From positions 9,293 to 73,292 of the forward strand of contig DYJA01000014.1 of NCBI GenBank assembly GCA_020723345.1: a DNA stretch of 64,000 nucleotides, in the 5' to 3' direction. A program made the translations under genes and the position numbers. This document shows positions 1 through 64,000 of this stretch, in pieces. Origin of the DNA: Candidatus Aquidulcis sp. Lineage in GTDB: Bacteria > Chloroflexota > Anaerolineae > UBA4142. The notes beneath the pieces are model-generated. The model searched no databases, had not been told where the DNA came from, and saw only the letters and a program-made list of their open reading frames with translations. Within the stretch, counting starts at the first letter, position 1; every line of letters begins with the position of its first letter.

Positions 1-7928: not shown

Positions 7929-9167
7929 TTACACGCGCGCCGCCCAAATAATCTCCGGCTTGGCGCAATACTCCGCCGCGTCGTAGAAATCAGCCACGTT
8001 GACATTGCCCGCCGGCGCAGTCACAATTTCCAGCGGCACATCCACGTAATTTTCGCTTTGGCGATACGCGGCGAGTCTTCCGGTCTTGCCTTGCGCGAAC
8101 AGGCGCAGCGCGAGCATCGCGAAATTCATCGCGCCCAGCAAGTCCTGTCCGTCCGGTTCGCCGGTGCGAATCAAGTACGAAAGCGGTTGGAATAACATGC
8201 GCGCGCGCGCGATGTTTTCAAGGATCTCAGTCACCACCGCGCCGCTGCCGCCCACGCGCGAACCCAGGTCTTGCACCAATTCGAAAACAATCGAGTCCGG
8301 GGTCAGCCCCTGTCCGCCATGCTGCACCGCTTCGGCTAACAAGCGCGAATTCGCCAAGCGCGACAATTCGGGCAAGTACTTTGACACCTTATCCGGATCG
8401 AGCGCGGACGCCTCGCTCATCACGAGAATCGCATAATTTGCCGGGTTGCGCCGCTTGTCTTCGAGCAGCAATGCCACCAGCCGCTCCGGATCGAACGGGA
8501 CTTCCGGGACGAGCGTCCGATCCGCGCCCGCCAAGAACGAAATGAGCATCGTCGTCAAGCCGGTCGTGCGACCCAGCACTTCGATCACGGCGACTTCTTC
8601 GCGCGAGCCAGCCATCGCGCGCATCTCTTGCACGAAACGCACGCCGCGCGCGAGCGCGGTCGAAAAGCCGAGCGCGTAATCGCTGCCGTTCACGTCGTTG
8701 TGAACCGTTTTGGGAATGCCGATCACCGGCACGCCTGCCTTGTTCAAATGCGCGGCGTAATCCAACGCGCCGCGATCCCCCAGCACGATCAGCGCGTCCA
8801 GTCCAATCGCGCTTGCCGCGCGCTTGACCTGATCGGTCAAGTCGACCGGCTGGTCGCCTTGCTGGCGCGCGCGCAGGAAATTTGGAATACAGTCCGGCGC
8901 GCACGCGCGCGGATCGATGCGGCTCGAATGCAAGAACGCGCCCGCCATGCGATCGATATCGCGCACGCGCAGTTTGGTCAGCGGCATCGTGTTTTCGCCG
9001 TGGGTGGAAGGATCGTCCGGATCGTAATCGAGCAAACCTTCCCATCCTTTACGAATCCCGATGACTTCGTATCCTTGATCGAGCGCGCCGTACACAAGCG
9101 ATTTCAAACACATGTTTTGTCCCGGCGCATCGCCGCCGCCGGTCAGCAAGCCAATTCGTTTTGCCAT
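7929..9167 (-). CDS. phosphofructokinase-family (PfkA-like) protein with divergent active-site motifs
   Basis: Trimmed to MAKRIGLLTGGGDAPGQN... (ATG 9167, GAGG upstream). Clear PFK fold motifs, but GGDGS reads GDRGA and TIDND reads TVHND (see finding). Confidence 0.8.
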   Translation of the reverse strand: MAKRIGLLTGGGDAPGQNMCLKSLVYGALDQGYEVIGIRKGWEGLLDYDPDDPSTHGENTMPLTKLRVRDIDRMAGAFLHSSRIDPRACAPDCIPNFLRARQQGDQPVDLTDQVKRAASAIGLDALIVLGDRGALDYAAHLNKAGVPVIGIPKTVHNDVNGSDYALGFSTALARGVRFVQEMRAMAGSREEVAVIEVLGRTTGLTTMLISFLAGADRTLVPEVPFDPERLVALLLEDKRRNPANYAILVMSEASALDPDKVSKYLPELSRLANSRLLAEAVQHGGQGLTPDSIVFELVQDLGSRVGGSGAVVTEILENIARARMLFQPLSYLIRTGEPDGQDLLGAMNFAMLALRLFAQGKTGRLAAYRQSENYVDVPLEIVTAPAGNVNVADFYDAAEYCAKPEIIWAARV

Positions 9168-9182
9168 AATGATACCTCGTCC

Positions 9183-9262
9183 TGTCATTTCGAGGAGCAC
9201 TTTTTGCGACGAGAAATCTCGTCACCACAGCGTCGGGATTTCTCGCTCCGCTCGAAATGACA
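9183..9262. repeat. GTCATTTCGAG...GAGAAATC family long hairpin (full copy)
   Basis: tgtcatttcgaggagc...cgagaaatctcg...cgggatttctcgctccgctcgaaatgaca. Lies between the GNAT stop and the PFK-like start. Confidence 0.85.
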
Positions 9263-9271
9263 AGTGACATT

Positions 9272-9802
9272 TCAGCGCAAACTCAGCGCGAAGAAGAGCG
9301 CGATATCGCGGTTCGGATAGAGTTGATCGTTGAAACCACAAAAACTAAAGCCGTGCTTTTGATAAAGACAAATCGCGGGATGCGCCTTGGTCGACGTGTC
9401 GAGCAGCGCGACGCGTAATTTGTTTTGGCGTCCCCAGGCGAGCGCCGCGCGCAACAAACGCGAGCCAATCCCTTGCCGTCGGAACGCGAACGCCACCGCG
9501 AGATTATTGATCATCGCCGCCTGATTCCATTCACTAACAGTCAGGTCCGCGTATCCACAAATCTTGCCGTCCTCTTCCGCCACCAACAAAGTGCCGCCGT
9601 TCATAAAATTACGCGACATGTCATCCGGCGAAATCACGCCGGTCACTTTCATCAGACGCGGCAGACGCGTGAGATGCAAGCCGACCGCGATATCTCCATT
9701 GCCCGCGCGTTCTTCCATCTGCCAAACATATTCCGTCTCGAACGACGTGTCCAACGTCATGCACGTATTGAGATCGGCTAAAGCGCCGGGACGAATTTCC
9801 AT
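9272..9802 (-). CDS. GNAT-family N-acetyltransferase
   Basis: 176 aa. The stretch ...LAVAFAFRRQGIGSRLLRAALAWGR... is the acetyl-CoA binding motif (Q/RxxGxG/A). Confidence 0.85.
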   Translation of the reverse strand: MEIRPGALADLNTCMTLDTSFETEYVWQMEERAGNGDIAVGLHLTRLPRLMKVTGVISPDDMSRNFMNGGTLLVAEEDGKICGYADLTVSEWNQAAMINNLAVAFAFRRQGIGSRLLRAALAWGRQNKLRVALLDTSTKAHPAICLYQKHGFSFCGFNDQLYPNRDIALFFALSLR

Positions 9803-9811
9803 CTACTCCTC

Positions 9812-9839
9812 GTTGGGCAAATTTCCAAATTTGCCCTAC
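9812..9839. repeat. REP-like 28-nt palindrome, GGACAAATTT family (GGGCAAATTT variant)
   Basis: gttgggcaaatttccaaatttgccctac. Lies 10 nt upstream of the GNAT start. Both arms carry the A->G / T->C change. Confidence 0.85.
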
Positions 9840-9911
9840 CTAATACAGAAACAGGTACACAGGAGTACGCACCTGTGTACCTGCTGGACTTCGTTCAAGA
9901 GTCCTTTTGTT

Positions 9912-11012
9912 TTAGCAAATTGCCTGCTCAGTCTCCTTGTCGAAAACGTGGATGTGCTCAAGGTTAATTGCCACGTCCAATTTTTTGCCCGGGCGACCTT
10001 GGCTGCGCGGATCGACGCGCGCGATGAAGGAATGTTTGCCGCTCAACAAGAACAGGTAAATCTCACTCCCCATCGGCTCCATCACGTCCACCTGCGCGCC
10101 AATCACCGACGTGTTCATTTGACCGGGGATGTAATCGCGGTCATGAATGTCTTCGGGACGAATGCCCAGCGTGACGTCTCTGCCGATGTACTGCGCCAAT
10201 TTCTCGCGGCGATCAGCGGGCGCGGGAATCTGGAAACTTGCGGCGTCGATCTTCAAATCTTCGCGCGAACCCGTGACTTTGGCGTTGAAAAAGTTCATCG
10301 CGGGCGAGCCGATAAACCCGGCGACAAACTTGTTGGCGGGCAGATCGTACAATCGCTGCGGCGTGTCGAGTTGCTGCAACACGCCAAAGTTCATCACCGC
10401 GATGCGCGTGCCCATCGTCATCGCTTCGGTTTGATCGTGCGTGACGTAGATGAACGTCGTTTCCAAACGTTGGTGCAGTTTGGAGATTTCGGTGCGCGTC
10501 TGCACGCGCAGTTTCGCGTCGAGGTTGGACAGCGGCTCGTCCATCAAGAACACTTTCGGCTCGCGGACAATCGCGCGACCGAGCGCGACGCGCTGGCGTT
10601 GACCGCCGGAGAGTTGCTTCGGCTTGCGCTGCAACAATTCGCCGATGCCGAGAATGCTCGCCGCTTCCTTGACGCGACGGTCGATTTCGGTCTTGGGCGT
10701 TTTGCGGAGGCGCAGACCGAACGCCATGTTGTCGTACACGCTCATGTGGGGGTACAACGCGTACGACTGGAACACCATCGCAATGTCGCGATCTTTCGGC
10801 GCAACATCGTTGACGACGCGGTCGCCAATCCGGATGTTCCCGGCTGAAATTTCTTCCAAGCCCGCCAAGAGACGCAATGCCGTCGTCTTGCCGCAACCGG
10901 AAGGACCGACGAGGACAAGAAATTCCTTGTCCTTGATGTCAAGGTTCAGATCGTTGACCGCCTTGACATCGCCGAACTGCTTGGTCACACTTTCATACGT
11001 GACGCTTGCCAT
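9912..11012 (-). CDS. sugar ABC transporter ATP-binding protein (MalK/UgpC/MsmX-like), no adjacent permease
   Basis: Trimmed to MASVTYESVTKQFGDVKAV... (ATG 11012, AGGAG upstream). GPSGCGKTT, LSGGQRQR, FLMDEPLSNLD and a C-terminal TOBE-like domain. Confidence 0.95.
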   Translation of the reverse strand: MASVTYESVTKQFGDVKAVNDLNLDIKDKEFLVLVGPSGCGKTTALRLLAGLEEISAGNIRIGDRVVNDVAPKDRDIAMVFQSYALYPHMSVYDNMAFGLRLRKTPKTEIDRRVKEAASILGIGELLQRKPKQLSGGQRQRVALGRAIVREPKVFLMDEPLSNLDAKLRVQTRTEISKLHQRLETTFIYVTHDQTEAMTMGTRIAVMNFGVLQQLDTPQRLYDLPANKFVAGFIGSPAMNFFNAKVTGSREDLKIDAASFQIPAPADRREKLAQYIGRDVTLGIRPEDIHDRDYIPGQMNTSVIGAQVDVMEPMGSEIYLFLLSGKHSFIARVDPRSQGRPGKKLDVAINLEHIHVFDKETEQAIC

Positions 11013-11275
11013 ACTATCTCCTTTGAACGAAAAGAGGTATTTTACCCCGTCGCGCCAGCCATTCATCAAACGATCATCTGATAGTGCAAGCGTGATCGCG
11101 CATCTCCGAATCGTCTACATAGAGACGCGCGGTCGCGCCCACGATGACGCGCTTGAGTTGTGAACGAACCGGTGAAACGGAATAATCCAAATCGCACATC
11201 GACGTGCGCCGGTTGCGGAGAGGATTACTCTATCTACCCATAGTATAACAGCAACTTGGGATTTTTGCAAAATTG

Positions 11276-12517
11276 CTATCGCCCGCCCAATACCTGCTTG
11301 ATCGTTTCCCAACAGCCCGGTCCCGGCGGTGGTGGCGTCGGCGTTGGCGGCTGCGGCTCCTGCCCCAGTGCGGCTTGGTACGCGGCATACGCCTGCGCGC
11401 GCCCTTTGCCTTGTGTGTTTGCATCCAAACCCAGGTTTTTCGCGGTGTTCATCAACAAATCTTTGATTTGCTGCGGCGATAATCCGGGCTTGGCTTGCAA
11501 CAACAGCGCGCACGTTCCCGCCGCGTGCGGCGTCGCCATCGACGTGCCGGACGCGCTCGTGTACAACTGATTGACCGGCGTCCCCATCGACGTACCGGAG
11601 GCGCGACACGCGACGATGCTCGCGCCGGGGAAACAGACGTCGGGCTTGACGCGCCCGTCGCTCGTCGGTCCGCGCGATGAAAAACTCGCGACGGAATCGG
11701 ATTTCGTCGTCGCGCCGATCGTGATGACCATTTTCGCGCAGCCCGGCGATCCGACCGTGGACGCGCCCGGTCCCGCGTTGCCCGCCGCGATACACATCAC
11801 GACGCCTTTGCCGGTCGCCGTGTCGCACAAAACCGACAGCGCGTCGGTGCCGTCGCACGCGCCATCGCTGCCAAGCGACAGGTTGATCACTTGCGCGCCC
11901 TGCTGCACCGCCCATTCGACGCCCGCCATCACATCGCTTGTGCTACCGGAGCCATCGCCGCGCAAAACTTTGGCAGCGTAGAATAAACATTCCGGCGCGA
12001 CGCCGCGATACTTGCCGTCGCTCCCCGCGCCCGTGCCGCCGACGATTCCCGCGACGTGCGTTCCGTGTCCATGATTGTCGGCGGGACCTTGCCCGGTGAA
12101 ATCCTTCATCTGCGCGATGCGATTCGCGAAATCGGGATGATTCGGATCGATGCCCGTGTCCACAATCGCGACTTTGATGTCCTTGCCGGTAATGCTCGCC
12201 GCCCAAACTTGCGGCACCCCAATCAACGGTACCGACGCGTCGAGCATCGTGTGGACCGGCTCGTCGTACCAGATCATTTCGACTTCGTCGCGATCACTCA
12301 ACATGTTGATCGCGTTCGGCAGCGCGCTGTGCGCGCTCGCGGCAATCAGGCGGTACGTCCGATGCGTCGCGATCAACCCGTCGATCACTCCCGCTACGCC
12401 GACCGCGCCGGCGCGATACTGAACGATGACGCGCAGCGGCTCCGGCGCGGCAAGCGCGCGCGCCTGAACTTGCATTCGCTCGACGAGGTTCGGATGAATC
12501 TTGGTTGGGTTTGGCAT
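11276..12517 (-). CDS. S8-family (subtilisin-like) serine peptidase with N-terminal I9-like propeptide
   Basis: Trimmed to MPNPTKIHPN... (ATG 12517, GGAGGAG upstream). Catalytic motifs DTGID, HGTHVAG, GTSMATPH. Pro-rich C-terminus. Confidence 0.9.
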   Translation of the reverse strand: MPNPTKIHPNLVERMQVQARALAAPEPLRVIVQYRAGAVGVAGVIDGLIATHRTYRLIAASAHSALPNAINMLSDRDEVEMIWYDEPVHTMLDASVPLIGVPQVWAASITGKDIKVAIVDTGIDPNHPDFANRIAQMKDFTGQGPADNHGHGTHVAGIVGGTGAGSDGKYRGVAPECLFYAAKVLRGDGSGSTSDVMAGVEWAVQQGAQVINLSLGSDGACDGTDALSVLCDTATGKGVVMCIAAGNAGPGASTVGSPGCAKMVITIGATTKSDSVASFSSRGPTSDGRVKPDVCFPGASIVACRASGTSMGTPVNQLYTSASGTSMATPHAAGTCALLLQAKPGLSPQQIKDLLMNTAKNLGLDANTQGKGRAQAYAAYQAALGQEPQPPTPTPPPPGPGCWETIKQVLGGR

Positions 12518-12534
12518 TTGCTCCTCCAAAAGGC

Positions 12535-12599
12535 AAGGGCGAAGCATTTGCAGAAATCGGACGATACTTTTCTCATCCACTTGCAAATGCTTCGCCCTT
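12535..12599 (-). promoter_or_regulatory. 18-bp perfect-stem hairpin filling the I9-gene / protease-gene spacer
   Basis: aagggcgaagcatttgca (12535-12552) and tgcaaatgcttcgccctt (12582-12599). Starts 1 nt after the I9-like stop and ends at the protease SD. Confidence 0.6.
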
Positions 12600-12600
12600 A

Positions 12601-12855
12601 CTACATCGTATGCACCGGTTTATCTTCTTCGACCGATAGAACCCAGGGCTTGTCCACCAGCGTCAAAGACGCCGCCGCCGTACCTTGAATCGCCATACCT
12701 GGGACGAGAGAGTACGTGTGGCGCACGGTCAACCCAAGCGCGCGCACATCCGCAAGCCGCGCGTCCGGCGCGTCGTTCAATCGAACGATCAAATTGACTA
12801 CCGCGTCCGGCGCGCTTTCAAGTTTCGACTTTAACTCCGGCTGGATTTTCGCCAT
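12601..12855 (-). CDS. stand-alone subtilisin-propeptide (inhibitor I9)-like protein
   Basis: Trimmed to MAKIQPELKSKLESAPDAVVNLIVRLND...LSVEEDKPVHTM. It parallels the propeptide of the downstream protease (...IWYDEPVHTML). 84 aa. Confidence 0.6.
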   Translation of the reverse strand: MAKIQPELKSKLESAPDAVVNLIVRLNDAPDARLADVRALGLTVRHTYSLVPGMAIQGTAAASLTLVDKPWVLSVEEDKPVHTM

Positions 12856-12944
12856 CGTTCGCCATTCCTTTCTAGAACGACGCCGGTATCTTAGCATAAA
12901 TTCCCGGACAACGCAATACCTCTACGCGCGTCAACTCAGCGCCG

Positions 12945-12975
12945 ATTCGTTTATTCGTTCAGATTCGTTGACACC
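12945..12975. repeat. ATTCGTTTATTCGTTC-N3-ATTCGTTGACACC repeat, intergenic copy
   Basis: attcgtttattcgttcagattcgttgacacc. Near-identical to 38646-38677. Confidence 0.8.
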
Positions 12976-12977
12976 AT

Positions 12978-13006
12978 TTGCCAAGAATTTGCGTCCAGAG
13001 TATAAT
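12978..13006 (+). promoter_or_regulatory. sigma-70-type promoter for the lipoprotein gene
   Basis: TTGCCA (12978-12983), 17-nt spacer, TATAAT (13001-13006). Confidence 0.6.
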
Positions 13007-13037
13007 GACGCTCGATGCTCGGAAAGGAGTTGTCCAG

Positions 13038-13709
13038 TTGGAACGAAAACGCGTTTTGATCGTTGGCGCGATTCTCATCGTCGTTGCAGCTTTGCTCGCG
13101 TGCGATACGGGGACCTTCACCGCTTTTCTCGATCCCGGGACGGCGACACCCACCCGAACCCCGCGCCCCACGTTTACGCCGCGCGCGACCGCCACGCCTG
13201 AAAGTTCGCCCACACCCGAAGTCACGCCGACCACCCCGGCATCTCCGACCCTGACTCCGCGCCCGACGCTGCGCCCCGCCACCAAAGCACCGGTGGTACC
13301 AACCGCCGTCCCCAAACCGCAATTTTCCTGGCGGCGCGCCACCGATAACATAGGTTCGCAAGGATTGTGTTCTCAGAACGATGGCGTCTATGAAATCAAA
13401 GGGCGCATCAAACAGAACAATGACTATGCGGGTGGGATTCACGTCGTCGCGCTGGACAGCACCGGCAAAATGATCGCCCAGATGGATTCGCTGAACAAAG
13501 AGCAGATGAATTTGGAATGGGGCGTCAACTGTCGCGAAGAAAAAAATCTTTTCAATTATCAACTCGATGTGACGGCAGGACGAATGAACCAGCCCTATAT
13601 CGTTCGCATTACGCGTGGTGCCAACGATCTAACACCGCTTTCCGACAACGTTTCAATCCAATTCGAATCCAGTGGCGGTCGTTTTTATCTCGATTGGACT
13701 TCGCCATAA
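13038..13709 (+). CDS. putative lipoprotein with Pro/Thr-rich linker and C-terminal globular domain
   Basis: The track ORF starts at 12978, inside the predicted -35 element (12978-12983) and upstream of the predicted TSS (~13013). TTG at 13038 lies 8 nt after AAGGAG. The signal-like ERKRVLIVGAILIVVAALLAC ends in a lipobox-like LLAC. A ~60-residue P/T/A-rich segment follows. Confidence 0.6.
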   Translation: MERKRVLIVGAILIVVAALLACDTGTFTAFLDPGTATPTRTPRPTFTPRATATPESSPTPEVTPTTPASPTLTPRPTLRPATKAPVVPTAVPKPQFSWRRATDNIGSQGLCSQNDGVYEIKGRIKQNNDYAGGIHVVALDSTGKMIAQMDSLNKEQMNLEWGVNCREEKNLFNYQLDVTAGRMNQPYIVRITRGANDLTPLSDNVSIQFESSGGRFYLDWTSP

Positions 13710-13715
13710 TCACCA

Positions 13716-13746
13716 AGCCGAGCCACGCGCTCGGCTCTTTCTTTTT
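13716..13746 (+). terminator. Rho-independent terminator after the lipoprotein gene
   Basis: agccgagc cacgc gctcggct followed by ctttcttttt. Confidence 0.7.
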
Positions 13747-13754
13747 GCGACGAC

Positions 13755-16550
13755 ATGAAACACTGGCATTCGTACCTCCTGCTCGCAAGCATCACGTTCT
13801 TCGCGTTCGCGCTGCGCGTGTTCCGCCTCGATTTTCAGCCGCTCTGGTGGGACGAGGGCTATAGCATTTTCTTCGCGACACGCGATTTTGCGACGATGCT
13901 CGAACGTACCGCCGTAGACATTCATCCACCGCTTTACTACGCGCTTTTGCAACTCTGGATGATCGTCGCGGGCAAAAGCGACATTGCCGCGCGGCTGCTC
14001 TCCGCCGTCATCGCCGTCGCGACAATTCCGTTGCTGTACGCGCTCGCGCGTGAATTACGCCCTCCCCTGTCAAAAACGGGGGAGGGTTGGGGTGGGGGTC
14101 ACCGCGTCGCGTTTCTCGCCGCGCTCTTGCTCGCGCTCTCGCCATTCCACATTTATTATTCGCAGGAAGTGCGGATGTACGGACTCGTGACGCTGCTTGG
14201 ACTCGCATCCGTGTACCTTTTCGCGCGAGTACTGCAAATGCCAGCCGGTACGCGCGCGAGTACCCTCATCGCAGGCGCGTACATTCTCGTGACGACTGCC
14301 GCGCTGTACACACAGTACTACGCCGCGTTCATCGTCGCGTTCCAAGTACTTTACGTTTTGATCGTCTATCGCGCGCGACTCGCACCGCTGATCCGCGCGT
14401 CGCTCAAATTCGATTTGCGCGCGCTGTGGAACAATCCGTTCGCGCACTGGCTCGGCGCGTGGTGCGCCATCGCGCTGCTCTATCTGCCCTGGATCATTTA
14501 CGCGGGACCCAAACTGTACGCTTATGTAACCTCAAAAATCGCGATTGAAAAATATTCGCCGCTCGATCCGATCACATTTATCGCGCAGCATCTCGCCGCG
14601 TTTTCCGTCGGACACTTGACCGCGTTCACGTGGCTCGCATGGGCGAGTGTCGCGATGATTGCGTTGGCGGTAATAGGCAGTATCCAAGTAGGCAAGGAAA
14701 CACGTAGACAAGGAAACAAGTCGCCCATCCACTTGTCTACTTGTCTACTTGTCTACCTGTCTGCCTGCGTCCCCCTCGCGCTCGGCTACCTCGTCAACCT
14801 GTTCTACCCGTTCCACCCCGTTCACGGCGAACGATTGCTGTTATTTGCCGCGCCCGCTTTCTATTTGCTGACCGCACTCGGCGTCAACGCGCTGTGGGAG
14901 CGTCGCGCGATTTTTGGCGCGCTTGCCGTGATCGTCGCCGCGATGATCTCTGCGTTTTCGCTTGCCGATTTCTACCACATTCCGCGCTATCCCAAAGACG
15001 ATTACCGCCCGCTCATCGCCGAAATGCGGACGCTCGCGCGACCCGGCGATACTTTCCTCGCGATCTATCCGTGGCAAATCGGTTATCTCGAAACGTACTA
15101 TCGCGGCGCGGCGCTCAGCATTGTCGAAACGCCGAACGACGCGTGGATCAAGAATCCCGCGCAGATGCAACGCGCGCTCGACGCGTACCGCGATCGGAAC
15201 GCGCGCGTCTGGCTGCCCGCGCTGCAAACCCAGGGACGCTTGCTCGAAGATGCGCTCGACAAATATTTGCGCGAACACGCGTACTCGGTCGTTGATAATT
15301 GGTACGGCACGACGCGGCTCGAATTGTTTGCGTTTGGGGACGATCCGCCGCTGCCGCGCGCGCCGCGCAACATCGTGTTCGAGGACAATACGACACTCGG
15401 CGACATTGGAATATCGCGCGAACCCGTCGCCGCCGGACAAGACATCGTACGAATTCGATTCGTCGGCGCAACGCGCGCGCCCACCAACGCGAGTTTCCGC
15501 TTGCTCGACAAAAATGGAAATACGTGGGCGCAGAGCGACCGCGAGATCGCGCGCGATTTGCAACGCATCGGCTTGGCGATTCCGCTTGGCACGCCACCCG
15601 GCGAGTACGATCTGCGCGTGACCGCGTACCGCGCCAACGACGGGTCGCGATTGCGCGTCAAAGATACAACGCAAGCAAGCGCGTCGCTGGCGACAATCCA
15701 AGTTGTCGCGCCCGCGCAACCCAATCATGCCGCGCTGCCGCATCGCACGCAAATTGATTTCAACAACGGTATCCGGCTTGTCGGCTACGACGCGCCGCCG
15801 ACGATTCGCCCCGGCATGCCCGCGCCGATCGCGCTGTTTTGGCAAACGACGCGCGCGCTCGACAGAGAGTACGCGGTTGTCCTGCAAATCCAGGATGCGC
15901 GCGGCAACGTTTTCGCGACGACGCAAGCCGCGCCCGCGCGCGGCATCTACCCGACGACGCGCTGGCAGCCCGGCGCAATCGCGCGCGATCCACAAACGAT
16001 CACGTTGCGCGGCGACGCGCCCGACGGCGAGTATCGCATCGTCGTCGCGCTGGTTGATGCGACGACCGGTGCGCGCACGTCGGCGCGTGAGATCGGATCC
16101 ATCATCGCGCAAGGACGCGCGCACTATTTCGGCGCGCCGGCGCCGTCGAACAAATTCGACGCGCGGTTTGACGACATCGCGCGATTGATCGGCTACGATG
16201 TTCAGACGGATCAACGCGCGGTTCGAGTCGTTTTGTATTGGCAGGCGCTCGCGACGCGCGAAACATCGTACACCGTTTTCGTTCACGTTGTCGACGCGAA
16301 CGGCGCCACACGCGCGCAAGGCGATCAAATTCCCGGCGTAGGCGCGTATCCGACGACGACCTGGGTCAAAGGCGAATATCTCGTCGACGTGTACGACATT
16401 TCGGTTCCGCGCGACGCGCCGCCGGGCGAGTACTCAATTCAAATTGGAATGTATGACGCGGCGACCGGCGCGCGCTTGCCTGCTTTCAATGAAAACAATC
16501 AAGCGGTTGGCGATTATATTCAATTGTCTACGCGAATCACGGTGCGATAA
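13755..16550 (+). CDS. glycosyltransferase family 39 (ArnT/PMT-like) membrane protein with large C-terminal extracytoplasmic domain
   Basis: 931 aa. The N-terminal ...FRLDFQPLWWDEGYSIFFA...DIHPPLYY... is typical of GT39/PMT_2, with many TM helices. Contains two palindromic repeat insertions (see findings). Confidence 0.85.
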   Translation: MKHWHSYLLLASITFFAFALRVFRLDFQPLWWDEGYSIFFATRDFATMLERTAVDIHPPLYYALLQLWMIVAGKSDIAARLLSAVIAVATIPLLYALARELRPPLSKTGEGWGGGHRVAFLAALLLALSPFHIYYSQEVRMYGLVTLLGLASVYLFARVLQMPAGTRASTLIAGAYILVTTAALYTQYYAAFIVAFQVLYVLIVYRARLAPLIRASLKFDLRALWNNPFAHWLGAWCAIALLYLPWIIYAGPKLYAYVTSKIAIEKYSPLDPITFIAQHLAAFSVGHLTAFTWLAWASVAMIALAVIGSIQVGKETRRQGNKSPIHLSTCLLVYLSACVPLALGYLVNLFYPFHPVHGERLLLFAAPAFYLLTALGVNALWERRAIFGALAVIVAAMISAFSLADFYHIPRYPKDDYRPLIAEMRTLARPGDTFLAIYPWQIGYLETYYRGAALSIVETPNDAWIKNPAQMQRALDAYRDRNARVWLPALQTQGRLLEDALDKYLREHAYSVVDNWYGTTRLELFAFGDDPPLPRAPRNIVFEDNTTLGDIGISREPVAAGQDIVRIRFVGATRAPTNASFRLLDKNGNTWAQSDREIARDLQRIGLAIPLGTPPGEYDLRVTAYRANDGSRLRVKDTTQASASLATIQVVAPAQPNHAALPHRTQIDFNNGIRLVGYDAPPTIRPGMPAPIALFWQTTRALDREYAVVLQIQDARGNVFATTQAAPARGIYPTTRWQPGAIARDPQTITLRGDAPDGEYRIVVALVDATTGARTSAREIGSIIAQGRAHYFGAPAPSNKFDARFDDIARLIGYDVQTDQRAVRVVLYWQALATRETSYTVFVHVVDANGATRAQGDQIPGVGAYPTTTWVKGEYLVDVYDISVPRDAPPGEYSIQIGMYDAATGARLPAFNENNQAVGDYIQLSTRITVR
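14059..14085. repeat. small GC palindrome inside the GT39 CDS (CCCTCCCC-N-GGGGAGGG followed by GGTTGGGGTGGGGG)
   Basis: ccctcccctgtcaaaaacgggggaggg, read in frame as PPLSKTGEGWGGG. Confidence 0.6.
14689..14768. repeat. short-period (8 nt, CTTGTCTA) palindromic array inside the GT39 CDS
   Basis: gtaggcaaggaaacacgtagacaaggaaacaag...cttgtcta cttgtcta cttgtcta cctgtctg cctg, read in frame as GKETRRQGNKSPIHLSTCLLVYLSACV. Confidence 0.8.
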
Positions 16551-16592
16551 AAAACGTAAGGGCGCAATTGAATTGCGCCCTTACGTTTTTTT
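16550..16592. terminator. bidirectional Rho-independent terminator built on a GGGCGCAATT-family palindrome (copy 1)
   Basis: aaaaacgtaagggcgcaattgaattgcgcccttacgttttttt. An A-run and a T-run flank a 13-bp stem. Lies just after the GT39 stop. Confidence 0.8.
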
Positions 16593-16732
16593 CTACAACG
16601 CTTCAACCACCGCCGCGATCCCTTGTCCGCCACCGATGCACATCGATGCGATGCCGTACCGCTTGCCGCGTCGCCGCAATTCGTACAGCAGACGCAACGT
16701 CAGCCACTGTCTACGCGAATCACGGTGCGATA

Positions 16733-16775
16733 AAAAACGGAAGGGCGCAATTGAATTGCGCCCTTCCGTTTTTTT
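16733..16775. terminator. bidirectional Rho-independent terminator, GGGCGCAATT family (copy 2, next to the thiolase stop)
   Basis: aaaaacggaagggcgcaattgaattgcgcccttccgttttttt. Differs from copy 1 by a compensatory pair (T..A -> G..C). Confidence 0.8.
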
Positions 16776-17966
16776 CTACAACGCTTCAACCACCGCGGCA
16801 ATTCCTTGTCCGCCACCGATGCACATTGATGCGATGCCGTACCGCTTGCCGCGCCGCCGCAATTCGTACAGCAGACGCAGCGTGAGCCACGCGCCCGTCG
16901 CGCCGAGCGGATGACCGATCGCGATCGCGCCGCCGTTGACGTTGAATTTTTCCATGTCGATGCCGAGTTCCTTCACGCACGCGAGAACTTGCGCCGCGAA
17001 CGCTTCGTTGATCTCGATCAGATCCATTTGCTCGAGCGACAGTCCGGCTTTCTTCAGCGCGATTTTGATCGCGGGCACCGGACCAATCCCCATGATCTTC
17101 GGATCGACTCCGGCGACGCCCCACGATACCAATCGCCCCAACGGTTTCAAACCGCGCGCTTGCGCGTTCGCCAGCGTTGTGACGACAACCGCCGCCGCGC
17201 CATCGACGATCCCGGACGCGTTGCCTGCTGTGACTGTGCCCCCTTCTTTTTTGAATCGCGCCGGAAGCCGCGCCAATCCTTCGATTGTCGCGTCAGGACG
17301 GATCGCTTCATCCTTCGCGAACATCGTCACGTTCCCTTTGCGATCCTTCAGCGGCACCGGCACGATTTCGTCTTTCATTCGCCCGGCATCCCATGCCTGC
17401 TTCGCAAATTGCTGATCGCGCAGCGCGAAACGATCTTGCTCTTCGCGCGTGATGTGACACTGCTCCGCGAGGTTTTCCGCGGTGATCGCCATCGGCAAGC
17501 CGGTGTACGAATCGATCAGCGCGGTCCACAACATGTCTTCGAACGGCGCGCTCGCGCCAAAGCCGATGCCCCAGCGTGCGCCGCGGACGACGTGCGGCGC
17601 TTGGCTCATCGATTCGGTGCCGCCCGTCAGCACGAAATCGGCTTCGCCGCTAATGAGCATACGCGCGCCCATCACGATCGCTTCCTGCCCCGAGCCGCAC
17701 AAACGATTGACCGTTACCGCGGGCTTGTCAATCGGCACGCCGGATTTCAAGCCGACGTGACGCGCGAGATAAATCGCGTCCGGGCTTGTCTGCACGACGT
17801 TGCCCAAAACGGTGTGATCGATCCACGCCGGGTCCACTTGCGCGCGTTCGAGCGCGCCCTTTGCGGCAATCGCGCCGAGATCGGTCGCGCTCTGCTCTTT
17901 CAAACTTCCGCCGAACGCGCCAAACCCGGTTCGAACTCCTTCCAGTAAAACGATGTCAGTCGCCAT
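16776..17966 (-). CDS. acetyl-CoA C-acetyltransferase (thiolase II)
   Basis: 396 aa. NRLCGSGQEA (active-site Cys), GNASGIVDGAA, and C-terminal CIGGGQGIA signatures. Confidence 0.95.
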   Translation of the reverse strand: MATDIVLLEGVRTGFGAFGGSLKEQSATDLGAIAAKGALERAQVDPAWIDHTVLGNVVQTSPDAIYLARHVGLKSGVPIDKPAVTVNRLCGSGQEAIVMGARMLISGEADFVLTGGTESMSQAPHVVRGARWGIGFGASAPFEDMLWTALIDSYTGLPMAITAENLAEQCHITREEQDRFALRDQQFAKQAWDAGRMKDEIVPVPLKDRKGNVTMFAKDEAIRPDATIEGLARLPARFKKEGGTVTAGNASGIVDGAAAVVVTTLANAQARGLKPLGRLVSWGVAGVDPKIMGIGPVPAIKIALKKAGLSLEQMDLIEINEAFAAQVLACVKELGIDMEKFNVNGGAIAIGHPLGATGAWLTLRLLYELRRRGKRYGIASMCIGGGQGIAAVVEAL

Positions 17967-17993
17967 TGACTTTCTCCTTGTTCATTTATAGTC

Positions 17994-18032
17994 TGTCATT
18001 TCGAGGCGCGCTTTGTGCGCCGAGAAATCTCG
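17994..18032. repeat. GTCATTTCGAG...GAGAAATC family, half copy
   Basis: tgtcatttcgaggcgcgctttgtgcgccgagaaatctcg. Overlaps the 3' end of ORF 17996..18370. Confidence 0.75.
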
Positions 18033-18370
18033 TGTTGGCTAACTTTGTACGTCGCGCGCGATTCAGCGAGCGCGCGCGCCGGTCGCCGCGTTTTGCGTTT
18101 CTTCGCGTTGTCCCAAAGCCAAGTCATTGTGCCGGGGCGGAGGGGAATGACGTGAACGAGAATACCGGTCTTGAGTAAGATTTTCAAGACACGCGGGCTG
18201 GACATTTCGATGATATCGTCCATGTCTTTTTCCGGCGCGTAGGGATAAAGATAGATATCTTCCGGACCACCTTCAAAACCGGGACCTCTCTTTATTTCAA
18301 TCCCTGGGTATCGCTTCTGAATTTGTCGCTTGAGTTCGGCGATTGCCGGTTGCGCTTCTCTCAATCCCAT
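17996..18370 (-). CDS. hypothetical protein, possibly a degenerate minimal nucleotidyltransferase-like partner of the HEPN gene
   Basis: Overlaps the HEPN gene by 10 nt. Secondary-structure-like order helix-GPG-EDIYLY-helix resembles MNT but lacks the GS...DxD motif. The C-terminal ~12 codons read into a GTCATTTCGAG repeat, so the true end is uncertain. Confidence 0.45.
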   Translation of the reverse strand: MGLREAQPAIAELKRQIQKRYPGIEIKRGPGFEGGPEDIYLYPYAPEKDMDDIIEMSSPRVLKILLKTGILVHVIPLRPGTMTWLWDNAKKRKTRRPARALAESRATYKVSQHEISRRTKRASK

Positions 18371-18771
18371 TTTTTTCCTCCGCTTTGTCGTCGCACAATT
18401 CCAACAAGCATCTTTGCCTTATCCAACGCCCGTTTGACCCGTACATCATTCAACGGGATCGAAGAATAGTCGGCTTGCTGGCGCAGGAAAAGCAAGTCAA
18501 GCAAAGTTGAAGTCAACTCGGACGGGACACTCTTGCGTCGATGAATCAATTCGCGCGCGAATGCTGATTGAACGAAAGCATGGCTCGGAGTTTTGCCTCC
18601 TTCCACGGTCAAGACGCCCGCGTCAATCAACGCGGCGATTGCGGCGTGAAAGCACGCGTAGTACGCGCGATTCGCCGCGTTGTCGTAGCGTTGATTCGCG
18701 AATTCGCTTTCCGCGCCGCGCAAACTCTGTTCGGCTTTGACAAGCCACTCGCGTTGCTCTGGCACGATCAT
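18361..18771 (-). CDS. HEPN domain protein (UPF0332-like)
   Basis: AEQSLRGAESEFANQRYDNAANRAYYACFHAAIAAL...LRQQADY matches the HEPN helix pattern with the R-x-x-aDY motif. Confidence 0.8.
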   Translation of the reverse strand: MIVPEQREWLVKAEQSLRGAESEFANQRYDNAANRAYYACFHAAIAALIDAGVLTVEGGKTPSHAFVQSAFARELIHRRKSVPSELTSTLLDLLFLRQQADYSSIPLNDVRVKRALDKAKMLVGIVRRQSGGKKWD

Positions 18772-18773
18772 TT

Positions 18774-19193
18774 CTATTCACCGATGATTTTGATCAACAC
18801 GCGCTTGCGTCGGCGTCCATCGAATTCGCCGTAAAAGATTTGCTCCCAAGGTCCAAAATCCAACTTGCCGTTTGTAATCGCGACAACAACTTCGCGACCC
18901 ATGATCGTGCGTTTCAGGTGCGCGTCCGCGTTGTCTTCGCCGGTGTTGTTGTGCGCGTACTGCGAAATCGGCTCGTGCGGCGCGAGTTTCTCCAGCCAGC
19001 GATCAAAGTCGCGATGCAAGCCGGATTCGTCGTCGTTGATAAAGACGCTGGCGGTGATGTGCATTGCGTTACACAAAAGGAGCCCGTCGCGCACGCCGCT
19101 CTTGCGAACAAGTTCTTCGACCTGCGGTGTGATGTTGACCATCGCGCGCTCGGTCGGCGTGTTCATCCACAGATATTCGGTGAGCGATTTCAT
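18774..19193 (-). CDS. YjbQ/UPF0047 family protein (secondary thiamine-phosphate synthase enzyme)
   Basis: [27 protein letters not shown]...[12 protein letters not shown]...[13 protein letters not shown] is the typical YjbQ pattern. Confidence 0.9.
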
Positions 19194-19525
19194 CGCTTGT
19201 ATTCCTCTGGGATCCGGATACCGAAACGCTTTTTTACGTCGGCTTTTTTCTCTGCTTCAACCATCGTTTGCCCGCCGCGAAATTCTTCGGCAAGGTACGT
19301 GTACACTGGCTTGGGATTTCGCTGCGCCAATTCTTCGATGGCGCGAATCAACGCAGGTGGATCGGCGCGCACCAACACCTCACTCAGGATGAGATCGGGC
19401 GTGAGGCGCAACAAGAGTTCGACATAGCGGTCGAATTCCAAAGATACGTCGAGAATAGATTCGATCACGGGTTTGAACGCCGTGACTTGCTCATAGACTT
19501 TGTCGGAAATTTCAATTTTCGCCAT
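19190..19525 (-). CDS. hypothetical protein
   Basis: Trimmed to [14 protein letters not shown]... ATGA overlap with the yjbQ start. No family recognised. Confidence 0.55.
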
Positions 19526-19584
19526 GCGATAACCTCTTCGAATGTATCGTGCTGCTTTCAATTATACCGCGTTTCCCGAAAATA

Positions 19585-19617
19585 AGAAACCCGTTTTCGC
19601 AAGGAAAACGGGTTTCT
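19585..19617 (-). terminator. Rho-independent terminator after glnA
   Basis: agaaacccgttttc gcaag gaaaacgggtttct. The minus-strand reading is followed by TTATTTTC. Confidence 0.8.
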
Positions 19618-19622
19618 GGTCA

Positions 19623-20966
19623 CTAGACAACTTCAAAATACCGGGTGCGTTCCCACGGCGTCACTTGCAAACGATAATCGTCCCACTCGCGACGCTTGGC
19701 GCGGACGAATCCTTTGTAGGCGTGTTCGCCGAGCGCGCCGCACACCACCGAATCGTGTTCCAATTCTTGCAGCGCTTCGTCGAGCGAGCCGGGCAGCACG
19801 CCGATGCTGCGTTCGCGCAACGCCTCTTCGGTCAATTCGTACGCGCTCTCTTCGATGGGCGGCGGCGCTTTCAATTTGCGCTCGACGCCGTCAAGCCCGG
19901 CGGCGAGCATCACCGCGAGCACAAGGTACGGATTGCTGCTCGGATCGGGGCAGCGCAATTCCATGCGCGTCGATTTCTCGCGACCTTTGGAATAGCGCGG
20001 AATCCGCATTAACGCCGAGCGATTGATCTGTCCCCAGCAAACATAGACGGGCGCTTCAAAGCCCGGCACCAAGCGTTTGTACGAGTTGACCGTCGGCGCG
20101 ACAATCGCGGCGAGTCCGCGCGCGTGCGCGAGTTGTCCAGCCAAAAAGTTGTACGCGAGCGGCGACAGATGATAGTCGTCTTTTGGATCGTAGAATAAAT
20201 TCGTCTCGCCTTTCGAATCGAACAAACTCTGGTGCGTGTGCATACCGCTGCCGTTGATTCCGGCAATCGGCTTGGGCATGAAGGTCGCGTACAAATCGTG
20301 CGACTGCGCGACGGCTTTGACCGTGTACTTAAAAGTCATCAGCGCGTCCGCGCTCGTCAACGCGTCGGCGTAGCGGAAATTGATCTCGTGCTGACCGATC
20401 GCGACTTCATGATGCCCGCGCTCCACTTCGATCCCCAACGCTTCGAGCGCGAGGATGATGTCTTGCCGGACTTCGGACGCCAGATCGCGCGGCGAAAAAT
20501 CGAAATAACCGGCGACATCGTGCGGGACGGGTTCCGCACCATCTTGGCGGCGAAAGAGGAAAAACTCCGGCTCGGAACTGGTCGTGTAACGAAAACCCAT
20601 CGCTTCGGCGCGCTTGATTTGTCGCTTGAGCACGCCGCGCGGATCGCCGCCGAACGGCTCGCCATCCGGCGTGTACGCGTCGCAAATGATGCGCGCGAGC
20701 CGATGATCGCCTTCCGTCCACGGCAGCACGCGATACGTGCTCACGTCGGGCAGCATGAACATGTCGCTTTCGTAGATGCGCGTAAAACCCTGCACCGACG
20801 AGCCGTCGAACCAAATGCCGTGTTCGAGCGTTTCCGCGAGTTTGTTGAGCGGAATCGTGATGTTTTTGATCGCGCCGACCACATCCGTCAATTGCAGACT
20901 GACGAACTGCACACCGTCGGCTTTCGCCTGCTCCAAGACATGCTTTTGCGAATCGTTGAGAGACAT
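19623..20966 (-). CDS. glnA: glutamine synthetase, type I
   Basis: 447 aa. N-terminal beta-grasp (VQFVSLQLTDVVGAIKNITIP) and catalytic region (GSGMHTHQSL, NPYL). Confidence 0.95.
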   Translation of the reverse strand: MSLNDSQKHVLEQAKADGVQFVSLQLTDVVGAIKNITIPLNKLAETLEHGIWFDGSSVQGFTRIYESDMFMLPDVSTYRVLPWTEGDHRLARIICDAYTPDGEPFGGDPRGVLKRQIKRAEAMGFRYTTSSEPEFFLFRRQDGAEPVPHDVAGYFDFSPRDLASEVRQDIILALEALGIEVERGHHEVAIGQHEINFRYADALTSADALMTFKYTVKAVAQSHDLYATFMPKPIAGINGSGMHTHQSLFDSKGETNLFYDPKDDYHLSPLAYNFLAGQLAHARGLAAIVAPTVNSYKRLVPGFEAPVYVCWGQINRSALMRIPRYSKGREKSTRMELRCPDPSSNPYLVLAVMLAAGLDGVERKLKAPPPIEESAYELTEEALRERSIGVLPGSLDEALQELEHDSVVCGALGEHAYKGFVRAKRREWDDYRLQVTPWERTRYFEVV

Positions 20967-21119
20967 TTTTCCTCCTGAAAAGTGATTTGAGATTCGATGC
21001 CTCGCGGCATCCGCATCACACGTCGCGGTGTGAAAAAAAACCAGAAGGAGCGAAGACGCCCTCTCTGGCTTTCAGATGGATTTTACTCAAGTCCGATTCG
21101 ATGTCAAATTTCTACCAAT

Positions 21120-21148
21120 TTGACGCGCGATACCAGATATGGTATCAT
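21120..21148 (+). promoter_or_regulatory. sigma-70-type promoter giving a leaderless hicA mRNA
   Basis: TTGACG (21120-21125), 17-nt spacer, TATCAT (21143-21148), then 6 nt to ATG 21155. No SD is possible. Confidence 0.6.
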
Positions 21149-21154
21149 CTCAAC

Positions 21155-21406
21155 ATGGCGCGGCAAGACAAACTCAGAGACAAGATCGCGCAAAATCCAA
21201 AACATGTGCGTTTTACCGATCTCGACAGACTGCTGCGGGATTACGGCTTTGCCGTCCGTCAGCCGCGCGGCGGATCCAGTCATTACGTTTACACACGCGG
21301 CGCAATCCGCATCACTGTGCCCTATCATCGCCCACACGTCAAGGAACACTATGTGCGTGAGGTTTTGAAACTGCTCGTAGGAGTGAACGATGAAAAAAAA
21401 TCTTGA
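21155..21406 (+). CDS. hicA: HicA-family toxin (YcfA-like mRNA interferase)
   Basis: MARQDKLRDKIAQNPKHVRFTDLDRLLRDYGFAVRQPRGGSSHYVYTRG...: pattern recalled as typical of HicA/YcfA-family toxins (from memory, not searched). The ATG sits 6 nt after a -10 box (leaderless, see promoter). Confidence 0.85.
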   Translation: MARQDKLRDKIAQNPKHVRFTDLDRLLRDYGFAVRQPRGGSSHYVYTRGAIRITVPYHRPHVKEHYVREVLKLLVGVNDEKKS

Positions 21407-21806
21407 ATACTATCTCAACCTTGACTATACCGTTCAACTCAAACGCAACGCCGATAACACATGGTTTGCCAAGATTGTGGAATTGCCGGGGTGCATGACG
21501 GAAGGCGACACGCCAGAACAAGCGCTCAAAATGATCCGGGACGCGGAGCGCGCGTGGCTCAAGAGCGCGCTTGCCGATCGCGCGCCAATTCCGGAGCCGC
21601 GTCCTCAAACAGAAGAGTTGAGCGGGCGTTTCCTGGTGCGCGTGCCGCGTTCACTGCATCACGCGTTGGTCGAGCGCGCCCGGCAAGAGAACGTCAGCTT
21701 AAATCAACTTATCAACGTGACCCTATCGCGTGCGCTCCCGGTTGTCTCGGCACGCAACGCGTTGGCAACTCCGCAACGTGCGGCGAAGACGACCGCCCGC
21801 CGTTGA
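21390..21806 (+). CDS. hicB: HicB-family antitoxin with C-terminal RHH-like DNA-binding region
   Basis: NLDYTVQLKRNADNTWFAKIVELPGCMTEGDTPEQALKMIRDAERAWL... is the HicB RNase-H-like fold. It is followed by GRFLVRVPRSLHHALVERA (RHH). Overlaps hicA by 17 nt. Confidence 0.85.
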   Translation: MKKNLEYYLNLDYTVQLKRNADNTWFAKIVELPGCMTEGDTPEQALKMIRDAERAWLKSALADRAPIPEPRPQTEELSGRFLVRVPRSLHHALVERARQENVSLNQLINVTLSRALPVVSARNALATPQRAAKTTARR

Positions 21807-21807
21807 T

Positions 21808-22431
21808 CTACCTCCGCCGTCTCAATCCGAGCAATCCGATCACGACGCCCGCCGCGATCCCAAAGACGAGCGCGGCGCGCCGATCGAACATGACGCGGAT
21901 GTTGCCGCGTACCTCTCGCGCGATGAGAAAAACCGCGCCGCCGTTTTCGATTTCGATGCGCGGCGCCGCCATCACCAGCGCGCCGCCTTGTTGAACCTGA
22001 ATCGATTCGCGCGCGAGCATCCACTGCGCGCCGCCCGCCTTGACGTTGATCTTCGTCCCCATGATCGCCAGCGCGCCGCCCGATTCAAGTTCGACATTCT
22101 CGGCTTGCGCGATCAAGACGCCGCCTTGCTCCACCTGAATCTCTTCCGCTTCGGCGTTGAGAATGCCACCTTGCTTGACGTTCACCAATGTCGCGCTCGC
22201 TTGCAACACGCCGCCTTGATTGAGCGTGAACGTCTTGGCGTCAATCGTGTTTGCGCCGCCTTGCGTCAGCGTGACCGTTTCCGCTTTGATGTCGCGCGCG
22301 CCGCCGGATCGAATCACCACCTCGCGCGCGGACACATCGTTGACGCCTTCATTTTGCAGTTCGACGCGCGCGCGCGCGAATTCGGTCGGTTGTTTTTTTC
22401 GGCGCGGCGCGCGCTTTTTGGGTTCAGCCAT
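21808..22431 (-). CDS. tail-anchored repeat protein with nine GG-centred 16-residue repeats (beta-solenoid-like)
   Basis: 207 aa. Basic N-terminus, repeats such as VTLTQGGANTIDAKTF / TLNQGGVLQASATLVN / VKQGGILNAEAEEIQ..., and a C-terminal TM helix ALVFGIAAGVVIGLLGLRRRR. Confidence 0.7.
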   Translation of the reverse strand: MAEPKKRAPRRKKQPTEFARARVELQNEGVNDVSAREVVIRSGGARDIKAETVTLTQGGANTIDAKTFTLNQGGVLQASATLVNVKQGGILNAEAEEIQVEQGGVLIAQAENVELESGGALAIMGTKINVKAGGAQWMLARESIQVQQGGALVMAAPRIEIENGGAVFLIAREVRGNIRVMFDRRAALVFGIAAGVVIGLLGLRRRR

Positions 22432-22442
22432 GTTTCCCTCCA

Positions 22443-22500
22443 GCAGTATTCAGTGTTCAGTATCCGGTTTTCAGACTGAACACTGAATACTGAATACTGC
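22443..22500. repeat. heptamer-array hairpin (same TTCAGTR / YACTGAA family as 7057 and 44688)
   Basis: gcagtattcagtgttcagtat...actgaacactgaatactgaatactgc. Lies between the M16 stop and the repeat-protein start. Confidence 0.9.
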
Positions 22501-23784
22501 CTACTGTTCGCTGTTCACCGGTCCCGCAATCGCCAGCGCGTAATGCTCCGCCTGCGCGTACTTGCGCGTGGCGGCAAGAATCTGCTCCGGCGTGATCGCG
22601 CGAATGATATTGGGGTATCGCTGCAAATAATCCAACCCCAGACCGAAGAGTTCAATCTCGCCCAGAGTTCCAGCGACGCCATCGTTCGTTTCCAGGCGCA
22701 GCGCGAGCGAACCGGTGATGAAATCGCGCGCCTCGTTGAATTCGTCTTGGGTAACTGGCGCGGAGGCGAGTCGCCTGATTTCGGCGACAACGCCGTCAAT
22801 CGCGCGCTCGACATTCTTGGGATTGACGCCCGCGCGCACGCTCCAGGGTCCCGCGCCCAGCCCCGCCTCGATTCCGCTCATCACATAGTACGCCAACCCT
22901 TGTTGATCGCGCACGCTCGCGCCCAGTCGCCCGAACAAACCCAAGCGTCCAAAAATCAAATCGCCGACCGACAACGCGTAATAGTCTGGATCATTACGGC
23001 GCAAACCGGGAAAACCCAGCACGATGTCTGCCTGAGTCTTGCCGTCCAGCGGCATAATCTTGCGCGTGATTCCATCAAGCGGAGACGGATCCGGAATGAC
23101 GTACGGCTCCGGCTTGCCGCGCGCGCGCCATTTGCCGAACGCGCGCTCGATCTTGGCGATAGCTTGTTCTGCGCGCACATCACCAACCACGACGATGGTC
23201 GTGACGTCCGGGCGAAAATAGCGCGCGTGAAAAGCGCGCAGTTGATCGAACGTCATCCGCTTGACGGTCGCGGGAGTGCCGTCGGACAAACGATGGTACG
23301 GATGCGTCACCGGATAACACAATTTGCGAAACTCGCGATACGCGACGTGCTGGGTATCTTGATCGGCTTCCTTGAGATCGGCGAGAATTTCCGCGCGCAG
23401 TTTTTCGGTCTCGGCACGCGGGAAAACCGGATGGATCACCACGTCCGCCGCTACATCGAGGAGGCGATCAAAATCCTCAACGAGCGATTTGCCGCTAAAG
23501 CCAATCGTCTCGGTGCCCGCGCCAATGCCGAACGACATTCCAAAGCGGTCGAGTTCTTCGTTCAATTTTTGAAACGTGCGCTTGCGCGTGCCGCGTTGCA
23601 GCGCCGCCGTCGCAAAGTGCGCGAGACCGTTCACCTTGGCAGAATCGAACAAGCCGCCCGCGCGCATTCGTCCGCGCAACGTGATCGAAGGATTGTTCGG
23701 ATTATCTTTGACCAGCACGGTCAATCCGTTATCGAGCGTAACGCGCGTGACGGTTTCGGGAGTAATCGGCAGCGTCGTATTCAT
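22501..23784 (-). CDS. M16-family peptidase subunit (no HxxEH seen; beta-like)
   Basis: 427 aa with M16 N- and C-domains. Adjacent to the HxxEH-bearing paralogue. Confidence 0.85.
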   Translation of the reverse strand: MNTTLPITPETVTRVTLDNGLTVLVKDNPNNPSITLRGRMRAGGLFDSAKVNGLAHFATAALQRGTRKRTFQKLNEELDRFGMSFGIGAGTETIGFSGKSLVEDFDRLLDVAADVVIHPVFPRAETEKLRAEILADLKEADQDTQHVAYREFRKLCYPVTHPYHRLSDGTPATVKRMTFDQLRAFHARYFRPDVTTIVVVGDVRAEQAIAKIERAFGKWRARGKPEPYVIPDPSPLDGITRKIMPLDGKTQADIVLGFPGLRRNDPDYYALSVGDLIFGRLGLFGRLGASVRDQQGLAYYVMSGIEAGLGAGPWSVRAGVNPKNVERAIDGVVAEIRRLASAPVTQDEFNEARDFITGSLALRLETNDGVAGTLGEIELFGLGLDYLQRYPNIIRAITPEQILAATRKYAQAEHYALAIAGPVNSEQ

Positions 23785-23795
23785 GAGCGGCTCCT

Positions 23796-25097
23796 TTATT
23801 TCCGCGCGCGCGGTTTTGCCGCGCCGCCATTCGTCGGAATAAACCAGCCGACGGTGCGATTCGTTTCGCCGAGATATTTCGCGGCAACGCGCAGCACATC
23901 CTCCCGCGTTACCTTCGTCAGGTTGTCGAGAAACGATTCGTACATCTTGTAGGACGCGACCACTTCCAACTGCCCCAGCCAGCCGCCGACGTTCATCACG
24001 CCATCCATCGCGTACACGAATTGCGACCGGGCTTGTTTGATCACTTTGGCGAGTTCTTGCTCAGTCACACGCGTCGTCGCGATCTTTTCCAGTTCCACAA
24101 AAATCGCGCGCTCGACTTTTTCGCTGGCGACGCCGGGGCGGACAGTGGCGGCAACGTCCAGTGTGCCGGGATCAAGTGTCGCGCGAAAACTGCTGTCCAC
24201 GTCCACCGCGAGTCCGGTTTCGACGAGCGCGCGGTACAATCGCGACGAACGACCGGGGCTGCCATGCCCGGAGAAACTCATTCCGCCCACGCCGGACAAA
24301 ACGCCGACGAGGACAAAGACCGGAAAATAATCCGGGTCAGTGGCTTGCGGCGCGTGGTACGCCGCGTGAAAGTACGCCGCGGGACCGGGACGCCGCAAAA
24401 AGACGCGTCGCTCCCCTTCTTGCGGCGGCTCGACGGTTTTCACCGGCGGCGCGTCTTTGCCGCGCGGCAGCGCGCCAAACGCGTTTTGTATTTTCGCGAG
24501 CATCTCGTCGGCATCGAAATCGCCTGCCGCGACGATCACCGCGTTGTTCGGCGCGTAGTACGTTTTGTAATGCGCGTACAAATCGTCGCGCGTCATCGTT
24601 TCCAGATCGGTCTTCCAGCCAATCGTGTCGTGGTGGTACGGATGGACTTTGAATGCGGCGGCTTGGATTTCTTCGCCGAGCCAAAAGCGCGGTTCGTTCT
24701 CTGCGCCCTCGCGCTCGGAAATGATCACCGTGCGCTCGCTCGCCACTTCTTCCGGCGCGAATAGCGCGTTCACCATCCGATCCGATTCGATCCGCAACGC
24801 GAGATCGATCCGATCGCTCGGCAGCAATTCAAAGTACGCGGTGTAATCGCTCGAAGTAAACGCGTTGTCCACGCCGCCATTCCGATTGATCACGCGCATG
24901 ATTTCGCCTTTGTCGAGCGACGGCGTGCCCTTGAACATCATGTGCTCGACCCAGTGCGAAATCCCGGTGATGCCCGGCACTTCGTTGCGTGAACCGACGC
25001 GATACCACACCCAACATGTCGCGACGGGCGCGGTGCGGACGGGCTTGAGCAGAACCATCAGACCGTTGTCGAGATGCGCTTCTTTGATTTCTGACAT
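23796..25097 (-). CDS. M16-family zinc peptidase (pitrilysin-like)
   Basis: GISHWVEHMMFKGT contains the inverted zinc motif HxxEH. 433 aa. Confidence 0.9.
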   Translation of the reverse strand: MSEIKEAHLDNGLMVLLKPVRTAPVATCWVWYRVGSRNEVPGITGISHWVEHMMFKGTPSLDKGEIMRVINRNGGVDNAFTSSDYTAYFELLPSDRIDLALRIESDRMVNALFAPEEVASERTVIISEREGAENEPRFWLGEEIQAAAFKVHPYHHDTIGWKTDLETMTRDDLYAHYKTYYAPNNAVIVAAGDFDADEMLAKIQNAFGALPRGKDAPPVKTVEPPQEGERRVFLRRPGPAAYFHAAYHAPQATDPDYFPVFVLVGVLSGVGGMSFSGHGSPGRSSRLYRALVETGLAVDVDSSFRATLDPGTLDVAATVRPGVASEKVERAIFVELEKIATTRVTEQELAKVIKQARSQFVYAMDGVMNVGGWLGQLEVVASYKMYESFLDNLTKVTREDVLRVAAKYLGETNRTVGWFIPTNGGAAKPRARK

Positions 25098-25106
25098 TCC
25101 TTCCTC

Positions 25107-25176
25107 AATTCATAATTCAAAATTCGTAATTCAAAACTCACACTTGGAATTTCGAATTACGAATTTCGAATTTTCA
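25107..25176. repeat. heptamer-array hairpin (AATTCRW / CGAATTW)
   Basis: aattcat aattcaa aattcgt aattcaa aactcacacttgg aatttcg aattacg aatttcg aattttc. Lies between the mdh stop and the M16 start. Confidence 0.9.
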
Positions 25177-26115
25177 AATCCCCATCACCTTGTTCAACGC
25201 ACGCACCGCTTCGCCCGATTTTTGCAGCGCCGCCAATTCTTCCGCGTTGAGATTGAACTTGACGATCTCTTCAACTCCCCGCGCGCCCAATCGCACCGGC
25301 ACTCCGGCAAAGACACCTTTGATCCCGTACTCGCCGTCCAGATACGCGATGCACGGCAGAATCTTTTTCTTGTCGAACATGATCGCATCGACCATATCGA
25401 GGACCGCCGCGCTGGGCGCGAAGAATGCCGAACCGGTCTTGAGCAGGTTCACCACTTCTGCGCCGCCGTCGCGCGTCCGCTTGACCAGCGCGTCGATCTT
25501 TTCTTTCGGCAGCAATTCGGTGATCGGCACACCCGCGACCGTCGTGTAGCGCGGCAGCGGCACCATTTGATCGCCGTGCGCGCCGAGGACGTACGCGTCC
25601 ACGTTTTGCACCGACACGCCGAGTTCTTGCGCGACGAACGTGCGAAAGCGCGCGCTGTCGAGCACACCGGCTTGACCGATAACGCGATGTTTCGGAAACT
25701 GGGTGACGTGCCACATCAATTGCGTCATCGCGTCGACCGGATTCGTCACGACGATGACCATGGCGTTCGGCGCGTGCTTGGCGATTTGCTCCGCCCACCC
25801 GCCGACGATTTGCATGTTCGTGAGAATCAGATCGTCGCGGCTCATGCCGGGCTTGCGCGTGATGCCGGCGGTCATCACGACAATGTCCGAATTCGCGATC
25901 TTTTCGTAGCCCGCGCCATCCTTGATCGTGACGCCGCTGACATTTACGTCGTATCCGAGAATCGGTCCCGTTTCGAGCAAATCCAACGCCTTGCCTTCCG
26001 CGACGAATTCCGTCACATCGGCAAGCAGCACATCCGCGTAATTCCGTTCCGCTATGCGTTGCGCGGTTGTCGCGCCGACAAAACCCGCGCCGACCACCGT
26101 AATTTTCTTATGCAC
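25174..26115 (-). CDS. mdh: malate dehydrogenase (LDH-like family)
   Basis: Trimmed to GTG 26115 (GGAAGGA upstream): [18 protein letters not shown]... Has the Rossmann motif and GAHGD. Overlaps the upstream gene by 8 nt. Confidence 0.88.
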
Positions 26116-27085
26116 TGCTATTTCCTTCCGCCGCTTTGACCTTTTGCAGCGCGGCAACTGCGACCTCGATCATCTTGGCGTCCGGCTCGCGCGTTGTCAA
26201 CGATTGGAGCGCGAGACTGGGCTGAACGACAAGATAATTCAGCAATGAAATATTTTTGTGCGCCGCGCTGAACTTGATCAGTTCGTAACTCAACGCGGCG
26301 ACGACCGGCACCAACACGATGCGCGAAATAATCCGCCACTCGATTGGCGGACGCCCGAGCAGCGCGAACACAAAAATCGAAACGACGACGACGACGAGCA
26401 AAAAGCCGGTGCCGCAGCGCGGGTGCTCTTTGCTGTACTGGTGAATCGTCTCCGGCACGAGCGCGACGCCCGCCTCGTCCGCGGCAATCGTTTTGTGCTC
26501 CGCGCCGTGATACGCAAAGACGCGCCGCACATCCGGCATCAGCCCGATCAGATAAATGTACGCAAGGAACAACGCGAGCCGAATCAATCCTTCGAGAATA
26601 TTACTCGCGAGCGATGCTACGTCCGCGCTCGCGAAGGTTGCCGTCAAGTACGGATCGGCAAAATTCACCAGCACGAGCGGCGACACAAAAAACAACCCGA
26701 TCCCGAATGCGAGCGCGATGAGCACCGTACCGAGCGCGACGCCTACCGGGATCGCGCTAGGCGTCGCGCTTGCGTTATCCGGCTGCGCCGCGTTCGTCAT
26801 CGCGGGGTTCTTTGCCGCTTCCTTTTTGACTTCTTCTTCGACCGCGATATTCGCCGAGTACATCAGCATTTTGGTGCCGAGCACCAGCGTATCCCACAAG
26901 ATCGTCATCGCGCGCAAGAAGGGAATTTTCGACCAGCGGCTCGTATAAATCGCCGGAGAAAGCGGCTCACTCGTCGAGACGATGTTCCCTTGCGGATCGC
27001 GCACCGCGCACGCCACATACCGACGTCCGCGCATCATCACGCCTTCGATGACCGCCTGACCGCCGTACAAAATTTTGTCGCTCAA
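26108..27085 (-). CDS. DUF1385 (YqhQ-like) membrane protein
   Basis: [20 protein letters not shown]... and ...[10 protein letters not shown] are typical of DUF1385. Confidence 0.85.
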
Positions 27086-27087
27086 TT

Positions 27088-28392
27088 CTACCCCTTTGTA
27101 TTTGCAATTTCCTCAAGCATCGCCATCGTCATCGACTTGGGACGCTCAATCGGCTGACCGAGCGCGCGCGCCCAGATCAGATTCGCGGTCACGCCGAGCG
27201 CGCGGCTGACGCCGAACAACACCGTGTAAAAATCAAATTCGCGCACGCCGTAGTGATACTGCAACGCGCCGCTGATCGCGTCCACATTGGGCCACGGATT
27301 CTTCGCTTTGCCTTGCGCCTTGAGCACACCCGGCAGAACTTGATAAACGAGATCGGCAAGTTGGAAGAGTTCGTCGTTCGGAAAATACTTTTTGCCAAAT
27401 TCGTACTGCGCGATAAAGCGCGGATCAGGTGTGCGAAGTACCGCGTGACCGTACCCCGGAATCACTTTGCCGGCTGCGAGCGTTTCGTTCGCGAACTGTT
27501 CGAGTTGTTCCTTCGTCGGCACGCCGTTGAATTTTTTGTAAACACTCAACAGCCAGCCAAGACACTCTTGATTTGCAAGACCGTGCAGCGGTCCCGCCAA
27601 GCCATTCATGCCCGCCGCGAACGCGAGATACACATCGGACAGCGCCGAGCCGACGAGGTGAACCGCGTGCGCGCTCACATTCCCGCTCTCGTGATCGGAA
27701 TGGATGATCATGTACAAGCGCGTGAGGTCTTCGTACTCTTTATTTGCGACGCCCAGTTCGTGCGCGAAATTGCCTGCCCAGTCCAAACCGGGATCGGCGC
27801 GTCCCACTTCACACTTGCTGTACTTGCGGCAATAAATCATCGCGGCAAGCACGGGCAGCTTGGCGATCAAATTCAGGCTGTCTTCCAGCGCGGCGATCCA
27901 ATATTCGTCCTTCTTCATTCCCGCGCTGTACCGCTTGACAAATTGCGATTCGGTTTGTAACGCCAAAACACCTTGCGAGAACAGCGTCATCGGATGCGTT
28001 TCATCCGGCATCGCGCGCAAAACATTTTCGACGTGAGCGGGTATCGCCGCGCGCGCTTTCCATTCCGCTTCGACCGCCAATGCCTGCTCGGTCGTCGGCA
28101 ATTCGCCGGTCAAGAGCAAATAGTACAGCCCGCCGACGTACGGCATCGTCGCGCTTTTCGCCTTCGGCAGTTTCTCCAAAACTTCGGGAATCGTGTACCC
28201 GCGCAAACGAATCCCGGTCGCGGGATCGACGTACGAAATATCGGTGACGAGTACCTCGACATCGCGCATCCCGCCAAACACTTGATCAATTGTGAAATCG
28301 TTGACCCTGACGTTGCCTTGTTCCTTGACAAGTTTGCGCGCCCGCTCGCGCCACGCCGGCAAAATCTCGGTCATCTTGTCTTGCAGGATCAT
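27088..28392 (-). CDS. citrate synthase
   Basis: 434 aa. [14 protein letters not shown] and [11 protein letters not shown] catalytic-region signatures. The start could instead be the second Met (MTEILPAW). Confidence 0.9.
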
Positions 28393-28571
28393 TTCATCAA
28401 TCCTCCAGAGGAAATTGCTTCCAAACCATCATTGGTTTAGATGCGCTCATCGCTTGTTGGTTTCAAGCGCCAGGATTGTACACGAGTGACGGGGCAATGT
28501 CAATGCCCGACTATCTTTTGACACACCTCCCCCCTTGTGTTATTATTGTGCCCGAATTCAAGGAGTTGCCA

Positions 28572-30953
28572 ATGCCTCGCAAGAACGGCGAAAAGAAAAT
28601 CCAAGTCATCTCGAACGAAATAGCCAATCTGCCGGAGTACGCGCTGGTCCCGGTGCGCGATACGGTGATCTTTCCGCATTTGATGAGTCCGCTCATCGTC
28701 GGACGCGATCGTTCGGTGCGCGCCATCGAGACTGCCAACGCGAACAATCAACGCGTCGTCGTCTTTCTTCAGCGCGATCCCGAAATCCAGGATCCGTACT
28801 TTGAAGATTTATTTTCCATCGGCACCGAAGTTTCACTCGGACGAATGTTGCGGATGCCGGACGGCACGTCGTCTGTGATCGCGCAAGGCGAAGCGCGCGT
28901 ACGATTAGTCGAGATCACCCAGCTCGAACCGTACCTGCGCGCGCGCGTGATGCCGATTGTCGATCCGCGCGACAAGACGCTGGAAACCGAAGCGCTGATG
29001 CGCGCGGTCCTCGCGCTGTTCGAAAAAGCGGTCCACCTCACACCCAATTTGCCGGACGATGCGTACATCGCGGCGATGAATTCCGATACGTCCGGCGCGC
29101 TCGCCGATCTCGTCGGCTCGACGCTGAACCTGCCGATTGAAAAACGCCAGGACTTGCTCGACACGCTCGACCCGATTACGCGGCTGCAAAAAGTTTCCGT
29201 CGCGCTCGCCAAAGAACTCGACGTGCTGGAATTGCAGAGCAAGATTCACACCCAGGTCCAAGAAGAAGTCGACAAGACCCAGCGCGAATATTATTTGCGC
29301 GAACAGATCAAAGTGATCCAGCACGAACTCGGCGAGACGGACGCGCAAACGCGCGAGACGAACGAACTGCGCGAGAAAATCACGCAAGCCGGTATGTCGA
29401 AAGAAGCGCGCGACAAAGCGGAGCACGAGCTGGGACGCCTCACGCAAATGCCAAGCGCCGCGCCCGAAACCGCGATCATTCGCACGTACCTCGACTGGCT
29501 GATCGCGCTGCCCTGGGTCAAAGCGACGACCGACAATCTCGATATTCCCGCCGCCGCGAAACTTTTGGACGAACAACATTACGGCTTGAAGAAAGCGAAA
29601 GAGCGCATCCTCGAATACATCGCCGTCCGCAAACTCGCCGCCGAAAAAATGCGCTCGCCGATTTTGTGTTTCGTCGGACCGCCCGGCACCGGCAAGACTT
29701 CGATGGGGCGCTCGATCGCGCAGGCATTGGGGCGCACGTTCGTGCGCGTCTCGCTCGGCGGCATCCACGACGAAGCGGAAATCCGCGGGCATCGCCGCAC
29801 GTACATCGGCGCGCTGCCGGGGCGCATCCTCCAAACGATGAAACGCGCCGGGACGATCAATCCGATCTTTATGCTCGACGAAGTGGACAAGATCGGCATG
29901 GACTTTCGCGGCGATCCGAGCGCGGCGCTGCTCGAAGTGCTCGACCCGGAACAGAATCACGCGTTCAGCGATCACTATCTCGACGTGGCGTACGATCTAT
30001 CCAAAGTCATGTTCATTACGACCGCGAACATTCTCGAACCGATTCCACCCGCGCTGCGCGACCGCATGGAAGTCATCGAGTTTCCCGGTTACATCGAAGA
30101 AGAAAAAGTCGCGATTGCCCGACAATTTCTGGTGCCACGCCAAAAAGAAGAGCACGGACTCAAAGAAACGCCTAAATTTTCGGATGAGGCGGTGCGCGGT
30201 TTGATTCGCGAGTACACCTACGAAGCCGGTGTCCGCAATCTCGAACGCGAGATTGCGAACATTTGCCGCAAAGTCGCGCGCACGGTCGCGGAAGGCAAGC
30301 GCGCCCCGGCAAGCGTCACGGGCGAAGCGTTGTTCAAATATCTGGGTCCGACGAAATTCACGTACGGCGTGAAAGAAGAAAAGGACGAAATCGGCGTGGC
30401 GACCGGCGTCGCGGTCTCTGACGCCGGCGGCGACACGATGGCGGTCGAAGTAACGCTGATGCGCGGCAAAGGCGGCTTGATGCTCACCGGACAACTCGGC
30501 GACGTGATGCAGGAATCCGCGCAAGCCGCGCTGTCGTACGCGCGTACGCACTCGCGCGAACTGGGACTCAAAGTAAATTTCGACAAACTCGATATTCACA
30601 TTCACGTCCCCGAAGGCGCGATCCCGAAGGACGGTCCGTCGGCGGGGATCACGATTGCGACCGCGCTGATCAGCGCGCTCTCGCGCCGCGCCGTCCATCG
30701 CGACGTCGCGATGACCGGCGAAATCACGCTGCGCGGGCGCGTCTTGCCCATCGGCGGCTTGCGCGACAAAGTGCTTGCCGCGCATCGCGCCGGTTTGAAG
30801 ACGATGCTCATTCCAAAGAAAAACAAAAAAGACATGGTGGACATTCCGAAAAAAGTCCAGCGCGAAATGCAATTCGTGTACGTCGAGCGGATGGATCAGG
30901 TTTTGCCAGTCGCGCTTTCGCGCGGTATGCAGGCGAAGCGGGGAGGCAAATAA
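28572..30953 (+). CDS. lon: ATP-dependent Lon protease (endopeptidase La)
   Basis: Trimmed to MPRKNGEKK... (ATG 28572, AAGGAG upstream). GPPGTGKTS Walker A and [10 protein letters not shown] catalytic Ser. Confidence 0.95.
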
Positions 30954-31222
30954 TGAATTATCAAGATCGGATCACGTTGGAACCAGGCAAGCGCGGAGGC
31001 AAGCCGTGTATCCGGGGCATGCGAATTACGGTGTACGATGTGCTCGACTATCTCGCCTCTGGAATGACGCCACAAGAAATCCTTGCCGATTTTCCATATT
31101 TGACCAAAGAGGATATTCTCGCTTGCCTTAGTATTACAGCGCAATGTTCCACTGAACGGACGTTCCAAGCACAGAGTCGGTTCAGAAACGAGCCACAGGT
31201 TGCGCCCAAAATCTATCGCTGA
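30953..31222 (+). CDS. DUF433 domain protein (antitoxin-like), orphan
   Basis: ITLEPGKRGGKPCIRGMRITVYDVLDYLASGMTPQEILADFPYLTKEDILACL is the DUF433 pattern. TAATG overlap with the lon stop. No DUF5615 partner follows. Confidence 0.75.
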   Translation: MNYQDRITLEPGKRGGKPCIRGMRITVYDVLDYLASGMTPQEILADFPYLTKEDILACLSITAQCSTERTFQAQSRFRNEPQVAPKIYR

Positions 31223-31403
31223 CCACTACATCTTGCATAGAACGCAGGTGCGACTCAACTTTGCGCTGTAATATTAGTTACGCTGCTACGCGTGAGACGG
31301 AGTTCTAATGTTGCCTTGAAGCCAGCATGATGTGCCGCTATTTTGTGACAGCCTTTTACAAAAAGCAAGGAGCATCGCTAATTCAAAGATTGGAGAAAAA
31401 GAG

Positions 31404-31758
31404 ATGTATGCGCCCATTCCCTACACGGCACAACCTAAACAGTCACGCTGGGGAATTGCATCTTTCGTATTTTCCCTGCTGACCAATTTCTCTCTATGGA
31501 TTGGCAATTGCACTACAACAGGGCGGATTGCCCCAAAACTCAATTCTCGCTACAGTTCTAGGCTGGGCTGTTATCGTTGCCTTTTTCGCGAATATGATTG
31601 CTATTGCATTTGGCATCATTGGGATTATCGAGAAAAATACAAAGAAGGCTTTCGCGATACTAGGCATATCTCTCAGTCTGTTGGTTTTCTTTTTAGTATG
31701 TGTGCTAATATGCTTGCTCACCATGCTCATGATGTCCATGGTAGGCGGATTCCGATAA
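31404..31758 (+). pseudogene. small membrane protein apparently split by a +1 frameshift near 31483-31510
   Basis: Frame A (ATG 31404, GGAGA upstream) gives MYAPIPYTAQPKQSRWGIASFVFSLLTNFSLW. Frame B opens at 31483 and continues ...IALQQGGLPQNSILATVLGWAVIVAFFANMIAIAFGIIGIIEK...MMSMVGGFR. Alternatively, frame B alone (TTG 31501) is the gene. Confidence 0.35.
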
Positions 31759-31846
31759 ATACCTGTTCGCGTGGCGCGTTGGCGTGATCGGTGTGCTATA
31801 GGTTCTCAGCATACAGATCGCACAAAGAGTGACATAGGAAAGACAA

Positions 31847-32176
31847 ATGAGTACGATTCAGGAAGCCGAAAAATTACTAACCGCGTTGACACGCGCGGAA
31901 AAAGCCCAATTACTTCAGTGGGTTGTCCGAGACCTGGGTGATGCTTTTCCCGGGATCGAAAGTACAGCAGATGTCTGCGGCGGCGAACCACGGATCGTAC
32001 GCACGCGCATTCCGGTTTGGGTCTTGGTGCAATCCAAACAACTCGGCATCAGTGAAGCAGACATACTGCGCGCCTATCCAACCATCAATGCCGAAGATTT
32101 GGCAAATGCCTGGGCATATTATCGCTCTCATCACGGCGAGATCGAACAGCAGATCCGCGAAAACGAGGAAGCGTGA
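31847..32176 (+). CDS. DUF433 domain protein (antitoxin-like)
   Basis: ...GIESTADVCGGEPRIVRTRIPVWVLVQSKQLGISEADILRAYPTINAEDLANAWAYY is the DUF433 pattern. 4-nt overlap with the downstream gene. Confidence 0.8.
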   Translation: MSTIQEAEKLLTALTRAEKAQLLQWVVRDLGDAFPGIESTADVCGGEPRIVRTRIPVWVLVQSKQLGISEADILRAYPTINAEDLANAWAYYRSHHGEIEQQIRENEEA

Positions 32177-32517
32177 TGGCGCGATTGTACTCGAACGAAA
32201 ATTTCCCGCTTCCGGTGGTCGAAGAATTGCGCCGATTGGGGCATGATGTCTTGACAATTCAAGAAACTGGGCAAGCCGGTCAGTCAGTTCCTGACGAAAA
32301 AGTATTGGCGTTCGCTTGCGCCGAAAAACGAATGCTCTTGACCATCAATCGCAAACATTTCGTTCGACTCGATAATCAAAAACGCGATCACTGTGGCATC
32401 ATTGCTTGCACACTTGACCCAGACTTTGTTGCATTGGCATATCGAATCCATTCCGCGATTCAAGAGCACGAACATAGTTCTAAACCGCTCATCCGTGTCA
32501 ATCGTCCCGCACACTAA
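32173..32517 (+). CDS. DUF5615 (PIN-like, Mut7-C-related) putative toxin
   Basis: RLYSNENFPLPVVEELRRLGHDVLTIQETGQAGQSVPDEKVLAFACAEKRMLLTINRKHF is the typical DUF5615 pattern. Confidence 0.75.
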   Translation: MMARLYSNENFPLPVVEELRRLGHDVLTIQETGQAGQSVPDEKVLAFACAEKRMLLTINRKHFVRLDNQKRDHCGIIACTLDPDFVALAYRIHSAIQEHEHSSKPLIRVNRPAH

Positions 32518-32540
32518 ACGAGTCTTTTACAAAACGACAC

Positions 32541-32575
32541 AATCATAAATCGAAAATCCAAAATCGAAAATCCCC
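32541..32575. repeat. direct heptamer array (AATCRWA x5), no clear complementary arm
   Basis: aatcata aatcgaa aatccaa aatcgaa aatcccc. Related to the arrays at 51557 and 53753. Confidence 0.8.
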
Positions 32576-32587
32576 AAAGGAGTCCCC

Positions 32588-32974
32588 TTGGTCAACTGTC
32601 CTAATTGCCATCATCCGGTTCCGGACAACCAACGTTTCTGCGGCAACTGCGGTTCGGATGTCAGCGCGGCGCAGCCCGCCACGCCGCCCGGCGCGCCCAT
32701 CGGTCAAGAGCAAGCCGCGCCGTACGCGTACTCGCAGCCGGCGGGCTACGGCTACGAACCACAACCGATCGGCGAGCCGTCACGTCCCGTGGCTGGGCGA
32801 ATGATTATCATGATCGCTGTGCTGATTCTCGCGGCGTGCTGCGCGTTCGCGTGCGGAATTCTGATCGGCTTTGAAGCAAGTCCTATCGTCTTTCCCAGCA
32901 ACACTCCGGGACCGACGCCGCGCCCCACGCGCGAAGGGTTGCTGCCGATTTTGTACGCGCTCGGTCTCGCGTAG
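32588..32974 (+). CDS. zinc-ribbon domain membrane protein
   Basis: TTG start. VNCPNCHHPVPDNQRFCGNCG zinc ribbon, Pro-rich linker, one TM helix. The stop lies inside a GTAGG palindrome. Confidence 0.7.
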   Translation: MVNCPNCHHPVPDNQRFCGNCGSDVSAAQPATPPGAPIGQEQAAPYAYSQPAGYGYEPQPIGEPSRPVAGRMIIMIAVLILAACCAFACGILIGFEASPIVFPSNTPGPTPRPTREGLLPILYALGLA

Positions 32975-32998
32975 GACAAATTTGCAAATTTGTCCTAC
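32971..32998. repeat. REP-like 28-nt perfect palindrome, GGACAAATTT family
   Basis: gtaggacaaatttgcaaatttgtcctac. Contains the TAG stop of the zinc-ribbon gene. Confidence 0.9.
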
Positions 32999-33009
32999 AA
33001 CCAATCTCC

Positions 33010-34401
33010 ATGAACTCTGACGAAATCCTCGCCCTCTACCGCCAAGGACAAAACGAAACGCTCACGTTCGAAGTGGAGAGCGTCTCGCTTAACCATCTTG
33101 CCGAAACACTTGCCGCGTTCGCGAATACGAACGGCGGCATTGTGCTTTTCGGCGTCGACGCGAGCAGCGGCGCGGTGCGCGGCATTCGCGACGTCGACGC
33201 CGCGATTGACAAAGCACTCGCCGCCGGGCTGCGCTGCGAACCGCCGCTGATCTTGTCGCGCCCGGAAAGCGCGGCGATTGAGGAGAAAGAAATTCTGGTG
33301 ATCCAAGTTTCGCCCGGACTGCCGCACGCGTACGGTCTGCGCGGAAAATATCTCGCGCGCTCAGGCAAAAAGACAGTTGCGCTCGGTCCGCGCCAACTGC
33401 GCCAACTTTTGCGCGAACGCGGCGAAGCGAACTTTGAAGCGCTCCCCGCGCCCGGCGCGACGCTCGACGATCTCGACGACGCGCTCGTGCAAAAATACGC
33501 CGGGCTATTCTTGGGCGACGCGCTGCACAAAAAAGACGCGGTGATCGATCTACTTGCGCGGCGCGGTTGTCTCGCCAAAGACGGCAGCGCGTGGCGACCG
33601 ACGATTTCAGGTTATTTGCTTTTGGGGCGCGAGCCGCAGCGCGCGTTTCCGAGCGCGGAAATTTTGCTCGCGCGGTATTCCGGCAAACAGATGGAAGACG
33701 AGTTTATGCGCGAGGTCGTGCGCGGTCCGCTGCCGGAACAAATTCGCCGCGCCGAAACGTGGCTGACCGCGAACATGCGCAAAGGATCGCGCATCGACGC
33801 GTTCCAGCGCGCCGACCGCGCCGAGTACCCGCTGCCCGCCGTGCGCGAAGCCATCGTCAACGCGGTCGCGCACCGCGATTACGCGATTCGCGGCGACGAG
33901 ATTCGCGTCTTGATGTTCAGCGATCGGATCGAGGTGTACAGCCCCGGACGTTTGCCCGGTCACGTCACAGTCGAAAACATCGTGGACGAACGCTTTTCGC
34001 GGAATGAAGTGATCGCGCAGGTGCTCGCCGATCTCGGTTTCATCGAACGTCTGGGGTACGGGATCGACCGGATGATTCGCCAGATGCGCGAGTGGGGCTT
34101 GTCCGCGCCGCGTTTTGCGGAAACGACGAACGGTTTCAAAGTGACTCTGCGGGGTCCCGGCGAAAAACTCGTGACTGCCGAAACCGAAAAGTCGAAATGG
34201 CGCAAACTGGATTTGAACGATCGTCAACTTTCCGCGCTCGATTTCATCGCCAAGAACCAGCGCGTCACCAACCGCGATTTTCGCGATCTGTTCCCGGACG
34301 TGAGCGAAGAAACGATTCGCCGCGATCTCGCCGATTTGGTGGAAAAGGACGCGCTGATTAAAATGGGCGACAAGAAGGGGACGTATTACATTTTGAAATA
34401 G
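33010..34401 (+). CDS. AlbA_2 / HATPase_c_4 / wHTH protein (COG2865, often mis-annotated RecG-like)
   Basis: N-terminal ETLTFEVES...AFANTNGGIVLFGV (AlbA_2), central REAIVNAVAHRDY (HATPase_c_4) and a C-terminal wHTH. Confidence 0.8.
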   Translation: MNSDEILALYRQGQNETLTFEVESVSLNHLAETLAAFANTNGGIVLFGVDASSGAVRGIRDVDAAIDKALAAGLRCEPPLILSRPESAAIEEKEILVIQVSPGLPHAYGLRGKYLARSGKKTVALGPRQLRQLLRERGEANFEALPAPGATLDDLDDALVQKYAGLFLGDALHKKDAVIDLLARRGCLAKDGSAWRPTISGYLLLGREPQRAFPSAEILLARYSGKQMEDEFMREVVRGPLPEQIRRAETWLTANMRKGSRIDAFQRADRAEYPLPAVREAIVNAVAHRDYAIRGDEIRVLMFSDRIEVYSPGRLPGHVTVENIVDERFSRNEVIAQVLADLGFIERLGYGIDRMIRQMREWGLSAPRFAETTNGFKVTLRGPGEKLVTAETEKSKWRKLDLNDRQLSALDFIAKNQRVTNRDFRDLFPDVSEETIRRDLADLVEKDALIKMGDKKGTYYILK

Positions 34402-34413
34402 AATCGGTGACCT

Positions 34414-35370
34414 ATGACCAGACCACGCTACTCAATCGTCGCGCCCGTTTTCAACGAAGAAGAAACGCTGCCCGAATTTTATCGCCGCACGCGCGCGGTG
34501 ATGGATCAACTCGACGGCGCGTGCGAATTGCTGCTCGTGTTCGACGGCAGCCGCGACCGCTCGCCCGAGATCGGGCGCGAATTGCGCGCGCAGGATCCGC
34601 GCGTCAAGTGCATTGTCTTTTCGCGCAACTTTGGGCATCAGATCGCGATCAGCGCGGGCATCGATTACGCGGAAGGCGACGCCGTCGTCATCATCGACTC
34701 GGATTTGCAAGACCCACCCGAAGTGATCCCCGCGCTCGTCGCAAAATGGAAAGAGGGTTTTCAGGTCGTATTCGCGCAGCGCGCCAAACGACTCGGCGAA
34801 ACTTTTTTCAAGTTGTTCACCGCCGCGTTTTTCTACCGCCTGATCCGCCGCCTCGCCTCGATTGATATTCCAGCAGACACCGGCGATTTTCGTTTGGTCG
34901 ATCGTCAAGTTGTCCTCGCGATGCGCCAATTCCGCGAGCATCATCGATTCATGCGCGGCTTGTCGGTCTGGGTTGGCTTTAAACAAACAGGCGTCCAGTA
35001 CGAACGTCAAGAGCGCTACGCGGGCGCGACGCAGTATCCGTTGAAGCGCATGATCAAATTCGCGACCGATGCGATCACCGGCTTTTCGTACGTGCCGCTC
35101 CAACTCGCGACGACGATCGGGCTGTGGATTTCCGGGATCGCGCTCCTGGCGATTCCGGTTGTGGCGGTGTTGCGGGTCGAGTTCGGACGCGAATTTTTCG
35201 GCGGTCAGGCGACGACGCTCATCTCGGTGCTTTTCCTCGGCGGCGTGCAACTAATTTTCCTCGGCATCATCGGCGAGTACCTGGGACGCATTTACGATGA
35301 AGTCAAAAATCGCCCGCTCTACATCGTGGCGGAAGCGCCGCCGAAACCGAAAGACGAAGACGAACAATAA
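34414..35370 (+). CDS. family 2 glycosyltransferase (polyprenyl-phosphate glycosyltransferase, DPM1/ArnC-like)
   Basis: [17 protein letters not shown]..., [12 protein letters not shown] (DxD) and two C-terminal TM helices. Confidence 0.9.
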
Positions 35371-35394
35371 CACCCTCATACCGAAAATCTTTTC

Positions 35395-35457
35395 CACGAA
35401 GGACACGAAGATCACGAAGGATTCTTGATCTGCTTCGTGTCCTTCGTGTTCTTTGTG
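35395..35457. repeat. short-period (9 nt, CACGAAGGA) hairpin
   Basis: cacgaagga cacgaagat cacgaagga ttcttgatctg cttcgtg tccttcgtg ttctttgtg. Lies between the GT2 stop and the methyltransferase start. Confidence 0.85.
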
Positions 35458-35468
35458 AAACAAACGGA

Positions 35469-36269
35469 ATGAACGAATACCTGAAATCCAACCGCGAACT
35501 CTGGAACGCGTGGACGCGCGTTCACGTCAAATCGAAATTCTACGATGTCGAAGGATTCAAGCGCGGCGATAATCGGCTGGATGCGATTGTACGCGAAGGC
35601 GTGGGCGATGCGCGCGGCAAATCGCTGTTGCACTTGCAGTGCCACTTTGGACTCGACACGCTGTGCTGGGCGCGGCTCGGCGCGCGCGTCACGGGCGCGG
35701 ATTTTTCGGATGCGGCGATCAGCGCGGCGCGCACGCTCGCGCAAGAGGTCGGGCTTGATGCGAATTTTGTGTGCGCGAACATTTACGATTTGCCGCACGC
35801 GTTGTCCGGCGAATTCGACATCGTGTTCACGTCGCACGGGGTTTTGCCGTGGCTGCCCGACTTGAACGCGTGGGCGCGCGTCATCGCACACTTTCTCAAA
35901 CCCGGCGGACTCTTTTTCATCGCGGAAGGACATCCCACCGCGTACATCTTCGATGACGAAAACCCGGACGATTTGCGCGTGCGCTATCCGTACTTTCACT
36001 CTCCCGAACCTGGCAAGTACGAAGCGCACGGCTCGTACGCCGACCGCGCCGCGGACATTCACGGCGCCGAGTACGAATGGACGCACTCGCTCGGCGACGT
36101 GATCAACGCGCTGATCGCAGCGGGGCTACACATCGAAGAACTGTGCGAGTACAATTTCAACGCGTGGCAAATGTTTCCGTTTATGGAACAGGACACGGCG
36201 GGCTGGTGGCGCTTGCCGGAACGCTTTCCGCAAATTCCGCTGATGTTCTCGCTCAAAGCAAAAAAATAA
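35469..36269 (+). CDS. class I SAM-dependent methyltransferase
   Basis: KSLLHLQCHFGLDTLCWARLGARVTGADFS is motif I. 266 aa. Confidence 0.85.
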   Translation: MNEYLKSNRELWNAWTRVHVKSKFYDVEGFKRGDNRLDAIVREGVGDARGKSLLHLQCHFGLDTLCWARLGARVTGADFSDAAISAARTLAQEVGLDANFVCANIYDLPHALSGEFDIVFTSHGVLPWLPDLNAWARVIAHFLKPGGLFFIAEGHPTAYIFDDENPDDLRVRYPYFHSPEPGKYEAHGSYADRAADIHGAEYEWTHSLGDVINALIAAGLHIEELCEYNFNAWQMFPFMEQDTAGWWRLPERFPQIPLMFSLKAKK

Positions 36270-36390
36270 TTCCTCGCCCTTTCCAAATTCCCCAGAGTTC
36301 CTGCGGATTCAATCCGCCCTGTGTACCAGATCCTCCAGCGCGCGGCGCGGTTTGATCTCCGGCGTCTCCGCCGCGTAACCGATGGGCAAG

Positions 36391-36410
36391 TCACGCTTCA
36401 CGCATCACGT
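36391..36410. repeat. three ACGC/TCACG heptamers forming the 3' end of the MFS CDS
   Basis: tcacgct tcacgca tcacgt. Same heptamer family as 1567-1634 and 55522-55546. Confidence 0.6.
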
Positions 36411-37605
36411 TCCCCGGCTCGCGCACAAACAGAATCAGAATCGCGATGACCACGCAACTGCCGATGAGATTCCCGGTCAGCGGCGCGCGAATGCCGCCCC
36501 AATCGAACAACAAGCCGCCAAACCACGACGCGGGAAATGCGATCAAGCCGCGAAACATGTTCAGCCGCCCGAACGCTTCGCTGCGCGTCGCGGCAGGCAC
36601 CGCGCGCGTGAGGTACGTGTTGACCACTGGCACCCAGGTCGCCGCCGTCAGCGCGAACAACACTTGCGCCGCGATGAAGATTTCGAAATTCGTTTGCGTG
36701 ATCCCGATCAGCATCAACGGGATGCCGAGGAACTCGGAAAAAATCATGATCGCTTTCAAGCCGTGCGAGTCCACGTAGCGACCAATCGGCATTTGCATCA
36801 CCGCCCACGACAACGACATCACGCTCGCCATGATCCCAAGTTGCTCGACGGAGAAATTGTACGTTTTGACCAACATCCCGCTGAGCAGCATCCAGCCGAG
36901 CGACCACGCAAACGAATCGGCGGCGATCGCGATGAAAAACGCGCGCAAGCCCTTGGGCGGCACAAGCGAACGCGCGAACGCGCGCGCAAAATCGCCCCAG
37001 CGAATCGGTTCGCGCGTCGAATGTGTTTCGCGCAGCAATCGCCAGATGAGGATCAGCGACGCGGCTTCGAACGCGAGCAAAAGCGGAAAGATGCCGACGT
37101 AGCCCACGCGATCGGTCACCCAGCCGCCGAGCGTCGGCGCGACGATCCCCGGCACCAACCACGCGACCATCGTCACGCTGAACGCGCTGCCGTGTTGTCC
37201 GGCTTGCGCCGACTCTGCCGTGATCGACGAAATCGCGGGACGCGAAAGCGACGACAATCCGAACAAAACAATTCCACCAAGCACAAGCAGCCAGATGTGC
37301 AGCGCGCCAGCCATCGCCAACAGCGCGTACGCGATCACGCCGAACAGACTCGCCGTCACCATGAACGGCTTGCGCCCGATCCGATCCGCCAGCCAGCCGC
37401 CCAATGATTGCGCGAGCGTCGTGAAAAATCCATTCATCCCGCCGATACTGCTGAGCAGACCGACCGTCGTCATCGACGCGCCGAGCGACAACGCGAACGG
37501 CTGAAAGATGACGTTATAGACGCTGTTGTGCGTCCCGCGCAAAAAGGAATTGGCAACCAGCACGCGCAAGTTGTCGCGTTGGTGCCGCGTAAAGGAAGAT
37601 GTCAT
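36391..37605 (-). CDS. MFS transporter
   Basis: Trimmed to MTSSFTRHQRDN... (ATG 37605). 12 TM-like segments and GWLADRIGRKP (MFS motif A). The last 6 codons lie in a CGTGATG-type repeat. Confidence 0.85.
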   Translation of the reverse strand: MTSSFTRHQRDNLRVLVANSFLRGTHNSVYNVIFQPFALSLGASMTTVGLLSSIGGMNGFFTTLAQSLGGWLADRIGRKPFMVTASLFGVIAYALLAMAGALHIWLLVLGGIVLFGLSSLSRPAISSITAESAQAGQHGSAFSVTMVAWLVPGIVAPTLGGWVTDRVGYVGIFPLLLAFEAASLILIWRLLRETHSTREPIRWGDFARAFARSLVPPKGLRAFFIAIAADSFAWSLGWMLLSGMLVKTYNFSVEQLGIMASVMSLSWAVMQMPIGRYVDSHGLKAIMIFSEFLGIPLMLIGITQTNFEIFIAAQVLFALTAATWVPVVNTYLTRAVPAATRSEAFGRLNMFRGLIAFPASWFGGLLFDWGGIRAPLTGNLIGSCVVIAILILFVREPGNVMREA

Positions 37606-37628
37606 GGTAATCTTGAATTCCCTCGCCG

Positions 37629-37662
37629 AAAAAAAGACTCGAAGGATTTGTTCCTTCGGGTC
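37629..37662 (-). terminator. Rho-independent terminator 24 nt upstream of the MFS start codon
   Basis: The minus strand reads gacccgaagga acaaa tccttcgagtc followed by TTTTTTT. Confidence 0.7.
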
Positions 37663-37873
37663 ATACCACTCACTCGTCCCACTTCTCGCCAACAATCTGT
37701 TTGAGAACTTCTCTCACGACTCCATCATCAAATCCGTTTTACTTGATGATTGCAAACGCCCTGGTGATTGTACACATGTGGCGCCGATGGCTCGTCGGCG
37801 GCTAGTCAGCGGGCAGGCTGCCCGCTCCACAACGAGATGCGCGCAATCACCAGCAAACGCCAGGTGGATTCGG

Positions 37874-38647
37874 TCACGCCGTCGCGACAATCACCAGATC
37901 CGCCGATGTCTCCGCGTCGAACGGCTCGCCTTGCAAACTGCCATAGAACGCAAATTCGCGAAATCCATTCCGACGCAATAGCAACTCAATTTCGTCTTGC
38001 CGGTACGGTCTCTGTTGCGTGCTCTGCACATCTACTGACCAAACACCGTTTTCGTTCTTGGTGAACAGCGCGATGTTGAACGTAATCAAGCCCGACGGTT
38101 CGTCGTAATCCGCGAACCGCCACACGAGCGTTTCGCGTTCGTCGAGCGTGCCTGCATTCACCGCGAACCAGCGCGGCTTGTCCTTCCAGCGTTTGTCGTA
38201 ATTCAAGTTGTGCAGAATCAACACACCGCCCGAGCGCAAACAACCGCGCATATTCAATACGCTTTCGAGCGCGGCAGTGTCCGTCAAAACATGCGGAAAC
38301 GAATTGCCCAAGCACAACACCGCGTCGAACGGCGCGTTGAACGTCGCATACAAATCCTGAAAGCGCGCGACGGCGAAGGGAATCGTCACGCCCGCGCGTT
38401 GCGCGTTTGCTTGTGCGCGCGCGATCATCTGCGCGCTGATGTCGCTGCCGGTGACGCGATAGCCGCGCTGGGCGAGCGCAATCGCGTGACCGCCCGTTCC
38501 GCACGCGCAGTCGAGCACCGATTGGACGTTGTGACGCGCGAATGTTGCTTCGAGAAACGGCAATTCGACCGCGAGGCGACTTTGCCAATCGGTCATCACG
38601 TCGAAAAAATCCGCAAGCCGGTCGTAGAATTCAGTTTCACTCAACAT
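37874..38647 (-). CDS. class I SAM-dependent methyltransferase
   Basis: SVLDCACGTGGHAIALAQRGYRVTGSDIS is motif I. Overlaps the mevalonate kinase stop by 7 nt. Confidence 0.85.
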   Translation of the reverse strand: MLSETEFYDRLADFFDVMTDWQSRLAVELPFLEATFARHNVQSVLDCACGTGGHAIALAQRGYRVTGSDISAQMIARAQANAQRAGVTIPFAVARFQDLYATFNAPFDAVLCLGNSFPHVLTDTAALESVLNMRGCLRSGGVLILHNLNYDKRWKDKPRWFAVNAGTLDERETLVWRFADYDEPSGLITFNIALFTKNENGVWSVDVQSTQQRPYRQDEIELLLRRNGFREFAFYGSLQGEPFDAETSADLVIVATA

Positions 38648-39591
38648 TCGTTTATTCGTTCCTCATTCGTTGACACCTGCGACACAACCACGCGCCGCGC
38701 GCCCGCGTCCAACAGCGCGCGCGCAATGTTGTCTTGTGTAACCTCGTCCACGAGCGCGATCACGTTGCCGCCGCGCCCTGCCCCCGAAAGTTTCGCGCCG
38801 CGCGCGCCCGCGCGCAATGCCGCGCTCGCGAGCGTTTCGATTTCTGGCGATGACACGCCGATCTCGCGCAACAACATTTGATTCGCGTTCATCAGCCCGC
38901 CGAGCGCGTCCACGTCACCCCGCTCAATCGCGCGGCGCGCGTCGCGCGCAACCGCGCCGATTTGATCGAAGAGCGATTCGTAGCGCGCGCGGTCGGCTTC
39001 CCGCGCGCGGCGCACATCGCCAACCGCGATTTTCGTCGGCGCGGCGACGCCGGTATCGGCAATCGCCAGCGTGAACGGACGCGCAACACGAAATGATTCA
39101 ATCGGCTGACCGCGCACAAAGTACACGGGCTGCTCGAACGCGATCACGGTATTGTCGATTCCGCTTGGCGTGCCGTGATGCAATTTCTCGGTTTCAAAGA
39201 CGAGCGCGGACACTTCGACTGCGCTCAGTGTGACGTCGAAATATTTTGCCAACGCGCGCGCGATGGCAACAGACACCGCCGCGCCGCTGCCCATTCCACT
39301 CGCCATCGGAATCGTCGAATGGATTCGCACGGAAAAATTTTGCGGCGCGACGTTCAGCCGCGCGCAGGTCGCTCGAATGATCGTCGCGATTGGATCGTCG
39401 GCGGGTGCGTCGCTCAAATCGTACACGCGCGCGAGATCGACCGCGTCGATCACAACACGTAAATCCGCGCGCGCCTCAATCGTCGCTTCCGCGCGCACTT
39501 GAAACACCGGCACGGCAATCGCCGGACGCGCGTAGACGACGGCGTGCTCGCCGAAAAGAATTATTTTGCCCGGGGCAGTTGCAATGGTCAT
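38641..39591 (-). CDS. mvk: mevalonate kinase (GHMP family)
   Basis: APGKIILFGEHAVVY, PMASGMGSGAAVSVA and KLSGAGRGGN are GHMP motifs I-III. The track start (TTG 39612) lies in a repeat, so ATG 39591 is preferred. Confidence 0.8.
   Translation of the reverse strand: MTIATAPGKIILFGEHAVVYARPAIAVPVFQVRAEATIEARADLRVVIDAVDLARVYDLSDAPADDPIATIIRATCARLNVAPQNFSVRIHSTIPMASGMGSGAAVSVAIARALAKYFDVTLSAVEVSALVFETEKLHHGTPSGIDNTVIAFEQPVYFVRGQPIESFRVARPFTLAIADTGVAAPTKIAVGDVRRAREADRARYESLFDQIGAVARDARRAIERGDVDALGGLMNANQMLLREIGVSSPEIETLASAALRAGARGAKLSGAGRGGNVIALVDEVTQDNIARALLDAGARRVVVSQVSTNEERINEC
38646..38677. repeat. ATTCGTTTATTCGTTC-N4-ATTCGTTGACACC repeat, copy encoding the mvk C-terminus
   Basis: attcgtttattcgttcctcattcgttgacacc. 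The minus strand reads ...QVSTNEERINEC stop and overlaps the methyltransferase start. Confidence 0.8.
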
Positions 39592-39597
39592 AGGCAA

Positions 39598-39668
39598 GCA
39601 GTAATCAGTCAATCAGGCGATCAGTAATCAGGCAACTGGTCGACTAGTCGACCGATTGCCTGATTGAC
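39598..39668. repeat. heptamer-array hairpin (AATCAGK) around the central palindrome GGTCGACTAGTCGACC
   Basis: gcagtaa tcagtca atcaggc gatcagt aatcagg caactggtcgactagtcgaccgattg cctgatt gac. Lies in the divergent region between mvk and the CNNM operon. Confidence 0.85.
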
Positions 39669-39694
39669 GGCTTAACCGCCTTTCGTGTTATAAT
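39664..39694 (+). promoter_or_regulatory. candidate promoter of the CNNM operon with extended -10
   Basis: TTGACG (39664-39669, inside the heptamer hairpin arm), 19-nt spacer, TGTTATAAT (39686-39694). Confidence 0.45.
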
Positions 39695-39714
39695 TGCGAC
39701 AAGGAGTCTTTGCA

Positions 39715-41040
39715 ATGAATTCCGAAATCGTTCCACTGCTGGGACAACTTGCCGCCGTTGCCGCGTTGCTATTCATGAATGGTTTTTTCGTTGCCGCCGA
39801 GTTTGCGTTGGTCAGCGTCCGTCGCACGCGGATCGAAGAACTCATTGCCAGAGGTAATCAGACGGCGGCGGTGGTCAAGCGCGTCATCCACGATCCGGAT
39901 CGGTTTATTGCCGCGACGCAACTCGGCATCACGATTGCCAGTCTGGGATTGGGTTGGATCGCCGAACCCGCGCTCGCGCATCTGATCGAGCCGGTCTTCA
40001 AAATTCTACCGACGCAATGGGCTGGTCCGAGCGCGCACATCGTCGCGGCAAGCGCGGTCGCGTTCGCGTTGATTACGTTTCTGCACGTCGTCATCGGCGA
40101 ACTCGCGCCCAAATCCGTTGCGCTGGCGTATCCGGAACAAACCGCGCTCAGAGTGGCGCGCCCGACGATTTTATTCGAGAACCTTTTCCGTCCCGCGATC
40201 TGGCTTTTGAATGGCACGGGCAACGGCTTGCTCAAACTCATCGGCTTGCGCCGACCGACGGGACATCAACTCGTTCATTCGGTCGAAGAACTCAAGATGT
40301 TGGTGAGCGCGAGCACGGATTCGGGCGAATTGGAGCCGCACGAACGCGCGATGCTCCACAACGTTTTCGAATTCGACGACAAACTGGTACGCGATGTAAT
40401 GGTTCCGCGCCCGGACATGCTCACGATTGAAGAGAATACCACGATCGCCGACTTTTTGCAAACCTTCAGCGAAACCAGCCATTCGCGCTTTCCGATTTAC
40501 GCGAACAGCATCGACAACATCACCGGTTTCATTTCGATCAAAGATGTCTTGCGCGCGGTTTCGTCGCAAGGCGCGCGCGCGCTCGATCAAACCGTCCGCA
40601 CGCTCGCGCGCCCCGCGCTGTTCGTTCCCGAATCGAAACACATCGGCGCGCTGTTCGCGGAAATGCAATCGCAGAAAATCCAGATCGCTATCGTCATCGA
40701 CGAATTTGGCGGCACCGCCGGTCTGCTCACGATAGAGAACCTGCTCGAAGAAATCGTCGGCAGGTTACAGGACGAACTCGCGCACGAGTCGCCGCTGATG
40801 CAAACGATTGACGCGCACACCACGCAGATTGACGCGCTCTTGCGCGTCGAGGAAGCGAACGAGCGCTTGAACATTCACCTACCCGAGAGCGCCGAGTACA
40901 CGACGATTGCGGGGCTGGTGCTGTACGCGCTGCGCCACATTCCCAAAGAAGGCGAATCTCTCCACGTCGACGGTGTGAAATTGACAATGACCAAAATGGA
41001 TGGACCCAAAATCGAACAAATCCTGGTAACCCGACCATAA
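39715..41040 (+). CDS. CNNM/CorC-type transporter (DUF21-CBS pair-CorC_HlyC)
   Basis: ATG 39715 lies 8 nt after AAGGAG. FFVAAEFALVSVRR (DUF21), CBS pair, C-terminal CorC_HlyC. Confidence 0.9.
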   Translation: MNSEIVPLLGQLAAVAALLFMNGFFVAAEFALVSVRRTRIEELIARGNQTAAVVKRVIHDPDRFIAATQLGITIASLGLGWIAEPALAHLIEPVFKILPTQWAGPSAHIVAASAVAFALITFLHVVIGELAPKSVALAYPEQTALRVARPTILFENLFRPAIWLLNGTGNGLLKLIGLRRPTGHQLVHSVEELKMLVSASTDSGELEPHERAMLHNVFEFDDKLVRDVMVPRPDMLTIEENTTIADFLQTFSETSHSRFPIYANSIDNITGFISIKDVLRAVSSQGARALDQTVRTLARPALFVPESKHIGALFAEMQSQKIQIAIVIDEFGGTAGLLTIENLLEEIVGRLQDELAHESPLMQTIDAHTTQIDALLRVEEANERLNIHLPESAEYTTIAGLVLYALRHIPKEGESLHVDGVKLTMTKMDGPKIEQILVTRP

Positions 41041-41042
41041 AA

Positions 41043-42362
41043 ATGTTTGATCTGACAATCGAAATTCTGCTGGTGATTTTGCTGACGGTGATCAATGGCG
41101 TATTTGCGATGGCGGAACTTGCGGTCGTTTCGGCGCGCAAGGTGCGGCTGGAACAACGCGCACGCGCCGGAGACGCCAACGCGCGCGCCGCGCTCGAATT
41201 GGCGAACGCGCCTAATCGTTTTCTTTCGACTGTTCAAATTGGCATCACGCTTGTCGGCATTTTGGCGGGCGCGTTCGGCGGCGCGACTATCGCGACGAAA
41301 CTCGCCGCGCTGGTACGCGCCGTACCGTTTCTCGCGCCGTACAGCGACATGATCGGACTCGGCATTGTCGTTTTGAGCATCACGTTTCTTTCGCTCGTCA
41401 TCGGCGAAATCGTGCCGAAACGGATCGCGCTGCACAATCCGGAACGCATCGCCGCGCGCGTCGCGGTACCGATGCGGATGCTGGCGACCATCGCCGCGCC
41501 GGTCATTCGTTTGCTCAGTTACGCGACGGAGATCGTACTGAAACCACTCGGCATCAAAGACACGGATCAATCGCCGATGACCGAGGAGGAGATCAATCTC
41601 CTGATTCGGCAAGGAACGCAAGCGGGAATGTTCGACGCCGCCGAACAAAACATTATCGAGCAAGTATTTCGATTGGGAGATCGCCGGGTGAGCGCGCTGA
41701 TGACGCCGCGTCCGGAGATCGTCTGGGTCGATCTGGAAGACTCGCTTGAGGAAAACCAGCGCAAAATCACGTCGAGCCATCATTCGTATTTCGTCGTTTG
41801 TCGCGGCGGCTTGGCAAATCCGGTCGGCGTCGTCCACGTCAAGGATCTGCTGGCAGTCAGTCTGGCGTGTCAAAGGATTGACTGGGGCGCCCTGTCCCGC
41901 CCGCCGTTATTCGTGCCCGAAAGCGCGCGCGCGCTGCGCGTTCTGGAAATGTTCAAAGAATCCGGCACCCACATCGCGCTCGCCATCGACGAATACGGCG
42001 ACATTCAAGGTTTGGTTGCCCTGAACGATATTTTGAATGTGCTCGTCGGACCCGTGCCGCTCGCCGGCGCGCCCGCGCTTCCCTCCGCCGTGCAACGCGC
42101 CGATGGCTCGTGGTTGCTCGATGGAATTTTGCCGCTCGACGAAGCCAAAACGGCGTTGAAGCTCGACAAATTGCCCGGTGAGGAACAAGTCCGGTTTCAA
42201 ACGATCGGAGGGTTTGTGTTAAACCGCTTGGGTCGCATCCCCGTGCCAGGCGACTATTTCGATTGGCGCGGAAGGCGTTTTGAGGTGGTGGACATGGACG
42301 ACAAACGGATCGACAAGATCTTGATCGTGCCAACCCCAGCCCAATCCACGGAGACGCTCTGA
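41043..42362 (+). CDS. CNNM/CorC-type transporter, paralogue
   Basis: Same architecture (NGVFAMAELAVVSARK...). Starts 2 nt after the previous stop. Confidence 0.9.
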   Translation: MFDLTIEILLVILLTVINGVFAMAELAVVSARKVRLEQRARAGDANARAALELANAPNRFLSTVQIGITLVGILAGAFGGATIATKLAALVRAVPFLAPYSDMIGLGIVVLSITFLSLVIGEIVPKRIALHNPERIAARVAVPMRMLATIAAPVIRLLSYATEIVLKPLGIKDTDQSPMTEEEINLLIRQGTQAGMFDAAEQNIIEQVFRLGDRRVSALMTPRPEIVWVDLEDSLEENQRKITSSHHSYFVVCRGGLANPVGVVHVKDLLAVSLACQRIDWGALSRPPLFVPESARALRVLEMFKESGTHIALAIDEYGDIQGLVALNDILNVLVGPVPLAGAPALPSAVQRADGSWLLDGILPLDEAKTALKLDKLPGEEQVRFQTIGGFVLNRLGRIPVPGDYFDWRGRRFEVVDMDDKRIDKILIVPTPAQSTETL

Positions 42363-44686
42363 TGCCCACGGAACCCCAAATCAAATCCAGAATCCTGACG
42401 CTCTTTCTCGAACTGAGTCAATATCCGATCCTCGCGCCCGGTATCCGCGCCCGGATGCGCGAAGAGTTGTTCGCGCGCGGCGTCATTACGCGCGACGCGT
42501 TCGAAGATGAAGTACACGCCAAAGCGCGCCGGTCGCAAGAGATCGAAGGGTTGGTGGATCCGCTCAATCAAGAGCCGCCTGAAATATGGGAACGCCGGAC
42601 GCAGCAAGTGCGCGATACGTTGACCGATTTTTATTTTGCTTACAACCTGCCGCACGATTTGTTCAAGGACATCGTGCAAGCCGCCGTCGCGCAGCGCAAC
42701 CCAAATCAAAAAGTGATCTTGTCTTTCCATCCCGAACTCGCGCCGATTGATATGGTGCTCGCGCAAGGCGAACAATACGAACATTTGCCGGAAGCCGAGC
42801 GCGCTCAGGTCAAACACCACTACGAAGAAATGATCGTCGTGCTGCTCAAGGCGCTCATCAGCGATCAGTTAGCGTTCGTCCGCGTGGCGAAAGATTATTT
42901 CACGGTGGCGGACATTCGCGAAATTCGCAAACATCGCATCGGCGAGGGAAAAATCGGCGGCAAGGCGGCGGGCATGTGGCTCGCGTGGAAAATCATGCAG
43001 GCGCACGCCGTCGCGGAGGGACTCGATCCGAACGACATCATCATGCCGAGTTCGCACTATATCGGCGCGAACGGGCTGTACGAATTCAACGTCCAGAACA
43101 ATTTGCTTTTTTCGGTGGATCAAAAATACAAACCGCGCGCCGAGATCGAATCCGAGTACCCCGGCATCGTCCAGCAATATCTCGACGCGCGGCTGCCCGA
43201 TTACATGATGGAGCGCTTGTACGAACTCCTCGCGGAAATCGGCAATTGCGCGCTGATCGTCCGCTCGTCGAGTTTGCTCGAAGATTCTTTCGGCACGACC
43301 TTCGCGGGCAAGTACGATAGTTTCTTTTTGCCGAATCAAGGTTCCATCGAAGAGAATCTGGAAGAATTGGCGACCGCCGTCAAGCGCATCTACGCGAGTG
43401 TGATCAATCCCGACGCGCTCGCGTACCGGCAACGCATGGGCTTGGTTGATTACGACGAGCGCATGGCGATCCTGATTCAAGAAGTGCAAGGCGATCATCA
43501 CGGACGATTTTTATATCCGACGCTTGCGGGCGTTGGGTTCAGTCGCAATCCGTTCCGCTGGAATCCGCAGATTCGCCGCGAAGACGGATTCTTGCGTCTG
43601 GTGTGGGGCTTGGGCACACGCGCGGTCGAACGCGTCGGCAACGATTTTCCGCGCATGGTCGCGCTCAGCCATCCGCACTTGCGCCCCGAGCCGAACGCGT
43701 ACGAAATGAAACGTCACTCGCAACGCTATGCCGATGTGATCGATCTGGAGGATAACGCGCTCGTCACGCGTCCGATCGCGGAAATTCTGCCGCTGGATGA
43801 TCCCGCGCTGCCGTACCTCGCGTCGGAAGACAAGGACGATTACCTCCAGCCGCTCTTCTCCGATCCCCAACTCGTCCCGCCCGACCGGCTCGTACTCACG
43901 TTCGACGGCGTGCTGAAGAAAACGCCGCTCGTGCCAACGATGAAAGCGATCCTCAAACGCTTGGAGACGACGTACAAATCCGCGGTGGACATCGAATTCA
44001 CCGCCGACATTATCACCGAGGATTCCAAGCAGCCGCGCATCGTCGTTCACCTTTTGCAATGCCGACCGCAGACGCAGTATGAAGCCGGGCAGCGCGTGGA
44101 AATCCCGCAGAACATTCTGCCGGTCAACAAGATTTTCTCGGCAAAGCGGCTGGTGCAACAAGGCGTCGTGTCGGACATCGAGTACATCGTGTACGTCAAT
44201 CCCGAAAAATACAGCCAGTCCGCTCCCTCCATTACGAAACTGGAACTCGCGCGGATTGTGGGGCGACTCAATCAACGCTTGGAGGGGAAAACGTTTATCC
44301 TGATGGGACCGGGGCGCTGGGGCAGTTCGAACCCCGACCTGGGTTTGCCGATCACGTACGCCGACATCAACAATACGCGCGTCTTGGTCGAAATCGCGCT
44401 GCCGCGCGGCGAAGGCATTCCGGATGTTTCGTACGGCACGCACTTTTTCCAGGATTTGGTCGAGACGCGCATTTATCCACTGCCGCTCTTCCCGGCGGAC
44501 CCCGGCACGGTCTTCAATCGCGCGTTTTTCCACGATGCGCCGAACGTGTTCGAGACGCTGTTGCCGCAGGACGCGGAGTACGCCGAGTACATCAAAGTAA
44601 TTCATGTGCCGACAGCCGCGCGCGGTCGTCATCTTCACGTCGTGATGAACGAGGAAAAAGGCGAGGCACTCGCGTACATCAAGTAG
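42362..44686 (+). CDS. PEP/pyruvate-binding (PPDK_N, ATP-grasp) domain protein with no recognisable phosphohistidine swivel domain
   Basis: 774 aa. GGKAAGMWLA...IVRSSSLLEDSFGTTFAGKYDSF... is the PPDK_N pattern. No GGxTSHAA motif seen. TGATG overlap with the preceding gene. Confidence 0.75.
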   Translation: MPTEPQIKSRILTLFLELSQYPILAPGIRARMREELFARGVITRDAFEDEVHAKARRSQEIEGLVDPLNQEPPEIWERRTQQVRDTLTDFYFAYNLPHDLFKDIVQAAVAQRNPNQKVILSFHPELAPIDMVLAQGEQYEHLPEAERAQVKHHYEEMIVVLLKALISDQLAFVRVAKDYFTVADIREIRKHRIGEGKIGGKAAGMWLAWKIMQAHAVAEGLDPNDIIMPSSHYIGANGLYEFNVQNNLLFSVDQKYKPRAEIESEYPGIVQQYLDARLPDYMMERLYELLAEIGNCALIVRSSSLLEDSFGTTFAGKYDSFFLPNQGSIEENLEELATAVKRIYASVINPDALAYRQRMGLVDYDERMAILIQEVQGDHHGRFLYPTLAGVGFSRNPFRWNPQIRREDGFLRLVWGLGTRAVERVGNDFPRMVALSHPHLRPEPNAYEMKRHSQRYADVIDLEDNALVTRPIAEILPLDDPALPYLASEDKDDYLQPLFSDPQLVPPDRLVLTFDGVLKKTPLVPTMKAILKRLETTYKSAVDIEFTADIITEDSKQPRIVVHLLQCRPQTQYEAGQRVEIPQNILPVNKIFSAKRLVQQGVVSDIEYIVYVNPEKYSQSAPSITKLELARIVGRLNQRLEGKTFILMGPGRWGSSNPDLGLPITYADINNTRVLVEIALPRGEGIPDVSYGTHFFQDLVETRIYPLPLFPADPGTVFNRAFFHDAPNVFETLLPQDAEYAEYIKVIHVPTAARGRHLHVVMNEEKGEALAYIK

Positions 44687-44687
44687 A

Positions 44688-44757
44688 CAGTTTTCAGTAT
44701 TCAGTTTTCAGTGTTCAGATCGCGTACTGAATACTGAATACTGAATACTGAATACTG
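44688..44757. repeat. heptamer-array hairpin (CAGTWTT x4 / AATACTG x5)
   Basis: cagtttt cagtatt cagtttt cagtgtt cagatcgcg tactg aatactg aatactg aatactg aatactg. Lies between the convergent PPDK_N-like and HlyD genes. Confidence 0.9.
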
Positions 44758-44763
44758 GATTGT

Positions 44764-45921
44764 TCACTGCTTCTGGAATTCCACCTTCACCGTCATGCCC
44801 CAACGCAGTTCGGCGTCCGTCGGATCGAGCAAAATCGTTACGACGTACGAAACCTCGCCCGTCGAAAGCGTGACGGCTTGCGACGCAATGTTCGTCACTT
44901 TGCCGAGCAACACTTTGTTTGCCAACGCGTTCACCGTCACCTTGGCGGTTTGCCCCACCTTGACGCGCGCCGCGCTCCATTCATCCAAATCAATCGTTTC
45001 GACGCGCCAACGCGTAATGTCGGCAACGGTTGCGATGACAGCGCCCGCGCTTACGCTTTCGCCTTGACGCAGCCGGAGATTCGTCAACGTCCCGTCGAAC
45101 GGCGCGACGAGAACGGCTTTGGCGAGCGCGGCTTGCGCCTGCTCCAACGCCGTCTGCGCCTGCTTGACGCGCGCGTCCAAGACCGCGAGATCGGCGGGGC
45201 GCGCGCCGTTCTTCTTCGCGCTGAGCGCGGCTTGCGCGTTGACGACTTGGGCTTCCGCTGCCGCCAGCGTCGCTGCGTCCACCTTGATTTTTAATTCGTA
45301 ATTCGCTTTCGCGATCTGATAATCGAGCGTCGCTTGTTGCAGCGCGAGCGCCTGCGGCGTCATTCCGATTTCGGGATTGCTCGCGCCGCCGATCCGATCG
45401 TACGCGGCTTGGGCTTGCGCGACCACGGCTTGGGCTTTAGCCAAATTCGCCAGCGCGATTTGCAGATCGGGTCCGCTGACGCCGCTTTTTACCTTCGCGT
45501 AATTCGCCTCCGCGGTCCGCAGGTTCGCCTCCGCCGCGCCGATTTCTTCGGAGCGCGCGGGCGTCCTCGCCTGAGTCAGTGTCGACACCGCCACCGCCAG
45601 CGCGTCTTGCGCGTTCTGCGCCTGCAATTCCAAATCGCGCGTGTCCAGCCGCGCGATCTCATTGCCGGACCTGATCTTGTCGTTTTCTTTCGCGGCGACG
45701 CGAGCAACCGTCCCGCCCACGCCAAACGACAACCACGCGAATTGATTCGGAACGATATTGCCCTTCGCCGTAACGAGTGATTCGGCAGCCGCTGCCGCCG
45801 TCGGCGTAGCAAGCGCGCGTTGCGCGGCGAGATTCACGTTGCGCAACACACCAATCAGCCACAAACCGCCGACGAGCAACGCGAGAACAAATCCGACGAC
45901 GAGCCAATTCCGTCGAGACAT
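44764..45921 (-). CDS. HlyD-family efflux periplasmic adaptor subunit
   Basis: Track ORF 44764..46560 trimmed to MSRRNWLVVGFVLALLVGG... (ATG 45921, GGGAGGA upstream). Long Ala/Gln coiled coil and a C-terminal beta-barrel. Confidence 0.85.
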   Translation of the reverse strand: MSRRNWLVVGFVLALLVGGLWLIGVLRNVNLAAQRALATPTAAAAAESLVTAKGNIVPNQFAWLSFGVGGTVARVAAKENDKIRSGNEIARLDTRDLELQAQNAQDALAVAVSTLTQARTPARSEEIGAAEANLRTAEANYAKVKSGVSGPDLQIALANLAKAQAVVAQAQAAYDRIGGASNPEIGMTPQALALQQATLDYQIAKANYELKIKVDAATLAAAEAQVVNAQAALSAKKNGARPADLAVLDARVKQAQTALEQAQAALAKAVLVAPFDGTLTNLRLRQGESVSAGAVIATVADITRWRVETIDLDEWSAARVKVGQTAKVTVNALANKVLLGKVTNIASQAVTLSTGEVSYVVTILLDPTDAELRWGMTVKVEFQKQ

Positions 45922-45975
45922 AGTTCCTCCCGGACACATAATACAACAATCGTCAGAGAGGTCAAATAACGAAAA

Positions 45976-46008
45976 AGACCTGGAAGGTTTTGAAAACCTT
46001 CCAGGTCT
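45976..46008 (-). terminator. Rho-independent terminator after the bactofilin-like membrane gene
   Basis: The minus strand reads agacctggaaggtttt-c-aaaaccttccaggtct followed by TTTTTCGTTATTT. Confidence 0.8.
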
Positions 46009-46013
46009 CTCAT

Positions 46014-47177
46014 CTAGATATCCACGCCCGGATCGTTTGACGCCGCAGGCGCGCTCGGCGCAACCGGCGGCGTCGGCGCGACAGGTGCGAGCGCAGTTGG
46101 CGGATACGGTCGCGTTCCGAAACGCGTCAGCACAACCGCGCCGACCGCCAGCGTCGCGATGAACAGCCACACAACCCAGCCCACTACCGGCACCGAAGTG
46201 ACGAGCCACAGCGCGATGACGCCGACGATCATCGAAAGAATCGGCACAATGTTCTTCGCCTTGAACGCGTTCAACAATCGCTCGCCGATGATGACGCTGA
46301 TCGCGATCCAGCCCAACACAATCGCGGCGACAAACGCAACTCCCAGCACGAGCGAAAGCGGAATGCCGAGACAAGTGATGACGAAGAGAACGATCAGCGG
46401 CGGCACGACGAGCCAGGTCAAGCAACCGACACCCAAACTCGGCGCGGCGGATTTTTGCGCGACCTGCGCGACCTGGTTCAACTGCGTCGGCAAGAACACC
46501 AGGATCAGCGCGCCCAGCGCGGCAAGCGCAAGCGTATTGACCAGGTTCTTGAAAAACCAACCGAACGCGCTATCCCAAAAACTCCAACCGTTGAAGAACG
46601 ACCAATCGCCGTAGCGGAATGGCAGAAGGAACGGAGACCCCGAGCGCCACTGAAAGCGCGGGTCTTTGGGATCAGTCACTCGCTCCGTTTTGCCGCGCAC
46701 GACCGCGCCTTCTTTCTTGTCGACCGTCCCGCCGATGACGGTTACATCGCGCCCGATCACCGCCGTCGGTTCGAGAATCACGTTGCCGCCGAACACGACG
46801 ACGTCGCGATCCACCTGTCCCGCGATGCGTACGCTGCCGGTTTGCACTTGCGCCAGCGATTGGTCGACGTTCTCCGTAGTGGAACGACGACTCACGAAAC
46901 GCGCATCGCCGCCAAAGACGACAACATCGTCTTCAACGCGCGCGCCTTGTTCGATCACCACTTGTCCGCCAAACGATACGACATCTTTGCGAACGCGCGC
47001 GCCGTTCTGAATCAACGCGCCGCAGCCGAAGAGCACTACACTGTCCGCCGTTTCATCCGCACGCAGCACCAAATCGTCGCCAAAGCAAATGCGATCGCGC
47101 GAATCATCCGCGAACACAGGCGTCGCCAGCAACACGAGCAACACCAGCGCGATTCCAACTCCAAGTAAACGTTTCAT
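46014..47177 (-). CDS. secreted/membrane protein with bactofilin-like (polymer-forming) repeat domain and polytopic C-terminal domain
   Basis: Trimmed to MKRLLGVGIALVLLVLLATPVFA (signal). Repeats VVLFGCGALIQNGARVRKDVVSFGGQVVIEQGARVEDDVVVFGG..., then ~6 TM helices. ATGA overlap with the anti-sigma gene. Confidence 0.7.
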   Translation of the reverse strand: MKRLLGVGIALVLLVLLATPVFADDSRDRICFGDDLVLRADETADSVVLFGCGALIQNGARVRKDVVSFGGQVVIEQGARVEDDVVVFGGDARFVSRRSTTENVDQSLAQVQTGSVRIAGQVDRDVVVFGGNVILEPTAVIGRDVTVIGGTVDKKEGAVVRGKTERVTDPKDPRFQWRSGSPFLLPFRYGDWSFFNGWSFWDSAFGWFFKNLVNTLALAALGALILVFLPTQLNQVAQVAQKSAAPSLGVGCLTWLVVPPLIVLFVITCLGIPLSLVLGVAFVAAIVLGWIAISVIIGERLLNAFKAKNIVPILSMIVGVIALWLVTSVPVVGWVVWLFIATLAVGAVVLTRFGTRPYPPTALAPVAPTPPVAPSAPAASNDPGVDI

Positions 47178-47614
47178 TTTCGTAGACCTCCCACGTGATT
47201 TGTGGAGAGCGACAATTGGAACGAGCCAGTCACCACGCGCACCCAAAGCATCGTCAAAGCGAAGATCATCACCGCGCCCAGCGCCACCGGCGTCGGATCG
47301 AGATTATTCGCAATCGCGTTCGCGGCGATCCAGAACGCCTCGATCACTTTGTTCACCCAAAACGCGATCACTCCAACCGCACTGGGCAAAGTGATGATCA
47401 CTTGCGGATTCGTGATGAGCAACCAACCTACTGACGCGAGTTCAAACGCGACGAACAGAATGACGGCGATTGCCGCGCCGACGAGCAAAGCGGATCCGAT
47501 CAATGCTCGCCGCCGCGCGCGCACGCGTTCGCGTTCGGCGAGGCGCGTCATCACGCGCGTCGTAAAGCCCGGCGCGGGTGAAATCATCACAAAGCGATCT
47601 TGGTTCTCCATCAC
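47174..47614 (-). CDS. putative anti-sigma factor (membrane protein)
   Basis: Overlaps the ECF sigma stop by 4 nt. Short cytoplasmic N-terminus and 3-4 TM helices. Assignment is by position. Confidence 0.55.
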   Translation of the reverse strand: MMENQDRFVMISPAPGFTTRVMTRLAERERVRARRRALIGSALLVGAAIAVILFVAFELASVGWLLITNPQVIITLPSAVGVIAFWVNKVIEAFWIAANAIANNLDPTPVALGAVMIFALTMLWVRVVTGSFQLSLSTNHVGGLRK

Positions 47615-48219
47615 AAACTCACTCCTCGCTTGACCGCTGACCGCAGACCGTTGACCGCCGCGGCTGTCGGCGGTCGTCCGTCGGCGGTCATTGCACGCGC
47701 CAACGCGCGCCGCGCGCGGTGGAGTTTCACCTTGACCGCGCCCACCGAATCGCCGGTCGTCTGCGCGATCTCTTCGACCGACTGCTCGTGCCAGTACTTG
47801 AGCACGACGACCAAGCGATACGCCGGGGACAGTCGTTCCAGCGCACCCGCGATTTCTTGCGCGCTCTCATGCCGCAGCGCCTCGTTGGCTGGCTCGGGCG
47901 CGTCGCTCGCCAACGACTCGTCGAGCGCGTCGTCTTCGAGCGACAGCCACAGGAACTTGCGGCGGCGCAGGCGATCGATGCAGTGATGCGCGGCAATCGA
48001 AAGTAGCCATGTCGCGAATTTCTGATCGACCCGGAATGTTTTCAATTGCGAATACGCGCGCAGAAAAGTTTCCTGCGCCGCGTCTTCGGCATCGTTGGCA
48101 TTGCCCAACATGCGATACGCCAGATTGTACACGGGCATCTGGTACATTTCGACGAGTTGAGCAAAGGCATTTTGATCGCCGCGTTGCGCGCGCGGCACGA
48201 GCGACTGCTCTTCCAACAT
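47611..48219 (-). CDS. ECF-type RNA polymerase sigma-70 family factor
   Basis: Region 2 (DAEDAAQETFLRAY...FATWLLSIAAHHCIDRLRRR) and region 4 (EIAQTTGDSVGAVKVKLHRAR). Confidence 0.9.
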   Translation of the reverse strand: MLEEQSLVPRAQRGDQNAFAQLVEMYQMPVYNLAYRMLGNANDAEDAAQETFLRAYSQLKTFRVDQKFATWLLSIAAHHCIDRLRRRKFLWLSLEDDALDESLASDAPEPANEALRHESAQEIAGALERLSPAYRLVVVLKYWHEQSVEEIAQTTGDSVGAVKVKLHRARRALARAMTADGRPPTAAAVNGLRSAVKRGVSL

Positions 48220-48289
48220 TGTCCTCTCGCTACAATATACGGGGGAGATCTCAAATGGTTACAAGTTACGCGCACACCATACGCAGTGA

Positions 48290-48362
48290 TGTCATTTCGA
48301 CGAGCGGAGCGAGGAGAAATCCCTCGCAAATCCTGAGATTTTTCCCTTCGCTCGAAATGACA
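48290..48362. repeat. GTCATTTCGAG...GAGAAATC family long hairpin (full copy)
   Basis: tgtcatttcgacgagcggagcgaggagaaatccctcgcaaatcctgagatttttcccttcgctcgaaatgaca. Lies between the ABC-2 permease stop and the ECF sigma start. Confidence 0.85.
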
Positions 48363-48376
48363 GCGCCTAACATCAG

Positions 48377-49615
48377 TTACGCGTTTCGCAGCGCGCGCCA
48401 GATTTCCTTGACAGCGGGGCGTTTGCCGTACATCAGCAAGCCCATTCGAAAAACGCGCGCGCCTGCCCACAACGCAATCGGAATAGAAATCAGCAAAACG
48501 ACGAGACTGCCGATAATATCGATCAGCGGCACTTCGGACATCGGCAGACGCAGCATCATCATCGTCGGCGCAGTGAGCGGAAAGAAACTCAGCACGCGCG
48601 GCAGCAACGCGTTCGGATTGGCGAGCAGAACACCATAGAAGAACCAAGGAATGACCGCGCAAAAAGTAAACAGCCCGGCGATCTGTTGACTCTCGCGCAT
48701 ACTCGTGCCGAGCGAACCAGCCGCCGCCATCAGCGAGCCGTAGAGCAAATAGCCGAGCAGAAAATAGAGCGCGGCGACGACGAACGAACCCGGATTGAGC
48801 AAAACGACCGCGCCCGCGACAAGCGCGCCGATCCCGCCGCTCAACAAAAATCCCGATCCCAGCCACACGATAACCTGGGTCAAACCGAGCGCGCCCAATC
48901 CGATCACCTTGCCCGCCAGCAATTCCGTCGGTGAGACCGATGATAGAATGATCTCGATGACGCGCGATTCCTTTTCTTCACTCACGGAGCGCAAGAGATA
49001 ACCGGATGCGGCGAATACGGAAACGAAAAGCAAAATCGAAAAAATGTACGGCGCGACGAATCCCGCGATGAATGAGAAACTGCCGCCGCCTTGCCGATTG
49101 CCTTTTGAGTCGAGCGTCACCAAATCGAGTTTGATGGGATTGGTCGCGCGCGTCAGCGTTGCATCGTTTACCTTGCCCGTCAACAATCCGTTCACCAAGA
49201 AAGTACGTAGATCGCCCGATTCGGTTGACGCGGAACCGCTGATAATATTCTCCGTGTACGCAGTGACTTGGCCCGTCGCCAAATAATCGCTGGCGATCAC
49301 ATAGTACGCGCGAATTTTTTCCGCCAACAGCGCGCGCTTTGCCGATTCTTCATCGTCGAACGCGACGAAACCTTTGGCAAACACCGACGCGATGGGCGTG
49401 AACAAACGCGAATCGTCGACGATCCCGGCGGGCTTGGCGGGCGGCACGAATTGACTGCGCGCCAGACTCAACATTTGTCCCGAAAAGAATCCAGCGGCGA
49501 TGAGTCCGAGCAATCCGAGCGCGGGAAACAACAACGTCACGAAAATGAACCCGATGCGGCGAACGTTGACGACGTACTCGTGCCACGCAATCGTGGCAAT
49601 CTTGTCGAGACGCAT
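48377..49615 (-). CDS. ABC-2 type transporter permease (NatB-like)
   Basis: 412 aa. N-terminal TM helix, large extracytoplasmic loop and 5 C-terminal TM helices. Follows the ATPase with a 1-nt gap. Confidence 0.85.
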   Translation of the reverse strand: MRLDKIATIAWHEYVVNVRRIGFIFVTLLFPALGLLGLIAAGFFSGQMLSLARSQFVPPAKPAGIVDDSRLFTPIASVFAKGFVAFDDEESAKRALLAEKIRAYYVIASDYLATGQVTAYTENIISGSASTESGDLRTFLVNGLLTGKVNDATLTRATNPIKLDLVTLDSKGNRQGGGSFSFIAGFVAPYIFSILLFVSVFAASGYLLRSVSEEKESRVIEIILSSVSPTELLAGKVIGLGALGLTQVIVWLGSGFLLSGGIGALVAGAVVLLNPGSFVVAALYFLLGYLLYGSLMAAAGSLGTSMRESQQIAGLFTFCAVIPWFFYGVLLANPNALLPRVLSFFPLTAPTMMMLRLPMSEVPLIDIIGSLVVLLISIPIALWAGARVFRMGLLMYGKRPAVKEIWRALRNA

Positions 49616-49616
49616 C

Positions 49617-50510
49617 CTATTCTCCCTTCACCACCGTGACGAAGATCTGCTCCAAAGGCATCGTCGCCAGCGCGAATTGCTCAACGAACAACCCTTGCTC
49701 CAGGATTCTTTTCAGGAAATCGCGCGGCGCGATATGCGGCTGCAAGTACACAACTTGCTTGCGATCGCGCGCCTCGACGCGCGCCACCTCCGCCCAACCC
49801 TGCCAATCGAGCGGCGGCGCGATCTCAATCGCGTTCGGCGCGAATTGTTTCTTGATGTCCGCAAGCGCGCCGTACAGCACCGCGCGTCCGTGATGAATCA
49901 GCAGAATGCGTTCGCACAACGCCTCGACCCGGCTCATCTCATGCGCGGAGAGCACAATCGTCTTGCCGTGCGCGCGCAAGTCGCGAATCAGGTCTTTGAC
50001 GACCTCGCTGTTGACCGGATCGAGTCCTTGAAATGGTTCGTCCAGAATTACAAGGGCAGGATCGTGAATGATGCTCGCGACGATCTGCAATTTCTGATGC
50101 ATCCCGCGCGACAAATCTTGCGCTTTTTTGCGCGACCATTCCGCAAGCCCAACCTGTTCGAGCAGCGCCGCCGCGCGTTTGCGCGCAGACGCCACCGACA
50201 TTCCTTTCAGTCGTCCCAAGTACACCAGCGTCTCGTCCAAGCGCAAACCGCGATACAACCCGCGCTCTTCCGGCAAATAACCGACGCGCTCGCGCGCCGC
50301 GCCGGGCGCGCCGCCTAACACGCGCACGGTACCGGCATCGGCTTTGAGAATGTCCATCAAAACGCGGATCGTCGTCGTCTTGCCCGCGCCATTGGGACCC
50401 AACATTCCGAATATTTCGCCGCGACCCACTTGGAAATCCAATTGGTCGACCGCGATCACATCGCCGTAAACCTTGCGTAAATCCTCGACTTGAATCGCGT
50501 ACTCAGCCAT
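49617..50510 (-). CDS. ABC transporter ATP-binding protein (NatA/CcmA-like)
   Basis: GPNGAGKTT, LSRGMHQKL, LVILDEPFQGLD. Confidence 0.95.
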   Translation of the reverse strand: MAEYAIQVEDLRKVYGDVIAVDQLDFQVGRGEIFGMLGPNGAGKTTTIRVLMDILKADAGTVRVLGGAPGAARERVGYLPEERGLYRGLRLDETLVYLGRLKGMSVASARKRAAALLEQVGLAEWSRKKAQDLSRGMHQKLQIVASIIHDPALVILDEPFQGLDPVNSEVVKDLIRDLRAHGKTIVLSAHEMSRVEALCERILLIHHGRAVLYGALADIKKQFAPNAIEIAPPLDWQGWAEVARVEARDRKQVVYLQPHIAPRDFLKRILEQGLFVEQFALATMPLEQIFVTVVKGE

Positions 50511-50533
50511 TCATACTATCCTTCCTATCCGTA

Positions 50534-51547
50534 CTACACTGTCGTCGTAGGAACGATTGTTGTGGTCGGTGACGGAGTTGCCGTCGCCGCGAGATACCCT
50601 TCCGTCCAATACGCGGATTGAAAGGTCTGATACAATCCGCTGATGAACAACAGGAGCAACAGCGCCGGAATTCCAAGAACAGCACCCGCGACAATCGCGC
50701 CCGCGATCGAATTCGCCAGCCAGTAGATGAGGATTGCCACGCCGGCTGGGATCGCGATCAAGATCAACACAATCGGAATCATCAGCAAACCAAAACCGAT
50801 GCCGATCCCGATCGCAAGAATGTACAGCACGGCGACGTTGCCCAGGTTCGCGCGGACGATGCGGTACCCCTCGCGGATCGAATCCATCACACCGCTCTTT
50901 TTGACGACACACGTTCGCACGATGAATTCGTAGAACGGGTGAATCACGAAACCGATCACAATCAAAACCAGCGCCGCGCAACAAATCAACGCAATCGAGC
51001 CGATGCTCCCCGCCACCGCGACGGCGATCAATTCACTCGGCGCGGTGCGACCGGCGCTGATGAGCGGCATCAACGCCAAGATCAACGGCAGCGCGGCAAG
51101 CAAAATCACCGCGAACGAAAAGAGCATCAATGGAATGTTGATCGCCAGCGCGATGCCGAGCAATCGCCAGAAATGTTCCGCGCCGATGCTGAACCCGCGT
51201 CGAACCGTCGGCGTCTTTTCGTGCGCTTCCAACTCCTGTACCAATCCGATCAGCGCGGCGCGGCTGACAAAACGCAAGATGATCGAAAGCACAAGCCAAA
51301 CGAGCGCAAAGCAGACGACCGCGGCGATCAAGATCGTGATCAGTTGCCACGTTTCCGACGAAAGCGTTGGCATCGTCGGAAAATCGCCGCGACCGGCGCC
51401 GCGACCGCCGCTACCGCCACTGCTTGGGAAATTGAAACTGCCGCTCCCGCTGCCGCCAAACAGCGCGAGCAGAACACCGAACAGCCACAGCGCGCGATAC
51501 TTGCGCGTAATCTCGAACGAGCGCACCAAAATTTTTCCGTAATCCAT
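50534..51547 (-). CDS. hypothetical polytopic membrane protein
   Basis: 337 aa. Gly-rich loop (GGSGSGSFNFPSSGGSGGRGAGRG) and 6-7 TM helices. The long antisense track ORF (50618..52897) is a shadow in this part. Confidence 0.7.
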   Translation of the reverse strand: MDYGKILVRSFEITRKYRALWLFGVLLALFGGSGSGSFNFPSSGGSGGRGAGRGDFPTMPTLSSETWQLITILIAAVVCFALVWLVLSIILRFVSRAALIGLVQELEAHEKTPTVRRGFSIGAEHFWRLLGIALAINIPLMLFSFAVILLAALPLILALMPLISAGRTAPSELIAVAVAGSIGSIALICCAALVLIVIGFVIHPFYEFIVRTCVVKKSGVMDSIREGYRIVRANLGNVAVLYILAIGIGIGFGLLMIPIVLILIAIPAGVAILIYWLANSIAGAIVAGAVLGIPALLLLLFISGLYQTFQSAYWTEGYLAATATPSPTTTIVPTTTV

Positions 51548-51556
51548 TCTGCCCCC

Positions 51557-51627
51557 ATTTCTGATTTAGGATTTATGATTTCTGATTTCAGAATTGCACT
51601 TCTCGGGAAAACAAATCATAAATCCAT
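51557..51627. repeat. heptamer array (ATTTMKG x5) with a partial complementary arm
   Basis: atttctg atttagg atttatg atttctg atttcag ... aaatcataaatcc pairs with ggatttatgattt. Divergent intergenic region. Confidence 0.85.
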
Positions 51628-51685
51628 TTGTTTGACAAACCATTGGACATCAAGTATAGTCGCATCGTTTTTCTGCGGAATCACT

Positions 51686-52897
51686 ATGCAACGCTTCTCC
51701 ACTCTCCGCGCGGAATTTCCGCGTCAATTCTGGATCATTTTCGGTGGCACGCTGATCAATTCGACCGGCAGCGGGATGGTTTTCCCCTTTATCACGCTGT
51801 ACTTGCGCCAGCGCCTCAACGTCTCGATCACCTATGTCGGCGTGATCTTGATGTTCTGGTCGGTCAGCGCGCTCGTCGGGCAAATCGTCGGCGGCGCGTT
51901 CGCGGATCGCTTTGGACGCAAACGCTTGATGGTTTTCAGTCTGGCGAGTAACGCGGCAATGCTCACGCTGTTCGGGCTTGCCGATTCGTTCGCCCTCGCC
52001 GCTATCGTCGTCAGCGTGACGGGTTTTGTCAACGCGCTGTACCAACCCGCGCGCGACGCGATGATCGCCGACCTGGTCGGATCGGACAGACGACCGCAAG
52101 CGTACGGCTTGATCCGCGTCGTCGCGAACCTGGGCATCGCGATCGGCCCCGCGATTGGCGGCTTTCTCGCCGCGCAATCGTACTTGATCTCGTTTCTGTG
52201 CAGCGCAAGCGCGACGTTCACCTATTTTCTGATCACGGCGCTCTTGATGCGCGAAACCAAGCCGAACGCGCCGCCGCATCACGCGACTGCCGCCGCGCCC
52301 GGCAACCTGATAACTGTTTTGCGCGACACGCGCTTTGTCGCCTTTTGCGCGGGCGCAATCTGTTGTACGATTCTTGCCGCGCAAATGATGGCAGTTCTGC
52401 CGGTGTACATGAAAGATCAATTTGGCTTGGGCGAAACCTATTTCGGCTGGGTGATGACGACGAACGCCGGAATGGTTGTCTTGCTGCAACTGCCGATCAC
52501 GCGCGTTACGCGAGAAATACCGCGCCTTGTTCTCACCGCCATGGGCGCGCTGCTGTACGCGCTCGGCGTCGGCGGGATCGCGCTCGGCAGCGCGTTCCCA
52601 CATTTCATCGCGGCGATGGTCGTGTTTACGTTCGGCGAAATGATTCTCGTGCCAACCTCCACCGCCGTTACCGCCGATCTCGCGCCCGCCGATCTGCGCG
52701 GTCGGTACATGGGTATGTTGGGACTGACGTGGAGCGTCGGTTTCGGCGTCGGTCCGATCATCGGCGGCTTGATCAGCGATCACCTCGCGCCGATTGCGTT
52801 GTGGCCCCTCACCGCGCTCTCAGGAATCATCGCCGCGATTATTTTTCTCGCGATTGCGCGACTTGCGCCTCTTCGGGCATCACGCGCGACAATCTAG
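51686..52897 (+). CDS. MFS transporter
   Basis: Track ORF 50618..52897 trimmed to MQRFSTLRAEFPRQFWIIFGG... GGAFADRFGRKR motif A. 12 TM-like segments. Confidence 0.85.
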   Translation: MQRFSTLRAEFPRQFWIIFGGTLINSTGSGMVFPFITLYLRQRLNVSITYVGVILMFWSVSALVGQIVGGAFADRFGRKRLMVFSLASNAAMLTLFGLADSFALAAIVVSVTGFVNALYQPARDAMIADLVGSDRRPQAYGLIRVVANLGIAIGPAIGGFLAAQSYLISFLCSASATFTYFLITALLMRETKPNAPPHHATAAAPGNLITVLRDTRFVAFCAGAICCTILAAQMMAVLPVYMKDQFGLGETYFGWVMTTNAGMVVLLQLPITRVTREIPRLVLTAMGALLYALGVGGIALGSAFPHFIAAMVVFTFGEMILVPTSTAVTADLAPADLRGRYMGMLGLTWSVGFGVGPIIGGLISDHLAPIALWPLTALSGIIAAIIFLAIARLAPLRASRATI

Positions 52898-52968
52898 TCA
52901 CGTCAATCTTATCTACGCACCAAGTCCATTCAAGTTACAACTATTTGCCATACGCGATTAGCCATTCG

Positions 52969-53793
52969 CTATCTTCCCCACCGCGCTTTTTCCTGCTCCG
53001 TCACGCGCGCCGTCAAATCAAGCGCCAACAGCGAAACTGAAACGACGTGATCGATCATCACCGCGCGCACATCTGAATCGAGTTCCGGCGTTTCGGGATC
53101 GAGGCACAATTCGTACGTATCGAGCGACTTGCCGCGCGGTGTCTGCGTAATCACCGAACGATAATAGTTTTTCCGCGAGACGCGCGTCCAACGCCACGAC
53201 GTCGTCTCGCGCGCATTCTCCGGCACATTCACGTTGACGACGTCCGCACCGCGCGGCATTCCGCGTTCGAGAATTCGCCGCGCAAATTTTTTCGCGAAAT
53301 GTCCTGCGATCGTAAAATCAATTTCGTCGCTGTGCGTGAAATGATATTTCGTGTGTACGACGCGCGAGACCGCCAGCGACGGGAAACCCATACTCGCCGC
53401 CTCCAGTGCTGCGCCAATCGTCCCCGAAATCGTCACGCCGTTACCAACATTCTCGCCATAATTGATTCCCGAAACAATCAACGCCGGTCGACGTTCCGCG
53501 CACACCAACACCGCGTACCGCACCGCCATCGCCGGCGACGCGGCAACCGCGAACGCGCGCACGCGCTTGCCGTCCACGCGATACTCGACCGGTTCAGCCG
53601 CGCCGCCGCCGCTGAACGAACGTCCCATCGAAGTCTGCTGATCGCGCGGCGCGACGATCAACAATTCGCCCAAGTCCCGCAGCGCCTCTGCCAACGCGTG
53701 CAGTCCCGGCGATTCGACGCCGTCGTCGTTCACGAGAACAATGAGGGGAATCTCTGATTTTCGATTTATGATTTTCGATTTATCTTTTAGCAT
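52969..53793 (-). CDS. surE: 5'/3'-nucleotidase SurE
   Basis: LIVLVNDDGVESPGL...GINYGENVG are SurE motifs. The first ~14 codons (MLKDKSKIINRKSE) are encoded by a heptamer repeat, so the true start is uncertain. Confidence 0.85.
   Translation of the reverse strand: MLKDKSKIINRKSEIPLIVLVNDDGVESPGLHALAEALRDLGELLIVAPRDQQTSMGRSFSGGGAAEPVEYRVDGKRVRAFAVAASPAMAVRYAVLVCAERRPALIVSGINYGENVGNGVTISGTIGAALEAASMGFPSLAVSRVVHTKYHFTHSDEIDFTIAGHFAKKFARRILERGMPRGADVVNVNVPENARETTSWRWTRVSRKNYYRSVITQTPRGKSLDTYELCLDPETPELDSDVRAVMIDHVVSVSLLALDLTARVTEQEKARWGR
53753..53788. repeat. direct heptamer array (TTCGATT/TATGATT) encoding the annotated SurE N-terminus
   Basis: tctgatt ttcgatt tatgatt ttcgatt tatcttt. This is the reverse complement of the AAATCGAAAATCATAAATCG family seen at 32541. 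Confidence 0.8.
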
Positions 53794-53814
53794 TTGCTAA
53801 TCGGCATCAAGTTC

Positions 53815-53843
53815 TTGACAATCTATGCAAGCCATTTTACAAT
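53815..53843 (+). promoter_or_regulatory. near-consensus sigma-70 promoter of the RelE/ParE TA operon
   Basis: TTGACA (53815-53820), 17-nt spacer, TACAAT (53838-53843). Confidence 0.65.
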
Positions 53844-53889
53844 GCAAACAGTCCGAATGAGCATTCGCGGCTCTCCAAGGAGAATGGAA

Positions 53890-54363
53890 ATGAAAACCGT
53901 GTTTAGCGACGAAGTTGTTCCTGTTGAAGACTTGAAACGTCGTCAACGATATTGGCTGGCACGCGCGCGCAAGCGCGGTGGATTGACGATTGCCCAAGGC
54001 AAGGTGGCGGATCTCGTCCTTGCCCCACGAGCGATCGTCGCCGCCGGTACGCAAGCGGCGCACCACGCGCAACTGGCAAGCCAATTCTTCCTCGAAATCC
54101 TTGGACTGCATCGCCCTCCATCTGAAAGCGTCGTTTTCCCCTGGCTGAAAGACCTTGACTCCACCGACCAGGAAAACTTCGTCCAAGAGTACATCGAAAC
54201 GCTTGCGCGCTGCGCGTCGAGTGGTCAATGGCAAAACATGGACGAACTCATTGAGGATTGGCAAGCAACTGCCGAAGCGCAGCGCAATCCCGATTTGTTG
54301 AATACATGGCAAACGCGCGGCAATCCAGACGACTATATTCCGGTCGACCGCGCCAATGGCTAA
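53890..54363 (+). CDS. putative antitoxin (Phd/YefM-like N-terminus with ~110-aa C-terminal extension)
   Basis: ATG 53890 lies 7 nt after AAGGAG. The pattern VVPVEDLKRRQRYWLARARKRGGLTIAQGKVADLVLAPRAIV resembles Phd/YefM. Overlaps the toxin gene by 8 nt. Confidence 0.55.
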   Translation: MKTVFSDEVVPVEDLKRRQRYWLARARKRGGLTIAQGKVADLVLAPRAIVAAGTQAAHHAQLASQFFLEILGLHRPPSESVVFPWLKDLDSTDQENFVQEYIETLARCASSGQWQNMDELIEDWQATAEAQRNPDLLNTWQTRGNPDDYIPVDRANG

Positions 54364-54622
54364 CAAATTTCGGGTGATGCTTCGCAAGCGCGCCGTAAAG
54401 GGCTGGCAAGATCTCACTGCTCGTAATCCACAAGGTGTGGCAGAAATCTTGCGCTTTTTGCAAACCACTCCCGAATTGCGTGTGCCAGGCAAAGTGAAAA
54501 AACTCAAAGGCAAGCTCAAAGGGCTTTTGCAGTACGATGTCACTTTTTCCGACCGCATTCAGTATTGGGTGGACAAGGGGCAATCCGTTGTCTGGATCGA
54601 ATACGCTGGCTCACACCCATAA
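54356..54622 (+). CDS. RelE/ParE-superfamily toxin
   Basis: 88 aa. ...KVKKLKGKLKGLLQYDVTFSDRIQYWVDKGQSVVWIEYAGSH is the typical RelE/ParE C-terminal pattern. Confidence 0.75.
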   Translation: MANKFRVMLRKRAVKGWQDLTARNPQGVAEILRFLQTTPELRVPGKVKKLKGKLKGLLQYDVTFSDRIQYWVDKGQSVVWIEYAGSHP

Positions 54623-54628
54623 TCCACG

Positions 54629-55660
54629 CTATCCAGTCGCGATAATTCCCTCGGCGCGCAACCACTCCTCAGTCCGTCGCATTCCCTCTTCAAACGACAC
54701 GCGCGGCGCGTAGCCGAGCAACCGTTTCGATTTTTCGATGTCGAAGACGACGCGGTGCGAATAAAATTCGACGCTCGAACGCGCGACGCGCGGCGGAAAA
54801 CCGTCGACGCGCGCGAGCATTTCGAACGGCAGCGTCAGCGCGAGCGCGACCACGCGCGGCATTCCAAACAATCGCCTGCCGCCGAGCATGCGCGCGTACG
54901 CGCCGTAAAATTCGCGCCACGTCACGCCGCGTCCTTCCGCGCCGACAAATGCCTGACCAATTGCCGCGTCGTTCTTCAGCGCAAGCAAAATCAAGTCAAC
55001 CAAGTTGTCGATGTACACCGCGTTGCAAATTCCGTCGCTGCCGCCGATCAAAACGGGACGACCGCACTTGACGCGCCGGAGCGGCGTCAGCGTCCACGCG
55101 TTCGAGCGAGGTCCGTACGTACACGCGGGTCGGATCACGGTCAAGGCAATTTTATTCGCGCGCGCGAATTGCCACGCCGCACGTTCGCCTTCCGCTTTGC
55201 TGGCGGAATAGAAATCGCCCGTAGGGACGCAATTAATTGCGCCCCTACTCGCGCCCCAACCCAATGGCGAATCCGCGTGCGCGTCGCGCGGCGGCGGCAC
55301 GCCGTGCGCGTTGATCGTGCTGAGGTGAATGAACCGCGCGACGTTCGCTTCACGCGCCGCGCCGAGCAAATTCAACGTCCCGCCAACATTCACGCGGCGA
55401 TAATCGTCCAGACGCGCGCGCCCGCTTTGCATCGCCGCGCAGTGAATGACGACGGCGCAACCATCCACCGCGCGGCGAACCGCATCAACATCAACAACAT
55501 CACCGATCGCGATTTCGGAAACGTGATGCGTGATGCGTGATGCGTCGCGTACGAGTCCCCGAACGACTGCGCCTTCTTCCGCGCGTAATCGCTCTGCCAA
55601 TCGTCTGCCGATGAAACCGTTCGCGCCGGTGATCAAGATTCGCTGATCGCGTAAATTCAT
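54629..55660 (-). CDS. NAD-dependent epimerase/dehydratase family protein
   Basis: Track ORF trimmed to MNLRDQRILITGANGFIGRRL... (ATG 55660, ATGA overlap with the upstream stop). YSASK catalytic motif. Carries two repeat-derived segments. Confidence 0.85.
   Translation of the reverse strand: MNLRDQRILITGANGFIGRRLAERLRAEEGAVVRGLVRDASRITHHVSEIAIGDVVDVDAVRRAVDGCAVVIHCAAMQSGRARLDDYRRVNVGGTLNLLGAAREANVARFIHLSTINAHGVPPPRDAHADSPLGWGASRGAINCVPTGDFYSASKAEGERAAWQFARANKIALTVIRPACTYGPRSNAWTLTPLRRVKCGRPVLIGGSDGICNAVYIDNLVDLILLALKNDAAIGQAFVGAEGRGVTWREFYGAYARMLGGRRLFGMPRVVALALTLPFEMLARVDGFPPRVARSSVEFYSHRVVFDIEKSKRLLGYAPRVSFEEGMRRTEEWLRAEGIIATG
55221..55248. repeat. GGGCGCAATT-family palindrome inside the epimerase CDS
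   Basis: gtagggacgcaattaattgcgcccctac, read in frame on the minus strand as ...SRGAINCVPTG... just before the catalytic YSASK. Confidence 0.85.
55522..55546. repeat. three tandem CGTGATG heptamers inside the epimerase CDS
   Basis: cgtgatg cgtgatg cgtgatg cgt, read on the minus strand as ...SRITHHVS... Confidence 0.8.
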
Positions 55661-56943
55661 GCTACCGGCACCCGTGCGAGAATCGTTTCGAGATAGCGCG
55701 ATTTCATTTGCTGGCTCGCGAGCGCGCGCTTGACCGGCGGCGCGCGCAGAATGACGCCGAGAATCGCCGCCAGCGCGCGATGACTGAACTGCGCGCGGTT
55801 GTCGAAAATCAAATCCTGCAAATTGCCGCGCTCGATTGCCATCATCACAATGCGCGCGGTGGAATTGACCGGCGTGATCACGCGCGTCGCACGCGATTCG
55901 AGCGCGATGCCGCGCGTCGGGCACACACGCGCGCAGACGCCGCAGCCGAGACAGATCGTCGCGTCGAGTTTCGCTTTGTGTTTGGCGCGGTGATGTGGAT
56001 CATTTGCGGAAACGAGCGTCATCGCTTCGACCGGGCAGACGTTCGCGCACTTGCCACATCCGTTACATTGGTCGAGTTCGACGCGCGGCAGGAAATTCGT
56101 CGTGTGAACCGGGTTCAGCATCCCAAACTTGCGCGCGGCAATCATCGCCTCACAGCAACAGCCGCAGCAATTGCAAATGAAATTCACGCTCGCGCGCACG
56201 TTCTCGCCAAACTGCACGAGATTGTTCGCGTACGCTTGCGCGAGCAAATCCATTCCCTCGGATTTGTCGACTGCGCGCGCGTAGCCGTGTCGGATGAGCG
56301 ACGCGGCGGTTCCGTTGAACGTCATGCAAATATCTTTTGGCGCGGCGCAATCGCGCCCGACGTGCTGCATCTTGTGACGACAATAGCACACGCCGATTCC
56401 TATCGCGGTCGCGGTTTCGATCACGTTCGTCGCGCGTTCGTAATCGAGAACGCGCAGCGCGTTGTCGGCAGAAAGCAGCGGCTCGTGGACGAACACGCGG
56501 CCCAGTTGCGTTTCGCCGTTCGCAAAAAGCGCGCGGATAAATTCTTCTTCGCCGTTGAGGTACTGGTAGAACAATTCCGCCAACGCTTTTTGATCGATGT
56601 CGCCGCGCACGCGCATCATCGAAAATTCGAAAAAGCCCGCCATCGGCGGCGGCAAGACGTACGTCATCCCGCCGTTCGGATTTTCCATGTCGAGTAGAAT
56701 CGCGCGACTAGCCAACGCGTCGAGTACGTTCCGCGCGTTCGCTTCGTTCGTTTTCCAAATCGTCGCCGCTTGCCGCGCGGTAAACGGCTTGATCGGAATT
56801 TGCGCGACGAGTTCGGCTTCGCGTTCGCCGAACAACATTTCCAAAATGCGGAAGAGCAATTCCGTCGGCGGCGCGCCTTGCGGAAAGCGATTGAGCCGCT
56901 CCGCCAATTCGCGATAGCCACTCTTGATTGTGTGATGCGCCAT
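55657..56943 (-). CDS. 4Fe-4S dicluster domain protein with an extra Cys-rich motif
   Basis: CNGCGKCANVCP and CLGCGVCARVCP ferredoxin motifs, plus FICNCCGCCCEA and VCYCRHK. 428 aa. Confidence 0.8.
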   Translation of the reverse strand: MAHHTIKSGYRELAERLNRFPQGAPPTELLFRILEMLFGEREAELVAQIPIKPFTARQAATIWKTNEANARNVLDALASRAILLDMENPNGGMTYVLPPPMAGFFEFSMMRVRGDIDQKALAELFYQYLNGEEEFIRALFANGETQLGRVFVHEPLLSADNALRVLDYERATNVIETATAIGIGVCYCRHKMQHVGRDCAAPKDICMTFNGTAASLIRHGYARAVDKSEGMDLLAQAYANNLVQFGENVRASVNFICNCCGCCCEAMIAARKFGMLNPVHTTNFLPRVELDQCNGCGKCANVCPVEAMTLVSANDPHHRAKHKAKLDATICLGCGVCARVCPTRGIALESRATRVITPVNSTARIVMMAIERGNLQDLIFDNRAQFSHRALAAILGVILRAPPVKRALASQQMKSRYLETILARVPVA

Positions 56944-56970
56944 GCGAATCTCCGAATAACCTCGCGCGCG

Positions 56971-57954
56971 TTACTTGTGCGATTTGCGTCGCGTCATTTC
57001 GTAATCAAGTGTTTCCCGGAATGCCAATTCGATTGGACAGGGTTGCCAGCCCAATTCGCGTTTTGCTTTTTCCGCGCTGACGAACCAAGTTGAATCGGCA
57101 AGCGAACGCAGCGCTTCTGACGAAAACGTCGAACGCACGCCGACGCGTTCCGCGACTGCCATCAGTTGCGCGAACGTCGCCGCAAACCAGCCCGGCAGCC
57201 AAACGCGCGGCGCGGGGATTCCGGTGATCGCTTGCCACTGGAGCATCGCGTCGCGGTACGTGAACGACGGTCCCGCGATGATGTACGCTTCGCCGACGCG
57301 TCCGCGCTCCATCGCCAACGCGTGTCCTTCGGCAATATCGTTCACGTGCGCCCACGATCCGCCGCTGCGCGCGCCAAACATCATCGGCGTGCGTCGCAGA
57401 TAGAAATCGTATAGCCGCACGAGCGGACTCGTGTCGCCAGGACCGACCACGATCCCGGGATGAACGATGACGATTGGCGCGCCTTCGCGTTGCAGCGGCA
57501 CGGCGACCGCGTAATGCGCTTGCCATTTGGTACGCTCGTACTCCGACGAAAGTTCCGCAACATCCACGCGGTACGTCTCATCCACGATCTTGCCGCGCGT
57601 ATTGCCGAACACTCCGGCAGTACTCGTGTAGACGATTTTCTCCGCGCCAAGTTCGAGAGCAACCTCCAACACGTTGCGTGTTCCTTCGACGTTGATCGCG
57701 CGCATTTTTCGTTTGTCGATCACGCCGACCGTGTACCACGCGGCGAGATGAAACACTCGCTCCGCGCCGCGCATCGCCGCACGCAAAGATGCGCGGTCGG
57801 TGATGTCACCTTGAACAAGTGTCGCGCCCTGCAACTTGACATCCGCGCGCGCCGGATCGCGCACGAGACAAGTAACGCGGTGACCGCGCTTGATCAAGAT
57901 CGGGACGAGATGACTGCCGATGAAACCGGTCGCGCCAGTGACGAAAATGTTCAA
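56971..57954 (-). CDS. NAD-dependent epimerase/dehydratase (SDR_e) family protein
   Basis: TTG 57954 lies 6 nt after GGAGGG and gives (M)NIFVTGATGFIGSHL... YERTK catalytic motif. The track start at 57993 is less likely. Confidence 0.85.
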   Translation of the reverse strand: MNIFVTGATGFIGSHLVPILIKRGHRVTCLVRDPARADVKLQGATLVQGDITDRASLRAAMRGAERVFHLAAWYTVGVIDKRKMRAINVEGTRNVLEVALELGAEKIVYTSTAGVFGNTRGKIVDETYRVDVAELSSEYERTKWQAHYAVAVPLQREGAPIVIVHPGIVVGPGDTSPLVRLYDFYLRRTPMMFGARSGGSWAHVNDIAEGHALAMERGRVGEAYIIAGPSFTYRDAMLQWQAITGIPAPRVWLPGWFAATFAQLMAVAERVGVRSTFSSEALRSLADSTWFVSAEKAKRELGWQPCPIELAFRETLDYEMTRRKSHK

Positions 57955-58029
57955 GAGTTGCCCTCCAACCTTGAAGGTTGCGAACCTCCGCAAGGATCGA
58001 CTCCTATCAGTTGCTTCCTGACAGTCATA

Positions 58030-58329
58030 CTATCTCCATCGGCTTCGCTGCGATGCTAGCCAAGAATCTGTTCCAGTAGATGCGCGCAAGCGTAGGTTTT
58101 CTACATGATAGCCCGGGAAACATCCGGGGCGGTCATCGGGTACGAATTCGATCAACTTCTGACAAGGAAAGTGATCGCACAATCCACAATGTTCGATTTG
58201 CTTTTCCAAACAACATTTCACAAAGTGGCAATCGGCATGCAAGGCAGGAATGCAGCCAGCACACTCGATTGGATAGTTCGGGCATTTGCCGCAATAGTCG
58301 CCGCAAAATGTTGCTTCCGGACGAATCAT
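58030..58329 (-). CDS. DUF3795-like Cys-rich protein
   Basis: CGDYCGKCPNYPIECAGC...CHFVKCCLEKQIEHCGLCDHFPC is the DUF3795 pattern. Confidence 0.7.
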   Translation of the reverse strand: MIRPEATFCGDYCGKCPNYPIECAGCIPALHADCHFVKCCLEKQIEHCGLCDHFPCQKLIEFVPDDRPGCFPGYHVENLRLRASTGTDSWLASQRSRWR

Positions 58330-58345
58330 GGCTCCACCCTCGCCT

Positions 58346-59194
58346 TCATCCTTCGTTTAGCCGCGTCATCTCTTCACTCATCCGCCACAATCGCTTCGGC
58401 GCTTGCTCATCGTACGACGCGGGCGACGACGCGCGCGGTTTGCAGCGCGCGAAATATTTGCCGGTCACGCCTTCCACTTCGGGCGACGACGCGAGATAAA
58501 CGCTCGTCTGCGCGCCCTGCTCCGCGCTGATCGCTTGCAAATTGAATAGCGGCTGCACGATCCATTTGAACACGCCGCCATTCCGCGCGATCAAGTTCGT
58601 CCGGACTCCGCCGGGGTGCAACGCGTTGACAGTGATCTGAGTGCCCGCAAGCCGTCGCGCGAGTTCGTACGTAAACAAAACGTTCGTTAATTTCGAATTG
58701 CTGTACGCCGACAAACCATTGTAACCGCGCTTCATCTGCAAATCGTCGAAATCGATTTCGCCTTGCGCGTGCAACGCGGACGAGACATTGACGATGCGCG
58801 CGGGCGCGCTCGCCGTCAACACGTCGAGCAACAAATTGGTCAGCAGAAAAGGCGCGAGATGATTGACCGCGAGCGTCATTTCGATGCCGTCCACGCTTTC
58901 ACGACGTGCCATCTGTACAATACCCGCGTTGTTGATCAGCACATCGAGCCGCCGATATTTGCGTTTGAATTCCTGCGCGAGCCGTCGAACATCTTGCTGC
59001 GCCGACAAATCAGCGAGCATGTATTCGACCGCCGCGTTGCCGGTTTGCTGTCGCATCCGCGCGACCGTCATCGCGCTTTTTGCCGCGCTGCGTCCGATCA
59101 CGATCACCGTCGCGCCGCGCTGCGCTAATTGCCGCGCCGTCTCCGCGCCGATGCCCAAAGTCGCACCGGTCACCACACAAATCTTGCCGTTCAC
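58346..59194 (-). CDS. SDR-family oxidoreductase
   Basis: VVTGATLGIGAE (TGxxxGxG), NNAG, and YSNSK (YxxxK). Confidence 0.9.
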   Translation of the reverse strand: MNGKICVVTGATLGIGAETARQLAQRGATVIVIGRSAAKSAMTVARMRQQTGNAAVEYMLADLSAQQDVRRLAQEFKRKYRRLDVLINNAGIVQMARRESVDGIEMTLAVNHLAPFLLTNLLLDVLTASAPARIVNVSSALHAQGEIDFDDLQMKRGYNGLSAYSNSKLTNVLFTYELARRLAGTQITVNALHPGGVRTNLIARNGGVFKWIVQPLFNLQAISAEQGAQTSVYLASSPEVEGVTGKYFARCKPRASSPASYDEQAPKRLWRMSEEMTRLNEG

Positions 59195-59652
59195 GTTTCC
59201 AATAAACCGGCTGCGCGCAACGCGTCCACCGCGCGCGCGTACTCGTCCGCGCCGCCCGCCACGACGATGGTTTGTTCGCGCGATTTCCCGTCCGCTTCGT
59301 ACGAGACTACAAAATAACCGCGCGTGATCGGCGGGCGCGGCGCGTGCGCCTCCACTTGGCGAATCGCTTGGCGCGGAATGTTCGGCGCGCCGGAAGCAGA
59401 TTCATTCCGGGGTGTGAGCCACGGAAACGCCAACCCAGCCATGATCAGAATCAGCGCCATCAGCGTGTCGCCCCGCAAGAAAAGATAAATACCGAAACCA
59501 AACATCAAACTCGCCGCCGCGACGTACAGCAACGACGCGCGCGAAGAACCGCGCCGCGTTCCTGGATCTGGACGCGTGAATGTGATTTGCTCCGGCGCGA
59601 TCGCGCAGATACCCGATCGCGTTTTGAATTCATGCCGCGTTTGGTTGTCCAT
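59191..59652 (-). CDS. hypothetical membrane protein
   Basis: Trimmed to MDNQTRHEFK... (ATG 59652, GGAG upstream). Two TM helices and a small C-terminal domain. Confidence 0.55.
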   Translation of the reverse strand: MDNQTRHEFKTRSGICAIAPEQITFTRPDPGTRRGSSRASLLYVAAASLMFGFGIYLFLRGDTLMALILIMAGLAFPWLTPRNESASGAPNIPRQAIRQVEAHAPRPPITRGYFVVSYEADGKSREQTIVVAGGADEYARAVDALRAAGLLET

Positions 59653-60772
59653 CAAGATTCTCCTCTGCGCTTTGCATTTCGCGCTTGGTTCGTTGCGACC
59701 ACATCCACAACGCCACAATCATCGCGATTTCGACTGCGATTGCCAGCGCGCCTGCTTCGGGACCGAACGCGCCGCCGATCAACCAATCGGGTCCCGTGAT
59801 GTTCAAATCGAACAAACCGCCCATATCAATTCCACTCACCGGAAAACCGAACAGCGGTCCTTCGGCGAAATTCCACGCTGCGTGCATCCCAATCGAAAAC
59901 CACAAGCGCCGCGTCACATAGTACCCCAACGCGAGCAAAATGCCCGCAAAGAAAATGCCGACGGTCGAAGTCCATCCCGCGCCGGGATTCAACAAGTGTA
60001 GCACGGCAAAGTACGCCGACGAAACGATCACTGCCGGGACAAAACGAATTCCTTCGGCGAGGTTTTGCAAAATGTAGCCGCGCGCGTCGGTCTCCTCCGC
60101 GATTCCGATCAAGACGTTGAAGAGCAAACCATTCACGAGCGCGCCCAAAACCGCCAGCCAATCTCCGCGCTCCCAGGCAAACCCCGTAATCGTCGCCGCG
60201 CCAAAAGCAAGTGACAGAACGAAAATCGCGCCCCACGCGACGATGGTGAATCCAAATCCCGCGAGCGCCTCTTGCCACCAGCCGCGCGTCATTTGAAAGC
60301 CGAGCGCGCGGAATGAACGCCGGTCGATGAAACGCCGGAACGCAAACACGATCACGAGCAGCGAACACGTCTCCCACAATCGGAAACCAAACGCGAACGG
60401 CGAAAAAGTCGCGACGGTGGACAACTCTTCGATCAAGCGTCCCAGCACTTGCTCCGGCGTCCAACCCGCTGCCGACCACGCGACGAACACAATCGCGCCG
60501 ATGACCAAGCCAAAAGCAATTGCCGCAATAATCTGCGCGAGGCGCGCGCCGATGGCGTACAACAACACGCGCCAGCCCGACCGCAGTCGCCCGTCGCGCA
60601 CGAACCACGTCTTCCAGTGTTTGTCTTGGGTAACCGATCCGCTCAACGTTTCGGGCGGCGTCGCGTGGTGAACCGCCACTTGCTGCGTTTCCGGTGGTTT
60701 TTCGTCTTGGGTAACCTCTGCGCGCAGAAATTCAGGCGGCATGTTTAGTGATTCTGGCGGTCCTTCGGTCAT
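59630..60772 (-). CDS. CPBP-family intramembrane glutamic endopeptidase (CAAX protease-like)
   Basis: GIAEETDARGYIL (EExxxR), FAVLH and HAAWN motifs. Confidence 0.8.
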   Translation of the reverse strand: MTEGPPESLNMPPEFLRAEVTQDEKPPETQQVAVHHATPPETLSGSVTQDKHWKTWFVRDGRLRSGWRVLLYAIGARLAQIIAAIAFGLVIGAIVFVAWSAAGWTPEQVLGRLIEELSTVATFSPFAFGFRLWETCSLLVIVFAFRRFIDRRSFRALGFQMTRGWWQEALAGFGFTIVAWGAIFVLSLAFGAATITGFAWERGDWLAVLGALVNGLLFNVLIGIAEETDARGYILQNLAEGIRFVPAVIVSSAYFAVLHLLNPGAGWTSTVGIFFAGILLALGYYVTRRLWFSIGMHAAWNFAEGPLFGFPVSGIDMGGLFDLNITGPDWLIGGAFGPEAGALAIAVEIAMIVALWMWSQRTKREMQSAEENLDGQPNAA

Positions 60773-60776
60773 TGCT

Positions 60777-61637
60777 TCATTGGCTCCTTTGCGGCAAATC
60801 TACGCCCAGCCGATCGAGATGTTTCCGAATCATCTGTGCTTCCCAATAGCGCATGATCGTCGGCGCGTACGGATACCCGCGATAAAACGGCGACAGATCT
60901 ATCAAGTCGTCGAGCGTTTGGACGCGCGGCAAACAATCGAGCAAAATTTGATCGCGCGCGGCAATCACGTCGAGATAACGTTGCAGACGCGTGGGAATGT
61001 CGTCTGTGATAATGCCCTTGTGACTCGACACGATCACGCGCGGATCGAGTGACATCACTTTGCGTATCGAATTTTCAAACGCGGCAATATCCGATTCCGC
61101 ATGCCCGTACCATGGTCCGAACGACGACAGATCAAGGTCGAACGAAAGCAGAGCGCCGTGCGGCGGCTCGAACAAACACATATGATCGACCGTATGTCCC
61201 GGCGTGTGAATCGCCGTGAGTTTGATTTTGCCGAAATCGAAAATGTGACCGTCGGCAAAGGTCTGCGTCGCCAACGCCGTCCTGAAATTCATCGCCGCGC
61301 GGACGTACGCGCGCCATTCGCCGGCAAGTTCGCATCCCGCAAAACGTTCGCCCAGCGATTCGAAATTGCCGAACGTGTCGGCGGCATACTGCGGCGCGTA
61401 AATCGGCGTACCCTCGAATTTCCAGTTGAGCGCGGTGTGATCAGGGTGGCTGTGCGACGCGATCACGAGATCAATTTTGCGTTCGCGCCGCAACGCGTCA
61501 ATCACGCTCTCACCGCAACCCGTATCGATCAACGCGCGCGTTGTCCCTTCGATCAGGAAACTGTGCGCGAAAGGAAATCGCCCGTCGTTTTCGGCGGGAA
61601 CAAGGCACAAACCCGGAATGATTGGTGTCAGGATCAT
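60777..61637 (-). CDS. MBL-fold metallo-hydrolase
   Basis: ASHSHPDH is the HxHxDH motif. The track start at 61676 lies inside a terminator hairpin, so ATG 61637 or 61652 is preferred. Confidence 0.8.
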   Translation of the reverse strand: MILTPIIPGLCLVPAENDGRFPFAHSFLIEGTTRALIDTGCGESVIDALRRERKIDLVIASHSHPDHTALNWKFEGTPIYAPQYAADTFGNFESLGERFAGCELAGEWRAYVRAAMNFRTALATQTFADGHIFDFGKIKLTAIHTPGHTVDHMCLFEPPHGALLSFDLDLSSFGPWYGHAESDIAAFENSIRKVMSLDPRVIVSSHKGIITDDIPTRLQRYLDVIAARDQILLDCLPRVQTLDDLIDLSPFYRGYPYAPTIMRYWEAQMIRKHLDRLGVDLPQRSQ

Positions 61638-61656
61638 CGTCGTCGGTATCATAAAG

Positions 61657-61691
61657 CAGAAACCCGTTTTCCGCAAGAAAACGGGTTTCTG
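61657..61691 (-). terminator. terminator-like hairpin with the same stem sequence as 19585-19617
   Basis: cagaaacccgttttc cgcaa gaaaacgggtttctg. Lies after the SdpI-like gene. Weak T-run (CTTT). Confidence 0.6.
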
Positions 61692-61700
61692 ATTCGTCGG

Positions 61701-62540
61701 CTACTTGTCGCGCCGCGCGAGCGCGAAAAACAAGCCCACTAACAGAGCGATGAACGGAATCAGAATCCAAAAGAACGCCGACAGTGGGAATGCGTGTACC
61801 CCGCGCGTATTGAACCAGCCGATGTCCCACAACGCCGCGATGAAAATCAAATTTGTCGCTGCGAACGCGATTCCGGCGTAGATCAACCCGCGCTCGGGAT
61901 CGATCCGCCAATGCGCGCCCCAGCGACCAAACGCGATCAACGGCTCGCGCGTCGCGACGATCACCGCGATCACGTCGAGCACGGCGACGAGCGCGGCAAT
62001 GCCGAGAAACATCAGCAGAAATTCATCGCGCGCTTGCCAACCATCGGGCTGCTCGGCGATGTTGAAATGCGTCGCGACGCGCTCAGTGGGCAATTGCGGA
62101 TACCAGTACGCCGCGAGCGCGACGAGCAGCGCGAACGTCACGAGCACCGGCGCGAGGTACACCCAGCGGAATTTCACCGGCGCGATTTCGCGCGCAATCG
62201 GCGCGCTTTGCGCCAAACCGCGCGCGTACACAAACATCCACGCTGTCGCGCCAAGGATCGCGAGGAACATCGCAATCGTCAAGATGCTGATGCCATCGCG
62301 CGGCGCGACGCCGAGCCACTGTAAAAGTACGCCCAGCATCGCCGTACCGACGCCCACGAGCGCGAGGAGCGCGCCGCCAAAACGATTCGACTTGTCCCAC
62401 ACTTCGCGGTTCGCATACGAATAGCCGACGCGCACGCCGAAAATCGGATTCGGTCCGACGCGCGGCGCGAGAAAATACGTCGCGAGTCCCGCGATAAAAA
62501 GCAATGCGCCAATTCCCAATCCAAAATACAACATCGCCAT
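61701..62540 (-). CDS. SdpI/DUF1648-type membrane protein
   Basis: GPNPIFGVRVGYSYANREVWDKSNRFGG (SdpI-like) and YPQLPTERVATHFNIAEQPDGW (DUF1648-like). Confidence 0.7.
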   Translation of the reverse strand: MAMLYFGLGIGALLFIAGLATYFLAPRVGPNPIFGVRVGYSYANREVWDKSNRFGGALLALVGVGTAMLGVLLQWLGVAPRDGISILTIAMFLAILGATAWMFVYARGLAQSAPIAREIAPVKFRWVYLAPVLVTFALLVALAAYWYPQLPTERVATHFNIAEQPDGWQARDEFLLMFLGIAALVAVLDVIAVIVATREPLIAFGRWGAHWRIDPERGLIYAGIAFAATNLIFIAALWDIGWFNTRGVHAFPLSAFFWILIPFIALLVGLFFALARRDK

Positions 62541-62773
62541 TATCCCCTTTCGGCAAAACCTGGCATCGAACGACGCCGACGCGTTGCGGCAGTCAAAGGT
62601 CGTCTCGCGACAATCGTCACTTTGCTGCTGCCCTCGGGCGTGTAGACATTAATCGCTTCCCAGCCCTCTTCGCCCCATTCATTTAGTGTCGCTTCGATCT
62701 GCTCGTCTTTCGCCCCCAAAATACTGTTCCCGATGGTACGGACGCGATATTCCCACTGCGCTTGTTCAGCCAT
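62540..62773 (-). CDS. DUF4177-like small protein
   Basis: Trimmed to MAEQAQWEYRVRTIG...LNEWGEEGWEAINV (ATG 62773, GGAG upstream). Confidence 0.7.
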   Translation of the reverse strand: MAEQAQWEYRVRTIGNSILGAKDEQIEATLNEWGEEGWEAINVYTPEGSSKVTIVARRPLTAATRRRRSMPGFAERG

Positions 62774-62783
62774 TTTTGCTCCC

Positions 62784-63713
62784 TCAACTTGATTTTGGCG
62801 TGGTCTCGACATTCTTCGCAAGCGAGGTCAATCCAGCCAACCCGCCCAGGTTCATCGTATCCACTGCGCTGCTCGGCACAATCACAAGCGCGCCTTTTTC
62901 CTTTAGCCCTTCAAAAAGCATGTTCATCGCGCGCAAATGCAGCGCCGTCGGATTGTTGGCGTACTGCTGCGCCGCTTCGGCAAAACTCGCGGCGATCTGT
63001 TTTTCCGATTCACCGAGGATCACGCGCGCCTGACGTTCGCGTTCGGCTTGCGCCTGGCGACTCATCGCGTCTTCGAGCATTTGCGGAATCACGATGTCGC
63101 GAATCTCGACCGATTGCACCGTCACGCCCCACGGCGTCGTGCGCTGATCGATGATCTTTTGCAGTTCCGCGTCGATCTTTTCGCGCCCGATCAAAATATC
63201 GGCGAGCATCATCTTGCCGATGATATCGCGCAGCGCGGTCTGCGCCGCCCACGCGATCGCGTCCGTGTAGCTGGCGACTTCGAGCGCGGCTTTTTGCGCG
63301 TCCCACACGACCCAGAACAACACCGCGTCCACGTCGACCGGCACCGTATCGCGCGTCAAGGTGCGTTCGGCTTTGAACGGCGTCACCATCACGCGTTGAT
63401 CGATCCAGGATGGAATCGTTTCCGCCACCGGCACGATCCAGAACAAGCCGGGTCCCGCCAGCCGACTGAACTTGCCAAAGCGCAAGACGATTGCCTTTTC
63501 CCACTGATTCGCAATCTTGAGCGCGAACAGAATGGAGCAACCCGGCAGAAACGAAACGATGAACCACGCCGGCACGCGATCGCTTGCGAACTGATCGGTC
63601 ACTGCGCTCAATAAAATTCCCAGCAACACCACCACCACAAACAACGTACCGGCAACCGGATTTGTCTGTTTCGATTCCTCCAACGATTTGCTCTTGAACA
63701 ATTTGTCTCTCAT
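62784..63713 (-). CDS. SPFH/band 7 (stomatin/slipin-like) protein
   Basis: Trimmed to MRDKLFKSK... (ATG 63713, GGAGG upstream). TM helix then the SPFH core (QWEKAIVLRFGKF...TRDTVPVDVDAVLFW). Confidence 0.9.
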   Translation of the reverse strand: MRDKLFKSKSLEESKQTNPVAGTLFVVVVLLGILLSAVTDQFASDRVPAWFIVSFLPGCSILFALKIANQWEKAIVLRFGKFSRLAGPGLFWIVPVAETIPSWIDQRVMVTPFKAERTLTRDTVPVDVDAVLFWVVWDAQKAALEVASYTDAIAWAAQTALRDIIGKMMLADILIGREKIDAELQKIIDQRTTPWGVTVQSVEIRDIVIPQMLEDAMSRQAQAERERQARVILGESEKQIAASFAEAAQQYANNPTALHLRAMNMLFEGLKEKGALVIVPSSAVDTMNLGGLAGLTSLAKNVETTPKSS

Positions 63714-63724
63714 CGAAATTCCTC

Positions 63725-64000
63725 CTACGATTTTTTCTGTCGCGCCCAACGCGTCAACTGCGCGTCGAACGCGTCGCGCACTTCGTCAACCGTATAGCCC
63801 ATACTCAACGCTTTGCCAATGACGCTATCCGTCAGCGCCTTCAATTGCTCTTGCCGCACGCGCGTCAGGTGCGCGCCGTCAGGTCGCTCGCGCACGTACG
63901 TGCCGCGCCCTTGCTGCGTCGTGATCACGCTGTCGGCGTCCAGTTGATCGTACGCCCGCGCGATGGTGTTGGGATTGACGCGCAGCAGCGTCGCTAATTC
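63725..64000 (-). CDS. GntR-family transcriptional regulator (C-terminal part; start beyond right edge)
   Basis: The minus-strand frame is open to the window edge: ...LATLLRVNPNTIARAYDQLDADSVITTQQGRGTYV is a GntR wHTH. Confidence 0.85.
   Translation of the reverse strand, partial: ELATLLRVNPNTIARAYDQLDADSVITTQQGRGTYVRERPDGAHLTRVRQEQLKALTDSVIGKALSMGYTVDEVRDAFDAQLTRWARQKKS

Follow-up and report, generated by a model that had tools for sequence, protein, structure and literature searches.

Palindromic repeats that reside in frame within genes have been known since the RPEs of Rickettsia and were later recognised among the REPs of several phyla, and both kinds are documented for other bacteria in the passages of PMC3733652 that deal with them. 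The case described here, two hairpin-forming segments in a glycosyltransferase gene of an uncultured Chloroflexota bacterium within the 64-kb stretch of DNA that was analysed (the window), leaves this concept unchanged: it adds an instance to a phenomenon already described and does not constitute a new type of system. We propose that both segments, site 1 and site 2, are probably REP-like hairpin repeats, of the class found in intergenic spacers, that reside in frame in a functional GT-C glycosyltransferase gene. As treated in the passages of PMC3733652 on RPEs, those elements are small palindromes that lie in frame, leave their genes functional and add short peptides at tolerated positions, as appears to hold for both segments, and double or nested inserts within one gene are found there as in the family of the window gene; RPEs, however, form defined multi-copy families of Rickettsia, whereas the segments here come from Chloroflexota and are single-copy in the available DNA. 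Both segments are palindromic and form hairpins (z -3.6 and -5.1), and for site 1 in-frame insertion in an intact gene is evident from comparison with orthologues that lack the insert. No dispersed multi-copy family was found in the 64 kb of source genome and the 1.37 Mb of fetched loci covered, no Rfam or other family matched the hairpins, and the host, placed in a Chloroflexota MAG lineage by the names given to its homologues, is not Rickettsia, the genus of RPE-1 to RPE-8; the RPE-like character suggested in a preliminary description of the window applies to their behaviour and not to membership of the Rickettsia families. RPEs are about 100-150 bp long; the segments here measure 36 and ~84 nt, and site 2 is built of tandem 8-mers, unlike RPE.

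The GTAG/CGTC REPs (Di Nocera et al. 2013, PMC3733652) are presented, in the passages describing them, as imperfect palindromes of 20-40 bp. Most are placed immediately downstream of a gene, where the neighbouring ORFs are convergent or co-directional, and a minority are found inside ORFs as single copies or dimers. In the window, hairpins with tandem 7-9-mer arms are abundant in short intergenic spacers at gene ends, and those discussed here lie inside an ORF. The GTAG head of the REPs also begins the GTAGGGGCGCAATT palindromes of the window (at 4606 and 55221) and the site 2 units GTAGACAAG / GTAGGCAAG, but it is missing from the site 1 stem, and the units of the orthologues are headed GGAG or GCAG instead. 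REPs are also high-copy and associated with a RAYT (Y1) transposase; individual hairpin families have 2-4 copies in the 64 kb covered here. The tandem 7-8-mer arms seen here are not among the REP features described in those passages (PMC3733652). The STRR / TAACTGA heptamer repeats of cyanobacteria and Beggiatoaceae (PMC4679880) are, like those of the window, mostly intergenic arrays of a 7-nt unit, and the few inside ORFs are in the stop-free orientation, as is the (GCATCAC)x3.4 array described below; they are direct repeats, with one inverted set reported (PMC4679880), whereas an array here typically faces its own reverse complement, forming a hairpin.

The host gene (positions 13755-16550, plus strand) is an intact ORF of 931 aa, as judged from the ORF itself, Pfam, homologues, AF2, Foldseek and synteny. 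The N-terminal half of its product is an ~11-helix ArnT/PMT-like membrane domain and the C-terminal half a beta-sandwich domain, residues 430-931 being beta-rich in the AF2 model. The features of ArnT/PMT-type GT-C enzymes are all present: besides a PMT_2 match (E 8.8e-7, 29.7 bits vs a cutoff of 26.1), the protein has a multi-helix GT-C membrane fold, a soluble domain at its C-terminus, and an acidic motif conserved in the first extracytoplasmic loop. W31 W32 D33 E34 G35 Y36 are invariant. Homologues of the protein carry the NCBI label "glycosyltransferase family 39". Foldseek matches the model to ArnT (5ezm/5f15, TM-score 0.55 normalised to the target) and further to Pmt4 (9i5k) and AglB (7e9s). 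There are 1293 homologues, the best of which span 97-100% of the query length, the gene neighbourhood is conserved, and the AF2 model is confident (pLDDT 84.6), both sites included. The ORF is thus continuous across both segments, as had been read from the DNA, with nothing to indicate two genes or a pseudogene interrupted there, and from the model the glycosyltransferase with both inserts looks like a functional protein.

Site 1 is an insertion of 36 nt or 12 codons (14061-14096, plus strand), with a boundary ambiguous by ~1 codon, that encodes PPLSKTGEGWGG in frame. Its hairpin (14059-14087) has a 12-bp stem, GCCCTCCCCTGT / ACGGGGGAGGGT (14059-14070 / 14076-14087), and a 5-nt loop, and folds with a dG of -32.6 kcal/mol (0 of 200 shuffles as stable); the CCCTCCCC-N-GGGGAGGG pattern occurs once in the window vs 0.00 expected. 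Next to the stem, and overlapping its 3' arm, a G-rich tail GGGGGAGGGTTGGGGTGGGGG (14078-14098) fits the sense-strand G-quadruplex consensus and is one of only two such motifs on both strands of the 64 kb. The insertion is carried only by the window gene and its closest relatives (L161 and L162/L081, in independent assemblies from different samples); 147 of the 169 homologues examined do not have it, among them the syntenic orthologue L163 at 71% identity. No target-site duplication is visible in the orthologue alignment. The AF2 model places the insert in a coil between helices 76-101 and 115-128, and residues 106-113 within it are the sole segment with pLDDT <50. We propose that site 1 was a discrete 36-nt insertion, which would date to a recent ancestor of the lineage of the window. 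The same position has also received other elements: L162/L081 have an extra 30-nt hairpin nested within the insert, L166 has an unrelated palindromic element of ~120 nt at the same codon boundary, and other hairpin or repeat inserts are present in L150, L149, L014, L136 and L038.

Site 2 (14685-14768, plus strand) is a hairpin of 8- and 16-nt tandem units inside a length-variable loop. Its purine-rich left arm (14685-14721), GTAGGCAAGGAAACAC / GTAGACAAGGAAACAA, is a 16-nt composite unit present 1.9 times and encodes QVGKETRRQGNK in the predicted cytoplasmic loop, and its pyrimidine-rich right arm (14731-14768) consists of three ACTTGTCT units followed by ACCTGTCT GCCTGC, can be counted as ACTTGTCT x4, and encodes LSTCLLVYLSAC, the N-terminal part of helix 324-350. 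The arms (14685-14721 and 14731-14767) are 76% complementary, CTTGTCTAC occurring in the window exactly three times on the plus strand (14732, 14740 and 14748) and once on the minus strand (14704), and they fold with a dG of -33.6 kcal/mol, again with 0 of 200 shuffles as stable. Within the membrane domain, only the site 1 insert scores lower in pLDDT than the site 2 loop. The positions and translations given for both segments in the preliminary description are correct. Its further statement that they have the character of intergenic repeats holds for the hairpin architecture, common to both, and not for the sequence, which is shared with no repeat family elsewhere in the 64 kb. Outside the orthologous sites, neither the window nor the fetched Chloroflexota loci contain another copy of either segment (the site 2 hairpin being GTAGACAAGGAAAC), and the two are therefore not assigned to a mobile, multi-copy family.

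Across the family, the site 2 loop varies from 51 to 219 nt, and its content is repeat-derived, not conserved protein sequence. At neither site did orthologues from repeat-free genomes turn out to have homologous residues; the orthologue alignment that had been called for supports hairpin repeats residing in frame. A significant site 2 hairpin (z <= -3.4) is present in 10 of 18 orthologues, against a mean z of ~0 for control windows taken from those genes; the remaining eight include L166, L001 and L002 among those retaining only pyrimidine-rich repeats. Among 169 homologues, z < -3 is reached by 17 at site 2 and by 2 and 1 in two control regions, most distant homologues being without a hairpin (median z -0.17). 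A related GTAGACAAG / GGAGACAAG hairpin is found at site 2 in orthologues down to ~60% identity, and site 2 is thus no recent colonisation but probably an older resident hairpin. Within each orthologue the arms match while the unit differs between orthologues (GTAGACAAG/CTTGTCTAC, GGAGACAAG/CTTGTCTCC, GCAGGGGAGCAG/CTGCTCCCCTGC and GGAGAGTGTGGGAG/CTCCCACACTCC), and unit changes are common to all copies inside one arm, which indicates concerted evolution. At least five more element types occupy site 2 in distant homologues (L004, L149, L115, L010/L091 and L101). The hairpin type is dispersed: a GGAGACAA/GTCTCC hairpin is read in frame in a different genome, within a gene that has no relation to the glycosyltransferase (L027:1530-1600). 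A third predicted cytoplasmic loop (aa 206-231) has direct heptamer arrays without hairpins in several orthologues.

The hairpin-bearing tract also carries a signal of recombination. A segment with a conflicting phylogeny (14604-14799, plus strand; gene nt ~850-1045) groups with L163 and not with the sister L161 by sliding identity, and the quartet bootstrap gives the window with L161 in 497 of 500 replicates outside the segment and with L163 in 500 of 500 inside it, a conflict that marks a recombined tract. In 10 clusters (>=90% identity) comprising 40 sequences with a readable site 2, its length is constant except for one in-frame 5-aa indel; a unit of 15 nt, gained or lost in frame, separates P0157 from P0156, two proteins that share >90% identity. 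None of the 40 is a frameshifted allele, site 2 is in frame in all 169 homologues, and an allele with a hairpin 87-91% identical to that of the window (P0004) is present on 20 contigs. We propose that site 2 was reshaped by unit slippage, arm-matching changes and at least one recombination event after it was established.

The composition of site 2 points to a coding constraint on the repeat. Tandem AGACAAGT, the perfect mirror of the right arm, would introduce stop codons in all three frames, and the 16-nt composite of the left arm avoids the stops that (AGACAAGT)n would bring; the GGAGACAA/TTGTCTCC units are stop-free in six of six frames, and the orthologues with them have more regular tandem arms. 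The site 2 hairpin seems, therefore, to be asymmetric because surviving repeat units must be stop-free in the frames read. Complementary codons are opposite in hydropathy, and therefore the purine arm gives a K/R/E/Q/G-rich linker and the pyrimidine arm an L/S/V/C/Y stretch. In 10 of the 15 distinct site 2 hairpins scored, purines make up 67-87% of the 5' arm, whose product is hydrophilic (KD -0.5 to -3.1), and 15-30% of the 3' arm, whose product is hydrophobic (KD +0.9 to +1.8). The purine-rich arm of site 2 encodes a K/R/Q/E/G loop and the pyrimidine-rich arm the hydrophobic start of the next helix. We propose that the hairpin sequences are translated passively, the linker fitting the positive-inside rule and the hydrophobic stretch merging into the following TM helix, and the AF2 model and arm hydropathy agree with the prediction in the preliminary description of added loops or even a hydrophobic segment, in that the inserts add loop residues and, at site 2, also a hydrophobic extension of a TM helix. 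Both sites are predicted to lie in cytoplasmic loops, TM2-TM3 and TM8-TM9, across the membrane from the catalytic loops and away from the conserved periplasmic motifs, on the basis of the AF2 helices, the GT-C rule (C-terminal domain periplasmic) and the positive-inside rule. PARCELs resemble site 2 in being coding DNA with dyad symmetry whose translation alternates between hydrophilic and hydrophobic stretches, and in that they often occur in membrane-targeted proteins, as the host here is a membrane enzyme. They consist, however, of a conserved 25-residue protein motif that recurs in long tandem arrays and is carried by ORFs without an assigned function, whereas a single hairpin lies here in a conserved enzyme with no 25-residue periodicity, for which Pfam gives just PMT_2 and a weak match to DUF4625.

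The reading that we favour as the probable one is that both segments are tolerated REP/RPE-like hairpin repeats, selfish or neutral, that have been filtered into permissive loops. Hairpin sequences would arise or land in many places, and their persistence in a coding region would require a length that is a multiple of three, units that are stop-free in the frame read, and tolerance by the protein. Short cytoplasmic loops of the glycosyltransferase would be such tolerant places, and across the family unrelated elements would therefore have settled in the same loops again and again. Neutrality, in the sense of the hairpins having no host function, and the mechanism of their origin are what we infer here. 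Neither phase variation nor selection on mRNA folding nor a pseudogene gained support from the tests run. Points that count against the proposal are the lack of a second copy of either segment, the lack of a visible target-site duplication at site 1, the possibility that the site 2 hairpin is a local product of slippage and template switching and not an insertion, and the match of its arms over ~40% protein divergence together with the enrichment of hairpins there, which could mean selection.

It is possible, if somewhat unlikely, that site 2, like the tandem 7-8-mers in general, is a non-mobile product of local processes. Slippage and intramolecular template switching would have copied arm from arm on a permissive low-complexity linker, the hairpin being a by-product of the mutation process with nothing 'inserted'. 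Such an origin would suit the site 2 arms, which are tandem arrays of a single short unit with concerted unit changes and an in-frame unit indel (P0157 vs P0156), and whose sequence recurs nowhere else in the window or fetched loci, as well as the hairpin-free heptamer arrays of the aa 206-231 loop. It does not suit site 1, which is discrete, with sharp boundaries and a second hairpin nested inside, nor the palindromes unrelated to those of the window that occupy both sites in distant homologues (L166 at site 1, L004 at site 2), which we take to resemble dispersed repeat families of many genomes. The recurrence of the GGAGACAA hairpin type in an unrelated gene of another genome and the movement of the site 2 segment by recombination also argue against it.

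An improbable alternative is that the hairpins, chiefly that at site 2, are selected as nucleic-acid structures. The roles that could be proposed are a ribosome pause between TM8 and TM9 (membrane insertion), mRNA stability, or sequestration of an SD-like purine arm (AAGGAG / AAGGAA) by its anti-SD-like partner arm, and the constant position of site 2 just before a TM helix, its often SD-like purine arm (AAGGAG or GGAGG), the ~tenfold hairpin enrichment there and the arms that stay matched as the units diverge count in favour of such selection. The hairpin is, however, not significant in 8 of the 18 orthologues and missing from most distant homologues, and in 15 of the 18 the fold of the antisense strand is more stable than that of the mRNA sense strand (mean difference 6.5 kcal/mol), the mismatches therefore being mostly A.C in the mRNA and not G.U. 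Neither hairpin is followed by a U-tract or was called as a terminator-like site, and neither matches an Rfam family. Site 1, moreover, cannot be required, since most homologues do without it.

Surface-modifying enzymes are a class that is often phase-variable, and site 2 resembles a contingency locus in being a short tandem repeat in a glycosyltransferase gene, with a predicted extracytoplasmic domain in the product and an 8-nt unit that is not a multiple of three, so that slippage could switch the enzyme on and off. This is highly improbable and largely refuted, since, unlike in contingency loci, the unit copies number only 3-4 and close relatives have no frame-shifting copy-number polymorphism, the single indel being in frame. 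The idea of a pseudogene, of a fusion of two genes or of faulty assembly at the repeats has a practically negligible chance of being correct for this ORF, nothing but the unusual composition of both segments speaking for it, and is refuted by the orthologue data, with full-length homologues, inserts in independent assemblies, conserved synteny and a confident AF2 model across both sites.

Returning to tolerated hairpin repeats, the present case adds a well-controlled example, having orthologues with and without the inserts, from Chloroflexota, a phylum for which most knowledge comes from MAGs. The independent arrival of many unrelated hairpins in the same two or three predicted cytoplasmic loops maps the permissive sites of a GT-C enzyme, and the repeat units suggest a simple rule for survival in coding DNA, that they be stop-free in the frames read, with a clear illustration of how a purine arm becomes loop and a pyrimidine arm becomes helix. 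A broader version, which we consider decidedly unlikely, is that hairpin repeats systematically supply new membrane-protein sequence in Chloroflexota, with GT-C cytoplasmic loops as recurrent landing pads at which hairpin cassettes would be inserted, nested and swapped by recombination. Since the arms encode peptides of opposite hydropathy, a stop-free hairpin at a loop/helix boundary would then amount to a 'charged loop + hydrophobic helix extension', and in a stronger version still the retained arm matching may mean that selection acts on the site 2 hairpin, which could for instance serve as a co-translational pause signal ahead of TM9. For annotation, sequences such as RRQGDKETR...LSPSLLVSL, PLSKTGEGWGGG and RGAINCVPT in MAG proteins signal repeat-derived inserts, not conserved domains, and such inserts inflate apparent divergence and create local recombination signals.

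Other repeats of the window also extend into genes. Of five further copies listed in the preliminary description as embedded in coding sequences, two are indeed internal, both in an SDR epimerase. The first is a GTAG-headed palindrome, GTAGGGGCGCAATT/AATTGCGTCCCTAC (55221-55248, minus strand), read in frame as RGAINCVPT just before the YxxxK motif, where it amounts to ~7 aa extra compared with the PDB homologue 3wj7; its palindrome family also includes the intergenic copies at 4606-4648, 16549-16591 and 16732-16774, the latter two reading CGTAAGGG and CGGAAGGG. The second is the (GCATCAC)x3.4 heptamer array (55522-55546, minus strand), read in frame as ASRITHHVS, which is in its stop-free orientation only and is without an inverted partner. 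The other three are terminal: 36391-36410 supplies an MFS gene with its last codons and its stop, 38646-38677 is at a gene junction, and 53753-53788 would cover the first 12 codons of SurE if the start assumed for that gene is the true one. An ORF for an ECF sigma factor ends in a C-terminal tail that is read from a TGACCGC/GCGGTCA heptamer hairpin (47631-47690, minus strand).

Both palindromic segments lie within one ORF (13755-16550, + strand) encoding a 931-aa ArnT/PMT-like GT-C glycosyltransferase (GT), which matches Pfam PMT_2 and has 1293 homologues, the best of them with query coverage of 97-100% and several, from Chloroflexota or Anaerolineae MAGs, labelled 'glycosyltransferase family 39 protein'. 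The gene order of ABC ATPase, S8 peptidase, two small genes, GT gene, and thiolase is kept in relatives. The AlphaFold2 model (40-sequence alignment, pLDDT 84.6) has ~11 transmembrane helices and then, starting near residue 430, a beta-rich domain, and by Foldseek the membrane part resembles ArnT (5ezm/5f15), Pmt4, and AglB, and the C-terminal part macroglobulin-like beta-sandwich repeats. Two genes or a pseudogene, readings that the preliminary description named as counting against it, are excluded, as is an artefact of assembly, by the full-length homologues, the synteny, and the model; the gene is intact and functional-looking. In the clusters of two homologous proteins (P0018 and P0013) the orthologous gene is called in two pieces on two metagenome contigs (125 + 794 aa; 229 + 393 aa), with breaks elsewhere than at either hairpin site, and these splits may reflect frameshifts, errors in sequencing, or genuine pseudogenes. 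The C-terminal half (window ~15045-16550, aa ~430-931) is predicted to be a series of beta-sandwich domains that in structure best match macroglobulin (MG) domains, namely those of complement C3/C5 and bacterial alpha-2-macroglobulin; their combination with an ArnT/PMT-like membrane domain would be unusual.

The preliminary description proposed that palindromic repeats are read in frame within this GT39 coding sequence, in the manner of Rickettsia palindromic elements (RPEs), and this reading is essentially right. Both peptides that it quoted, containing ELRPPLSKTGEGWGGGHRVAF and IQVGKETRRQGNKSPIHLSTCLLVYLSACVPLALG, occur in the ORF translation, and both palindromic segments are where it placed them, as hairpins with z-scores of -3.6 (site 1) and -5.1 (site 2). 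At site 1 (insert 14061-14096) the RNA fold has a 12-bp stem (14059-14070 / 14076-14087) and a 5-nt loop, and no fold among 200 dinucleotide shuffles equals its dG of -32.6 kcal/mol. The motif CCCTCCCC-N-GGGGAGGG occurs once in the window with 0.00 occurrences expected, and the G-rich tail (14078-14098) is one of just two G-quadruplex-consensus motifs in the 64 kb. The region measures 41 residues in the window versus 29-30 in 36 of the 40 aligned sequences. In the nucleotide sequences, orthologues at the fetched Chloroflexota loci L161 (78% identity) and L162/L081 (73% and 71%) also have the 36-nt insert, L162/L081 with a second hairpin of 30 nt (CCCCCGAAGCGAAGCGGAGCGGGGG) nested within it, and the insert is missing from the syntenic orthologue L163 (71%) and every other orthologue compared, in keeping with the in-frame reading. 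Among 169 homologues, the position is without insert, 14-16 codons long, in 147, and ~22 have extra sequence. One of the orthologues (L166) carries a ~120-nt palindromic element, unrelated to that of the window, at the same codon boundary, 3' of Leu-Phe codons and 5' of (N/D)xRVA (translation ...VIASAAKQSP...LLAMT), and visible hairpins or tandem repeats of unrelated sequence occupy the position in L150, L149, L014, L136, and L038. In the model the insert forms a coil between helices 76-101 and 115-128, and aa 106-113 within it are the sole GT segment with pLDDT below 50. On these sequence comparisons, site 1 is a lineage-specific in-frame insertion at a position that is used recurrently.

The hairpin at site 2 (14685-14768) pairs a left arm (14685-14721) made of a 16-nt unit (x1.9) with a right arm (14731-14767) made of ACTTGTCT (x4); the 9-mer CTTGTCTAC has three exact copies on the + strand of the window and one on the - strand, and the fold (dG -33.6 kcal/mol) is equalled by 0 of 200 shuffles. 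Between conserved anchors the site spans 46-96 residues in close homologues, and its length ranges from 51 to 219 nt across the 169 homologues. Hairpins along the genes were scored by shuffle-based z-scores in place of raw sliding-window MFE, on which local base composition acts as a confounder, site 2 having a lower GC content than the rest of the gene. At the DNA level, almost all of 18 orthologues have short tandem repeats at site 2 and 10 have a significant hairpin (z <= -3.4, 0/150 shuffles as good), against a mean z of ~0 in control windows of these genes. The unit sequences vary among orthologues, and unit number and length do so strongly, yet the left and right arms agree within each: GTAGACAAG / CTTGTCTAC in the window, L163, L168, and L169, GGAGACAAG / CTTGTCTCC in L167, GGGAGACAGGGAGA / TCTCCCTGTCTCCC in L170, GCAGGGGAGCAG / CTGCTCCCCTGC in L161, and GGAGAGTGTGGGAG / CTCCCACACTCC in L084. 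The hairpin is therefore not universally maintained, since L166, L001, and L002 retain pyrimidine-rich repeats alone. Across the 169 homologues, z is below -3 in 17 at site 2 versus 2 and 1 in two control regions, and the significant structures of distant homologues are palindromes quite unlike that of the window, including a double insert of 207 nt (L004), a GGGGAGGG-type hairpin (L149), CATCCTGC x11 (L115), unrelated hairpins particular to L010/L091, and GTAGGCAG units (L101). Site 2 is an older, fast-changing hairpin in a loop of variable length.

Stop codons constrain the form of the arms. Mirrored exactly, the right arm would give (AGACAAGT)n, which contains TAG within eight codons in every frame; the actual left arm alternates GTAG(A/G)CAAG with GAAACA(C/A), and its TAGs are out of frame. 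The units GGAGACAA and TTGTCTCC are free of stops in all six frames, and orthologues built from these units show greater regularity in their arms. Each of the intergenic units CAGTATT, CGTGATG, and TGACCGC lacks stops on just one strand, consistent with which a heptamer array in an SDR epimerase gene of the window is read in the open orientation and without an inverted partner. Coding constraint thus shapes the site 2 hairpin, and this avoidance of stops is direct evidence for selection on the GT frame, so that the protein is in all likelihood made.

The two arms also map onto hydropathy. Of 15 distinct site 2 hairpins scored, ten combine a 5' arm of 67-87% purine, coding for a hydrophilic peptide (KD -0.5 to -3.1), with a 3' arm of 15-30% purine, coding for a hydrophobic one (KD +0.9 to +1.8). 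The loop is modelled as a break (residues 319-323) that separates helices 293-318 and 324-350, so that the initial turns of the second of these come from the right arm. The C-terminal soluble domain of GT-C enzymes is extracytoplasmic, as established for ArnT, PglB/AglB, and PMT. Counting helices back from this domain, we infer that both hairpin sites lie on the cytoplasmic side together with a third variable loop (aa 206-231), with which the K/R content of the three loops agrees, and that the invariant WWDEGY and YYSQEVRMYG motifs would be periplasmic. The window shows no significant fold (z 0.3) in the third loop region (14361-14453, aa 203-233), which is length-variable and putatively cytoplasmic. 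In orthologues (L163, L168, L170, L162/L081, L169, and L043) it holds in-frame direct heptamer/octamer arrays, such as (TCACTCG)x5 in L170 and (CATTGGCT)x4 in L043, and a PFDYAQGK-type insert is also present in L162/L081 and L168.

One report (PMC3733652) describes in-frame palindromic repeats as established for the Rickettsia RPEs, and in-frame GTAG/CGTC REPs in Opitutus, Thauera, and others; PARCELs are dyad-symmetric coding repeats of alternating hydropathy (PMC2996958), and in Beggiatoaceae and cyanobacteria heptamer arrays enter ORFs in the stop-free orientation only (PMC4679880). The GT elements are like intragenic REPs and RPEs in behaviour but fall outside those sequence families. Their main interest is that the same, predicted cytoplasmic loops are colonised repeatedly, together with the stop-codon rule and the mapping of arms to hydropathy. 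A serious alternative for site 2 is that it arose purely locally, by slippage and template switching, given that its sequence recurs neither elsewhere in the 64 kb nor, outside the orthologous sites, in 1.37 Mb of fetched Chloroflexota loci. The hairpin type is nevertheless dispersed, given that a GGAGACAA / GTCTCC hairpin, translated in frame as GGQGDKETRGQEEGLPLSPSPPL, lies in a gene of a distant Anaerolineae MAG (L027:1530-1600, ORF 1306-2382) whose Pro/Thr-rich product, with an N-terminal membrane anchor, is unrelated to GT. The site 2 tract also differs in phylogeny from the remainder of the GT gene. By whole-gene distances the sister of the window is L161, but over gene nt ~850-1045 the window shares 80-90% identity with L163 and just 39-63% with L161; quartet bootstraps give (window, L161) in 497/500 replicates outside this tract and (window, L163) in 500/500 inside it, and the hairpin-bearing segment was therefore exchanged between lineages.

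There is some room for a structural role of the hairpin selected at the mRNA level, which the enrichment at site 2 and the matched arms would fit. However, the antisense fold is more stable than the sense fold in 15 of 18 orthologues (mean 6.5 kcal/mol), so that most mismatches in mRNA are A.C and not G.U; for the intergenic hairpins the plus/minus difference is modest only, except at 25107-25177, and we give these differences no weight. A terminator scan placed no terminator-like site at either GT hairpin, and an internal intrinsic terminator is therefore rejected. The whole window has nothing at gathering threshold in Rfam, and near the sites a single family scores at E <= 1, a miRNA precursor family (E = 0.13), which is taken to be chance. 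Phase variation is very unlikely, as the 40 sequences with readable site 2 in ten clusters of at least 90% identity keep their length, even for an 8-copy array, the sole exception being one in-frame 5-aa indel within the site 2 repeats.

Repeats also reach other coding regions of the window, and the GT gene is thus one case of a genome-wide phenomenon. A palindrome family with core GGGCGCAATT(N)AATTGCGCCC has three intergenic copies (4606-4648, 16549-16591, and 16732-16774) and a fourth (55221-55248) read in frame in the SDR epimerase directly before the YxxxK motif; two copies have a GTAG head. The epimerase has two repeat sites in its coding sequence, one adding ~7 aa relative to PDB 3wj7. 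Palindromes of GTAGGGGCGCAATT / AATTGCGCCCCTAC type are also present. Many short spacers at gene ends contain hairpins in which a tandem array of 7-9-nt units faces its own reverse complement (1567-1635, 1909-1973, 3199-3277, 7057-7122, 7873-7929, 22444-22506, 25107-25177, 35392-35460, 39592-39680, and 44678-44760), those at 7057, 22444, and 44678 having a CAGTATT-type unit in common; no description of this architecture was found in the literature searched. Several gene termini are also reached by such repeats. In an ECF sigma factor ORF (47611..48219, minus strand) the last 25 residues are encoded by a TGACCGC/GCGGTCA heptamer hairpin (47631-47690), and an ORF resembling an anti-sigma factor begins 4 nt ahead of the sigma stop codon. 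The palindrome AGAAACCCGTTTTC-loop-GAAAACGGGTTTCT has two copies (19585-19617 and 61657-61691), both at gene ends. Finally, a tandem duplication at 16525-16890 (183-nt unit, 2.0 copies, 95% identical) covers the final 26 nt of the GT ORF, the final ~115 nt of the convergent thiolase gene, and a bidirectional terminator, formed by a perfect 21+21-bp palindrome flanked by A6/T7, and therefore leaves a pseudo 3' end of both genes in the spacer.
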